In this document: one piece after another, positions 1-64,000 of the stretch
Position numbering within the stretch: the first letter of the stretch is position 1
Layout: each line of letters opens with the position of its first letter
Origin: Nemertoderma westbladi
Lineage: Eukaryota > Animalia > Xenacoelomorpha
Length of the DNA stretch: 64,000 bases
NCBI GenBank assembly: GCA_032718475.1
Contig: JAUCBJ010001661.1
Location: 1 to 64,000 of the forward strand
Reading direction: 5' to 3'
The notes under the pieces: model-generated
Seen by the model: the letters and a program-made list of their open reading frames with translations, nothing else
Told to the model about the DNA's origin: nothing
The model's database searches: none
Program-made: the position numbers and the translations under genes

Positions 1-852
1 ACGTGCTTCTGCTAATAGCCTAAACAGAAGTTTTACCTCTGTTAAGGAAAATGTTCTCAATTAGTTCACAGAGAACTATCAGTGAACGTAAAACTCACCC
101 TTTAACAGTGACTTATCAGACAGAGAACTAACATTGCCAATAACTCACCGACTAAAATTATCAGCGAACAAATCTTCTCTGTTAGCTTAACAGAGGCAAT
201 TGCTCATCGCCCCAGGACTGCTTGGCTCTTAGCAACCTGTATTGTAAGATACTAGGCTATTAGTATTCTAATTTAATTGAGTGTAAATAGACAATCTGAA
301 AGCTGTTAGTTGCTTGTTGCCATGTTTACACGGATTATGACAGTCAACTTCTTCTGCTGTAAGTTATAAATAATTGTCACTGCAGTAATACATATTTATT
401 ATTGCAGGCTTAACAAATATTTATTACTCAGCACAGTAATAAATAATGATTTATTACATGGGAAAACTTTTTTTTATTATTCTCGAGGCATTTTATTTAC
501 CGAGCGTCAGCGAGGTTAATAAAGGATCGAGATAATATTGAAAAAAAAATGTTCTACGTTTTTTCTCCCAAGTAATACGTAATTTTATTCGTAAATTGGT
601 ACGTTTTTGTTGCACAATTCTTTAATGAAACATAGAGCGATATACAGTAGGCCTTACAGTAGTGTTACCAAATATATTGAACTGTGGTATTTTACTATAT
701 TGCTTCCATACTGCGATTGAAATTATTGTACTCTTAAACTCCTGATGCTATTACTCAATGTTAAATATTTTAGTGTTCTCGAATATTTATTAGAATATTG
801 TGGTTTTGTTCAGAAATGGAAAGAATGAGAAAGTGCGTCACCGCGGGTTGAA

Positions 853-900
853 CCAGCGCTATACACGTTTCAGCCTATCAGGCCTCATCAGTAGCGCTAA
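853..900 (-). ncRNA. Minimal type I hammerhead ribozyme (inverted second copy)
   Basis: Reverse complement of 979-1026 with identical core. Confidence 0.78.
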
Positions 901-978
901 CCAGTTCAGCCATTTGTCCCGAGGGAGTGGATTACAGTAGGTGGAATAGTGAATGACAGGGATAAGTGGCTGAACTAG

Positions 979-1026
979 TTAGCGCTACTGATGAGGCCTG
1001 ATAGGCTGAAACGTGTATAGCGCTGG
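979..1026 (+). ncRNA. Minimal type I hammerhead ribozyme
   Basis: Stem I AGCGCTA/TAGCGCT, core CTGATGA (988-994), stem II GGCCT-GAT-AGGCT, GAAA (1008-1011), vestigial stem III with palindromic ACGT, GTA cleavage triplet (1015-1017). Confidence 0.8.
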
Positions 1027-2403
1027 CTCAACCCGCGGTGACGCACTTCCTCAAATTCTGAACAAAACCATAATATTACATATTTAATTAGAGTTGCATT
1101 AACAGCTCAACTCCAATTTATTTATTCGAGTATTTATTACGTAACGAGAGAGCCGCTTAACTACATAATCCAATATTGGATATTGGGTTCTGTTATGGAG
1201 TACAACTTGCAGACACTAAAGTTTCAATAACTTATGAGTGAGTGAAATAATCTTGCAAACCTTTTCTACTTCGATGCTCTTTCTAACACATGTAATAAAA
1301 TTTAAGAAATTCCACCAAAAATATTTTATTTTACTTTTTTCGCCGGGAAAAAAGTAAAAACAATGCAATCTTATGGGTGACCCTTTCCCTAGGGAAAAAA
1401 AGTGAAACTTTTTCTCCCAACTTTGGAGGACATTCGAGCGAAAAAGTATTAAATTAAGAATACAAATTGTATTTGTTGTAAGTTGCTTTTCTTTGCCAAA
1501 TTCGTTAACAAGTTTGACAAAATAACTAATGTTGGAATTAATTTTCAAAGTAATCTCCTTAATTAATAATAATATTGCATTTAAATAGATAGCGCTGCCG
1601 TTTATGGTATCCGCAGGTTATTTAATATTCTAGAATAATATAATACCATAATATAGCCTATATTACCTATTTTGCTATTTCGCTTTATAAACGGCATTTC
1701 CACATGGAAGAAATTTCGACGGACGATATTTATGCTGAAATAGGACCAGACAAAAGTGATAGAAGATTTACAACAAATAAAAAGACGTAAGCGGTGGAAA
1801 AAAGTAACATATTTTTTGTCTTGCTTTGCTGATTTGTTGTCTTATTTGGGCTAGAGTTCCGCCCGTGCCAACATTTTCATTTTTCTCTAAAATGTGTATT
1901 GTATAGTTTACTAGCTAGGCTACTACTTTTTAATGTTAGTGTGAAGTATTCTAAGATATTTCGAATTATTTTTTTGTTAAATAATGTTCTAGAACATGTT
2001 ATTTTTTGTTCTAAAAGATTTTTAAAAAATTACATTTTTTTGTTTTTTTTAACACTTTTTTGTATAATTAACCTATATACATGTATCTAGTAATTTTATG
2101 TACCTCTCAAGTAATAATTTATATTTATAGCTATAATTTTTTATTTGGTTTCTGAGATATATACGTAGTATTTTTTGTTCTGCACCCCAATTTTTTTTTA
2201 ATTAAATAATAATTTTAATTCATTTTTTTAAAAGAACAAATATTCTATAATTTTTTTATCGAAAATTGATAATAAAAATGTTCTAGAACATTTGGTAGAT
2301 GTTCTAGAACATTTAATAAATGTTCCATCTTTTCAATAAAAAAAAAACAGGCAAAATAGCATAATGTTATTACTGCAGTAATAATATTTTTTTACATTAT
2401 AAT

Positions 2404-3940
2404 TAGGGATGTCCCAGAATTCCGTTCCGGACGGAATTCCGGCGGTTTTTGCCAGATTCCAGTTCCGGCCGGAATGTGGTCAATTCCGGCCGGAATGTGG
2501 TCAATTCCGGCCGGAATTTTACCGGATTTACCAGTTTACTAACTAGTTTAATAGTTTCAATTAATTTGTGAAATTATTTATCACACATTATGTAAAAACA
2601 ATAACAATAATATAATAGTTATGGTCCAACATAACATCGTATTATTCCTAAAGCTGTAGCTTATTTACAAAAGGGTCCTTTATGTTACTTAATTAGGTCC
2701 TGCGTCATTAGCGTTAGGTGTTGCGTAATACATAAGTTTTATTTTATTTCTACAGAAATATAATTCTTACCATAAATATATTTATTCCTAGCAAATATTA
2801 AATTGTAACATGTAATATTGACTCTCGTTTATTGATTTGGTCAGAATTACATGTCACTGTAACCTGATCCTTTCAATAAACGACACCAGGATATCGAATC
2901 AAAGCAATTAATAATACATTTTTGGTCAACGTTGGTTTTTAGGTATGAGCCCAAAAATCCTAACTTTTGGCCAAGGTTATGGGTGAAATCGAATTCCCTG
3001 TCGTTTAACCCTATTTGGCCCGGGAGTGGTCATTACAAAATTTTTTGTAACTCAACTGTATCTTTAAGCCAGGTATGGTGGGAAAACCAAGATTTTGCGA
3101 CTTTTCCTAAAATTTAATGGGCTATCCACCAGCGCAAACCCCAAAATCATAGCTATGTCCAATTTTGGCACTCATCTACAGTATTTTTCGCGCGAAAACT
3201 TTTTCAAAAGTTTTAATAGCTGGACAAAATTAATTTATTTGCGTTATTATAGCGTTTTTTTAGATGCTGATCACGATTATAGAACTTAGATATAACATAA
3301 GAGAACATTTCTAGTAATTTTGAATGTGCCCCCGGGGCACGAAAAAAACAAGTAGTGCAAATATGATAATGAAAAATCACCACAAATCAAACTAATTTTA
3401 TGACATTAGGGGCTTTCCGGGATGCTGATCGTGGGTCATATCATATCCGATTCATTGTGGAATTTTTGGACATGTGCCAATTTGGAACGAAAAATACAAG
3501 TACCGGTAGCACAAATTGATACAAATTTAATGTTTACACTTCCATTAAATATTCTTAAAAAGTTCTATCGTGACCTTATACCACAAAATTGTAATTTTCC
3601 AACCAAGATCTTAAAAAAATTCCAAAAATGACCACCCACCAAGGGCCAATTAGTAAAAATAGACCTGGCCAGATAGCGTTAAGGCCCCCAAGTCCCTATC
3701 CCCCAATCAATCTCTCCTGCTTCTGGACCAGACCACAAGGTGCTGATCGATCTCATTAGAAAACTTGGCTTTAGAAATTTAAAAAATACGTATATTTCAC
3801 AAAAAATTATAAAGGATAATGGTAATTTAGTGTATTTCACTAACTACATAAAAATTCCGGTTCCGGCCGGAATATTCCGGCATAATGAATTCCGGTTCCG
3901 GTTCCGGTCGGAATCAAATATCGATAACGGGACATCCCTA
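2404..3940. mobile_element. Non-autonomous hAT-like DNA transposon
   Basis: TIR TAGGGATGTCCC / GGGACATCCCTA, 8-bp TSD ATTATAAT (2396-2403, 3941-3948), subterminal TTCCGG repeats at both ends. Confidence 0.88.
3009..3678. mobile_element. piggyBac-like MITE nested in the hAT element
   Basis: TTAA on both sides; imperfect TIR CCCTATTTGGCC / GGCCAGATAGCG. Confidence 0.65.
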
Positions 3941-5207
3941 ATTATAATAATATAAAGATTATCTATTCCCCGCCCTTGAGAAGAAGACGACTCATCATCT
4001 CATCTAGAATGTCTCCGAACTCGGAGAACATTGCCCCAAGAAGATGCCTGAATCCTGACGTTAGGTGGTGCCAATCCCAATAAACCGGCACATAACGAAA
4101 ATTTTAGAAGCGAAGCTTCGGTTTATCTTCTAATGGCAATGATTAACCCTACAGAAATAGGACGCAAACAGCTATCGCAACATACTGTAGCTACAGTATA
4201 GTCACTTAAGCTATGGTGACAAGGCAAAAAGGCCCTATAATATCGGATATTGGATATCTGGCAAAATTCTACCGGATATCTGATCTGGATGCAAGAAGTG
4301 ATATCCGGTATACCCCTACTTGTATACTTTGCTTGTTTTATTCCACCAATATACATTTTTTGTTTATTATTCAAACCACCCAAATATATAATAATTGTGC
4401 TCATATGGATTTACACGCAGCAGTAAATAACTACGTACGGTACGTTGAATTACCCGCCCTTGCATATTATGGGCAGGTGGATAACTATTTATATAACAAT
4501 CCAAATAAATTATCCGCAACATATAAATTATACTATAACTAGAGTTTGAATTAATCATGTACAAATATATTTATATGATATTCATATTATTAATAGTATA
4601 TTATTTAATTCTACTATTAATTAACAAAGCCCAGAGTTTAGAAAGAAAGGAAAAAAAGATAAAGGAAAATCTAAATGAGTAATAAAATCAGTCAGTTGTA
4701 TTGATAGACTCCGTTAGTTACAGTCTGTTACGTTTTCCTTTGTCGAAGTACCATAAGAAAACGCGCCCAGTTAAACGCACCTCAGACATATTGACTTCCC
4801 TGTCTTCTTTCACATAGGGAGGAGTTCAAAAAACCAAAGGGAACCAACCTCTAAGCTACCGAACTTCCCTAAAGGAGCGAGTTAATGTAATGGAAGCAAC
4901 ATGTTCAGCAACAGCAGCTGCTTAGAAGAGCTGCTGGTTTAACTGCGATTCAACTGGGAATCTAAAATAACCACTTAAGAATTTCTGTCACGGTACCCTG
5001 AGTTGTTAATAAAGTTATTTTAAAGGGACGGGTTCGGACGGACAAAGTGATCTAGATGACGCATGTCACAGCAGTCCTGTGACTGACATTAACATAAAAT
5101 AACTTCGATTCAATATCTGAATAAGTAGACAAAAATAAACCAAACTTATTTTTATTACCGTTTGCAATATATAAATCAATAATTACATTTAATTAGCACA
5201 TTATCTA

Positions 5208-6086
5208 TCACGATATCGATAAATCGATTCGTTGGAAAATTTCCTCTTTGATAGGAATATATTTGGCTAATAGATCGGGGTTGTTTAGGAGGTGAGCCTG
5301 TTGAAGGGGCATTGGGTCACTATGTACATCGGGTACGGGGGTTAATTCCCCCTCCTTCGCCGTGTATTCCCGGAGCAGATAGTTCGTCCCGGCCCGGTGG
5401 TAGACTCGTGTGTCCCGTATGCGAGCCAACACGTCGTCGACTCGAAGGAAAAACCTCAACAGAATGAAGAAACCCGATTCCATTAGCCGCATCTTAACGT
5501 GGAGTTTGGCGACCCCGTGGTCGCTTAGTTCATCCTCGTAGAGGATTAAATCCTGATAGAAGAGAATCGATTCGCGAACCCTAAGTCGGTCTAAGTCGAT
5601 ACGTTCATCGGTTTCGGAAACGGATAAACATTCGCCGAATTCTGACCCCTTGTAATCCGTAGAGAAAGTCCAATCGAACGGGTCCACCGTGTTTGCGAGG
5701 TGTTCAGAATGCGTACGGGATTCTCTCCACGCCTGGGTTACAGCGACTTTTAGCGGGTCGCTGGTCGCGTTTACTTGTTTCAGCGCATCGAGTGGGTTGA
5801 ACGCTATCCCGGATCCATTGGGTTTGTACTCCAATCTGAGTGTGTTTCTAGGGAATACCATCTCCGGTAGGTGGGGGAGCGATAGAGATGAGTTGTACTC
5901 GCATACTGGGCACATATCAGACAGGGGCATCTCATTACTGGGTGCTGAGCATTGTGCTGAGCACATAGACTGCATCATAGAGCTCCTTGTCGCAGTTATA
6001 TTCCACGGACCCGATGTAAAGTTCTCCGTAGATATATTCGGCACACGACTCAGCAATTCAGCTCCTTTAACTACGTGCTCGCTCAT
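5208..6086 (-). CDS. TIPRL: TIP41-like protein (PP2A/TOR regulator), intronless, ~292 aa
   Basis: TIP41 motifs LPEMVF, FNPLDAL, PFDWTFSTDYKG, LYEDELSDHG, RFFLRVDDVLARIRDTR; first ATG at 6086 (MSEHVV), the ORF track extends to a non-ATG start. Confidence 0.95.
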   Translation of the reverse strand: MSEHVVKGAELLSRVPNISTENFTSGPWNITATRSSMMQSMCSAQCSAPSNEMPLSDMCPVCEYNSSLSLPHLPEMVFPRNTLRLEYKPNGSGIAFNPLDALKQVNATSDPLKVAVTQAWRESRTHSEHLANTVDPFDWTFSTDYKGSEFGECLSVSETDERIDLDRLRVRESILFYQDLILYEDELSDHGVAKLHVKMRLMESGFFILLRFFLRVDDVLARIRDTRVYHRAGTNYLLREYTAKEGELTPVPDVHSDPMPLQQAHLLNNPDLLAKYIPIKEEIFQRIDLSIS

Positions 6087-6685
6087 TATAAAGACAATTT
6101 TTTCAGTTTTGGTTATAGTATAGGCTAGCACTGTAGTAGGGGCTACTCCTACTGCAGTACTGTAGTGCAGAGGGGTGCGGGTCAATTCGCAGATTCGCCC
6201 CTCGACCTATTCCTGTATTCACTATTTGCCCCAAATCGATTCGCACCAGATTTTAGGGGCATAGGCTATGGACTGATGGACATGGCGCGAATCGACTTCT
6301 GGACTTTGATAGTTAACCGATTCGCCCAACCTTTAAGTCCATTCGCCCATATGATTTTATTTAATGTTTTACTACATACAGTACTGCAGTAGGCCTACTA
6401 CTACTAATATCAATATCAAATCAAATCTCACAGTCATATCAATCATCAAAATCAAAATTCCACTATTTTTAGCTTATTTCATTAGGCCTATTTAGTTAAC
6501 TTTAATATCATTATAAATTCAAAAAATATCTAAATAAAGGTACATTAGTTGATTAGGGCCTATATAATATATTCCTGTATTCTGTATTGGTCTGTCTACC
6601 GGGTAGTATGCCCTCCGCCCTACCTCATTCTCATTCCTCATACTGTCACTGTCATACAATAAATTACAATTACCTATATCAGTAC

Positions 6686-6960
6686 AGGGGTGTTTGAAAA
6701 AGGTGGACTGGACACAGAAAACATGGACAACGGACAGACCAATCAGAAACGTATTAAGCAAAGCAGTTTGTAGCAATTGGTCTGTCCGCCTTTTTCAAGT
6801 TTTCGCCTTCTTAGTTACATAATTGGGAATAAGATGTGTGTTTGAAAAAGGTGGACTGGACACATGCACAAAAAACATAGATAATAATAGTCTGACCAAT
6901 CAGAAACGTAAAAGCAATGCTATTTATTAGTGATTGGACTGTCCACCTTTTTAAGGTTTC
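6686..6960. repeat. Two tandem copies of a ~130-bp palindromic repeat with CCAAT motifs
   Basis: GTGTTTGAAAAAGGTGGACTGGACAC...CCAATCAGAAACGTA...ATTGG.CTGTCC.CCTTTTT occurs at ~6690 and ~6838. Confidence 0.6.
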
Positions 6961-7104
6961 AATTATCTATCTATAATGGGCATGCTGGAAGCAGTTGCAT
7001 TAAGAATGCTGCCGGTGTCCTAGCCGTCCGTATTTACAACCCCCCCCCCCCCCACCCCCGCGCCGGATTTCCCCCCTATAAACTTACAGTATAATAATAG
7101 TAGG

Positions 7105-8340
7105 TGTTCGCGCTTTCAGACCTTTGGCAGTTTAACCCGCCAAATTAGGATGTCTTCTAGATAATAAATCACTTTTAGCCTCTGACAAGTATTTGATTAA
7201 CTACACTAGTCGAAACCAATCGGTGCGCGATCATTCACCCGCTGGATATACCCGGGAGATTGGGTTCGACGGCTTAATCGTATTGCTATGTAAGCCTAAT
7301 GTATTATTCGACTGACAGTATTATATAATCTCTGACAATATTATTCACCTTCGGGGAATATTAACAGTTCCTTTAGGACGTGGCGCTCTATCTATATAAA
7401 CAGAGTTATGACTTAAACTACTCACAACGATATGGCTTAGTTACAATTCACATATATGGCGCATTCTTTAGGAAATGCTTCGTTATCAGTCTCACTCATA
7501 CACAATGCTGCACAATACTGCACACTGATCTGCCGATCTTCACTGATTTTAGTCACATATAAAAGGAACACGGACCGAATCATGTAGGGTCTATCAAATA
7601 ACATTAGATTCACTTCAAACCACTTTAACATAAGTCACAATCGTTATATGTAACCTTTCTCTCTTACCTTCGGTATATCAAGAATATTGGGTTTTCGGGG
7701 TTATTTATCGTTATTCCAAATATAATAATTCATCAACCATATTATGAAGAACCGACAGTAAATAGCAGTATAACAATATAAAAGTATGCACAGGTATATT
7801 AGATTAGGTATGTTGCGTTGATTGAGTATGGGCCAGTTAACCAGTGGCCAGTGTGAGGTCAGGTTTGATAACGGATATATGTCCTTATAATTAAGCCTAC
7901 TAGTGTTAGGCTAAAACAGAAAAGCACAAATATTCCAAAGCCGCTCTCTCCTGGCTCAGGACAGAATGTAAACACTGCCCCTAAAGCATTGCGTGATTTC
8001 TAGGAAATTTCTGTACAAGAGCCATAAAAATGCTCTGATTGGCTGACTGAACTGAGAGATGCCGTAGAACAAAGAAAATCGACACGTATGAATATCAGCT
8101 GTTAACCGTCGTCATAGTAACTACTGTTCAAGAGTAGCTATCACCTTTTGCGTCACGGAATTGCCATAGAATCATCAACTATGCCTTTCACAGTACACAT
8201 ACGGAGGAAATAGCTCTTAGATCCTCTAAAAAACACCGATACAGCAATAATACGGTCTCTTACTCCTATTAAATCAACTACAGAGTATTTTAATGGAAAA
8301 ATAAGAAAAATAACGGGGCAATTCAGCAAAGGCTTTTACA
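7105..8340 (-). repeat. 3' LTR of element 1 (1236 bp)
   Basis: Direct repeat of 21875-23116; differs by about 8 substitutions and two small indels (read by eye); TG..CA ends. Confidence 0.96.
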
Positions 8341-8350
8341 CCGCTCCCAG
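8341..8350 (-). promoter_or_regulatory. Polypurine tract of element 1
   Basis: Minus strand CTGGGAGCGG immediately before the 3' LTR; identical in element 2 (34414-34423). Confidence 0.75.
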
Positions 8351-8418
8351 AAAATGGGATTTTCAGTCTATAAAATATAAAAATCACAGTTTCTAAAACA
8401 TAAAGATACTCTAAACAG

Positions 8419-9747
8419 TTAGTTTTTCTTGCGCGGACGGCGTTCACGCAGTTTCCCGAGGCCAGCAAGAGTCCTTTTCTCTTTTGGGCGAGCCACTTTA
8501 CTAGAAAGGCTATAACTCCTGGGTAAAGGGTGCAATACAATTGCATTAGAAGGTTTGGGTTTACGGTCGGTGTCTCGTCCATTTCGATATGCTTCTCCTC
8601 GAGCTGATTTTCCTCCGCTTGTCATGGGATACGTTCGCCCAAAACTCTCGCAGAGAATAGGGTTTTCTAAGCTTGATATCTTCTTAGAGATTCGAGATTT
8701 CCCAATCGAACTGAGATAAGGCCAATTCGTTTATCGATTGGACTTACTGTTATAACTTACGTTTATCTGAACAAACGCAGGTTTCTTTTTTGATCTTTAT
8801 AGAATAGCGTTTAACTCGTTTCGTACAACGCTCTCCTTCACCTTGATGAAGGGTTGTATCGCGTTAAACGGGAACGACCATACGGTTGGATAGTGATATT
8901 AGGTGTCCGCATCACAATCCGGCTAGGTAAGATGGGCGGCTAGCTAGAAATCACTGTCGGAGTGTTACCGATTAATTGTTAGGGTAGCACTAGATCTTTG
9001 AACAGTGAATACAGTCCGCGAGGATCCGCGACACCACCAGGATCGCAGGTCTGAGGTCCAACTAAGGAATGAGGAGGTTTGACCGAGTATTCCGGGACTC
9101 TGATCGTAGGTTTACTCCAGGATCGTTCGAGCCGAGTGAGCATAGGTGATACGTCAAACAAGTTTCGCTCGAAACTCCAGTAAATATAACGAGCACAACT
9201 GTGTTTAACACAACGTTTCCGTGGATGTTTATGTCTTTCCGTCCACTGGCTGGGTCTAGGGCATTTATCGTAATAATACCAAAGACGCACGTCTGGTAGG
9301 GGAAACGCGGATGATATTTATTTGTTGTTACAATGCTTCTATCAAGAATTCTAAATATATGTTGGAGTTACCGCGTTTATTTGTTTCTTTAATGTCTTTT
9401 CTTTCGAGTCAATTTCGAATAGGATTTTCGCATTAGAATTTTGGTTTATCGTTTCGACTCCTCTGGGTAGGATATGTTCGACATAGTCCGTATCGTGTAA
9501 ATCGATAGAATGTCCAGTAGTTAAGAGGTCCATATATGTACCATTACGCTGCGTATATCGAGCGGCGAATTTTCTATAGTCCAACTCGCGCGCGAGTTGC
9601 TCTTGGGACATTGGCGGTTCGATATAACGACCGTCGTCCTCCGCAGCAGTTGGACCAACATCGCCGCGTATTAAGCTATCAACAAACGCTTGTAAAGGTA
9701 GAGTATATCTCCCTGATACCAAGATCATCTTCTATCAACTCAACCAT
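8419..9747 (-). pseudogene. Degenerate accessory cassette of element 1
   Basis: 9351-9747 is a frameshifted homolog of the 132-aa ORF at 37127-37525; 8419-8575 matches the basic C-terminus of the 591-aa ORF; 8630-9300 is unrelated, stop-interrupted sequence including a 103-aa ORF. Confidence 0.65.
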
Positions 9748-11399
9748 ATCTGCTATATGAGTTTATCCATATTATAATGAGTTTATATTTAGGCGAGCGG
9801 GCGTCGCTGCCTACCCCTCTCTGCCCCCGGACAGTGCGAGATCCTCAGCGCTGGTGTCCTTTCGCCGATGTACCTATCGCCAACGTCGTAGCTGCACAAC
9901 GACTACAACAACCAGCACGAGCCACTCCACCGTCCGTCCCAAAGGCTTAGATATACTTCAGGTTCTTATTGGAGAGTTAGGGTTACTTTCACAATTGCGA
10001 CTCGCTACTGTAAACACACCTTAGTAGTAACATTCGCCTATAAACTCACAAATACCACACACACAACTTGTCACAAATTACACACACTCGGGCCATTTGT
10101 CCGTTAGTCAATGCCTTCCAGAATGTCACTGTATTATTATGTATCCTTGGATACTAGCAGTGCGCTATTTATTCCCTATGCTATTCAATGGGACAAGCTT
10201 TCTATTGTTCTTTTAACTCAATTCTAATTCTAGCGTGGTTGTTGCCATGGTGACATTATGCAAAGCTAGCGGTAGAATTAGGGTAATTCCAATGCATACA
10301 GATCTGGGATGTTATTTAATAGTAATTCTTTAATGGTCAATGTCCTGTTTTATACATGACTTTATGAATTTTATCGGCTATTGACTATGTTTGGGAGACT
10401 TTCGCACACTCATACGCATAATAAGATAAATCTCCGCTCCCTTGATCTATTAATGAATGGAATTTTGGGAATGTTATAAATTGCGTAAAAATGGCAATTT
10501 ATTAAATTCATTAAAAGGCATGAATTTAAATTTATTCCCTGAAATTTTATTATTTGATAATTAAATTGACATATTTTGATTCTAGAACATGTCTGGGGAC
10601 ACAAGATCCTTAATTCTATGACAATTGTCTTTTTAAGAATATCGGTAAATGCTACGATATCTTAATTGACTAGAATTGTTGAAGGATCTGAATTTTACAG
10701 ATTTTGATTTATTAGATTTGCAAATATTAAATAATTAATATTTGAGATGGGCACCGATTTATTCCAGAACTTGTCTGGGGACGTTAACCACTGATTCTAG
10801 AATTTGTCTTTCAAGTATATTGGTGGGTGCCGCGATATCTTAATCGACTAGAATTACAGATGGTCAAAGGGTTTAACAGATTTATTTTGCGTTATACGCT
10901 ACTGTTAAAGGGACATCACGCTACTATATGTATTATTTAATATACGGTATGAGAGCAATATCGCACGAAGCAATGTCAGTGTGAAGAGGCAAGTCGTTTC
11001 CAAGGTCTACCCAGAGCTTGGTTTAGCCGAGACACGAGGATCTGAACTTTGCATTCCTAATACTCTGCCTACCAATAATACTTGAATATAGTAGTGGCTT
11101 TATTGTACTTTAATAAGTACGGATATGTCATCTTACTGTAGTTACGTATTTATAATATAATACGGACAGTAAGGAAAGAGGAAAAGAATTATTTCTTGCC
11201 GTCGCACTAAATATAATATAAGTAATTACGTACGCAATAAACACGAATATATTGCACTATTCTGCTAAATAATCGCTAAATAATATTCTACTAAATTAAA
11301 TAAAACGATTATAATAAAATTACATAGTAATACATACATAAATATAAAAATAATAAAATAATATAAAATAATAGAGTCACACGCCCACTCCGAACGATA

Positions 11400-14300
11400 T
11401 TAAGTTGGGGAGTCCCTAGATGTCGGTTGGATTAGGGAAGTGGTCGTGGGAAGAGTTTCTTGCCTTCCATAGTTTCCGGAGAGCTCTCTGTCTCTTTCCA
11501 GTAAACATAAACGACCCACTGGGCGGTTGAGCTGTTGAGTCTCAAAGACTATCCCTGGTTTCTTAAAGTTACGCCGCATGACGACGAGTTCTACTGATCG
11601 CACCAAACCATCGCTCGAGATATGAGTCTCGATGATACGTCCTGTTTGCCATCGCTTACGTGGGAGATCGGGGTCCACAATAAGCACCATGTCTCCAGCG
11701 CTGACGTTTTCTTGCTGCGCAAACCACTTAGTTCGAAGTTGTAGAGTGGGCAGGTAATGTTTCTCGAAATGGTCAGCGAAACGACAGGATAGCAACTGCA
11801 TAAGTTGCCAGGTTCGACGGCAGTACTCGTCTCCGTCTGTGATCTCCGATCGTGGGAGCATGGCTACGGGTTTCTTCAGTAGAAAGTGCGCGGGTGTTAG
11901 CGCTTCCAGGGAATCAGGACTTGAAGAGACTGGCATAAGCGGTCTTTCGTTGAGATAGGCGGCGATTTCCTCCATTAACGTCCGCAATAGTTCGTCGGTG
12001 AGATAAGCGCGACAAGGTACAATAAAGTGGAACGCAGTCTTCACGCTCCTAATCAATCTCTCCCAACTTCCTCCCCACCAAGGGGCGTCGGCGGCGTTGA
12101 AGGTCCAGCTAGACGCTGTTATCTTTAGCTGATCGTCCACCTGTCTTTTGTTCCAGTCCTTTACGTAAGCTTGAATTTCGTTGTTGGCGCCAATGAAGTT
12201 CGTTCCCTTATCCGATCTCATCGTGTTACTGGTTCCGAAACGAGCGATCTGTCGTCGTAAACTCAACACGAAGCTGTTGGTGGATAGATCGTTTACCATA
12301 TCGAGATGGATAGCTCTACAAGTCATACAAACGAAGATGACACACCATCTCTTGACTATAGTCCGGGCACGATATACTTCAATAGGGCCAAATAAATCCA
12401 CACCGGTATTAGTAAAGGGTGGTTCGTAGAAGCTTACTCTTTCCCTAGGTAATTCTGCCTCTCGCTGTGTCAAAGGCCTACTGAATGCTTTCCTACAGGG
12501 TATGCAGTTCCTAAGGACTTGGTTCAGAGCCCTACGGGGTTTATAAAAATAGAAGCGAGTTCGAATTTCGCTCAGAACTCGTTCTCTTCCAGCATGATAC
12601 AGTTTGCTATGAACATCTACAATCATCTTGATTTGTATGTCAAGATTTCTAATGAGTATGGGAAATTTAGTGTCAAAGGATAATGGGGCGTTGGTAAGCC
12701 TACCTCCAACACGTATTAACCCATCTATCATGGTACTAGAGAAGCGATCCCTTAAGCGCATCTGCGGATTTCTTAACAACAGGAAATACTTATCGGGATC
12801 TTCATAGCATTGTAGGAGTCTCAGCATCTGTTTGTTGGTTTCATCATGCTCCTGGTAACTGATCTTCTCCTTTAGAAACCTGTCGGATATCTTGTATTTG
12901 GGAAGATCTTTAACAACATGGACTCGTGCAGACGTTGATGGAGCATCATCACTATTGGTCTTTGTCCCGGAGTAACGATGATGAAAACATCGTTTTAAAT
13001 AGGTGACGGCTTTACAGAGCCGATTCCAGGAGCTGTAGTGACGTATCGCTCTCTGCAAGAGGGGTGAAAGTCCTTGCGCGATATCTGGTATTCCAGATTT
13101 CCAATCCTTGTCACGGATTTCCAAGACTTCTTTAGTCGTGGCGGTGGGTTTCTGATCCAAAGCATCCTCTCCGGAAGTAAATAATACAGATAGATCAACC
13201 GCAGGTTTAAACAACTTCGATTTACTCGCTCGAGTTTTGGGTTTAACTTTCTCCGCTCCCTTGGCCTGTCTGATCTCTGCTGTTGTGAGATGGGGAGGCC
13301 ATTCTTCTTCTTCTCGGTAGAGAAAGTCGGGTCCACCTAACCATTCGGGAGTATTTACCAATTCCTTTGGAGTCGCTCCTCGGGAAGCGATGTCTGCTGG
13401 ATTAATCGTTCCGGGGCAATGTCTCCATTGGTCCATCGTCGTGCGACTAAGTATGATGGCTACTCTGTTGGTAACGAAGACGCTGAACTGACAGACTTCA
13501 TTGGTTATGTACTCTAACACGAGTAAAGCGTCGGTCCAATAGACAGTTTTCTCTAATGGATAGTCAATCTGTTCTGTTACATTCCGGCCGATGGCTGTAG
13601 CGTATAGAGCCGCTTTTAACTCCGCTCGAGGAACTTTCAACTTGTTGTTGATTAATGCCTTAGAAGTAACCAAGGCGACTTTGATTCCATCCGGAGTTTC
13701 CACTCTTAGATAGGCTACTATACCTATTCCCATATCGCTGGCGTCTCCAAACACATGGAGTTGATAGGAATACGTAGGGAGAACATGACCAAAATATGAA
13801 CGGGAAATTATAAAATCTTCGATAGCCGGCAGAGAATCTTCCCATTTCATCCACTTCTTTAATAATTCTCCCTTAAGTGGATCGTCCCATGAGTGGTTTT
13901 CAAGCCACATTTGTTGTACCAAACTACGAGCAATCAATATAACTGGGCTAATAAATCCCAATGGATCGAAATAAGTGCTCAGTATACTTAAGCAAATCCG
14001 TTTGGTTCGAACTGGATTATCTCGCTGTTTTAGCTGGAAAAACAGGATATCTCGCTCTGTGTCCCATTTCAAGCCGAGTGTCTTGGTTTCTGGCAGATCA
14101 TCTTTGATCAAATCTAGATCTTTCGCCCCTCGATCTTCCGCAGGGATCGACTCCAGAAACTCACGGGAGTTGCTGGTGAATTTCGTTAATCGAAACCCAC
14201 CTCTTTTTAAGCACTCTACCGTTCCTTTAGCGACCTCAATGGCTTCCTCAACTGATGGAAGGGACTTCAGATTGTCGTCCATGTATATGTCCCGCTTGAT

Positions 14301-17300
14301 GTTGTCGATCACTTCCTTAGAGAAGGCCTCTCGGTTGTCCTCTGCTGTGGTACGCACTACCGAACAGGCGTTGGAAGGGCTTGAGATTATCCCAAAGGCC
14401 TGGATGGTCATCCAGTACTCCACCGGTTTCTGGTTGAGGTCTCCTTCGGGCCACCACAGAAATCGTAGACTATCTCGATCCCTATCTAACACTTTGACTT
14501 GTAAGAACATGCCTTCTATATCGGAGGCGAAAGCAATCGAATATTGTCTCAATCTTAAAAGAATTCCCAACAAAGATTGAAGTAAGTTGGGTCCGGGTAA
14601 CAATTCAGAGTTAAGGGATTGACCCATGTAAAGAGCGGAGCCATCAAACACTACTCTCACTTCATGTGGTTTACCGGGTTTAGGAACGTAATGGTGAGTT
14701 AAGTAATACGTTCTTTCAGTCACAGGTGTTTCTTCCGGTACTCTCTCCGCGTATCCCTTACTAATAAATTTCTCCAGCTGTGTTTGATACATTTCTTTAG
14801 CTGAAGAATTAGCCGTAAGGCGTCGATGGAGTTGAGCGATTCTTTTTTCCGCCAAGGGTCTGTTATTGATGAACTTCGGTTCTCTCTTGCGGAAAGGTAG
14901 ACCGACTTCATACCTACCTTGATCTTTGAGGAAACGTGTAGTTGTCTCTTGGATCTGCTTGGCCCTTTCTTCTTCCACCGACAAGGCTTTATCGTAGGAA
15001 TTGGGCTCTACCGCCTCTTGCGTAAAGAATCGTACGGCATGTTCATCTCGAGTCTTGGCATTACAACGCTCAATGACGTCATTTAACTCGTCGTTATAAG
15101 CTTCTCGTTCAGTTGGATAAAGAAGTTGACATAAGTTCACTTGGCTTTGCCAAGCCTCGTTTTCCTTAAGGAGATCGATGGTATTCTCCTCATCAAAAAG
15201 CTGGTGAACGTCGTCGTTATCTGAGGAGTATGGGGTTCCCTCAGTTAAATCGTCTCCCTCACTAGTATCATCTTCCCATTCACTCACCTGGCAGACGCGC
15301 TCTTGCGGTAGTCTTTCTCTGAGTGTTCTACGGGAAGGGCCAGTAAAGTACCAACCTACTCTAGTTCTTACCGCATAGGTCTGTAGTGGTTGCGGTTGAG
15401 CAGGCCGTTTCTCTAATGTCTCCAGCGCCTCATGCGCGTTTTGGCCGATGAGTATTTGCACTCCAGGATAATCAGTCTGGAATCGAGGTATGTTAAGATG
15501 TTGGATGCTCTCATCCTCGTCCCAATTATAAAGGTCTGCTTGAGTAGTAGCGAAGTTCTTTATAGCTACCATTTTCACTGACCTTATGCTATGTTCTCCT
15601 AGTTCGTCCTGGGGGGTGGACAACGCGCCTACATAATAATCCGCTGTCACTGTAGATTTCCAAACTTGCATAATGCCGGACATGTTTAGCTTAGTTCGGA
15701 ACTTGGGTTGTCCAGCAAATATGTCTTCGGCTAGCTCTTTGTCGATGAATGTTCCTGTACTACCGGAGTCAAGGAGGGCGTTCACTACATAACTCCGTTT
15801 AGGTCCGTGAACCCTTACCTGCACCACAGGAAACTCTCGGATCCCTACATTGGAAGATGGCTCTTTCCAAGATGGTTGTCGATCAGAAGTAGTTAGAGTG
15901 AAGTCGCTGTCTGTATCTTTTTCATATGTGAGTGCTCGATACACTGCGGTATTTATCATGTAACAGGATTCGTTTTCGTCGGAGAACTCGTCCGTATAGA
16001 ATCCTTCCATCTCAGATTGATCAGTGTCGTTCACATCACTGAATTGGACATGTAGTTCGGAATCACTTACCTGATTCGGACTATTTCGCTCGAATTCAGC
16101 GTGCAACAAGATATGATGTTTCGCACCACACTTTGCACACCTTATGTCAGAGTAACATGTTCGCCGTTGGTGTCCTTGTCTGAGGCAATTATAACATAAC
16201 CGCTTATCCCACATGACTTCACGTCTCTCAGTTAATGATTTCTTTAGAAATTCATCACACATATTTAAGCGATGGGTCCCGTCACATAGCACACATTTCG
16301 GTTTGATGTTACTCACCTTACTCTGAGTCACATTGTGTACACTTGCTTTTTCTTCGGGCTTTCTCACCTGAATTCTCTTGGGAGACGTAGGAGGAGTTTT
16401 TCTTACCTGTTCTCTCCTGTCATTTGTTCGAGACTTGAATTTACTTACCTGATCTTTAGGCATTTTATTTACGTAATAAGATCTATCAGTGTCTTTCCCG
16501 CTATCTTCTCCTTGAGAAGTCTGGCTTTCGCCGTCGTCTGTATAACACACTGGTGTTACCTTTCTCCTTGAGACGGGTTTTTCACTTACCTTGTTTTCCG
16601 GTGTCTTCTCTCTGGACAGTTTCAGGAGCTGTAATTTCACTTCTCCATCTAGGAATGACATGAGATCAGCCATGGTAGGGTCTCGTCGTTGTTGTTCCAT
16701 CATATATAACACTTTCTTATCCCAGCGTGTACCTACTCCACCCTTCGGTAAAGTAGAAGCCACTGCTCTAATAACCATAGCATTCTGATACTCATGAGAC
16801 TTACCTAGCCAATCTAATTGTCTACAGATCTCCTGAATCTCATCGGAAAACTCTATAATTCCACTGCTAATAAACTTTCGGGGCGCTACCAACTTTGCAT
16901 ACAAATACCCAGCTATGTTATTCCTATTACCATACCTGATGTTTAGTGTATCCCAAACTTGTCTTAATCCGTCTGGATGTCCAATAAACTTTAACGCCAT
17001 TAACTTTGGAGATCCTTCCAAGCACTCGATGAGGAATCTAAGTTTCTCTCCATTAGATAGCACAGAGTTCTGTATGTTATCTTTGTAATATTCATTAAAA
17101 GGTAACCATTTCATCTCATCTCCATTGAACTTGACGATCTCTCCCACCTTTACCGCTTGCCGGGCTTCGGTTCTAGCCATTTGACGCGTAAAACTTTCTT
17201 GGGCCATCGTGTTATTTAATATTGAGTTATCGGTATATAAATTTCTCGGATTATGATCTGGTCTATAGGGAATATCATTATCAACAGGTCTATAATTACC

Positions 17301-17405
17301 CTTAATAGGGTTCACTATAGGAGTTTCTACTTCGCTAGCAGTATAGATGCGTGTAGGCTCCACACCTTGCGCATGAGATACTTCAGACCTAACAGGTTGA
17401 CACAT
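11400..17405 (-). CDS. BEL/Pao Gag-Pol polyprotein (gag core, protease, RT, RNase H, integrase), 2001 aa
   Basis: CX2CX3HX4C / CX2CX4HX4C / CX2CX3HX4H gag fingers, LLDSGS protease, YMDD RT, FGDAS RNase H, HHCC plus VDLFGP / SDKGTNF / WERLI integrase. Confidence 0.96.
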   Translation of the reverse strand: MCQPVRSEVSHAQGVEPTRIYTASEVETPIVNPIKGNYRPVDNDIPYRPDHNPRNLYTDNSILNNTMAQESFTRQMARTEARQAVKVGEIVKFNGDEMKWLPFNEYYKDNIQNSVLSNGEKLRFLIECLEGSPKLMALKFIGHPDGLRQVWDTLNIRYGNRNNIAGYLYAKLVAPRKFISSGIIEFSDEIQEICRQLDWLGKSHEYQNAMVIRAVASTLPKGGVGTRWDKKVLYMMEQQRRDPTMADLMSFLDGEVKLQLLKLSREKTPENKVSEKPVSRRKVTPVCYTDDGESQTSQGEDSGKDTDRSYYVNKMPKDQVSKFKSRTNDRREQVRKTPPTSPKRIQVRKPEEKASVHNVTQSKVSNIKPKCVLCDGTHRLNMCDEFLKKSLTERREVMWDKRLCYNCLRQGHQRRTCYSDIRCAKCGAKHHILLHAEFERNSPNQVSDSELHVQFSDVNDTDQSEMEGFYTDEFSDENESCYMINTAVYRALTYEKDTDSDFTLTTSDRQPSWKEPSSNVGIREFPVVQVRVHGPKRSYVVNALLDSGSTGTFIDKELAEDIFAGQPKFRTKLNMSGIMQVWKSTVTADYYVGALSTPQDELGEHSIRSVKMVAIKNFATTQADLYNWDEDESIQHLNIPRFQTDYPGVQILIGQNAHEALETLEKRPAQPQPLQTYAVRTRVGWYFTGPSRRTLRERLPQERVCQVSEWEDDTSEGDDLTEGTPYSSDNDDVHQLFDEENTIDLLKENEAWQSQVNLCQLLYPTEREAYNDELNDVIERCNAKTRDEHAVRFFTQEAVEPNSYDKALSVEEERAKQIQETTTRFLKDQGRYEVGLPFRKREPKFINNRPLAEKRIAQLHRRLTANSSAKEMYQTQLEKFISKGYAERVPEETPVTERTYYLTHHYVPKPGKPHEVRVVFDGSALYMGQSLNSELLPGPNLLQSLLGILLRLRQYSIAFASDIEGMFLQVKVLDRDRDSLRFLWWPEGDLNQKPVEYWMTIQAFGIISSPSNACSVVRTTAEDNREAFSKEVIDNIKRDIYMDDNLKSLPSVEEAIEVAKGTVECLKRGGFRLTKFTSNSREFLESIPAEDRGAKDLDLIKDDLPETKTLGLKWDTERDILFFQLKQRDNPVRTKRICLSILSTYFDPLGFISPVILIARSLVQQMWLENHSWDDPLKGELLKKWMKWEDSLPAIEDFIISRSYFGHVLPTYSYQLHVFGDASDMGIGIVAYLRVETPDGIKVALVTSKALINNKLKVPRAELKAALYATAIGRNVTEQIDYPLEKTVYWTDALLVLEYITNEVCQFSVFVTNRVAIILSRTTMDQWRHCPGTINPADIASRGATPKELVNTPEWLGGPDFLYREEEEWPPHLTTAEIRQAKGAEKVKPKTRASKSKLFKPAVDLSVLFTSGEDALDQKPTATTKEVLEIRDKDWKSGIPDIAQGLSPLLQRAIRHYSSWNRLCKAVTYLKRCFHHRYSGTKTNSDDAPSTSARVHVVKDLPKYKISDRFLKEKISYQEHDETNKQMLRLLQCYEDPDKYFLLLRNPQMRLRDRFSSTMIDGLIRVGGRLTNAPLSFDTKFPILIRNLDIQIKMIVDVHSKLYHAGRERVLSEIRTRFYFYKPRRALNQVLRNCIPCRKAFSRPLTQREAELPRERVSFYEPPFTNTGVDLFGPIEVYRARTIVKRWCVIFVCMTCRAIHLDMVNDLSTNSFVLSLRRQIARFGTSNTMRSDKGTNFIGANNEIQAYVKDWNKRQVDDQLKITASSWTFNAADAPWWGGSWERLIRSVKTAFHFIVPCRAYLTDELLRTLMEEIAAYLNERPLMPVSSSPDSLEALTPAHFLLKKPVAMLPRSEITDGDEYCRRTWQLMQLLSCRFADHFEKHYLPTLQLRTKWFAQQENVSAGDMVLIVDPDLPRKRWQTGRIIETHISSDGLVRSVELVVMRRNFKKPGIVFETQQLNRPVGRLCLLERDRELSGNYGRQETLPTTTSLIQPTSRDSPT

Positions 17406-19698
17406 TGTTACATGGGGGTGGTGGTATACCCCTTTGTGTATTTACTAATTTATCGCGTTCTAGCGCGATACTTTGCTGCACTTCTTGCAACTCTAGCCTA
17501 CTTTCCCTTACTGTGCCTTTGAATTGTTGAACAGTCTCCTGCATCTGTCCGAGCAGGAGATCCATCCCCCGTCGTCTCTCATCCACCCATTCGACCGCCG
17601 AAGCGGGATTCGCCAACGTTGTAGCGGGCGGACGAGGGACAACGGGCGACAAATCATGGATATTTCGCTCGGAGTCCAGGGCATGAACTGTCTCACGGAC
17701 TGTTCTGCTGGGCACAGGTAGCTTAGTGCTGTGCAAAGGGAATTGAGAGGTAGGTTCAGGGAGTACAGGTGTCTCTACGACCGAAAGGGTAGCTTCGGGA
17801 ACAGGCCTAATTACTTCAGGCTCATCTACTATAGTAGGGAGTCTCTCTATTATAATTATTTGGTCTGTGGGTTCTGTACTACCTAAGTTGGTGTTATTTA
17901 GTTGCCTTCTAACAGCTGGAGGCAAATCAGGCAATTTCTGACGGTGGAATGTTCTTTTGCGTCTGCTTAGGTGAGATCTATTTCCTTTGCCTTCAGTATC
18001 GGTGGTATCGCCTTCCTCAGATGATGTATAACCTTGTCTTTTGGGAGTAGATCGATTCATCATCTGCATATTACTAGCTGTTAACTGTTTATTAAAGTTG
18101 TCTTGTTTCTCTTGAAGATTTTCCAACTCTAGTTGGGTTGTCTCTTCAGATGCCCTCCGTTCCGCTTCTGCCACTGCTATTTTTCTTTCCGCTTCGGCCG
18201 CCTTTCTTTCGGCTTCCACTGCTGCCACTTTTCTTTCCGCTTCGGCCGCCTTTCTTTCGGCTTCTACTGCCGCAGCTGCCACCTTTCTTTCCGCTTCGGC
18301 CGCCTTTCTTTCGGCTTCTACCGCCTTTCTTTCGGCTTCTACTGCTGCAGCTGCTACCTTTCTTTCCGCTTCGGCCGCCTTTCTTTCGGCTTCTACTGCT
18401 GCAGCTGCCGCTTTTGCCTCTGCCGCTGCCGCTTTTGCCTCTGCCGCTGCCTCTGCCGCTTTTCTATCCACTTCTGCCGCTTTTCGTTCCGCTTCTGCCG
18501 CTGCCACTGCTGCTGCTGCTGTCTTTCTATCTTCTATACGTTTTTTCTTTACTTGTTCTTCTTGAACCTTAGCGATGCGGATGCTTTCATTGAATTTAGC
18601 TTGGTTCGCAGCTAACCTATCCACATCGATTGCGTCCAACACACGCTGGGCTCCTTCACTATTAGGGCTAAGCCCCTCTAACCTTCTCCTCAACTCTTCA
18701 TCACCAAAAAAACGTTGATAGTCTGACAGATAGATGTCAATGGCATCCCTCTTATGCGGTTTCTCTGCCGTTGCTTCACTTTCCACTTGGGAAAAAGTAG
18801 CGTCTGTTGATTCTCCATGGGTTGAGCGCTCCTCCAGCTGAGCTTTCCACTGAGCTGTTCCTTGAACCTGGCGACTCACCCGTTGAAACCAAGTCTTTAC
18901 GGCAACTTGCAACGACGTGTCTTGTCTTCTTTTAGAAGCCTCCTCAAAGGCCGATAAGATTAGCCTAATTCGCAGAATTCTTTCTCTAACTTGATAAAGC
19001 AGTTGTCCCTGCTCTTGAGGTCCTTGAGGTTGTTGAAACAGTTGTTTTTCTACTCGCTCCATAGAGCTGAAGAATCCCTGTGCGTATCCGGCTGCGGACC
19101 TCTTCCACACAGCTGGATCGATGGTTTCCTTGGCTACTCCCATCCGGTGTATGTCTTCCCAGGCAGCTTCTGATAAATCAAACGGGAGTCCGGGTCCGGG
19201 GAAGTTCCATTGCGACTCGACCATAGACTTCAGTTCTTCCCTTGTATATCCCTCATAACTATCTTTAGTTGATCGCTTACTTCTCGCCCAATCGATCTGG
19301 TGTTCTTCCACCGCGATCAATAACCTAGTGAGTACGGCTGCAGGAAGGATGAGAAGGGGATCCGAATAAACCGCATCCGTCATCCTTGCTCCGCGCTCGG
19401 GTGTCAGCTCTACAGTATCTTCACTACTGGAGCTGTCGGGCCGCTGAGAAATAAGTTCTTGACTCGCGGGTTGTTGCTGTTCCGCTGCTTCTTGGTCCCG
19501 CTTGACCTGGGCTCGAGTGCCTATGATAGACCTACGATGTTGGACCAGCCTAGGTTCTGTTATTACTACTGGAGGGATGACCTTCCTCACAGTGGGAGGT
19601 GAACTGAACTTAGGACTAGACGGTTCTACACCTCTATCTGAGTCGCAGATAGTTACATCTAATAAACTGTCTGACAGGTTCTGCTTAGTATCAGACAT
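17389..19698 (-). CDS. N-terminal Gag extension of element 1, separated from gag-pol by a 1-bp insertion at ~17413
   Basis: Collinear with the first ~700 aa of the continuous ORF of element 2; contains an AAEAERK coiled-coil repeat. Confidence 0.88.
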   Translation of the reverse strand: MSDTKQNLSDSLLDVTICDSDRGVEPSSPKFSSPPTVRKVIPPVVITEPRLVQHRRSIIGTRAQVKRDQEAAEQQQPASQELISQRPDSSSSEDTVELTPERGARMTDAVYSDPLLILPAAVLTRLLIAVEEHQIDWARSKRSTKDSYEGYTREELKSMVESQWNFPGPGLPFDLSEAAWEDIHRMGVAKETIDPAVWKRSAAGYAQGFFSSMERVEKQLFQQPQGPQEQGQLLYQVRERILRIRLILSAFEEASKRRQDTSLQVAVKTWFQRVSRQVQGTAQWKAQLEERSTHGESTDATFSQVESEATAEKPHKRDAIDIYLSDYQRFFGDEELRRRLEGLSPNSEGAQRVLDAIDVDRLAANQAKFNESIRIAKVQEEQVKKKRIEDRKTAAAAVAAAEAERKAAEVDRKAAEAAAEAKAAAAEAKAAAAAVEAERKAAEAERKVAAAAVEAERKAVEAERKAAEAERKVAAAAVEAERKAAEAERKVAAVEAERKAAEAERKIAVAEAERRASEETTQLELENLQEKQDNFNKQLTASNMQMMNRSTPKRQGYTSSEEGDTTDTEGKGNRSHLSRRKRTFHRQKLPDLPPAVRRQLNNTNLGSTEPTDQIIIIERLPTIVDEPEVIRPVPEATLSVVETPVLPEPTSQFPLHSTKLPVPSRTVRETVHALDSERNIHDLSPVVPRPPATTLANPASAVEWVDERRRGMDLLLGQMQETVQQFKGTVRESRLELQEVQQSIALERDKLVNTQRGIPPPPCNNVSTC

Positions 19699-21074
19699 GT
19701 TTGTTTACACAGTTGAATGTCTACTGCAATTACAGTCTAAGTAAGTCTAGTAATTCAGTATTAACTGCTAGCCTAGTAATTAATTACCGATACTGCTACT
19801 CAGTGTAGCGTGATATATAATATATTAGTATACCGGTATACTTAGGGTATATATAAGTATTACTACAGACTAGGTTTTTCACAGAAACCGGTATATAATT
19901 TTAGCACAAATATATATAAATATATAATAGGCCTATCGTGGATACCGGTATGCAGTTTACGCTTATAATGTATATATATAAGTATAATTACAGACTAGAA
20001 TTAATTACAGAGTACCGGTATGATTTCAGCTTAAGTTTATAAAAATAAATATAATAAGCCTATTGGAAATACCGGTATGTCAATTATTTTAAAATAATTG
20101 AATTTCTGAATTTTAAGGGTTACTTGGTTACTTTAACTTACTTTATTACCGTGATTTAAGCAGTAGTCCAACTGATATTGAGACCTAATTGTGGTATGGC
20201 AGGCCTACTATTTATAAATCGTTTGAGTTGATTTATAATATATATATACCCGTTTAATGGGTTTTGTCAATGTTGAAATAAATGTTATTATTTCTGGGGG
20301 GGTCACTACACATAAGTTGTGCGCTCTCAGTGGAGTGCTACTTGTTGGACACTAAAACAAATAATTCTAATTTACCTAAGTTACTTAATACTACAAATTA
20401 CGTACAATTCTGGTTGAGATTACAATCTCTAAATAAACACAAAAATTTAATTACAAATACACAAATACAAATTTTTAGGGTAATTTTACAAGAAGTCTAC
20501 TAACCAGCCTAACAAAGGGTTAGAATATCTGGTTATTACAACGGACAGGTTACTACGGTATTTGAAAATAATAAGTAGTAGTAAATACACTGCGCTGTCC
20601 AGATAGGAAAATACCACCGCCTGACGACCTATAGCCGTATCGCTATAGGTACTACGTTATGTATCACGGAGTGTTCCTACCTAGAAGTTAATAGAGCTAA
20701 CGTACGTGCCTATCAACCACTTTACAACACAAATATAATGCCTACACTAATTACTTTCGGAAAGTACTGTACACTAAACCCTAAATTAGGTACAAGTACT
20801 TGTATAACAAATAATCAGTAGTTAAAAATACTTGAACAGCTAAAAGAACCACGGCATCTGCTGGAGTGACCGGTGCACAAAATCACCAGTCTTTACCTAC
20901 GCCGAGCAGCCCGTATAGTACCGGGGTTAGTTTAACTATAACGGTATGTATAACAAACACAATTACTGTAGGAATAAACTTGGGGATATGAATGTTGCGA
21001 ATAATCGCATAAACTCTGAATAATAAATATTACGCTACGCGTACAAACCATTCAAACAAAATGCAGACCAAACA

Positions 21075-21600
21075 CTGACAGACTACTATCAAGCCTAAAC
21101 AAACTACGGTATATGTAGACTCCGAAATGGTTAAGTAGTATGCGTTCTAACCCAGTAGTACGACTTATTCTTTAGATGGGGGTTTACCTTACAGCAATGG
21201 CTGCCCCTACTTCCTAACCGTTCTTTATCGGACAGATGCTTTACACACACCGAAATTTCCTCAAACCTAATAACAGCCAGACAACTATCCAGCCTACAAA
21301 TTATCTAAATAAATATTATACGCTACCTGTACAGACTACACAAACAAAGTACAGACTAAACGATGGCAGACTTCTCTCAAGCCTAAATAAACTACAGGAC
21401 ATGCAGACTCCGAAATGATTAGGTAGTATGCGTTCTAACCCAGTAGTACGACTTATTCTTTAGATGGGGGTTTACCTTACAGCTTTGGCTGCCCCTACTT
21501 CCTAACCATTCTTTATCGGACAGGTGATCTACACACACTGCAATCCGTTCAGACTTAACAACAATCAGACAACAGCTCAGCCTACAAATTGTCTGTACAA
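21075..21600 (-). repeat. Duplicated leader module (~288-bp period) in the 5' UTR of element 1
   Basis: GACTCCGAAATG...TTCTTTATCGGACA core at ~21118 and ~21406; also duplicated in element 2 (~48640-49155). Confidence 0.85.
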
Positions 21601-21863
21601 TCTGATCAGGCTTACACGCCTTCTGTTCAATACTGGCCTACAAACAAATAAAACTTGACAGAAATAAGTAAAAATCTCAATAAAAAACCAGGGCTGCAGT
21701 CCCTGATTAATTATTAAGGCCTACCGGTATATAATTATCAAAATCGAATAATACTGCTGTACCTGTACTGCTGTATGTACCGGTCCGGGTGGTTAGGTAG
21801 TCAGGCCTACTGGGTACCGGTTGCCGGTACTTCAGCTTTATTGCCTACTGCAATACAGAAGCA

Positions 21864-21874
21864 ATATCCGTTAT
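21864..21874 (-). promoter_or_regulatory. Non-tRNA primer-binding site of element 1, complementary to LTR positions 22643-22653
   Basis: Minus strand ATAACGGATAT abuts the LTR end; no TGG; exact 11-nt inverted match inside the LTR. Confidence 0.75.
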
Positions 21875-23116
21875 TGTTCGCGCTTTCAGACCTTTGGCAG
21901 TTTAACCCGCCAAATTAGGATGTCTTCTAGATAATAAATCACTTTTAGCCTCTGACAAGTATTTGATTCACTACACTAGTCGAAACCAATCGGTGCGCGA
22001 TCATTCACCCGCTGGATATACCCGGGAGATTGGGTTCGACGGCTTAATCGTATTGCTATGTAAGCCTAATGTATTATTCGACTGACAGTATTATATAATC
22101 TCTCACAATATTATTCACCTTCGGGGAATATTAACAGTTCCTTTAGGACGTGGCGCTCTATCTATATAAACAGAGTTATGACTTAAACTACTCACAACGA
22201 TATGGCTTAGTTACAATTCACATATATGGCGCATTCTTTAGGAAATGCTTCGTTATCAGTCTCACTCATACACAATGCTGCACAATACTGCACACTGATC
22301 TGCCGATCTTCACTGATTTTAGTCACATATAAAAGGAACACGGACCGAATCATGTAGGGTCTATCAAATAACATTAGATTCACTTCAAACCACTTTAACA
22401 TAAGTCACAATCGTTATATGTAACCTTTCTCTCTTATCTTCGGTATATCAAGAATATTGGGTTTTCGGGGTTATTTATCGTTATTCCAAATATAATAATT
22501 CATCAACCATATTATGAAGAACCGACAGTAAATAGCAATATAACAATATAAAAGTATGCACAGGTATATTAGATTAGGTATGTTGCGTTGATTGAGTATG
22601 GGCCAGTTAACCAGTGGCCAGTGTGAGGTCAGGTTTGGTTTGATAACGGATATATGTCCTTATAATTAAGCCTACTAGTGTTAGGCTAAAACAGAAAAGC
22701 ACAAAATATTCCCAAGCCGCTCTCTCCTGGCTCAGGACAGAATGTAAACACTGCCCATAACGCATTGCGTGATTTCTAGGAAATTTCTGTACAAGAGCCA
22801 TAAAAATGCTCTGATTGGCTGACTGAACTGAGAGATGCCGTAGAACAAAGAAAATCGACACGTATGAATATCAGCTGTTAACCGTCGTCATAGTAACTAC
22901 TGTTCAAGAGTAGCTATCACCTTTTGCGTCACGGAATTGCCATAGAATCATCAACTATGCCTTTCACAGTACACATACGGAGGAAATAGCTCTTAGATCC
23001 TCTAAAAAACACCGATACAGCAATAATACGGTCTCTTACTCCTATTAAATCAACTACAGAGTATTTTAATGGAAAAATAAGAAAAATAACGGGGCAATTC
23101 AGCAAAGGCTTTTACA
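21875..23116 (-). repeat. 5' LTR of element 1 (1242 bp)
   Basis: Direct repeat of 7105-8340; CCAATCAG box on the minus strand at ~22811-22818, conserved in element 2. Confidence 0.96.
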
Positions 23117-23493
23117 CCTTTGCCCTGTACTAACTTCGGGTCTAACAACAAACATTCGCTTGGTATCTAATTTAGGTCGCAACAAGTCAGAAACCTAGAT
23201 ATCTTGACAAAATGCTCACCAGTTGTAAGCTGATCTTCAACAAGTTGTAGCTGCCCTCATTGCCCAATCCAGAACACTAATTATGAATAGTAGGCCTACT
23301 CGCGCCTTGCATGTGTCGCCTTGCAGTCTAGAACATCTAGAACGCTAAAAGCACGCCATCTAGAATTGAGAACATCTTAGTTTCACCATCTGGTGAGATT
23401 AATTATTTAATACAACCCCCTCCACCTCTGTGTATTTCATAAACTACACACGTGTATATAAAGTCTCATCAGCTTCTGTTTACGTGAATAATT

Positions 23494-24583
23494 ATGTCAA
23501 GGTTGATACTATTCCCCATTATGTTGAATATATTGTTGGCACTTGGAAGGAAACTTCCCGAGGATGTGGACAAGTTAGAAGCAGACAATTTTTTGGAGAA
23601 GCGCTCCGGAACTTTTTACCCAGCAAATTGCGAAGTCAAACATCTTCATTGGGGTGGAGGTCATAACCGCATTCCTATATATCCAACTTGTACAAAATGC
23701 TGCTCTGAGGTAAGTACTAGGTTCTGAAGCGGTTAACCGGTTAATTCAAATTAACTGGTTAGAAATTGATTAACTGGTTAACCGGCCTAATGTCCCATTT
23801 TGAGGTTTTCAGGTTCTATTACCAGTTTTATTACCTGTATGTTACCATTTATATGTTACCATTTGAATGTGTATTTCCCATTGCAATGTATCAGAAATTC
23901 ATTTTGTAGTCCTACTGTATGCATGCAGCTTTAGGACTACAACAGTACAGTATACATACACTAAGTACTGGTGGCTCTATCACACTAGAGCAATAGAAAC
24001 ACTTCACAGTATTGCAAGTAGGGGCGAGCTTGGCTTAGCTTACATAATAATTATACATACCGGTACTGTAGCTTAAGATAGGTGACTGTCGGCGATATAA
24101 CTTTCAGTTTCATAGTACCGGTATGTACCGTAGTATGTATGTTGCACCATAGGTTGTAGGTCTAGGTAGGTTGGATTCTACTTTTTAACCGGTTAATTGG
24201 AAATGGTTAACCGGTTGACGGAAAAAGTAACCGCTTCAACCCTAGTAAGTACAGTACGTAGACGCATTAAACAATTAATCAAATAGAATGTACAGTTAAC
24301 CAATATGGACCTAATTATTGTGAAGCAAATAAATAATATTTTAATTCGGTTACGAATTACGATAACTTATCTTGTTATTCATCTTTTATGTATATTTTAT
24401 TTTGTTATATATTTTATATCTTGTATATGTTGTGTATCTGGTTTATTTTAGAATAAACATTACGAATTCAACTGCGGTAACGGATCCTGTTTTGGTGAGG
24501 AGATTGAAGAGTGGCATGAGGGTGGCACCTATTGGATTCACTTCTTCAAATATACTTCGTATAAATGCGACAAATATTGTTGA
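23494..24583 (+). CDS. Secreted cysteine-rich prepropeptide, 115 aa; exons 23494-23709 and 24452-24583
   Basis: TATATAAA at 23455; hydrophobic N-terminus, acidic pro-region ending in KR, 8 Cys; GAG|GTAAGT donor and TTTTAG|AAT acceptor join in phase 0; ATTAAA after the stop. Confidence 0.8.
23718..24244. mobile_element. hAT-like MITE in the peptide-gene intron
   Basis: TIR TAGGTTCTGAAGCGGTTA / TAACCGCTTCAACCCTA, 8-bp TSD GTAAGTAC (23710-23717, 24245-24252), subterminal TAACCGG repeats. Confidence 0.85.
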
Positions 24584-24619
24584 TCTGCTGGAAGAAATTA
24601 AATTATTATAAACCTTCAC

Positions 24620-25501
24620 TATAAAACAACTCTTTAACTGTAAACAACTCTTTAATTTTAAACAACTCTTTAACTGTAAACAACTCTTGAACTTTAAACA
24701 ACTCTTTAACTGTAAACAACCCTTTAACTGTAAACAACTCTTTAACTGTAAACAACTCTTTAACTGTAAACAACTCTTTAACTGTAAACAACTCTTTAAC
24801 TGTAAACAACTCTTTAACTGTAAACAACTCTTTAACAGTAAACAACTATTTAACTGTAAACAACTCTTTAACTGTAAACAACTCTTTAACTGTAAACAAC
24901 TCTTTAACAGTAAACAACTCTTTAACAGTAAACAACTCTTTAACTGTAAACAACTCTTTAACTGTAAACAACTCTTTAACTGTAAAGTAAACAACCCTTT
25001 AACTGTAAACAACTCTTTAACTGTAAAGTAAACAACTCTTTAACTGTAAACAACTCTTTAACTGTAAACAACTCTTTAACTGTAAAGTAAACAACTCTAT
25101 AACTGTAAAGTAAACAACTCTTTAACTGTAAAGTAAACAAATCTTTAACTGTAAAGTAAACAACTCTTTAACTGTAAAGTAAACAACTCTTTAACTGTAA
25201 AGTAAACAAATCTTTAACTGTAAAGTAAACAACTCTTTAACTGTAAAGTAAACAACTCTTTAACTGTAAACAACTCTCTAACTGTAAAGTAAACAACTCT
25301 CTAACTGTAAAGTAAACAACTCTTTAACTGTAAACAACTCTTTAACTGTAAACAACTCTTTAACTGTAAAGTAAACAACCCTTTAACTGTAAACAACTCT
25401 TTAACTGTAAAGTAAACAACTCTTTAACTGTAAACAACTCTTTAACTGTAAACAACTCTTTAACTGTAAACAACTCTTTAACTGTAAACAACTTTTAACT
25501 G
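24620..25501. repeat. Minisatellite, 18-bp unit TAAACAACTCTTTAACTG with a 23-bp variant
   Basis: Roughly 45 tandem units; the distal half carries a 5-bp TAAAG insertion. Confidence 0.97.
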
Positions 25502-27325
25502 TGGTGTTTATCTTAGAGTATATTTGGTAGTGGTTGATCTTCACATCCCAATTAAAGTAGCACTCGGGTAATGGAATCATCTGGTGCATTTTAGGTAGGA
25601 ATATTCTGCAACGACCCATCTTATAACTTATTTTGTGTAATTTTACAAAATTTCGGTCAATTGCTATTGTAACGAGTTGCTAGAAAATCAGCCATAATTT
25701 GGTAACACAATTCTGATCTTGAAATACCAAATTAACCCCCCATGGCCAAACTGCCAGTCTACTGTATTTCTTTCGCAATAATTTGCCATTTTCTGAAATC
25801 TCAGACGGTCATCGGGCTCTATAACCCAACAGTGATTTATGATTACATAATTATTTATCTAGCGGATAACTGGATAACTACAAGTCCCACTACGCATATT
25901 TTATATCATTTCTTTGGAAAGACTAGGCCTACTTTTGATAGGAGAATGTACAACCTCTTTCCACGCGAGTCGGTGGCCGTAACTCGGAACATCCCCTATC
26001 TCCAATCCGTGAACGAAAGGGAACTGGTGCGTCGTACACCCCGGTTCAATAGTAATACGCCTTGATGAATAACATTGATATTGGAGTTAACATCAACCAC
26101 TTTGTTCCTATCAACAATTGTGTGAGTTGCAAGGTGGGTTATCTATGTTCACTGGTACTGGTATGTCTGTTTTCAAATTATTATTGTGTCATAAAAGTTT
26201 CTCAGTCTTACCCAATTAATGACAAAGGAAAAGCTTAATGAATATTTACACTGACAGGGCGAGTCACAAACGGGGACGGGTTCTTAGATCGTGACTTTTC
26301 CAATTAGGCCAACCTTTATTCCACTTTCTAGAAAAACAAGTGACGTGGCTGGAGAAAGCTGCTAACGTTATTCCATATTTAACACAGAGTCAATCAGCCA
26401 ATGAGTTAATATAGAATGGAATTTTGAATATAATTAGGCTATATAAAATTGAGTACACTCTAGTACAATCGGTTGCTTTACAGGGAAATGGTTTAATGTC
26501 GCTATCGGCTCTCTTTATATACATTTTTTGTGTCTCGATAACGCAGGGAGTTGTTGGATGTTTCTTATCGCATGGATCACATTCCAATACCTTTCTAGTC
26601 GTCCCATTACTGTTCCATGTTTTTGATTACAATGTTTATACAGGTTATACATTGTTGAGTAACTTTAGTGCCGTCGAGGAATTATAGTTATAGTCAGCCT
26701 GTAGACTGGGTAGAGGGCAGCAACGATGTCGGCCTACGTTTACTCCCCATCTGGATTGGTGGTGGTATCCCTGGTATTACGAGAAAAGAGATAACAAGTT
26801 GACAGTTGGAACTATTTAATATTATATAAACATAAAGTATTTAATAAAATAAGACCTACATGAGTGGAACACACTTATAATCATCTCGCATATCAAAATA
26901 TTGCCTCAAAAATCAATGAAAACTGAATCCTATTGTGTTTTAGCGACAAACAGGATAAATTTATATTGTGATTTTTAGTTTAAAAAATATCAGCCTAGAA
27001 AACCAATACAGTTGGAAGATATTACAATAAGTATATACGATGACTTGGCTAGTGACTTATTGCCTATATAAAAATCTTCCATCTGAACATTATAATTTAA
27101 TATTTAGTGGTACATTGGCCAGCAGGTATGCTTTGATAAATCGTTGAACATTCGGTAAAAGTTGACATAAGATTAAGACTGCAGTCTTACTCGGAATACA
27201 AATACTGCAGTCTGTACTGAAACTAAACAAGACTATCAGTCTGTGCTTTATCTGTATTAGACGGTCTGTTCTGTCTGTAAGGGACCGCGGTAGACTGCAA
27301 TCTGGGTCGGTTTCGCATCATCTGA

Positions 27326-29874
27326 TTATTGACTGTCTGTTCCCCCAGTCTGCTCCTGGTACACTTCTATGGTATCTTCATCCTCCATCTCTAACTGTTT
27401 CGGCGTCATCTCATCGGCGATTCTTTGCCCGTCGAACAGAAACCGTAACGACGATATGGGGACACCTTGCCGTTGGCAGTAGGCCTCTTTCAGCTTCTTC
27501 ATTTGGGTTGTGAATTTTACTTTGAAGTGAATCTCAGAGTTATCCTGTCCCATTACTTTCAGTTTAATATACTCCCCTACCTTGTTATCTCCTCCAACAC
27601 CTTTTGTCTCATTTTCATCCTAAAAATAAGAATTTATGCAAGTAATTAACGTAATGGCATACATACAGCCGTCCTGCATAAACAAAATATCAATAAATAA
27701 GTCACAATGTCAATTGTGCGACAGCATGTGAACCTAAGCACCATAATTTGTACCAACTTCTTGGCCAATGTCATTATTGTTACGCGCCTTTAAGTCATTG
27801 TCTCTTAGACAATTAATTAAAGTGCACTTTTTGTGCTTGATTGAAAGTCCGCCCTTTATAACCACGAATCTACCATTTTTACCAGTAACAGAACATGCGG
27901 TAGTTCAGTAGTGGGCTACCTGTGGTGACTCGTCGTTACAGTGTCACATCGACTCGACACAGACATGTGTAATCGACGATTACATACAGTACCACCATAC
28001 CGAGTACATGATATATTTAGATATTTACCCATAAGCTTAAAATTGAATATGTTTCAGCATTATACAGTTATATACCGGTAGGAATATTTAACGATATTTC
28101 TGCTGTAGGCTAAAATAGATCGATGGTCTTCAAAAAAAGCTACAGTAGGCCTATTCCGCAAAAAATGATCTTAGTCTTAGGTAAAATTGTTCAGTCTGCA
28201 TTTTGAAACACAGTAGGCCTATTTGAAAAGTTAAAAATGAAATTAAATTAAACCACACCGGTACGTCTACTTATAACACAGGTACTGTAACTGGAACGTA
28301 ACATACGGTACTCAAATAGTGGTTTGTGAAATCCATTAAAATTGTACAGATGTAGAGATGGTTACAATCAATCTCAGCTATATATTTTATATATAAGAAA
28401 ATAAAGCACGGCTAAGTGCAGTAGGTGGTAGGGCCTACATGCCTACTGCAAGTACTGAACTACACACAGACACATATGTTAGGCCTATATTTTATAAATG
28501 GTAGGTTACTAAAGACTGACGTTGATTGTAGAGATTTAGGTGTTAACTTTTGCGATAATTTAAAATTTGACATTCATTGTAAAGTACAAGCTGCAAAATG
28601 TTTTAAAATTGTTAATTTAATATTCAGGTGTTTTTATAGAAATAATTTAAAAGCTTTATTAACTGCATATAAATCGTACGTTAGTCGATGTGATCGTTAC
28701 TCGATGTGGATTGGATAAACGTAGTTATATAGAACGTTTACAGTTTTTGGACTTGCAGGTGCAGCCGCTGGAAGTGTGTAGGTTAATTTTTTATTTGAAA
28801 TTTACTTATTACATAATCAATAAATGTGTTGACTTAGACTCATTCTTTACTGGTGCAATTAGTTCAGGTTCAAGAGGCCACAATTTTAAATTATTTCAAC
28901 ACCGCTCGAGACTACAGATCAGTCAATATTGCTTTAGTACAGGCCTAATAGAGTTGTTTCAATTTGGAACAATTTATCTTCTACCATCGTAAACTCCGCC
29001 AGCAAGGACATTTTCAGTTGAAAGCTAAAGGAGGTAAACCTGTTACAATTTTGTAAATTCAATAGATCTATGTAGTTAATTAATTAATTGTTTTATCATG
29101 TGCACATGATGGAAAGGCCTTTTAATGAAACAATATTTTCGCCTCCGTTTTTATATTTTATATTTTTCGTGCATACTGTATTTATGTTACTAATTTTAGA
29201 TATGTCTGTAAATCTTTTTAAATATGTTAGCAAGAGTAACTATTTTTAGATATTCATATAGTTTGGTAGTTTGGGTTACCTTTACCTTCAATCCTTCACG
29301 GCCAATGGTTTTTTTTATACTGTATGCTGGTATACTGTATGCTGGAAACTCGCTGGTTTCAGTAGTGGCGGCCTCAACCCTAATTAAAACTGTCATGTAC
29401 ATGTACTGGTCCGGTACCGGTAACCCTCAGGCTCAGACCCTTAACACTGTAACAGCCTAACCCTACAGCCCTACCGGTAACTGCCTAAGTCATAGTCTAA
29501 GAAATTTAGAGGAATTTCTTAGATAATGACTTCAGGACTTAGGCCTAGGGTTAGGGTTACAGGTTACATGACGAGACAGGCATGACAGTTTTAATTATGG
29601 TTGAGGCCAGACCTGCTGACCAACTACTGAACTACAGAACTACCGTATAGAACTAGGCCTATCCCTTAACCAAATGCCAAAATAATAAACCAAACAACAG
29701 AACAATCCTGCCATCTTTACAAGAATATGGTTATGATAGGCCTATGACACATGACAGTGCAGCAGTGTACCGGTAACTGTCTGACTAAATATTAATAATA
29801 AAAATTGAAGGTACCCAAAACTGCATTGAGTCCCGGTACCAAAAACTTACCGTTTTGTTGTGTTCGTCAGTCAT
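27326..29874 (-). CDS. SUMO1: Small ubiquitin-like modifier, SUMO1-type, 105 aa; exons 29851-29874 and 27326-27619
   Basis: [20 protein letters not shown]...YCQRQG...[10 protein letters not shown]...EVYQEQTGG; short first exon MTDEHNKT followed by GTAAGT; TTTTTAG acceptor in phase 0. Confidence 0.93.
28490..29075 (+). mobile_element. 5'-truncated CR1/L2-group LINE remnant in the SUMO intron
   Basis: Broken frames with RDLGV..DNLKF..H, YKSYV, SY.ERL..L.L..LE..RL and RGH.FKL motifs of the ORF2 C-terminus. Confidence 0.8.
29370..29608. mobile_element. Palindromic MITE-like repeat; related copy at ~54960-55118
   Basis: Inverted ends GGCCTCAACC.TAATTAAAACTGTCATG / CATGACAGTTTTAATTATGGTTGAGGCC; central hairpin AGTCAT..TCTAAGAAATT..AATTTCTTAGA..ATGACT in both copies. 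Confidence 0.7.
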
Positions 29875-30231
29875 CTTCACAGTTCTGCAGATTGACAATT
29901 ACACTTCACTTTATTCTGTTATTACAGTAGGTATTATTTGACAATAGGCCTATACCAGTACAGCAGTATAGAGATATCAGAATAAACAGGTACCGGTACA
30001 CCAAATTACTGAATTCATAAGTCAGAAACCGATAGGCTGATAGGCGTATTCAGTAATTGCAAATTTCTGAATACAGGAATACTGGAATATTGTTTAGGCC
30101 TTGTTCAGTTGCAGTTGTTGGTTTCTGGATGCTACAACCTGACAACTGTCCTGAGCTACTGTGCTGTCCAGCTGTCCCAGTTCTATAATTCAGTAATTAC
30201 GGAGTTATGAATTACAATAAAAAATAAGGGT

Positions 30232-31236
30232 AATTCTTTTCGACCTACGCGTAGCTACTCGTAGTTCGTAACATTGGGTCATATATCACCAGTTTCAGAG
30301 TTTTAACATTAACTACGCGTAGGTGCTACGTATAACACTACGCGTAGGTGCTACCCATAACTATGCCTATACGACGTTTATGATTAGTAGGCCTACGTAT
30401 TCCAAGCGGTTCAGTACTAAAATAAGACAATACTGTATGTTCAATAAACAACCCACACAAACCATCAATGCTTTCAACAGTAATGTATCCTATACCTGTA
30501 TACTCTATATAAAGGCATACGCTAAGACTACATATTCTTCAATTCATGCGTTGTGGGCGCTAAAATGTGTTAATAATGTTTAGTTCTAATAAGTTCTTTA
30601 ATCGATTCTCCATTGCTTTCTATTGCCTTTGTTCACGATAGGGCAAGGATATATTTAATATGTTAACCCCTTGACAAGGGAAGGAGGAGACTAAATTGTC
30701 TACCATGATTGGTTGCACTTGTTATTTGACCAAACAATTGAATTATGCAGTATTTATCAGTTTCGCTTAACAACTTCACCGGTAGACTGGTAGCTTACTA
30801 CTGTAGAATATTTCAATAATCCAATGGAAACAAAGATACTTACTTGAATCATGAGAAGTGAATTTTAAGTCTACTTTTTATCCATCCTGTGTTTGTATGT
30901 GAAAGAGCCGAATATTATTTATTGCCAGTGCTGTAGAGATATGAGCTTCCGATTCTGTTATTCCATTTGTCTGATAATCAGATACCTGACATATACCGAT
31001 ACTTGCCTAACAACTCAACCCTACCGAACCTGAAATGAAAAATCATTGTTATCAGGACTGCTACGCGTAGCACCTACGCGTAGTTTCAAATACCTACGCG
31101 TAGTTCCGAAATAACTACGCGTTTTTTAAAACACCTACGCGTAGTTGTTAAAAAGGCAGTAAGACGGTCCCTACCGGTAAATGACAGGAATGGAAGTTAC
31201 AAACTACGCGTAGCTACGCGTAGGCCGAAAAGATTT
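30232..31236. mobile_element. TIR element with subterminal CTACGCGTAG palindromes
   Basis: Ends TCTTTTCGACCTACGCGTAGCTAC / GTAGCTACGCGTAGGCCGAAAAGA; many CTACGCGTAG copies near both ends. Confidence 0.7.
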
Positions 31237-33109
31237 AGGTTTTGGTCCACATTTCTTGAAACCAACTTTTTTGGACTCAGCGTGATCGACTCTACAAAAG
31301 TTATCTTATAGAATTTTTAATTAGTCAATTTTATTTTAATGAATTAATTAAATTAAATTAATTAATTATTATCATATTTTTAATTAAAAATGGCTAATTA
31401 GAAAAAATGGTAATATTTATCAAAATTCCATAATAGAACTTTTAAAGAGCTTCCAAAGCTCGTTCGAATGAGCCATAAACGAAAAAAATTGGTTGAAAAA
31501 TGACGGAGGGGTAGTGATTTGAAAATGAAAAATGTAATTCCGAGAAAATGCCCTTCAAAGTTTAAACCGTCCCACCAAAATTGGCTGTCTGTGTTCTGGT
31601 TGGTTAATTATTTCTGGCACGAAGGATGCACACCAACGAGCTAAAATGTTCGTTATTGGGGTTTTCGGGGTCGCTGATTTCATTTCCGATGTCAGTTTAA
31701 ATTTTTGGTGGAATCTAGTCTATCTATCTGTCTGTCGGTCTTCTGTCTTTCTTACAATTTGACGGACAGACCGTCATACGGAAAAACAGTGCTAACTCGA
31801 GAACTGAAAGAGGTCTCACTAAGCGGTTTTCAGATTTGTAATCCTCATTAAATTATGCTCTAGGTGAAATAAAGAAACAATAATTTGAAAATTTTACCTG
31901 AGGGGGGGGGTTATACCCCCCCCCCCCCCCCCCCCCTCCCTTAAATTAACGTATTATTGGCCGGGGTTACTACGTTAAAAATATACATAAATTTTACTCA
32001 AATCATACTAATTAACTCATGTCTGAAAATAACGTTAACAACCGTATATTATGAACGTTATTTATGAACGTACCATTACGTTAAATTAACGTATTATTGG
32101 CCGGGGTTACTACGTTAAATAAATACGTTAAATAAATACGTCAATAATACGTTAAAAAATACGTCACTAATACGTTATTTTTGATTCAAAAGCATAAAAA
32201 AGATCAAGTTTGAGATTTACTTCATGGACCACAGCGGCAGTTAGTTGGTGGACCTGCCTGCACACACAAGGGAGTGGAGGCTAACCCTAACCTACACAGC
32301 CTACGCCTACACCCCTACACCTACTATACCTTAGGAGTGGAACCTTCAATGCATTTAGGCAAAATAAATAGCGGATTATTTCTGAGAAGAATTATGATGA
32401 CTTTGATCAATTGCTAAGAAATTTGTTTAGATTCATATAAAATACTATCACATACCTATTTGGCCTCCACGTTAGATAAAACATTTGATTAAATTATTTA
32501 AATTTATTAGTTATCAAACAATTTAATTGATAATTTAAAATTAATTTATAGGAAATTAATAACTATTTAGAGTCTGACGTCATTCTTGCGTTTTTTGCAG
32601 ACGCTGGGGGTAGAATGAAACCAATTTATTGTATTAACTACTGTATATCAAACCTCACCAATCATTTAAAGATGGTAACGAACGGTGTTTATTTTATTTA
32701 GCCTCTCACACTGAATAAACGTAGTGCCGTTTTTATATAAATAAATGGCAGTCGAAAATGAATTTATTTAACAAATTTTGCCCGAATAAAAAATAATTCT
32801 AAGCTAAATTTACGGTATATCGGTAATATAAATCGGCATAACGTACTGTACTACAGTATATAGGGACTAAATCAACTTCTATAAACAAAAATATGAGAAA
32901 TAAACAAAACGATATCAAAACTACAGTATAAAAAAATAATACCAAAATTGAAAGAAATATTGAATATTGCATCGTTATAAATTCAATAATATTGCACATC
33001 ACAATAATATATTGAAGAACATGTAAACTAATTAATATTGCAGTTACAGTAGTTATATTATGGGAGTACAAAATAAACACCTCTAAGACCCAACACCTTA
33101 AAGACCAAA

Positions 33110-33242
33110 GACCCTACAAAAGTAAGACCCCCCAACCCCGCCCTGCCTGGTACAAAAGTAAATCCCCCTGGTACAAAAGTACAGTAAGACCCCTGGTACT
33201 GTACAAACGTAAGGCCCACAGGTACAAACGTAAGACCCCCCC
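33110..33242. repeat. GGTACAAAAGTAAGACCCC minisatellite, left part (split by element 2)
   Basis: Same ~21-24-bp unit resumes at 50609. Confidence 0.85.
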
Positions 33243-34413
33243 TGTTTGCGCTTTTAAGACCTTTGACAGTTTAACCTGCCAAATTAGGATGTCTTTTGGA
33301 TGATATATATTCTTTAGCTTATGACGAGTATTTGATACACTACATTAGCCGAAGCCAGTCTATGCGCAATCATTCACCCGTTGGATATACCCGGGAGACT
33401 GAGTTCGGAGCTTAATGATTGATGGTGTAAGCCTACTGTATTATTCGACTGATCGTAATATATAATCTCTGACTAATATTATTCACTTTCGGGAAATATT
33501 AACAGTTCCTTTAGGACGTGGCGCTCTAAATATATAAACAGAGTTATGGCTTAAACTAGACACAACGAAAAGGCTATAGATTTACGTATATGGCGCATTC
33601 TTTAGGAGATGCTTTGTTATCAGTTACGATCATACACAATGCTGCACAATACTGCACACTAATCTGCCGACCTTCACTAAATTTGGTCACGTATAAAGAG
33701 AGCAACATACAATTTATGTCGGGCATATGAAATAGCATTAGATTCACTTCAAACCACTTAACATAGGTCGCAATCGTTTATCTGTAACCGGTCTCTCTAA
33801 CCTTTAGTATATCAAGAAGGTGGGGTGTCTGACTATTGATCAGTATTCCGATATAATATTTCATCAACCAATATAATGAATAACCGACAGTAAAAGCAGT
33901 AATATTAAGGTATAAATGATTATTAAGTGAATGAGTTAACTCGGTAACTCGCTTGTGCAAATCGTTTGATAACAGATATACGTTCTATAATTAAGCCTAC
34001 TAATGTAAAGCTAAAGAATGCTGATATACGGAGGTGCCAAAAGCCGATGTTCTTAGGCTCTGGGCAAAAACATAACACTGAACTACTGAGTTCTGTATCC
34101 ACCTCCAACACAGAGACAAAAAACGCTCTGATTGGTCGACCGAACAACTAGAGAACAAAGAAACAAAGAAATGTCGACGTGGCAATATCAGCTGTTAGCC
34201 GTCGTCATGGTAGCGACACTGTTTTCAAGAGTATCTAGCTTATCGCGTCACGAGATTGCGGATTATGTCCTCTAAAGTACAAATACAGAAGAAATGACTT
34301 TTATGTCCTCTAAAACACCAGTACAGCAAGGACACGGCCTTTTTATGCCTGGTAAACCAACTACAGAGTACTTTAAGGGAAAATAACCGGTTAATTACGC
34401 AAAAGCTTTTACA
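33243..34413 (-). repeat. 3' LTR of element 2 (1171 bp)
   Basis: TGTTTGCG...TTTTACA; about 3 substitutions and a 1-bp indel relative to the 5' LTR. Confidence 0.96.
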
Positions 34414-34491
34414 CCGCTCCCAGAAAATGGGATTTGAGTCTATAAAATATAACAAATCACAGTTTCTAAAATATAAAAATACTCTAAACAG

Positions 34492-36267
34492 TTAGTCTTT
34501 CTTACGCGGACGGCGTTTACGCAGTTTTTTGAGGCTAGCAAGAGTCCTTTTCTCTTTGGGGCGAGCCACTTTACTAGGAGGGCTGTAACTCCTGGGTGAA
34601 GGGTGCAATACAATTGCATCAGAAGGTTTCGGATTGCGATCGGTGTATCCGCCGGTCGAGGTACCTGGTTGATCGATATCAACTTCCGTGGAGCGAGGTC
34701 TAACAGCCTTTAGGGCGCGCCTCAGGACAGCAGCTCCTACGGGTCCTTGACGGGTTGTCTGGGCAATGGCGGTAGGCGGACTGTGAGTGGTGAGAAACTT
34801 CCTTGGTTTAATAGTTCTTTCCAGCTCGCGTTCTCGGGCTCGATATTCGTAGGGCCGTCGAGATACTTCCTGTAACTCAGGGTGCGAGTTGATAAATAAA
34901 TCGCCATACTCAGGGTCTTGACGGATATAATTGATCAAATGGTATGAAGTAATATCGTTAGGATTGACATTCCTAAGGTATCTTCTAACAAATTTAGTGG
35001 AAATACACTCACCAACACGCTTCATTAGCTCGTAACTCGGTATGCGTGTTTTTTGTTCCACAGACGCTAATAAATAAGGATGGAACGCGTAAACTCCCTC
35101 GTAAGAGCGTCCAGGGTAGTATCGATGACGGGACTCACAATGTAAATCCGCGTTCGCTTCCCAAGCTCGGATGTAGCGCAGGGTAATCATTTCATCTACG
35201 CTCTCTAAATCGTGATTAAAGGGGCAATTATAACTGGCATGTCCTTTAAGTTGACAGTGGTGGCATTGAGTCATAAATTGGGGGCAGACTGCAAAAATAT
35301 GAGAGTTATTAAGTCTGCAATACGCACAATATATCTCCATCATTGGTTGTTCGTGGAAATAGGAACAGGGTACGTCTGAGTCCATAGGAGTGAAATGGTC
35401 TCTCGATGCGCATAATCGACAACGTTTTCGAGAAACATAGTTAGCGTGTCGATAATCGTATGCGGTGAGACATTGTGGACCTTGATACCACTCTAAGACG
35501 TAGTCGTTATTGCTGCTCCGGGGCACTGTAGGCTGAATCGCTTCAGCTTCTAAGCATATTGGTTCGTCTTCCAATTGCATAGCTGAGGTAGGTGCGGCTG
35601 TCTCCGCAAGCTGACCCACTGTCTGAACTTCGACGACAGAATAACCCGTGGGTATTCGGGGTCTTTGTATAACAGATGAGTGCAAGTTCTGTATACAAAC
35701 GTCCTGAAAAAGGGCAAATCCCGCGCTGTTTAGCTTCTCCGCCGCTGAGTCTCTCAGGCTGAGTTTGGTCAGAGTGCGGTCCTTGAACTCACTATCAACG
35801 TTACGGAACGGAGTCAGAAAGCGCCTGAAACATTCAAAGTGGATGAATTTATTGTGTTCATCTAACTTGGCGAGTTTGGTTCCAAGTATTAAGGGATGGG
35901 CGCGTATGGTACGACTGCACACATCGGCTAGCCAACCGGCAAGTGCTGCATTTTCAAAGATCGTGTATATAGCTAAGGAGGGACGAAGTGGAACACTCAT
36001 AAAGCTATACACGGCACCAGGTGCGGTCAACGGTCCATCAAAGTATAAACGAGAATAATGATCTCCGTATACTTGTTGGTAATTTATAGGATTTCCAACC
36101 TTGAAATTCCATCCGTATTCTTGAAAGGCAAGATGTCCGATGGAGGTTCGTTGTACTTTGGTAATTCCGCTGGGTGTATTGGCATACGTAGTGCGGAAGA
36201 AACCTCGGCCTTCTGCCCAAGGAGCAATCAGCTGAGTATCAACGAAGGGGTATGGAATGTTCTCCAT
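34492..36267 (-). CDS. Accessory protein in the env position, 591 aa, three CCHC-type zinc motifs and a basic C-terminus
   Basis: CRLC..H..C, CAYC..H....C, CHHCQLKGHASYNC (CX2CX4HX4C); ends KKLRKRRPRKKD; no signal peptide or TM segment seen. Confidence 0.8.
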   Translation of the reverse strand: MENIPYPFVDTQLIAPWAEGRGFFRTTYANTPSGITKVQRTSIGHLAFQEYGWNFKVGNPINYQQVYGDHYSRLYFDGPLTAPGAVYSFMSVPLRPSLAIYTIFENAALAGWLADVCSRTIRAHPLILGTKLAKLDEHNKFIHFECFRRFLTPFRNVDSEFKDRTLTKLSLRDSAAEKLNSAGFALFQDVCIQNLHSSVIQRPRIPTGYSVVEVQTVGQLAETAAPTSAMQLEDEPICLEAEAIQPTVPRSSNNDYVLEWYQGPQCLTAYDYRHANYVSRKRCRLCASRDHFTPMDSDVPCSYFHEQPMMEIYCAYCRLNNSHIFAVCPQFMTQCHHCQLKGHASYNCPFNHDLESVDEMITLRYIRAWEANADLHCESRHRYYPGRSYEGVYAFHPYLLASVEQKTRIPSYELMKRVGECISTKFVRRYLRNVNPNDITSYHLINYIRQDPEYGDLFINSHPELQEVSRRPYEYRARERELERTIKPRKFLTTHSPPTAIAQTTRQGPVGAAVLRRALKAVRPRSTEVDIDQPGTSTGGYTDRNPKPSDAIVLHPSPRSYSPPSKVARPKEKRTLASLKKLRKRRPRKKD

Positions 36268-37126
36268 GTTCCCGTTGTATGCCTAATATGTTCTCCGCCA
36301 TGGATGATCGAGAGCAGAGGAAAAATTATTTCGCATTCTGAAATATTCAGAAATACGATCTCAGTAGGAGGATTGTAACATTCGAGGACTATCTCCAACT
36401 GAATTTATCCCCAGTGCGATGAGGTAAACACCAGTCCAAGGATATGTTTGTCTCAGTTGTTCTACATAAGATTTATATATCCAATCATTGAGGGAGGTGA
36501 ACAACCAAATTTATGACACATAATGGTACCAGTTGTTCACAAACCATCCGCGTGTCCTTTCAGTCCTTGTATCACGGTTGTGGACTTAAGGAAATTATTG
36601 ATGGTTGATTTTCTAATCAACAACGAGGGGGTGGAAGTTGATATCATAAATATCAACAGAATGGCACATGGACAAGAGGTGCGGACACCAATATGAGCAT
36701 CCAAATAAACAGTAAAGGGTGGGGAGATTTATTAGGAGGCGGTATGATCCATACCACGATACAACTAGGATTGGTCGATCGTCTCCCAAAGTTCCGAGCG
36801 CATTGGGAAGAGAAGGTGTGACGAAGTGGGTTGTATTTTCAATAGCGATGTATAGAGGGATAAAGGGAGTAAAGAGGAGGGAGGATATAGGGTAGTATCC
36901 ATAAGATACCACAATGGACCAGTTTTCCGTCACGTCATCATTCATTCTTGTCTTTTAATTGTGACACTGATCACAAGAATTACAAGAAAACGATGAGGGA
37001 AGAGAAATTTACAGCCTCCCGATGGAGACCGCCCGCGAGCACCCGTGCCCCGGGGAAAACTATTGACATTATGGACCCTGGACATTAACACACGTCTCTT
37101 CTCCAGTGGTTCTCCTATATTTGTCT

Positions 37127-37525
37127 TTACAAGCCTTCATCCACGTTCTTTCTTTCGAGCTGATTTCGAATAGAGTTCTCATGTTCTATTCTCGGTTTAT
37201 CGTTCCGACTCCGCTGGGTATGATATTTAAATAAAACCATTTCCCTTTCGGTATCCACATCGTCCGTATCGTGTAAATCGATAGGGTGGCCGGTAGTTAA
37301 GAAGTCCATATACGTACCATTACGATGCGTATAGCGAGCGGTGAACTTTCTATAGTCCAATTCACGCGTAAGTTGCTCCGGGGACATTGGCGGTTCGATA
37401 TAACGACCATCATCCTCCGTAGTAGTTGGACCAGCGTCGCCGCGTATCAAGCTATCGACAAACGCTTGTAAAGGTAGAGTATATCGCTCCCTGATGCCAA
37501 GATCATCTTCTATCAACTCAGTCAT
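37127..37525 (-). CDS. Small accessory ORF of element 2, 132 aa, unknown function
   Basis: Conserved with 9351-9747 of element 1 with mostly synonymous differences. Confidence 0.6.
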   Translation of the reverse strand: MTELIEDDLGIRERYTLPLQAFVDSLIRGDAGPTTTEDDGRYIEPPMSPEQLTRELDYRKFTARYTHRNGTYMDFLTTGHPIDLHDTDDVDTEREMVLFKYHTQRSRNDKPRIEHENSIRNQLERKNVDEGL

Positions 37526-39166
37526 ATCTGCTATGAGTTTATCAATATTATAATGAGTCTATATATATTAGGCTAGCGGGCGTCGCTGCCTACCCCTCTT
37601 TTGCCCCCGGACAGTGTAAGATCCTCAGCGCCGATGTACCGTCGTCGCTGTGCTTTCGCCAACGATGTAGCTACACAACGACAACGATAACCGGCACAAG
37701 TCACTTAACTGTCCGTCCCAAAGGCTTAGATGTACTGCAGGTTCTTCTTGGAGAGTTAGGGTTACTTTCACAATTGCGACTCGCTACTGTAAACACACCT
37801 TAGTAGTAACATTCACCTACAAACGCACAAATTCAACACAACTGCAACAAACTGCACACATTCGGGCCATTTGTCCGTTAGTCAGTACCTTCCAGAATGT
37901 CACTGTATTTATTATGTATCCTTGGATACTAGCAGTGCGCTATTTATTCCCTATGCTATTCAATGGGGCATGCTTTCTATTGTTCTTTTAACTCACTTCT
38001 AATTCTAGCGTGGTTGTTGCCATGGTGACATTATGGAAAGCTAGCGGTAGAATTAGGGTAATTCTCATGCATACAGATCTGGGATGCTATTTAATAGTAA
38101 TTCTTTAATGGTCAATATCCCCTTTATACATGATTCTATGAATTTTATCGGCTATTGACTATACATTGGAGATTCTCGCACACAAATACACTTAATAGAG
38201 TGAATCTCCGCTCCCATGATCTATTAATTAATGGAATTTTGGGAATGTTATAAATTGTACAAAATGACAATTTATTAAATTCATTTAAAGCATGAATTTA
38301 AATTTATTCCCGTGAATTTTATTATTTGATGTTAAAATTGACACAATTTGATTCCAGAGCAGGTCTGGGGACATAGGATCCTCAATTCTATGAAAATTGT
38401 CTTTTAAGAGTATCGGTAAGTGCTACGATATCTTAATCGACTAGAATTTTAAAGGATCTGATATTTGACAGATTTTTGTAAATATTAATAATTAATATTT
38501 AGGATGGGCACCAGTTTATTCCAGAACTTGTCTGGGGACGTTAACCATTGATTCTAGAAATTTGTCTTTCAAGTATATCGGTGGGTGCCGCGATATCTTA
38601 ATCGACTAGAATTGCAGATGGTCAAAGGGTTTAACAGATTTATTTTGCGTTATACGCTACTGTTAAAGGGACATCACGCTACTATATGTATTATTTAATA
38701 TACGGTATGAGAGCAATATCGCACGAAGCAATGTCAGTGTGAAGAGGCAAGTCGTTTCCAAGGTCTACCCAGAGCTTGGTTTAGCTGAGACACGAGGATC
38801 TGAACTTTGCATTCCTAATACTCTGCCTACCAATAATACTTAAATATAGTAGTGGCTTTATTGTACTTTAAAGGTACGGATATTTCATCTTACTGTAGTC
38901 ACGTATTTATAATGTAATACGGGCAGTAAGGAAAGAGAAAAAGAATTATTTCTCGCCGTCGCACTAAATATATAATATACGTAATTAAATAATAAACGCG
39001 AATATATATTGCACTAATCTACTAAATAATCTCTAAAATACTATACTACTAAATAAAATTAAATAAAACGATTAAAATAAAATTACATAATAATACATAC
39101 ATAAATATAAAAATAAAACAAATACAAATATAAAGTAATATGGTCACACACCCACGCCAGCCGTTG

Positions 39167-42100
39167 TTAAGTTGGGGAGTCCCTAGATGTTTGTTGGATT
39201 AGGGAGGTGGTCGTGGGAAGAGTATCTTGTCTCCCATAGTTTCCGGAGAGTTCTCTGTCTCTTTCCAGTAAACATAAACGTCCCACCGGGCGATTGAGCT
39301 GCTGCGTCTCGAAGACAATTCCCGGTTTCTTGAAGTTACGTCGCATGACGACGAGTTCTACCGATCGCACCAAACCGTCATCCGAGATGTGGGTCTCGAT
39401 GATACGACCTGTCTGCCACCTCTTACGTGGAAGATCTACATCCACAATAAGAACCATGTCTCCAGCGCTAACGTTTTCTTGCTGCGCAAACCACTTAGTT
39501 CAAAGTTGTAGTGTGGGCAGATAATGTTTTTCGAAATGGTCAGCGAAACGACGGGATAACAACTGCATGAGTTGCCAAGTTTGTCGGCAGTATTCGTCTC
39601 CGTCTGTGATTTCCGATTGTGGGAGCATGGCTACAGGTTTCTTCAGTAGGAAGTGCGCGGGTGTTAGCGCTTCCAGGGAATCGGGACTCGATGAGACTGG
39701 CATAAGCGGTCTCTCGTTGAGATAGGCGGCGATTTCTTCCATTAACGTCCGCAAAAGTTCGTCGGTGAGATAAGCGCGGCAAGGCACTATAAAATGAAAT
39801 GCTGTCTTCACGCTTCTTATTAATCTCTCCCAACTTCCTCCCCACCAAGGGGCGTCGGCGGCGTTGAAGGTCCAACTAGACGCTGTTACTCGTAGTTGGT
39901 CGTCCACCTGTCTTTGGTTCCAATCTTTGACGTAAGCTTTGATTTCATTGTTAGCACCAATGAAGTTTGTTCCCTTATCAGATCTCATCGTGTTACTAGT
40001 GCCAAAGCGAGCGATCTGTCGTCGTAAGCTTAATAGAAAGCTGTTGGTAGATAAATCGTTCACCATATCGAGATGGATGGCTCTACAAGTCATACAAACA
40101 AAGATTACACACCATCTCTTGACTATAGTCCTAGCACGATATACTTCAATAGGGCCAAATAAATCCACACCGGTATTAGTAAAGGTGGTTCATAAAAGCT
40201 TACTCGTTCCCTAGGTAATTCTGCCTCTCTCTGCGTTAAAGGCCTACTGAATGCTTTCCTACAGGGTATACAGTTCCTAAGAACTTGGTTCAGAGCTCTA
40301 CGGGGTTTATAAAAATAATAGCGAGTTCGAATTTCGCTAAGAACTCGTTCTCTACCAGCATGATAAAGTTTGCTGTGAACATCTACAATCATCTTGACTT
40401 GTATTTCAAGATTTCTAATGAGTATGGGGAACTTAGTATCAAAGGATAATGGGGCATTCGTTAACCTTCCTCCAACACGTATCAACCCATCTATCATTGT
40501 GCTAGAGAAACGATCTCTTAAGCGCATCTGTGGATTTCTCAACAACAGGAAATACTTATCGGAATCTTCATAGCATTGTAAGAGTCTCAGCATCTGTTTG
40601 TTGGTTTCTTCATGCTCCTGATAACTGATCTTCTCCTTCAGAAACTTGTCGGGTACCTTATATTTGGGAATGTCTTTAATAACATGGACCTGCACTGATG
40701 TGATTGGAGCGGTATCATCCTTTGTTTTCATCCCAGAGTAGTGATGGTGAAAACATCTCTTTAAATATGTAACGGCCTTACAAAGCCGATTCCAAGAACT
40801 GTAGTGATGCATCGCTCTCTGCAGAAGAGGTGAGAGTCCTTGCGAGACGTCTGGTATACCAGATTTCCAATCCTTATCACGGATTTCCACAATGAGTTTA
40901 TTTGTGGTTGTGGGTTTCTGATCCAAAGTGTCGTCTCCGGAAGTATGTAGTACAGACAGATCTACTGTGGGTTTGAATAACTTCGATTTACTCGCCTGAG
41001 TTTTAGGTTTGACTTTCTCCGCTCCCTTGGCCTGTCTAATTTCTGCTGTAGTAAGATGAGGAGGCCATTCTTCTTCTTCTTTGTAGAGGAAGTCGGGTCC
41101 ACCTAACCAGTCTGGAGTATCTACCAGTTCTTGTGGAGTTGCTCCCCTGGAAGCGATGTCTGCTGGATTAATCGTTCCGGGGCAATGTCTCCATTGATCC
41201 ATCGTCGTGCGACTGAGTATAATAGCTACTCTGTTGGTAACGAAGACGCTGAACTGACAGACTTCATTGGTTATATACTCCAACACGAGTAAAGCGTCGG
41301 TCCAATAGACAGTTTTCTCCAGGGGATAGTCGATCTGTTCTGTTACATTCCGGCCGATGGCTGTAGCGTATAGAGCCGCTTTTAACTCCGCTCGAGGAAC
41401 TTTCAACTTGTTGTTTATTAATGCCTTAGAGGTAACCAAGGCGACTTTAATTCCGTCCGGAGTTTCCACCCTTAGGTAGGCTACTATACCTATTCCCATA
41501 TCGCTGGCGTCTCCAAACACATGGAGTTGATATGAATACGTAGGGAGAACATGACCAAAATATGAACGGGAAATTATGAAGTTTTCGATGGCTGGTAGAG
41601 AATCTTCCCATTTCATCCACTTCTTTAATAATTCTCCCTCAAGTGGATCGTCCCATGAGTGGTTTTCAAGCCACATTTGTTGTACTAAACTCCGAGCAAT
41701 CAATATAACTGGGCTAATAAATCCCAATGGATCGAAATAAGTGCTCAGGATACTTAAACATATCCGTTTAGTCCGAACTGGATTATCTTGCTGTTTTAGT
41801 TGGAAAAACAGGATATCTCTTTCTGTGTCCCATTTCAAACCAAGGGTCTTAGTTTCTGGGAGATCATCCTTTATTAGATCTAGGTCTTTTGTTCCTCGAT
41901 CTTCTACCGGGATCGACTCCAGAAACTCACGGGAGTTGCTGGTGAATTTAGTTAATCGAAATCCACCTTTCTTTAAGCATTCTACCGTTCCTTTAGCGAC
42001 CTCAATGGCTTCTTCTACTGATGGAAGGGACTTCAGATTATCGTCCATGTAGATGTCTCGTTTGATATTGTCGATCACTTCTTTAGAGAAGGCGTCTCGG

Positions 42101-45100
42101 TTGTCATCCGCAGTGGTGCGCACCACGGAACAGGCGTTTGAAGGGCTCGAGATTATCCCAAAAGCTTGGATGGTCATCCAGTATTCCACTGGTTTCTTAT
42201 TGAGGTCTCCTTCGGGCCACCACAAAAATCGTAGACTATCTCGATCCCTATCCAGCGCTTTGACTTGTAAGAACATGCCTTCTATATCTGAGGCGAAAGC
42301 AATGGAGTATTGTCTTAATCTTAATAGTATTCCCGACAAGGATTGGAGTAAGTTGGGTCCGGGTAACAATTCAGAATTAAGAGATTGGCCCATATAAAGG
42401 GCGGAACCGTCAAACACCACTCGTACTTCATGGGGTTTACCGGGTTTGGGAACGCAATGGTGAGTTAAATAATACGTTCTCTCAGTTATGGGTGTTTCTT
42501 CCGGTACTAGCTCCGCATATCCCTTGCTAATAAACTTCTTCAACTGTGTTTGATACATTTCTTTAGCTGAAGAATTTGCCGTAAGGCGTCGATGTAGTTG
42601 AGCAATTCTTTTCTCCGCCAAAGGTCTGTTGTTAATGAACTTTGGTTCTCGCTTTCGGAAAGGAAGTCCGATCTCATACCTACCTTGATCTTTAAGAAAA
42701 CGAGTAGTTGTCGCTTGGATCTGCTTGGCTCTTTCTTCCTCCACCGATAGGGCCTTATCGTAGGAGTTGGGCTCTACGACCTCTTGAGTAAAGAATCTCA
42801 CGGCGTGTTCATCCCGAGTCTTGGCATTATAACGTTCAATGACGTCATTAAGCTCGTCGTTATAGTCGTCTCGCTCGGATGGGAGAAGGAGTTGACATAA
42901 ATTCACTTGATTTTGCCAAGTCTCGCTTTCCTTAAGGAGATCGATGGCATTCTCCTCATCAAAAAGTTGATGTATATCGTCGTTGTCTGAGGAGTATGGA
43001 GTTCCCTCAGTTGGATCGTCGAACTCACTGTTCTCAACTTCCCATTCTCGCGCTTGATATACCTGATCTTTCGGTAATCTTTCCATGAGAGTTCTACGGG
43101 AAGGGCCAGTAAAGTACCGACCTACTCTAGTTCTTCCCGCATAAACTTGTAGAGGTTGCGGTTGAGCAGGTCGTTTCTCCAATGTCTCGAGCGCTTCATG
43201 CGCATTTTGACCGATGAGTATTTGCACTCCAGGATAATCTGTCTGGAATCGAGGTATCTTAAGATGTTGGATGCTCTCATCCTCGTCCCAATTATAAAGG
43301 TCTGCTTGAGTAGTAGCGAAGTTCTTTATAGCCACCATTTTCACTGACCTTATGCTACGTTCTCCTAGTTCGTCCTGGGGGGTGGACAACGCACCTACAT
43401 AATAATCCGCTGTTACTGTGGATTTCCAAACTTGCATAATTCCTGACATGTTTAGCTTAGTTCGGAACTTGGGTTGTCCATCGAATATGTCTTCGGCTAG
43501 CTCTTTGTCGATGAATGTTCCTGTACTACCGGAGTCAAGGAGGGCGTTCACTACATAACTCCTTTTTGGTCCGTGGACCCTTACCTGTACCACAGGAAAT
43601 TCTCTAATCCCTACATTGGAAGTTGGCGCTTTCCAAAATGGTGGTTGATCAGAAGTAGTTAGGGTAAGGTCGCTGTCCGTATCCTTTTCATACGTGAGTG
43701 CTCGATACACTGTGGTATTTATCATGTAACAGGATTCGTTTTCGTCGGAGAACTCGTCTGTATAGAATCCTTCCATCTCAGATTGATCAGTGTCGTTCAC
43801 ATCACTGAATTGGACATGTAGTTCGGCATCACTTACCTGACTCGGACTATTTCGCTCGAATTCAGTGTGCAACAAGATATGATGTTTCGCACCGCACTTG
43901 GCACATCTTGTGTCAGAGTAACAGGTTCGCCGTTGGTGTCCATGTCTGAGGCAATTATAACACAACCGCTTATCCCACATGACTTCACGTCTCTCAGTTA
44001 ATGATTTCTTTAGGAATTCATCACACATATTCAAGCGATGGGTCCCATCACATAGCGCACATTTCGGTTTGATGTTACTTACCTTACTCTGAGTAACATT
44101 GTGTACACTTGTCTTTTCTTCGGGCTTTCTCACCTGAATTCTCTTGGGAGACGTAGGAGGAGTTTTTCTTACCTGCTCTCTCCTGTCATTGGTTCGAGAC
44201 TTGAATTTACTTACCTGATCTTTAGGCATTTTATTTACGTAATAAGATCTGTCAGTGTCTTTCCCGCTATCTTCTCCTTGAGAAGTCTGGCTTTCGCCGT
44301 CATCTGTATAACACACTGGTGTTACCTTTCTCCTAGAGACGGGTTTTTCACTTACCTTGTTTTCCGGTGTCTTCTCTCTGGACAGTTTCAGGAGCTGTAA
44401 TTTCACTTCTCCATCTAGGAATGACATGAGATCAGCCATGGTAGGGTCTCGTCGTTGTTGTTCCATCATATATAACACTTTCTTATCCCAGCGTGTACCT
44501 ACTCCACCCTTCGGTAAAGTAGAAGCCACTGCTCTAATAACCATAGCACTCTGATACTCATGAGACTTACCTAGCCAATCTAATTGTCTGCAGATCTCCT
44601 GAATCTCATCGGAAAACTCTATAATCCCGCTGCTCATAAACTTTCGGGGCGCTACTAACTTTGCATACAAATACCCAGCTATGTTATTCCTATTACCATA
44701 CCTGATGTTTAGTGTATCCCAAACTTGTCTTAATCCGTCTGGATGTCCAATAAACTTTAACGCCATTAACTTGGGAGATCCTTCCAAGCACTCGATGAGG
44801 AACCTAAGTTTCTCTCCATTAGATAGTACAGAGTTCTGTATGTTATCTTTGTAATATTCATTAAAAGGTAACCATTTCATCTCATCTCCATTGAACTTGA
44901 CGATCTCTCCCACCTTTACCGCTTGCCGGGCTTCGGTTCTAGCCATTTGACGCGTAAAACTTTCTTGGGCCATCGTGTTATTTAATATCGAGTTATCGGT
45001 ATATAAATTTCTCGGATTATGATCCGGTCTATAGGGAATATCATTATCAACAGGTCTATAATTACTCTTAATAGGGTTCACTATAGGAGTTTCTACTTCG

Positions 45101-47262
45101 CTAGCAGTATAGATGCGTGTAGGCTCCACACCTTGCGCATGAGATACTTCAGACCTAACAGGTCGACACATTGTTACAGGGGGTGGTGGTATACCCTTTT
45201 GTAAATTCACTAATTTATCACGTTCTAGCGCGATATTTTGCTGCACTTCTTGCAACTCTAACCTACTTTCCTTTACGGTTCCCTTTAACTGTTGAACAGT
45301 CCCTTCTAACTCTCGGACTTGTTGGGAGGAGCGCATTCGATTCTCCTCCATCTTTCCGAGGAGAATGTCCATCCCCCGCCGTCTCTCGTCCACCCAATCA
45401 ACTGCCGAAGCGGGATCCGCCAACGTCGTAGCGGGCAGACGAGGGACTACGGGCGATATATCCTTTATATTTCGCTCGGAGTCCAGGACCGACACTGTTT
45501 CAAGGGCTGTTCCTCTAGGCACAGATAATTTGGTGCTGTGTAAAGGGAATTTAAAAGTAGGTTCTGGGAGTACAGGTGTCTCTATCACCGAAGGGGTGAT
45601 TTCAAGAACAGGCCTAATTATTTCAGGCTCATCTACTATAGTAGGGAGTCTTTCTATTTTAATTATTTGGTCTGTGGGTTCTGTACTACCTAAGTTTGTG
45701 TTATTTAGTTGCCTTCTAACAGCTGGGGGCAAATCAGGTAATTTCTGACGGTGGGACATTCTTTTACTTCTGCTTAGGCGAGATCGATTTCCTCCTCCTT
45801 CAGGATCGGTGGTATCGCCTTCCTCAGATGATGTATAACCCTGTCTTTTGGGAGTAGATCGATTCATCATCTGCATATTACTAGCTGTTAACTGTTTACT
45901 GAAGTCGTCTTGCTTCTCTTGAAGATTTTCCAACTCCAGTTGGGCGATCTCTTCAGCCGCTCTCCGTTCTGCTTCCGCCACCGCCGCCGCTTTTGCCTCT
46001 GCCGCTGCCGCTTTTGCCTCTGCCGCTGCTTCTGCCAAGGTCGCTTTTCTTTCTGCCTCTGCCACTGCTGCTATCTTTCTGTCTTCTATACGTTTTTTCT
46101 TTACTTGTTCTTCTTGAACCTTAGCGATGCGGATACTTTCATTGAATTTAGCTTGGTTCGCAGCTAACCTATCCACATCGATTGCGTCCAACACACGCTG
46201 GGCTCCTTCACTATTAGGGCTAAGTCCCTCTAACCTTCTCCTCAGCTCTTCATCACCTACAAAACGTTGATAGTCCGACAGATAGATATCAATAGCATCC
46301 CTCTTATGCGGTTTCTCTGCTGTCGCTTCACTCTCCACTTGGGAAAATGTAGCGTCTGTTGATTCTCCATGGGTTGAGCGCTCATCTAGTTGAGCTTTCC
46401 ACTGAGCCGTTCCTTGAACCTGGAGACTCACCTTTTGAAACCAAGTCTTTACAGCAACTTGCAACGACGTGTCTTGTCTTCTTTTAGAAGCCTCCTCAAA
46501 GGCTGATAAGATTAGCCTGATTCGTAGAATTCTTTCTCTAACTTGATAAAGCAGTTGTCCCTGCTCTTGAGGTCCTTGGGGTTGTTGAAACAGTTGTTTT
46601 TCTACTCGCTCCATAGAGCTGAAGAATCCCTGTGCGTATCCGGCTGCGTACCTCTTCCACACAGCTGGATCGGTGGTCTCCTTGGCTACTCCCATCCGGT
46701 GTATGTCTTCCCAGGCAGCTTCTGATAAATCAAACGGGAGTCCGGGTCCGGGGAAGTTCCATTGCGACTCGACCATAGACTTCAGTTCTTCCCTTGTGTA
46801 TCCCTCATAACTATCTTTAGTTGATCGCTTACTTCTCGCCCAATCGATCTGGTGTTCTTCCACCGCGATCAATAACCTAGTGAGTACGGCTGCAGGAAGG
46901 ATGAGAAGGGGATCCGAATAAACCGCATCCGTCATCCTTGCTCCGCGCTCGGGTGTCAGCTCTACAGTATCTTCACTACTGGAGCTGTCGGGCCGCTGAG
47001 AAATAAGTTCTTGGCTCGCGGGTTGTTGCTGTTCCGCTGCTTCTTGGTCCCGCTTGACCTGGGCTCGAGTGCCTATGATAGACCTATGATGTTGGACCAG
47101 CCTAGGTTCTGTTATTACTACTGGAGGGATGACCTTCCTCACAGTGGGAGGTGAACTGAACTTAGGACTAGACGGTTCTACACCTCTATCTGAGTCGCAG
47201 ATAGTTACATCTAATAAACTGTCTGACAGGTTCTGCTTAGTATCAGACATGTTGGTTTGCAC
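39167..47262 (-). pseudogene. BEL/Pao gag-pol of element 2: 2379-aa open frame, then an integrase disrupted by a 1-bp deletion (~40184) and a CGA>TGA stop (39500-39502)
   Basis: ORFs 40123-47262, 39500-40168 and 39167-39457 are collinear with the intact pol of element 1. Confidence 0.92.
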
Positions 47263-49425
47263 AGTTGAATGCCTACTGCTATATTACAGTCTAAGCAAGT
47301 CTAGTAATTCAGAATTAACTGCTAGCCTAGTAATTAATTACCGATACTGCTACTCAGTGTAGCGTGATATATATATAATATTAGTATACCGGTATGCTTA
47401 TGGTATATATAAGTATTATTACAGACTAGGTTTTTCACAAAATACCGGTATATAATCTTAGCACAAATATATATATATATAATAGGCCTATCGTGGATAC
47501 CGGTATGCAGTTTACACTTATAGTATATATAAGTATAATTATTAACTAGAATTAATTACAGAATACCGGTATGATTTCAGCACAAATATATAAATATATA
47601 ATAGGCCTATCGTAAATACCGGTATATAAATTATTTTAGAATAATTGAATTTCTGAATTTTAAGGGTTACTTGGTTACTTTAACTTACTTTATTACCGTT
47701 ATTTAAGCAGTAGTCCAACTGATATTGAGACCTAATTGTTATATGGCAGGCCTACTATTTATAAATCGTTTGAGTTGATTTATAATATATATATACCCGT
47801 TTAATGGGTTTTGTCAATGTTGAAATAAATGTTATTATTTCTGGGGGAGTCACTACACATAAGCTGTGCGCTCTTAGTGGAGTGCTACTTGTTAGACACC
47901 AAAACAAATAATTCTAATTTACCTAAGTTACTTAATACTACAAATTACGTATAATTCTGGTTGAGATTACAATCTCTAAATAAACACAAAAATTTAATTA
48001 CAAATACACAAATACAAATTTTTAGGGTAATTTTACAAGAAGTCTACTAACCAGCCTAACAAAGGGTTAGAATATCTGGTTATTACAACGGACAGGTTAC
48101 TACGGTATTTGAAAATAATAAGTAGTAGTAAATATACTGCATTGTCCAGATAGGAAAATACCACCGTCTGACGACCTATAACCGTATCGCTATAGGTACT
48201 ACGTTATGTATCACGGAGTGTTCCTACCTAGAGATTAATTACCGCGGTCTACCAGAACCAACGTGCCTATTAACCACTTTACAACACAAATACACTGCCT
48301 ACACACTAATCACCTTCGGAAAGCACTGTACACTAAACCCTAAATTAGGTACAAGTACTTGTATAACAAATAATTAGTAGTTAAAAATACTTGAACAGCT
48401 AAAAGAACCACGGTATCTGCCGGAGTGACCAAAGCACAAAATCTCCAGTCTTTACCTACGCCGAGCAGCCCTGATGTAGTACCGGGGTTAGTTTAACTAT
48501 AACGGTATGTATAACAAACACAATTACTATAGGAATAAACTTGGGGATATGAATGTTGCGAATAATAGCATAAACTCTGAATAATAAATATTACGCTACG
48601 CGTACAAACTACTCAAACAAAATGCAGACCAAATACTGACAGACTACTATCAAGCCTAAACAAACTACGGTATATGCAGACTCCGAAATGGTTAAGTAGT
48701 ATGCGTTCTAACCCAGTAGTACGACTTATTCTTTAGATGGGGGTTTACCTTACAGCTATGGCTGCCCCTACTTCCTAACCGTTCTTTATCGGACAGATGC
48801 TTTACACACACCGAAATTTCCTCAAACCCAACAGCAGCCAGACAACTATCCAGCCTACAAATTATCTAAATAAAATTATACGCTACCCGTACAGACTACA
48901 CAAACAAAGTACAGACCAAACGATGGCAGACTACTATCAAGCCTAAATAAACTACAGGACATGCAGACTCCGAAATGGTTAAGTAGTATGCGTTCTAACC
49001 CAGTAGTACGACTTATTCTTTAGATGGGGGTTTACCTTACAGCTATGGCTGCCCCTACTTCCTAACCGTTCTTTATCGGACATACACTCTACATGCACTG
49101 CATTCCGTTCAGACCTAATCAATAGTTAGCCAACAGTCAAGCCTACAAATTATCTGTACAATCTGAGCAGGCTTACACGCCTTCTGCTCAATACTGGCCT
49201 ACAAATAAATAAAACTGACAGAAATAGGCCTAAGTAAAATCCCAATAAAAACCAGGCGTCCCCGATTAATTATTTAGACCTACCGGCATATAATAATCAA
49301 ATCGAATAATACTGCTGTACCTGTACTACTGTAGGTACCGGTCCGGATGATCAGGCAGTCAGGCCTACTGGTTACCGGTCGACCGGTACTTTCGACTAGA
49401 CTGCTTACACCGCAATCTAGAAGCG

Positions 49426-49436
49426 ATATCTGTTAT
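49426..49436 (-). promoter_or_regulatory. Non-tRNA primer-binding site of element 2, complementary to LTR positions 50163-50173
   Basis: Minus strand ATAACAGATAT abuts the LTR end; exact 11-nt inverted match in the LTR. Confidence 0.75.
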
Positions 49437-50608
49437 TGTTTGCGCTTTTAAGACCTTTGACAGTTTAACCTGCCAAATTAGGATGTCTTTTGGATGATAT
49501 ATATTCTTTAGCTTATGACGAGTATTTGATACACTACATTAGCCGAAGCCAGTCTATGCGCAATCATTCACCCGTTGGATATACCCGGGAGACTGAGTTC
49601 GGAGCTTAATGATTGATGGTGTAAGCCTACTGTATTATTCGACTGATCGTAATATATAATCTCTGACTAATATTATTCACTTTCGGGAAATATTAACAGT
49701 TCCTTTAGGACGTGGCGCTCTAAATATATAAACAGAGTTATGGCTTAAACTAGACACAACGAAAAGGCTATAGATTTACGTATATGGCGCATTCTTTAGG
49801 AGATGCTTTGTTATCAGTTACGATCATACACAATGCTGCACAATACTGCACACTAATCTGCCGACCTTCACTAAATTTGGTCACGTATAAAGAGAGCAAC
49901 ATACAATTTATGTCGGGCATATGAAATAGCATTAGATTCACTTCAAACCACTTAACATAGGTCGCAATCGTTTATCTGTAACCGGTCTCTCTAACCTTTA
50001 GTATATCAAGAAGGTGGGGTGTCTGACTATTGATCAGTATTCCGATATAATATTTCATCAACCAATATAATGAATAACCGACAGTAAAAGCAGTAATATT
50101 AAGGTATAAATGATTATTAAGTGAATGAGTTAACTCGGTAACTCGCTTGTGCAAATCGTTTGATAACAGATATACGTTCTATAATTAAGCCTACTAATGT
50201 AAAGCTAAAGAATGCTGATATAAGGAGGTGCCAAAAGCCGATGTTCTTAGGCTCTGGGCAAAAACATACACACTGAACTACTGAGTTCTGTATCCACCTC
50301 CAACACAGAGATAAAAAACGCTCTGATTGGTCGACCGAACAACTAGAGAACAAAGAAACAAAGAAATGTCGACGTGGCAATATCAGCTGTTAGCCGTCGT
50401 CATGGTAGCGACACTGTTTTCAAGAGTATCTAGCTTATCGCGTCACGAGATTGCGGATTATGTCCTCTAAAGTACAAATACAGAAGAAATGACTTTTATG
50501 TCCTCTAAAACACCAGTACAGCAAGGACACGGCCTTTTTATGCCTGGTAAACCAACTACAGAGTACTTTAAGGGAAAATAACCGGTTAATGACGCAAAAG
50601 CTTTTACA
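49437..50608 (-). repeat. 5' LTR of element 2 (1172 bp)
   Basis: Direct repeat of 33243-34413. Confidence 0.96.
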
Positions 50609-51262
50609 CCCCCCCCCCCCCCCCCCCCCCCAAGGTACAAAAGTAAGACCCCTGGTACAAAAGTAAGACCCTGATAGGGAGTTGTGGCGGTGCAATTTTG
50701 TTGACAAGCCGGCACAGCATTCTTAAAAATGCAGCTGCAATGCAGCATGCCGATCCTAGTAGTAAGACCCCCTGGTACAAACGTAAGACCCCCTGGTACA
50801 AACGTAAGACCCCCAGGTACAAACGTAAGACCCACCCCAGGTGCAAACGTAAGACCTCCCAGGTACAAAAGTAAGACCCACCTGGAACAAAAGTATGACC
50901 CCCTCCACGTACAAAAGTAAGCCCCCCCCCCCCCCCCCCCCCCAATTACAAAAGTAAGACCCCCCTGGTACAAAAGTAAGACTCCACTGGAACAAAAGTA
51001 AGACCCCCTGGTACAAAAGTATCACCCATCCAGGTACAAAAGTAAAATCCCCTGGTACAAAAGTATGACCCCTCCAGGTACTAAAGTAAGACCCCCCTGG
51101 TACAAAAGTAAGACTCCCCTGGAACAAAAGTAAGACCCTCTACTACAAAAGTAAGACCCCTCCAGGTACTAAAGTAAGACCCCCTAGTACAAAAGTAAGA
51201 CCCCCCCCCCAGGTACAAAAGTAAGATCCCCCCAGGTACAAAAGTAAGACCACAAGGTACAA
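50609..51262. repeat. GGTACAAAAGTAAGACCCC minisatellite with poly-C tracts, right part
   Basis: About 25 degenerate units of 21-24 bp. Confidence 0.92.
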
Positions 51263-51384
51263 CTTGAGTGATGGTTACATGAACTGCATTACTGAATTAC
51301 AACACTATCCGAGGGACCTGGTGCAATACATATTAACGTGAGTTACATTAATTACATTACAATTTTCTATACAAGAATGATTCT

Positions 51385-51970
51385 ATTTAACCAATGTCAG
51401 ACGTTTTAAATTAACATTAAAAATCGATGTTAAAATTCAACGTCTGTTTAACGTTTGGGTTTAGTCATTTTTGTACATGATTAAATTTAACCAATGTCAG
51501 ACGTTGCAAAATAACGTTAAAAATTGATGTTAAAATTCAACGTCTGTTTAACGTTTGGGTTTAGTAATTTTTGTACATGATTAAATTTAACCAATGTCAG
51601 ACGTTTCAAAATAACGTTAAAAATTGATGTTAAAATTCAACGTCTGTTTAACGTTTGGGTTTAGTCACTTTTGTACATGATTAAATTTATTTAACCAATG
51701 TCAGACGTTTCAAAATAACGTTAAAAATTGATGTTAAAATTCAACGTCTGTTTAACGTTTGGGTTTAGTCACTTTTGTACATGATTAAATTTAACCAATG
51801 TCAGACGTTTCAAAATAACGTTAAAAATTGATGTTAAAATTCAACGTCTGTTTAACGTTTGGGTTTAGTCACTTTTGTACATGATTAAATTTAACCAATG
51901 TCAGACGTTTCAAAATAACGCTAAAAATCAAATGTTAAAATTGAACGTCAGTTTAACGTTTGGGTTTAGT
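51385..51970. repeat. 100-bp tandem repeat, ~6 copies, probably internal to a DNA-transposon remnant ending near 52118
   Basis: CCAATGTCAGACG recurs at 51391, 51491, 51591, ~51695, ~51795 and ~51895. Confidence 0.9.
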
Positions 51971-52239
51971 TGATTATAGACATGTAGTTTTAAACCGATT
52001 ATAAGACGATAGAAAACGTTTGTTCTAAGTTATTTTAATAACTTTATTTTTCTAACCTAAAACAGACTAAAGTCTAACGTTAGATTAGCGTAATTAACGT
52101 AAAATGTTTGCAGGGTACAACTACAGTGTAAACAGTAGGCCCTACTAACTACAGTAGGCCTAGGCCTAAATCAGTCTGCTGTCTCTGTTAACTAGGTAGG
52201 TTAGGTAGCTAACAGCTAACATAGCTAGCTGTATAGACT

Positions 52240-53109
52240 ATGCCGCGTTTATTCTCACTGATTGCTGTAGAACTCAGCCACCTAACAGTTGGTTTCGCAT
52301 CTCTACCTGTTTGTTTGGTGGTCCTCTGTTGGGTCGCATTCTCCGTTTCCTACATTGTAGCGGTCGGCAGCGACCACGTCTACTTCCTATGGCCGTACAT
52401 AAGCGATACAGGCACGCGTCCCCCGGAGAGCTGCATATTCGGTCAAATGATGAACATTGTCGCTCTGCTAGTCGCCTATTCCGTGTACATACGCTACCGT
52501 CAGTTTGTTTACATCTCAGTAACCAACAACGATGCGACAAGTCTACGTTTACCATTTTACTCAAAGGTTTACTTAACCTTTGGTTATTTATCAGCATTTG
52601 GTTTATCTTTAGTTGGTAACTTCCAAGAGACCGGAGTCCACGTAGTTCACTTCACCGGGGCCTGTTTGTGTTTCGGTTTCGGTATTGCTACGGCATTCTC
52701 CGACGCTGTCATCTCTTGTTCGCACATCGGCGTAGAACGCTCGCGTCGCAGTTTATTCATTCGTTTCGCTATTCCGACTTGCGCCGCTGTATTCTTCCTT
52801 TCTACTGTGGTCGCCGGCGCCACAGCATTGTACCAACGTAACTCCACTCCCCAGGGTAATCATGACTCGTCGCCTTGGAAATGGAATTCCAGCACTGTAG
52901 GCTTCAATGCGCATCTAGTTAGCACCTTCTCGGAATGGCTTCTGGCCTTTTCCTTTGCCGCGTATTTTATGACTTTGATTCCTGACTTTCAGGAAATCGG
53001 AATGGACGTTCGTTACCGTGGTAACGAATTCGAGGATTCAAATGTCCAAGAAAGAAGTTCGTTGTTAAACAGTGGTCATGCTACTAGACTCCCGTACGTG
53101 ATAACCTAG
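52240..53109 (+). CDS. DRAM: DRAM/TMEM150 (Frag1/DRAM/Sfk1 family) membrane protein, intronless, 289 aa
   Basis: PYISDTGT.PPESCIFGQMMNI, GLSLVGNFQET, VHFTGA, STFSEW motifs; six hydrophobic segments. Confidence 0.93.
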   Translation: MPRLFSLIAVELSHLTVGFASLPVCLVVLCWVAFSVSYIVAVGSDHVYFLWPYISDTGTRPPESCIFGQMMNIVALLVAYSVYIRYRQFVYISVTNNDATSLRLPFYSKVYLTFGYLSAFGLSLVGNFQETGVHVVHFTGACLCFGFGIATAFSDAVISCSHIGVERSRRSLFIRFAIPTCAAVFFLSTVVAGATALYQRNSTPQGNHDSSPWKWNSSTVGFNAHLVSTFSEWLLAFSFAAYFMTLIPDFQEIGMDVRYRGNEFEDSNVQERSSLLNSGHATRLPYVIT

Positions 53110-56100
53110 ACCCACCCTTCAGCCCAACCCACCCCAGACTAGTCGGTACACCCATTACCGTACATACACCCGCCCATTATAACATTATTCTTAGACTACG
53201 GTATGCCAGAACTTATTGTGTAAACAATTTGTTTGTCTGAACATATAGTTTTTTGGTGTTAATTAGCAGATGGTTTTGGTTTTTTGAAGATTTTTTTACA
53301 TTAAATTACATACAAACATTTGCTTTAAACACTAAATTCAATTTGATTTTAATTTTTTTTAATAGTACAAAGATTAACTATGATTATCTATGAAATGCGC
53401 GGTACAATATCGCATTTATAGTCAAATCAAAATGTTTCAATAAATTTGGGGAAAATATAAATCAATTACTGTATCGATAGTTTCGATATTTTTCAGAAAA
53501 AATATATGTTGTAATTTATTATTATTATTTATTATTCAATTTGTTTAATTTTTGATAAGTTTGAGAAGCAGTTATGCATAATTTTATAAAAAATGTTGGC
53601 ACGTACTCAACTCTATACCTCTTCTGGAATAATTAGTAACATTTTTTATCAATCAATATAAAATTAAAAGTGTTAGATCTATAATTATTATTGATATATT
53701 CAATATTTCGAACAGCACTGCTCTTGATACTGCTATTTGGGCGGAATATGTTTTTATATAATTTGGTTTCTGACCCAAAATTAAATAGTTTAGCTAATAA
53801 TACTCAGACTAAACTTAAGTGCCTTCCTTAACTCAAACAACTTGCCATCTTTATTTTATAGTTTATGTACTGTTTGTTGGGAAATTATCATTATTGGGGT
53901 ATTTTATACATAATTATATTAATTTGGTCTTTTATTCAATTATTTATCTTTATAATAATTACATAACATTATGTTGAATATAAGTAAAGTATATCAATGT
54001 ATATATATATTACTGTATTGGGTCTGGGTGTGCTAATTATCTGCATGCATTGGTGCTATTTTTATTCTGTGAAAATTATAATGAAGTTTTGATTAAATTC
54101 ATGTAGAAAGAATTCCGCCTTCATTTTTAATGACCAGTTAGGTTGTTGCTTTCTGTCGTCGGAACAGATAAGGGGACTTTCGACGCAATACAAATTCACC
54201 TCTTTCCAGGGGGAAATTCGACTCAAATAACAGCTGATTATTGCCAAAAATATAACTATTACCGGTTTATTGTTTTGGTTAGAATAACGCGCTACTGTAA
54301 CCTGCTCATTTCCCCAAATTGAGAATTTAACATTGAGGCGGGATATTAATTCGCAGAGATGGGATTTGCGTCACGTTTCCCCCCATCATGTCTCCGTTGG
54401 TATGGGTCGCTCTCCACTATTCCCCGTGTTTGAATACCAGAGGGTCCAGTCCAGGTTTGTTGGCTGTTACGTCATCATCGGAAGTCAAGTGGATTGTTGT
54501 GATCCACTGGCCGTCTGGTGTAGAAAATGTGATATTTTAATAAGGGAGAATATTATTAATTAAAATCAGAACATAATTTTATTAATTAATTAATATCAAA
54601 CTTGTTATTTTCCGAATTAAGTTAATAACATCTGATGACACGTAATTACAGTATGTGGGATATAAATTCATTATGCGGTAAAAAAAAATGCGCTTTAGGT
54701 CAATGGGTGCAAAGGTCAATATGGGTAGGCCTACAACGAGTCAAAAGGAACAAAACGAGTTAAACGTTACGAGTTAACGACGTTACGGGTTACAAGTTAA
54801 CGAGTATAAAACGTGACAAAGGGTACAAAACAGGGTGTCAAAGGGTATAGACAAAACGAGTCAAGGTGTACAACATCAAAGAAAGGGTACAACGAGACAA
54901 AGGGTACAAACCAGGCGGTTATTTAGTTCGTTTATTATTTTGGTTAGGGTTAGTTGGTCAGACCTCAACGATAATTAAAACTGTCATGTTACCCTAAGTC
55001 ATAATCTAATAAATTCCGCTAAATTTCTTAGATTATGACTTAGGATTACATGACAGTTTTAATTATTAATTAATATATTCATCTGTACATCATGACAGTT
55101 TTAATTAGGGTTGAGGCCGCAACTACTGTAACCAGCGAGTTTCATACAGTATAAAAATCGCAGTTGTTCACTGCTCGCAGTTGTGATCGCAGTTGTGACC
55201 TGTTGTACCGTTTTTTACATTTTTGTACTCTTTGACCTGTTAAGTTCTCTTTGACACGGAATAAAAAAAAATGTGTTGGTGGCATTTCTGACAACACCTA
55301 CAATCGGTAACAATATTTAGTCACAGTAAAACACCAGCAGGCCTACCGCAGTCAAGTATGATCACAAACAACGTGAATAATAGAAGATCGCTGTCTAAAC
55401 ATAATTCTGCTTAAATGTTTCGACTCAGCATATCGCCGGCAAGTCTCGGGGTAAAGCAGTCCAACGTCTTTTTTTAATATTAACAAATATTTTTTGTTCT
55501 AGAGCATTTTATGTTTTTTTTTATCGTAGGACATTGTTTTCAATATTTTCTCGCCTCGCGCTTATTAACCTCGCTGGGGCTCGGTAAATAAAATACCTCG
55601 AGAATAGTGACCAAAGTAATAAAATAATTATTATTCAGCAAAGAATGTAATATTTCATCTGAAATAAATATATACTGTATCTATAAGTGGAATGCCGAAG
55701 TTATTTTGAAAGCTCTTTTTAGGGTTATGTTAGGGTCTATTCACTAAGCCAGTGAGAATTCGCACACAGTTTTTTGTACAGTACATTGATAAACAATTTA
55801 AAATTTGTTCAGAGTTACAGAGAGTAGGCCTACAGTATTTCACTGAATTCATGTGTACTACGAATTTTTCTAAACTACACCATTGAAAGTAACCATGAGC
55901 AAACCCATCCAAATTATTGGATTGACGACCACCGATTGGGCACAGCTTTGCAAAGTCGGCAATGACGTCCAGGTTGGAAGTCTGACGCTCTTACCATTCA
56001 GCTAGCGGCTCAAGTAAAATATAGACCTGGAAGTACTATCTGATACCTTGTATGTCCGCAATTTACCTCCTCAGGGCCTCCCATCTGTCAATTCCATCAT

Positions 56101-56848
56101 ATGCTGCCACTGTGCTCAACCCTACAGTACTTGGCCGTCTTTAACCACTCGGCTACAATGAAAGGGTAGCGTATATTAATCATGAACCATCACGGCCACA
56201 ATGATTAATCATACACTCTAGCTACTAATTTAGGTAGGACAGTTACACCCATAGAGAATTGCGACCGGTATATTTTTATAATTTATATGGGTGAACGAGT
56301 GGTTTTTATAATACCTAATACCAATAATAAATTACACTTAGACTAGATGCTTACATAATGACTTTCCTTACCTTTGATTCTTTACACGGTATAACAAATA
56401 CCTATAACCTAAAAGTAATATTTTCAATTAATTACAATAAAATCTAACTTGATGTTTTATTTTAATTACCATAGATTATATAAATTATTAAATCATTTAA
56501 ACAGGTAATTTGTAGTTCAGCACTGTTATAGACACAGTTGGGATTAATTTTTAAACTGATAAAAAGAAAAACGATTTGAACTACAGTAAGTATGTGTACT
56601 GAGTATGTGTAACTTTGCACCAGTAGTATGTAAGATCAATGTAGGTCTAGCATCATAGCACAATACGGGTAGGGTAAGTACAGTAAGTATTCTATTCAAC
56701 CTAAAATAAGATGAGAAAGGCATTATCTTTACAGACATAACAAATTTACAAATAAATATGATGCAAACATTAATATCATTATAATTAAAATTGCACTAAT
56801 TCTGGATAGTAGGCCATTCAATTACGAATTATTCAGAATAGTCACGGT

Positions 56849-59484
56849 TCAGAGAGGCAGACAATTGCAGGTAACATCTGAAACTTCAACATCAGGTAGA
56901 GCACTACCAAAGAGCAAAAGTAGTTGTCGGTGACACCTGAACAAATAAAATAGTTTATTATGGAGTTGACGAACCCGATAAAAGCAATAAGTGAATTAGA
57001 TATAATAATAATTCAACACATTCAAGATTTATTACAAAAGTTATTCTAACATAAACGTCTCTTTCGTTAATCTCGGTGTGTGTGCTAGTCAGTTATGTCG
57101 CAAGGCCTAGAACTGTACAGTACAACGTACACTAAGAAACACTAAGAAGCACATGTGTTGCATTGGAAAATCAGACTGTAATGCATCCCGATTCTATTTA
57201 GTAGTGGGGGCCAATACACATATGGTCCTGGAATATAGTGTCGTAATTCAGTGACATGAACCCCTTCCCCCGATTTTTTTTTACAAATCTTAATTTGATT
57301 GCATACGCTACAAATACATGACGTATTACTAATATTGTTTATTATTTTATCAGGCGATCTATTACTGACCTAACTTCTATATCCTGGTAGTCTAACATTT
57401 CCCCGTCTACGTTCCATCGGGACAAATGTTTGTGTTTATATGATTCAGTTCCGCCTGCGTTGACGCCTCCTATTGGACGAATCATAGCCGCCTTGGTAGA
57501 TATGACATCAACAAATGGTAAATCCAAAGGACTCTATGGAAGAAATGTTATATTGTTAAAAATAAGAGATTCATATAGGCATACTGTAACTGTAGGCCTA
57601 TACTCACTGGTGTTGGGATGGCTAAGAGAGAGGATATATCATTATTTAGCTGTTTTTTTTGTACTGAGGTTTTGGTGGGTGGGTGTGTGTGTGTGTCGGA
57701 ATCCCCAAGATGTAGCCATAGTAAAATTATAATTGTTCGCTAAAATGGCTTGCCGCTTCTGGTGCACGAAGGCCCCACTCGTGTATTTCTTACCTCTCCA
57801 CATGCGAGAACGTGCCGCTGTAGAAACTTTTTAAAGTGTTTCTTAGATGTGGCGCGAACAAGAACTATTTGCATGTAACCATCGGCCGCGTGTGTAACAG
57901 CTGATAGACCTCGTGGAAGACTCTCGAAATGAACCAATGGTTGAGCAGTGAACATAATCTGGTAATATGAACCCTTTATTGTTTCGAAGTTAGAAGACGA
58001 AAGTTCCGCTACAAAAATTAAAAATGATATCATCACTATCCATATATTTTCCTCTATTAATTAATTATACAGTAATACATATGTTAAATACGGGTAATAT
58101 ATTATTTTATATTATATGTCAAATACGAGATAGTAATATATCAGTATATATAATAATTTTATTGGCAAAATATCGTGAGGGAGATACGTATTTTCTTTCA
58201 GTATTGAGTAGCAAGTTAGTATGAATTTGTGCTTTTTAAGTAATTAATTAAAATTAAATTTTTTTCAGGCGTTCGGCAAAGTAATAATAATTGCTGTACT
58301 TACCTGGCATTGACACTCGCCTTTGTTCTATTAACTCGGCTCGAATACCTCTGTCGTTGGAATTCTTGGAACTGACGCTAGATGTCGCTGAGCTCGCTTC
58401 CAGGATGGGCGTTTTATCGCTGGAATCGACGGCGGAGGATCGATCGGTCCGACCGGAGTCGGCTCGGAGTCGGAGCCGGGGATCCGTTCCTACTGGGTCC
58501 GAAACCCGCGAGAAGTCGAATATAACCGGAGAACAACGGACTTCCAACGGACGAGGGAACATTCGGTTGGACCGGCCATCCGGGGAGCCGTTGGAGGTCG
58601 GTTCCGTGACGGGACCGAGGTTGGTAGTCGCGAAAACGTCGTAGGGGCGGTCCGGGTTGCTAGGGGAACTCGGGAGACCAGAGGCGTGTCTCGTCGACTG
58701 AGATTTCCCATGTGGTGGGGCAGATTCATTCTATGAATAAAAAATGTAATTGTTCACAAAATAACAAAGAATACAAAAATAAAAGTTTTATTCGGCCGTC
58801 AGGCCTGGGATTACGCACAAAGTCTGACAACTTACTTCCAGTGCGGTCCCCCCAGCACTATACTCCCCGATGAAATTCCATACTCCTTTAGCTACCATTT
58901 AAGGATGCAAAGCGGGAGATGCGCCCTGGCTAGTCCCCTTAAAGCATTCGTGCCGAAACGAAAACCTCCCTGCCCCCCAACATATGCAGGGATGAACCCA
59001 CGACCTCCGGAAATATGTGAATTCAAGCCAAAGGATTAAACCACTACGCTAAGGTGCAACATAATGTAACAAATAATATTAATGTAAAATCAAATAAGTA
59101 TCTATCAAACGCTCGCGATAATAGTAACCGGCTTGTTTAATCAATGGGATCGCAGGGTAAAGCTGGGTTCTACACCATTAATAAACTTGCAAACTATAAT
59201 AAGAAATCAATTAATTAGCAATGATACAAGTCCATTGCTCAACTATTGGTGATCTTAGGTTTACTAATACACGACTTACCTTCTCATCTTCACGTAACCG
59301 ACTGTTTATCTTTCCGCTCGGATGTGTTTGAGACTCGGCAGTGGCTGGCCCATCGGTTTGTCGACGTTCGAATTCGGTGTAAATTTCTCTGGGGTGACAG
59401 ACGTTGCAACCGGTACGACAGGGGGATGTTGGAGGAATGATAGCCGTAGGATCACTGTAGCTCGAAATCTCGCAATCGTAGCAC
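56849..59484 (-). CDS. CERK: Ceramide kinase, 3' five exons (59280-59484, 58304-58730, 57794-58008, 57370-57533, 56849-56936); 5' part lies beyond the window
   Basis: CRTGCNVC (CERK CxxxCxxC motif), P.GLS..H..DG...I.LVR, WNVDGE, IEVRCHRQL..LFG; GT/AG sites with consistent phases 0, 1, 0, 2. Confidence 0.85.
58850..59060 (-). mobile_element. Possible tRNA-derived SINE remnant in a CERK intron
   Basis: Minus strand TAGCGTAGTGG (A box) ... GGTTCATCCC (B box-like) without a full cloverleaf. Confidence 0.4.
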
Positions 59485-62400
59485 CTAAATACAGGAGCAG
59501 ACGGGTCAAACAAGGCCACTATTATGGCACCTGCATACAGGAACAGAGACGTCAAACAAGGTCACTACAGTATTATGGCACCTACATACAGGAGCAGAGG
59601 GGTCAAACAAGGTCACTACAGTATTATGGCACCTACATACAGGAGCAGAGGGGTCAAACAAGGTCACTGTTATGGCGCCTACATACAGGAACAGAGGGGT
59701 CAAACAAGGTCACTATTATGGCACCTAAATACAGGAGCAGACGGGTCAAACAAGGCCACTATTATGGCACCTGCATACAGGAACAGAGACGTCAAACAAG
59801 GTCACTACAGTATTATGGCACCTACATACAGGAGCAGAGGGGTCAAACAAGGTCACTACAGTATTATGGCACCTACATACAGGAGCAGAGGGGTCAAACA
59901 AGGTCACTGTTATGGCGCCTACATACAGGAACAGAGGGGTCAAACAAGGTCACTATTATGGCACCTAAATACAGGATCAGACGGGTCAAACAAGGCCACT
60001 ATTATGGCACCTGCATACAGGAACAGAGACGTCAAACAAGGTCACTACAGTATTATGGCACTTACATACAGGAGCAGAGGGGTCAAACAAGGTCACTGTT
60101 ATGGCGCCTACATACAGGAACAGAGGGGTCAAACAAGGTCACTATTATGGCACCTACATACAGGAGCAGTGGGGTCAAACAAGGTCACTATTATGGCGCC
60201 TACATACAGGAGCAGAGGGGTCAAACAAGGTCACTATTATGGCACCTAAATACAGGATCAGACGGGTCAAACAAGGCCACTATTATGGCGCCTACATACA
60301 GGAGCAGAGGGGTCAAACAAGGTCACTATTATGGCACCTACACACAGGAGCAGTGGGGTCATACAAGGTCACTATTATGGCGCCTACATACAGGAGCAGA
60401 GGGGTCAAACAAGGTCACTATTATGGCGCCTACATACAGGAGCAGTGGGGTCAAACAAGGTCACTATTATGGAGCCTACATACAGGAGCAGAGGGGTCAA
60501 ACAAGGTCACTACAGTATTATGGCACCTACATACAGGAGCAGAGGGGTCAAACAAGGTCACTACAGTATTATGGCACCTACATACAGGAGCAGAGGGGTC
60601 AAACAAGGTCACTGTTATGGCGCCTACATACAGGAACAGAGGGGTCAAACAAGGTCACTATTATGGCACCTAAATACAGGATCAGACGGGTCAAACAAGG
60701 CCACTATTATGGCACCTGCATACAGGAACAGAGACGTCAAACAAGGTCACTACAGTATTATGGCACCTACATACAGGAGCAGAGGGGTCAAACAAGGTCA
60801 CTGTTATGGCGCCTACATACAGGAACAGAGGGGTCAAACAAGGTCACTATTATGGCACCTACATACAGGAGCAGTGGGGTCAAACAAGGTCACTATTATG
60901 GCGCCTACATACAGGAGCAGAGGGGTCAAACAAGGTCACTATTATGGCACCTACATACAGGAGCAGAGGGGTCAAACAAGGTCACTATTATGGCACCTGC
61001 ATACAGAAGCAGAGACGTCAAACCAGGTCACTACAGTATTATGGCACCTACATACAGGAGCAGAGGGGTCAAACAAGGTCACTGTTATGGCGCCTACATA
61101 CAGGAACAGAGGGGTCAAACAAGGTCACTATTATGGCACCTACATACAGGAGCAGTGGGGTCAAACAAGGTCACTATTATGGCGCCTACATACAGGAGCA
61201 GAGGGGTCAAACAAGGCCACTATTATGGCACCTGCATACAGGAGCAGAGACGTCAAACAAGGTCACTACAGTATTATGGCACCTACATACAGGAGCAGAG
61301 GGGTCAAACAAGGTCACTATTATGGCACCTACATACAGGATCAGACGGGTCAAACAAGGTCACTATTATGGCACCTACAATCCTACATACAGGAGCAGTG
61401 GGGTCAAACAAGGTCACTATTATGGCACCTACATACAGGAGCAGTGGGGTCAAACAAGGTCACTATTATGGCGCCTACATACAGGATCAGACGGGTCAAA
61501 CAAGGCCACTATTATGGCACCTGCATACAGGAGCAGAGACGTCAAACAAGGTCACTACAGTATTATGGCACCTACATACAGGAGCAGAGGGGTCAAACAA
61601 GGTCACTATTATGGCACCTACATACAGGATCAGACGGGTCAAACAAGGCCACTATTATGGCACCTGCATACAGGAGCAGAGACGTCAAACAAGGTCACTA
61701 CAGTATTATGGCACCTACATACAGGAGCAGAGGGGTCAAACAAGGTCACTGTTATGGCGCCTACATACAGGAACAGAGGGGTCAAACAAGGTCACTATTA
61801 TGGCACCTACATACAGGAGCAGTGGGGTCAAACAAGGTCACTATTATGGCGCCTACATACAGGAGCAGAGGGCTCAAACAAGGTCACTATTATGGCACCT
61901 ACATACAGGAGCAGTGGGGTCAAACAAGGTCACTATTATGGCACCTACATACAGGAGCAGAGGGGTCAAACAAGGTTACTATTATGGCACCTACACACAG
62001 GAGCAGTGGGGTCATACAAGGTCACTATTATGGCGCCTACATACAGGAGCAGTGGGGTCAAACAAGGTCACTATTATGGAGCCTACATACAGGAGCAGAG
62101 GGGTCAAACAAGGTCACTATTATGGAGCCTAAATACAGGAGCAAAGGGGTCAAACAAGGTCACTATTATGGCGCCTACATACAGGAGCAGTGGGGTCAAA
62201 CAAGGTCACTATTATGGCGCCTACATACAGGAGCAGAGGGGTCAAACAAGGTCACTATTATGGCACCTACACACAGGAGCAGTGGGGTCATACAAGGTCA
62301 CTATTATGGCACCTACATACAGGAGCAGAGGGGTCAAACAAGGTCACTATTATGGCGCCTACATACAGGAGCAGTGGGGTCAAACAAGGTCACTATTATG

Positions 62401-64000
62401 GAGCCTACATACAGGAGCAGAGGGGTCAAACAAGGTCACTATTATGGAGCCTAAATACAGGAGCAAAGGGGTCAAACAAGGTCACTATTATGGCGCCTAC
62501 ATACAGGAGCAGTGGGGTCAAACAAGGTCACTATTATGGAGCCTAAATACAGGAGCAGAGGGGTCAAACAAGGTCACTATTATGGCGCCTACATACAGGA
62601 GCAGTGGGGTCAAACAAGGTCACTATTATGGCGCCTACATACAGGAGCAGAGGGGTCAAACAAGGTCACTATTATGGCGCCTACATACAGGAGCAGTGGG
62701 GTCAAACAAGGTCACCATTATGGCGCCAACATACAGGAGCAGAGGGGTCAAACAAGGTCACCATTATGGCGCCAACATACAGGAGCAGAGGGGTCAAACA
62801 AGGTCACTATTATGGCGCCAACATACAGCAGCAGAGGGGTCAAACAAGGTCACCATTATGGCGCCTACATACAGGAGCAGTGGGGTCAAACAAGGTCACT
62901 ATTATGGCGCCTACATACAGGAGCAGAGGGGTCAAACAAGGTCACCATTATGGCGCCTACATACAGGAGCAGTGGGGTCAAACAAGGTCACTATTATGGC
63001 GCCTACATACAGGAGCAGAGGGGTCAAACAAGGTCACCATTATGGCGCCTACATACAGGAGCAGTGGGGTCAAACAAGGTCACTATTATGGCGCCTACAT
63101 ACAGGAGCAGAGGGGTCAAACAAGGTCACTATTATGGCACCTACATACAGGAGCAGAGGGGTCAAACAAGGTCACTATTATGGCACCTACATACAGGAGC
63201 AGTGGGGTCAAACAAGGTCACTATTATGGCGCCTACATACAGGATCAGACGGGTCAAACAAGGCCACTATTATGGCACCTGCATACAGGAGCAGAGACGT
63301 CAAACAAGGTCACTACAGTATTATGGCACCTACATACAGGAGCAGTGGGGTCAAACAAGGTCACTATTATGGCGCCTACATACAGGATCAGACGGGTCAA
63401 ACAAGGCCACTATTATGGCACCTGCATACAGGAGCAGAGACGTCAAACAAGGTCACTACAGTATTATGGCACCTACATACAGGAGCAGAGGGGTCAAACA
63501 AGGTCACTGTTATGGCGCCTACATACAGGAGCAGAGGGGTCAAACAAGGTCACCATTATGGCGCCTACATACAGGAGCAGAGGGGTCAAACAAGGTCACT
63601 GTTATGGCGCCTACATGCAGGAACAGAGGGGTCAAACAAGGTCACTATTATGGCACCTATATACAGGAGCAGTGGGGTCAAACAAGGTCACTATTATGGC
63701 GCCTACATACAGCAGCAGAGGGGTCAAACAAGGTCACTATTATGGCACCTACACACAGGAGCAGTGGGGTCATACAAGGTCACTATTATGGCACCTACAT
63801 ACAGGAGCAGAGGGGTCAAACAAGGTCACTATTATGGCGCCTACATACAGGAGCAGTGGGGTCAAACAAGGTCACTATTATGGCGCCTACATACAGGAGC
63901 AGAGACGTCAAACAAGGTCACTACAGTATTATGGCACCTACATACAGGAGCAGAGGGGTCAAACAAGGTCACTGTTATGGCGCCTACATACAGGAGCAGA
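59481..64000. repeat. Intronic satellite, 46-bp unit (51-bp variant), ~95 copies, runs off the window end
   Basis: GGCACCTACATACAGGAGCAGAGGGGTCAAACAAGGTCACTATTAT; 240-bp higher-order repeat (3x46 + 2x51) at the left end. Confidence 0.98.

Follow-up and report, generated by a model that had tools for sequence, protein, structure and literature searches.

How does a retrotransposon start reverse transcription when the sequence behind its 5' long terminal repeat (LTR) offers nothing to which the 3' end of a tRNA could pair? The question is raised by the 64-kb window, that is, the whole stretch of DNA that was analysed, in which two full-length LTR elements were found, both on the minus strand and referred to here as E1 (23116-7105; 16,012 nt) and E2 (50608-33243; 17,366 nt). 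An earlier note on this DNA had proposed that both are self-priming members of BEL/Pao, a group that it took to be generally tRNA-primed. The ICTV profile of the Belpaoviridae agrees with the latter point, describing host-tRNA priming, an 18-nt primer-binding site (PBS) for tRNA-Arg or tRNA-Gly and genomes of 4.2-10 kb, and it regards the replication of these elements as poorly understood (PMC8742986).

Two BEL/Pao Elements and Their Surroundings

The LTRs of E1 occupy 21875..23116 (5' LTR, 1242 nt, TG...CA) and 7105..8340 (3' LTR, 1236 nt) and differ from each other at 13 columns, while those of E2 occupy 49437..50608 (1172 nt) and 33243..34413 (1171 nt) with four differing columns (minus strand, like all element features given below). 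Identity is approximately 99% within each element and 74-77% between E1 and E2. The polypurine tract (PPT) of E1, GGGAGCGG at 8341..8348, touches the 3' LTR with zero spacer, and that of E2 lies next to its 3' LTR at 34421-34414. The N-terminal part of E1 gag is a 771-aa open frame rich in alanine/glutamate repeats (17389..19704), separated by a frame break from a 2013-aa gag-pol frame (11400..17441) that encodes, in this order, DUF1759, Cys-His knuckles, protease, RT (YMDD), the Pao peptidase A17/RNase H region, integrase and DUF5641. In E2, gag-pol (39500..47283) comprises a 2386-aa open frame and a 229-aa frame and is broken in the integrase region, each copy thereby carrying one frame break, in gag in E1 and in the integrase region in E2. 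An extra frame of 596 aa with Cys-His knuckle-like motifs lies between pol and the 3' LTR of E2 (34492..36282); it gave a weak zf-CCHC_3 match (E 0.039), has left in E1 a remnant of its last 54 aa only (8583-8422) and has no counterpart in the 79 metagenome loci of BEL/Pao relatives described below. The untranslated leaders, approximately 2.1 kb long (19705-21863 in E1; 47284-49425 in E2), contain a 288-nt direct repeat and several conserved hairpins.

Family membership was evaluated from the proteins and the element architecture. Pfam matches comprised PF05380 (Pao peptidase A17), PF03564 (DUF1759), PF17921 (integrase zinc-binding) and PF18701 (DUF5641), and the best 120 homologues listed for the RT-RNase H region were all of BEL/Pao type (37-44% identity), those with names being mostly from cnidarians, echinoderms, molluscs and fish. 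A TG..CA LTR pair with a polypurine tract, Gag Cys-His knuckles, the order PR-RT-RH-IN and the Pao-type domains were all found. An 18-nt PBS for a host tRNA 3' end was not found in E1 or E2, a trait that is descriptive in the profile and not the basis of the family (PMC8742986). Pfam returned no match to the chromodomain of Ty3/gypsy chromovirus Pol. The window elements belong to BEL/Pao and not to Tf1/sushi; it is in the way they are proposed to work that they are like Tf1.

Some features of the surroundings are also worth recording. No target-site duplication was found for E1, whose flanks read AAAGG and CCTAC (window 7095-7104 and 23117-23126), and its 5' and 3' LTRs are distinguished by a 5-nt tandem duplication directly after the 11-mer described below; on these two grounds E1 is possibly a recombinant of two insertions. 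E2 has a G run on either side and is inserted in a G run inside a 22-nt tandem array, which extends beyond the element in both directions (33115-33242 and 50609-51250). Besides, the window contains a palindromic MITE-like repeat family in opposite orientations (29345-29621 and 54948-55143) and tandem arrays at 24500-25500, 51265-52028 and from approximately 59400 onwards, with units of 18/23, 100 and 46/51 nt. Two host genes, TIP41 (5208-6206, minus strand) and a Frag1/DRAM member (52237-53109, plus strand), are single open frames without introns, and the TIP41 protein shares at most 51% identity with animal proteins among the best-scoring 120 listed. These two frames suggest that the host may be an intron-poor, long-branch animal.

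A Primer-Binding Site Complementary to the LTR of Its Own Element

In both elements the PBS directly follows the terminal CA of the LTR, from position +1, and reads ATAACGGATAT in E1 (21864..21874) and ATAACAGATAT in E2 (49426..49436). The absence of the TGG expected for a tRNA site, reported in the earlier note, was confirmed for the first 60 nt past both 5' LTRs. Its description of the PBS as the exact 11-nt complement of a motif in the LTR of the same element also holds, as the longest match is 11 nt and begins at +1 in both cases. The motifs, which are the predicted self-primers, lie at 22643..22653 in E1 and 50163..50173 in E2, with copies in the 3' LTRs at 7878-7868 and 33979-33969, respectively. 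Likewise, the G/A difference between the two PBSs is indeed paired with a matching change in the 11-mer of E2, and each variant is confined to its own element. By simple arithmetic on position, this single matched change counts for no more than about 1 in 11, and covariation from one pair in two related elements would by itself be modest evidence.

Chance complementarity inherited by two related elements was evaluated by dinucleotide shuffling of the LTR, which reproduced the match at offset 0 in 16 of 20,000 shuffles for E1 and 25 of 20,000 for E2, and at any offset from 0 to 5 in 52 and 51 of 20,000, respectively; since E1 and E2 are related, these results are not independent trials. Among internal 11-mers, 3 of 13,524 (E1) and 6 of 15,013 (E2) have a complement in the LTR. 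A chance origin could draw on a free scan for contiguous 11-mers, which fired in 12 of 61 loci of relatives and equally in two controls (15/61 and 16/61), indicating that unanchored matches mean little. In the window, however, the repeat pair defines where the LTR ends, a match from +1 arises in about 0.1% of shuffles, and the match both covaries and marks an edge of conservation, which leaves chance hardly credible as an explanation.

An element may also bring its own tRNA-like primer, as has reportedly been proposed for Cer7, a BEL element of C. elegans. Neither tRNA genes nor Rfam families were found in the window, so there is no sign here of an element-encoded primer of that kind.

Conservation and Promoter Clues Around the 11-mer

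The view of the earlier note that the LTR is diverged around the motif holds only in part, as LTR positions 425-479, which hold it, are 84% identical between E1 and E2. The whole U3 side is 62% identical, the 120 nt after the motif 40% and the distal U5 side 82%. Conservation among genomic copies was followed in contigs of public sequencing runs (four runs from three samples, one of which is possibly the source of the window). Summed contig depth, which is no measure of copy number and slopes off at the edges of contigs, fell in X1 from 107,141 at 22640-44 to 8,927 at 22635-39, and loose contig ends clustered at 22638-22644 (four runs, three samples). The drop in depth is consistent with the alignment of E1 and E2, in which identity falls to 40% past the motif. 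Conservation among genomic copies stops at the 3' end of the 11-mer, at approximately 22642. No variants of at least 2% were listed at 22641-22681 in the contigs of the four runs, none at the PBS or the 11-mer occurred among the 40 of 204 variant rows listed, and the E2 letter of the 11-mer was not among the variants listed in genomic copies, in contigs that are unable to phase the PBS with the 11-mer. An exact 24-nt LTR pattern had no match in metagenome contigs, and no relatives were found in the viral contigs scanned.

Directly upstream of the 11-mer lies a conserved block (22654..22691) that could be a core promoter or is splice-acceptor-like. It holds a TATA-like word at -11/-12 in E1 only and a T-rich tract ending in AG at 22687-22686; tract and AG lie 32 nt upstream of the 11-mer in both elements, and the tract stays T-rich in variant copies. 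The CCAAT box from which the earlier note argued for a start near the 11-mer (22814..22818) is conserved in both elements as stated, but it sits 165 nt (E1) and 157 nt (E2) upstream of the 11-mer. No TATA was found at -25 to -35 of the 11-mer, the nearest being at -11/-12 (E1) and -50 (E2); no AATAAA or ATTAAA was found downstream of the 11-mer, nor a conserved strong splice donor upstream of it. Among ten spliced relatives, introduced below, a TATA-like word lies 29-31 nt upstream of the primer in one and 131-201 nt upstream in five, and is absent in four.

These clues bear on a special case of priming by the own LTR RNA, namely a strict copy of the Tf1 mechanism in which the transcript begins with the first A of the 11-mer and its initial 11 nt make up the entire primer. 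An 11-nt PBS at +1 is as described for Tf1 in passages of PMC7175516, the near-invariant 40-nt block directly upstream could serve as core promoter, the U3 side (62%) is more diverged than the distal U5 side (82%), and one relative, L002, has its TATA 31 nt before the primer start. On the other hand, there is no TATA at -30, the CCAAT box is remote, the T-rich tract with its AG occupies the same place in both elements and stays T-rich in variant copies, and in most relatives with a TATA-like word it lies 131-201 nt upstream. With promoter clues so mixed, a start exactly at the 11-mer appears doubtful. The primer may instead be a longer 5' fragment, a tentative reading that we place a little short of even odds. 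A longer capped fragment cut after the 11-mer would prime as well.

A start further downstream would change the picture, because a second TATA-like word (22163..22171) lies downstream of the 11-mer as a rival promoter. If the genomic RNA started there, at 22171, the 11-mer would belong to U3 and be present only at the RNA 3' end or in a short LTR transcript of its own, priming in trans or circularising the RNA. The word is conserved, the summed depth of the run contigs peaks nearby at 22097-22202, and Tf2 has alternative start sites, one of them without the primer, according to passages of PMC5341516. Nevertheless, the transfer template would be lost if the 3' copy were cut, and the primer of the relatives would form only after removal of an intron, as expected of a transcript that runs through the 5' LTR; we consider a downstream start highly unlikely.

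Predicted RNA Structure Around the Primer-Binding Site

Folding of the LTR end and leader of the two elements predicted a U5 helix immediately adjacent to the 5' side of the PBS (22000-21995 with 21883-21878; 21878..22000), in which one pair is C-G in E1 and U-A in E2, a compensatory change. A U5-leader helix of 11 exact pairs, identical in both elements, was predicted to enclose the PBS (22081-22071 with 21754-21744; 21744..22081). Changes on both sides affect 3 of 97 consensus pairs in the two sequences folded, and one hairpin carries two one-sided changes. The stem of AAGCG with YGCTT that the earlier note had placed around the PBS can be drawn, but it costs +4.6 and +5.0 kcal/mol relative to the best fold with the site open, being outcompeted by the rival U5 helix that carries the compensatory change. 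Opening the PBS would cost 2.0 kcal/mol in E1 and nothing in E2 (0), and the site ranks 59th (E1) and 4th (E2) in accessibility among 450 sequence windows; in E2 the 11-mer would bind marginally more strongly at one other site (-11.5 versus -10.9 kcal/mol). The primer:PBS duplex had a probability of 0 in nested folding because it would cross the U5-leader helix, a limit of the nested-folding method. The 3' duplex lies 120 nt from the PBS and is not adjacent to it as in the Tf1 pretzel, a comparison based on two sequences only. From the same two sequences, the predicted U5 fold is suggestive of a PBS that is left largely open.

Relatives With Predicted Intron-Split Primers

A metagenome scan returned at least 600 stretches, of which at least 543 encode relatives, and 79 loci were kept among the matches listed. 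Most relatives whose LTR end is fixed by a repeat lack TGG and show a contiguous complement of only 4-8 nt. Their LTRs contain a GTAAG donor and a pyrimidine-rich AG acceptor, and the flanks, once joined, complement the PBS. Nine relatives among the matches listed have a readable LTR end, comprising seven with split non-tRNA sites, one with a tRNA-type site (L052) and one (L056) that was left out of the pairing test, its repeats having no CA end and no match at that end. When related BEL families were scored, as the earlier note had suggested, 7 of 8 relatives with repeat-defined ends paired over 10-15 nt with their own LTR, only across a predicted intron; in this test the end of L035 was set 10 nt, and that of L048 1 nt, inside the BLAST end after the scan result had been seen. 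The predicted introns (GTAAG(T/C/G)..AG) are 67-149 nt long, exon 1 giving 4-9 nt of the primer and exon 2 giving 5-7 nt.

Several controls were applied to these joints. When any GT..AG was allowed (159-840 candidates each), the best joint still used the GTAAG donor in 7 of 7 relatives, and shuffled leaders reached the observed length in 0-1 of 2,000 trials with strict sites and in 0-21 of 2,000 with any GT..AG. Of 178 pairings across families, none exceeded 7 nt with strict sites, and three reached 12 nt when any GT..AG was allowed. With LTR ends left free in loci that have at least 300 nt upstream, several of them copies of one family, matches of at least 11 nt were found in 16 of 61 loci versus 2/61 and 4/61 in two controls; 2 of the 16 (L042 and L045) are off the true LTR end. 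Three related families (L004, L016 and L046) show a change at the exon 1 end that has its counterpart in the PBS.

The 12 tabulated loci have mutually different PBS sequences that each match the LTR of the same locus, a pattern for which host RNAs would hardly account. A fragment of a host RNA, such as an internal or half tRNA or another small RNA, could in principle prime E1 and E2, with the LTR 11-mer serving as a structural counterpart to the PBS or surviving as a relic, and half-tRNA and internal-tRNA sites do occur in copia elements according to passages of PMC6317226 and PMC5445492. Such priming would nonetheless require RNAs for both PBS variants together with a separate reason for the exact LTR complement, and it is at odds with at least 12 relatives whose differing PBSs are each matched by their own LTR, so that we regard it as unlikely.

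Contiguous primers were sought in the relatives as well. In L012 both LTR copies carry a contiguous 11-mer, the last seven letters of which are those of the split primer of L014, its spliced sister in the tree (support 86.5), and L012 was retained as a contiguous self-primer on account of this sister and of the motif in both LTR copies; intron loss or gain between the two is likely. L026 and L041 were dropped as contiguous self-primers, the free contiguous scan being no better than its controls. In the window elements no strict splice junction giving a primer match was found, their 11-mers being contiguous. The trees, rooted at midpoint and built without named BEL/Pao references (Sinbad, Suzu, Dan, Flow and Sailor), used 69 of the 79 loci with a usable segment, 22 of which were chosen for a second tree. 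Spliced families are scattered over the tree, and the tRNA-type L052 groups with the spliced L002 (support 95.8); there may have been more than one switch of priming mode. The window family forms a long branch that is not firmly grouped with the spliced families.

Individual relatives showed further features. At L052:405 there is a tRNA-Met-type site, TGGTAGCAGAGC, of the kind described in passages of PMC5445492, next to an LTR of 171 nt. Two GTAAG donors occur in the LTRs of L007 (6479/6570), L008 (849/908) and L046 (2401/~2486), and may reflect a second intron or alternative joints. L015:1-18507 consists of three identical head-to-tail units with shared single LTRs, either a tandem insertion or the assembly of a circle. 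The purine tract of the window elements resembles those of the relatives, with no spacer at either end, like L048, and the correlation between PPT spacer and PBS spacer length was not significant (rho 0.52, p 0.056, n=14).

Proposed Mechanism and Significance

We propose that E1 and E2 prime reverse transcription with RNA of their own LTR and not with a tRNA 3' end, a reading to which we assign a probability of roughly 0.78 on sequence grounds. It is well supported, mainly by the relatives, whose differing primer sites each match their own LTR, and to this extent the proposal of the earlier note is supported. The transcript would start within the 5' LTR, either at 22653 or some tens of bases further upstream. 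The U5 and leader helices are predicted to keep the PBS largely open in a loop, into which the 11-mer would pair in a crossing, pretzel-like arrangement. Cleavage immediately behind the 11-mer as in Tf1, probably through the RNase H of the element, would free a 3'-OH, from which RT would then make strong-stop DNA of approximately 768 nt in E1 and 726 nt in E2. Plus-strand synthesis would recopy the primer into the PBS in every cycle, which would explain both the G/A-C/T match and the resemblance of the relatives' PBSs to exon-exon joints.

The family in the window probably represents the intron-less version of a broader BEL/Pao system with a predicted splice-joined primer, a step that we infer rather than read from the tree because of its long branch and of the position of L052 beside the spliced L002. 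For its contiguous primer, intron loss would be a simpler reading than independent origin. On a wider scale, it is an even bet that a large share of the BEL/Pao elements of aquatic animals dropped tRNA priming and let the spliceosome join the primer from two LTR exons so that only spliced RNA is reverse-transcribed, whereas the high-copy family of the window lost the intron and converged on a Tf1-like 11-nt ATAAC site, freeing its replication from splicing.

If confirmed, BEL/Pao would be the third superfamily with self-priming, which was already predicted outside Ty3/gypsy for copia TAR elements according to passages of PMC6317226, and PBS-based annotation would miss these elements. The predicted splice-built form in the relatives is more surprising than the contiguous form in the window. 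Splicing would there build the primer and couple RNA processing to reverse transcription. Such elements would also be expected to escape control by tRNA-derived small RNAs. Moreover, contiguous families beside split ones (the window; L012/L014) offer the same duplex with and without an intron, a contrast that is directly testable.

Comparison With Known Systems

No paper describing self-priming or spliced primers in BEL/Pao was found in the literature searched, which included passages of PMC3601003, PMC5341516, PMC5445492, PMC5443660 and PMC8220671 and had subscription journals, Repbase reports and supplements outside its scope; the terms 'PBS' and 'tRNA' are absent from the main texts of the BEL/Pao surveys PMC554778, PMC3118150 and PMC6238403. 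In Tf1, passages of the respective sources state that the first 11 bases pair with the PBS and that RNase H cuts between bases 11 and 12 (PMC7175516), that three duplexes form a pretzel around the PBS (PMC10085805) and that the PBS starts with ATAAC (PMC11042837). Self-priming has been predicted for Tj1 (passages of PMC4600332) and for moss Tcn1 and the plant copia TAR elements Houba and Osr-1, by a rule that asks for a complement of at least 10 nt starting 0-5 nt after the LTR (passages of PMC6317226).

Tf1, Tf2, Tj1 and sushi elements share with the window elements the lack of a tRNA site, an 11-nt PBS directed at their own LTR RNA and a PBS beginning with ATAAC; their flanking duplexes, which involve PBS-adjacent sequence and U5, have a suggested counterpart in the predicted folds of the window elements. 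Unlike them, the window elements have BEL/Pao enzymes, no chromodomain match, an 11-mer that lies approximately 780 nt before the end of the LTR, a transcription start that may differ from the 11-mer, and relatives whose primer is split by an intron. With the Belpaoviridae they share TG..CA LTRs, Gag knuckles, PR-RT-RH-IN, Pao peptidase A17, DUF1759 and DUF5641, but they lack the tRNA 3'-end site of the profile and are 16-17 kb long (PMC8742986). Copia TAR and Tcn1 belong to other superfamilies; the complements in E1 and E2 fall within the rule used for them, at least 10 nt and an offset of 0-5 nt, but a contiguous-match rule of this kind would miss intron-split primers. The BEL/Pao relatives with predicted splice-built primers likewise have no tRNA site and a predicted pairing of 10-15 nt with their own LTR RNA, whereas the primer of the window elements would form without splicing, pairs from +1 and lies in LTRs two to three times longer.
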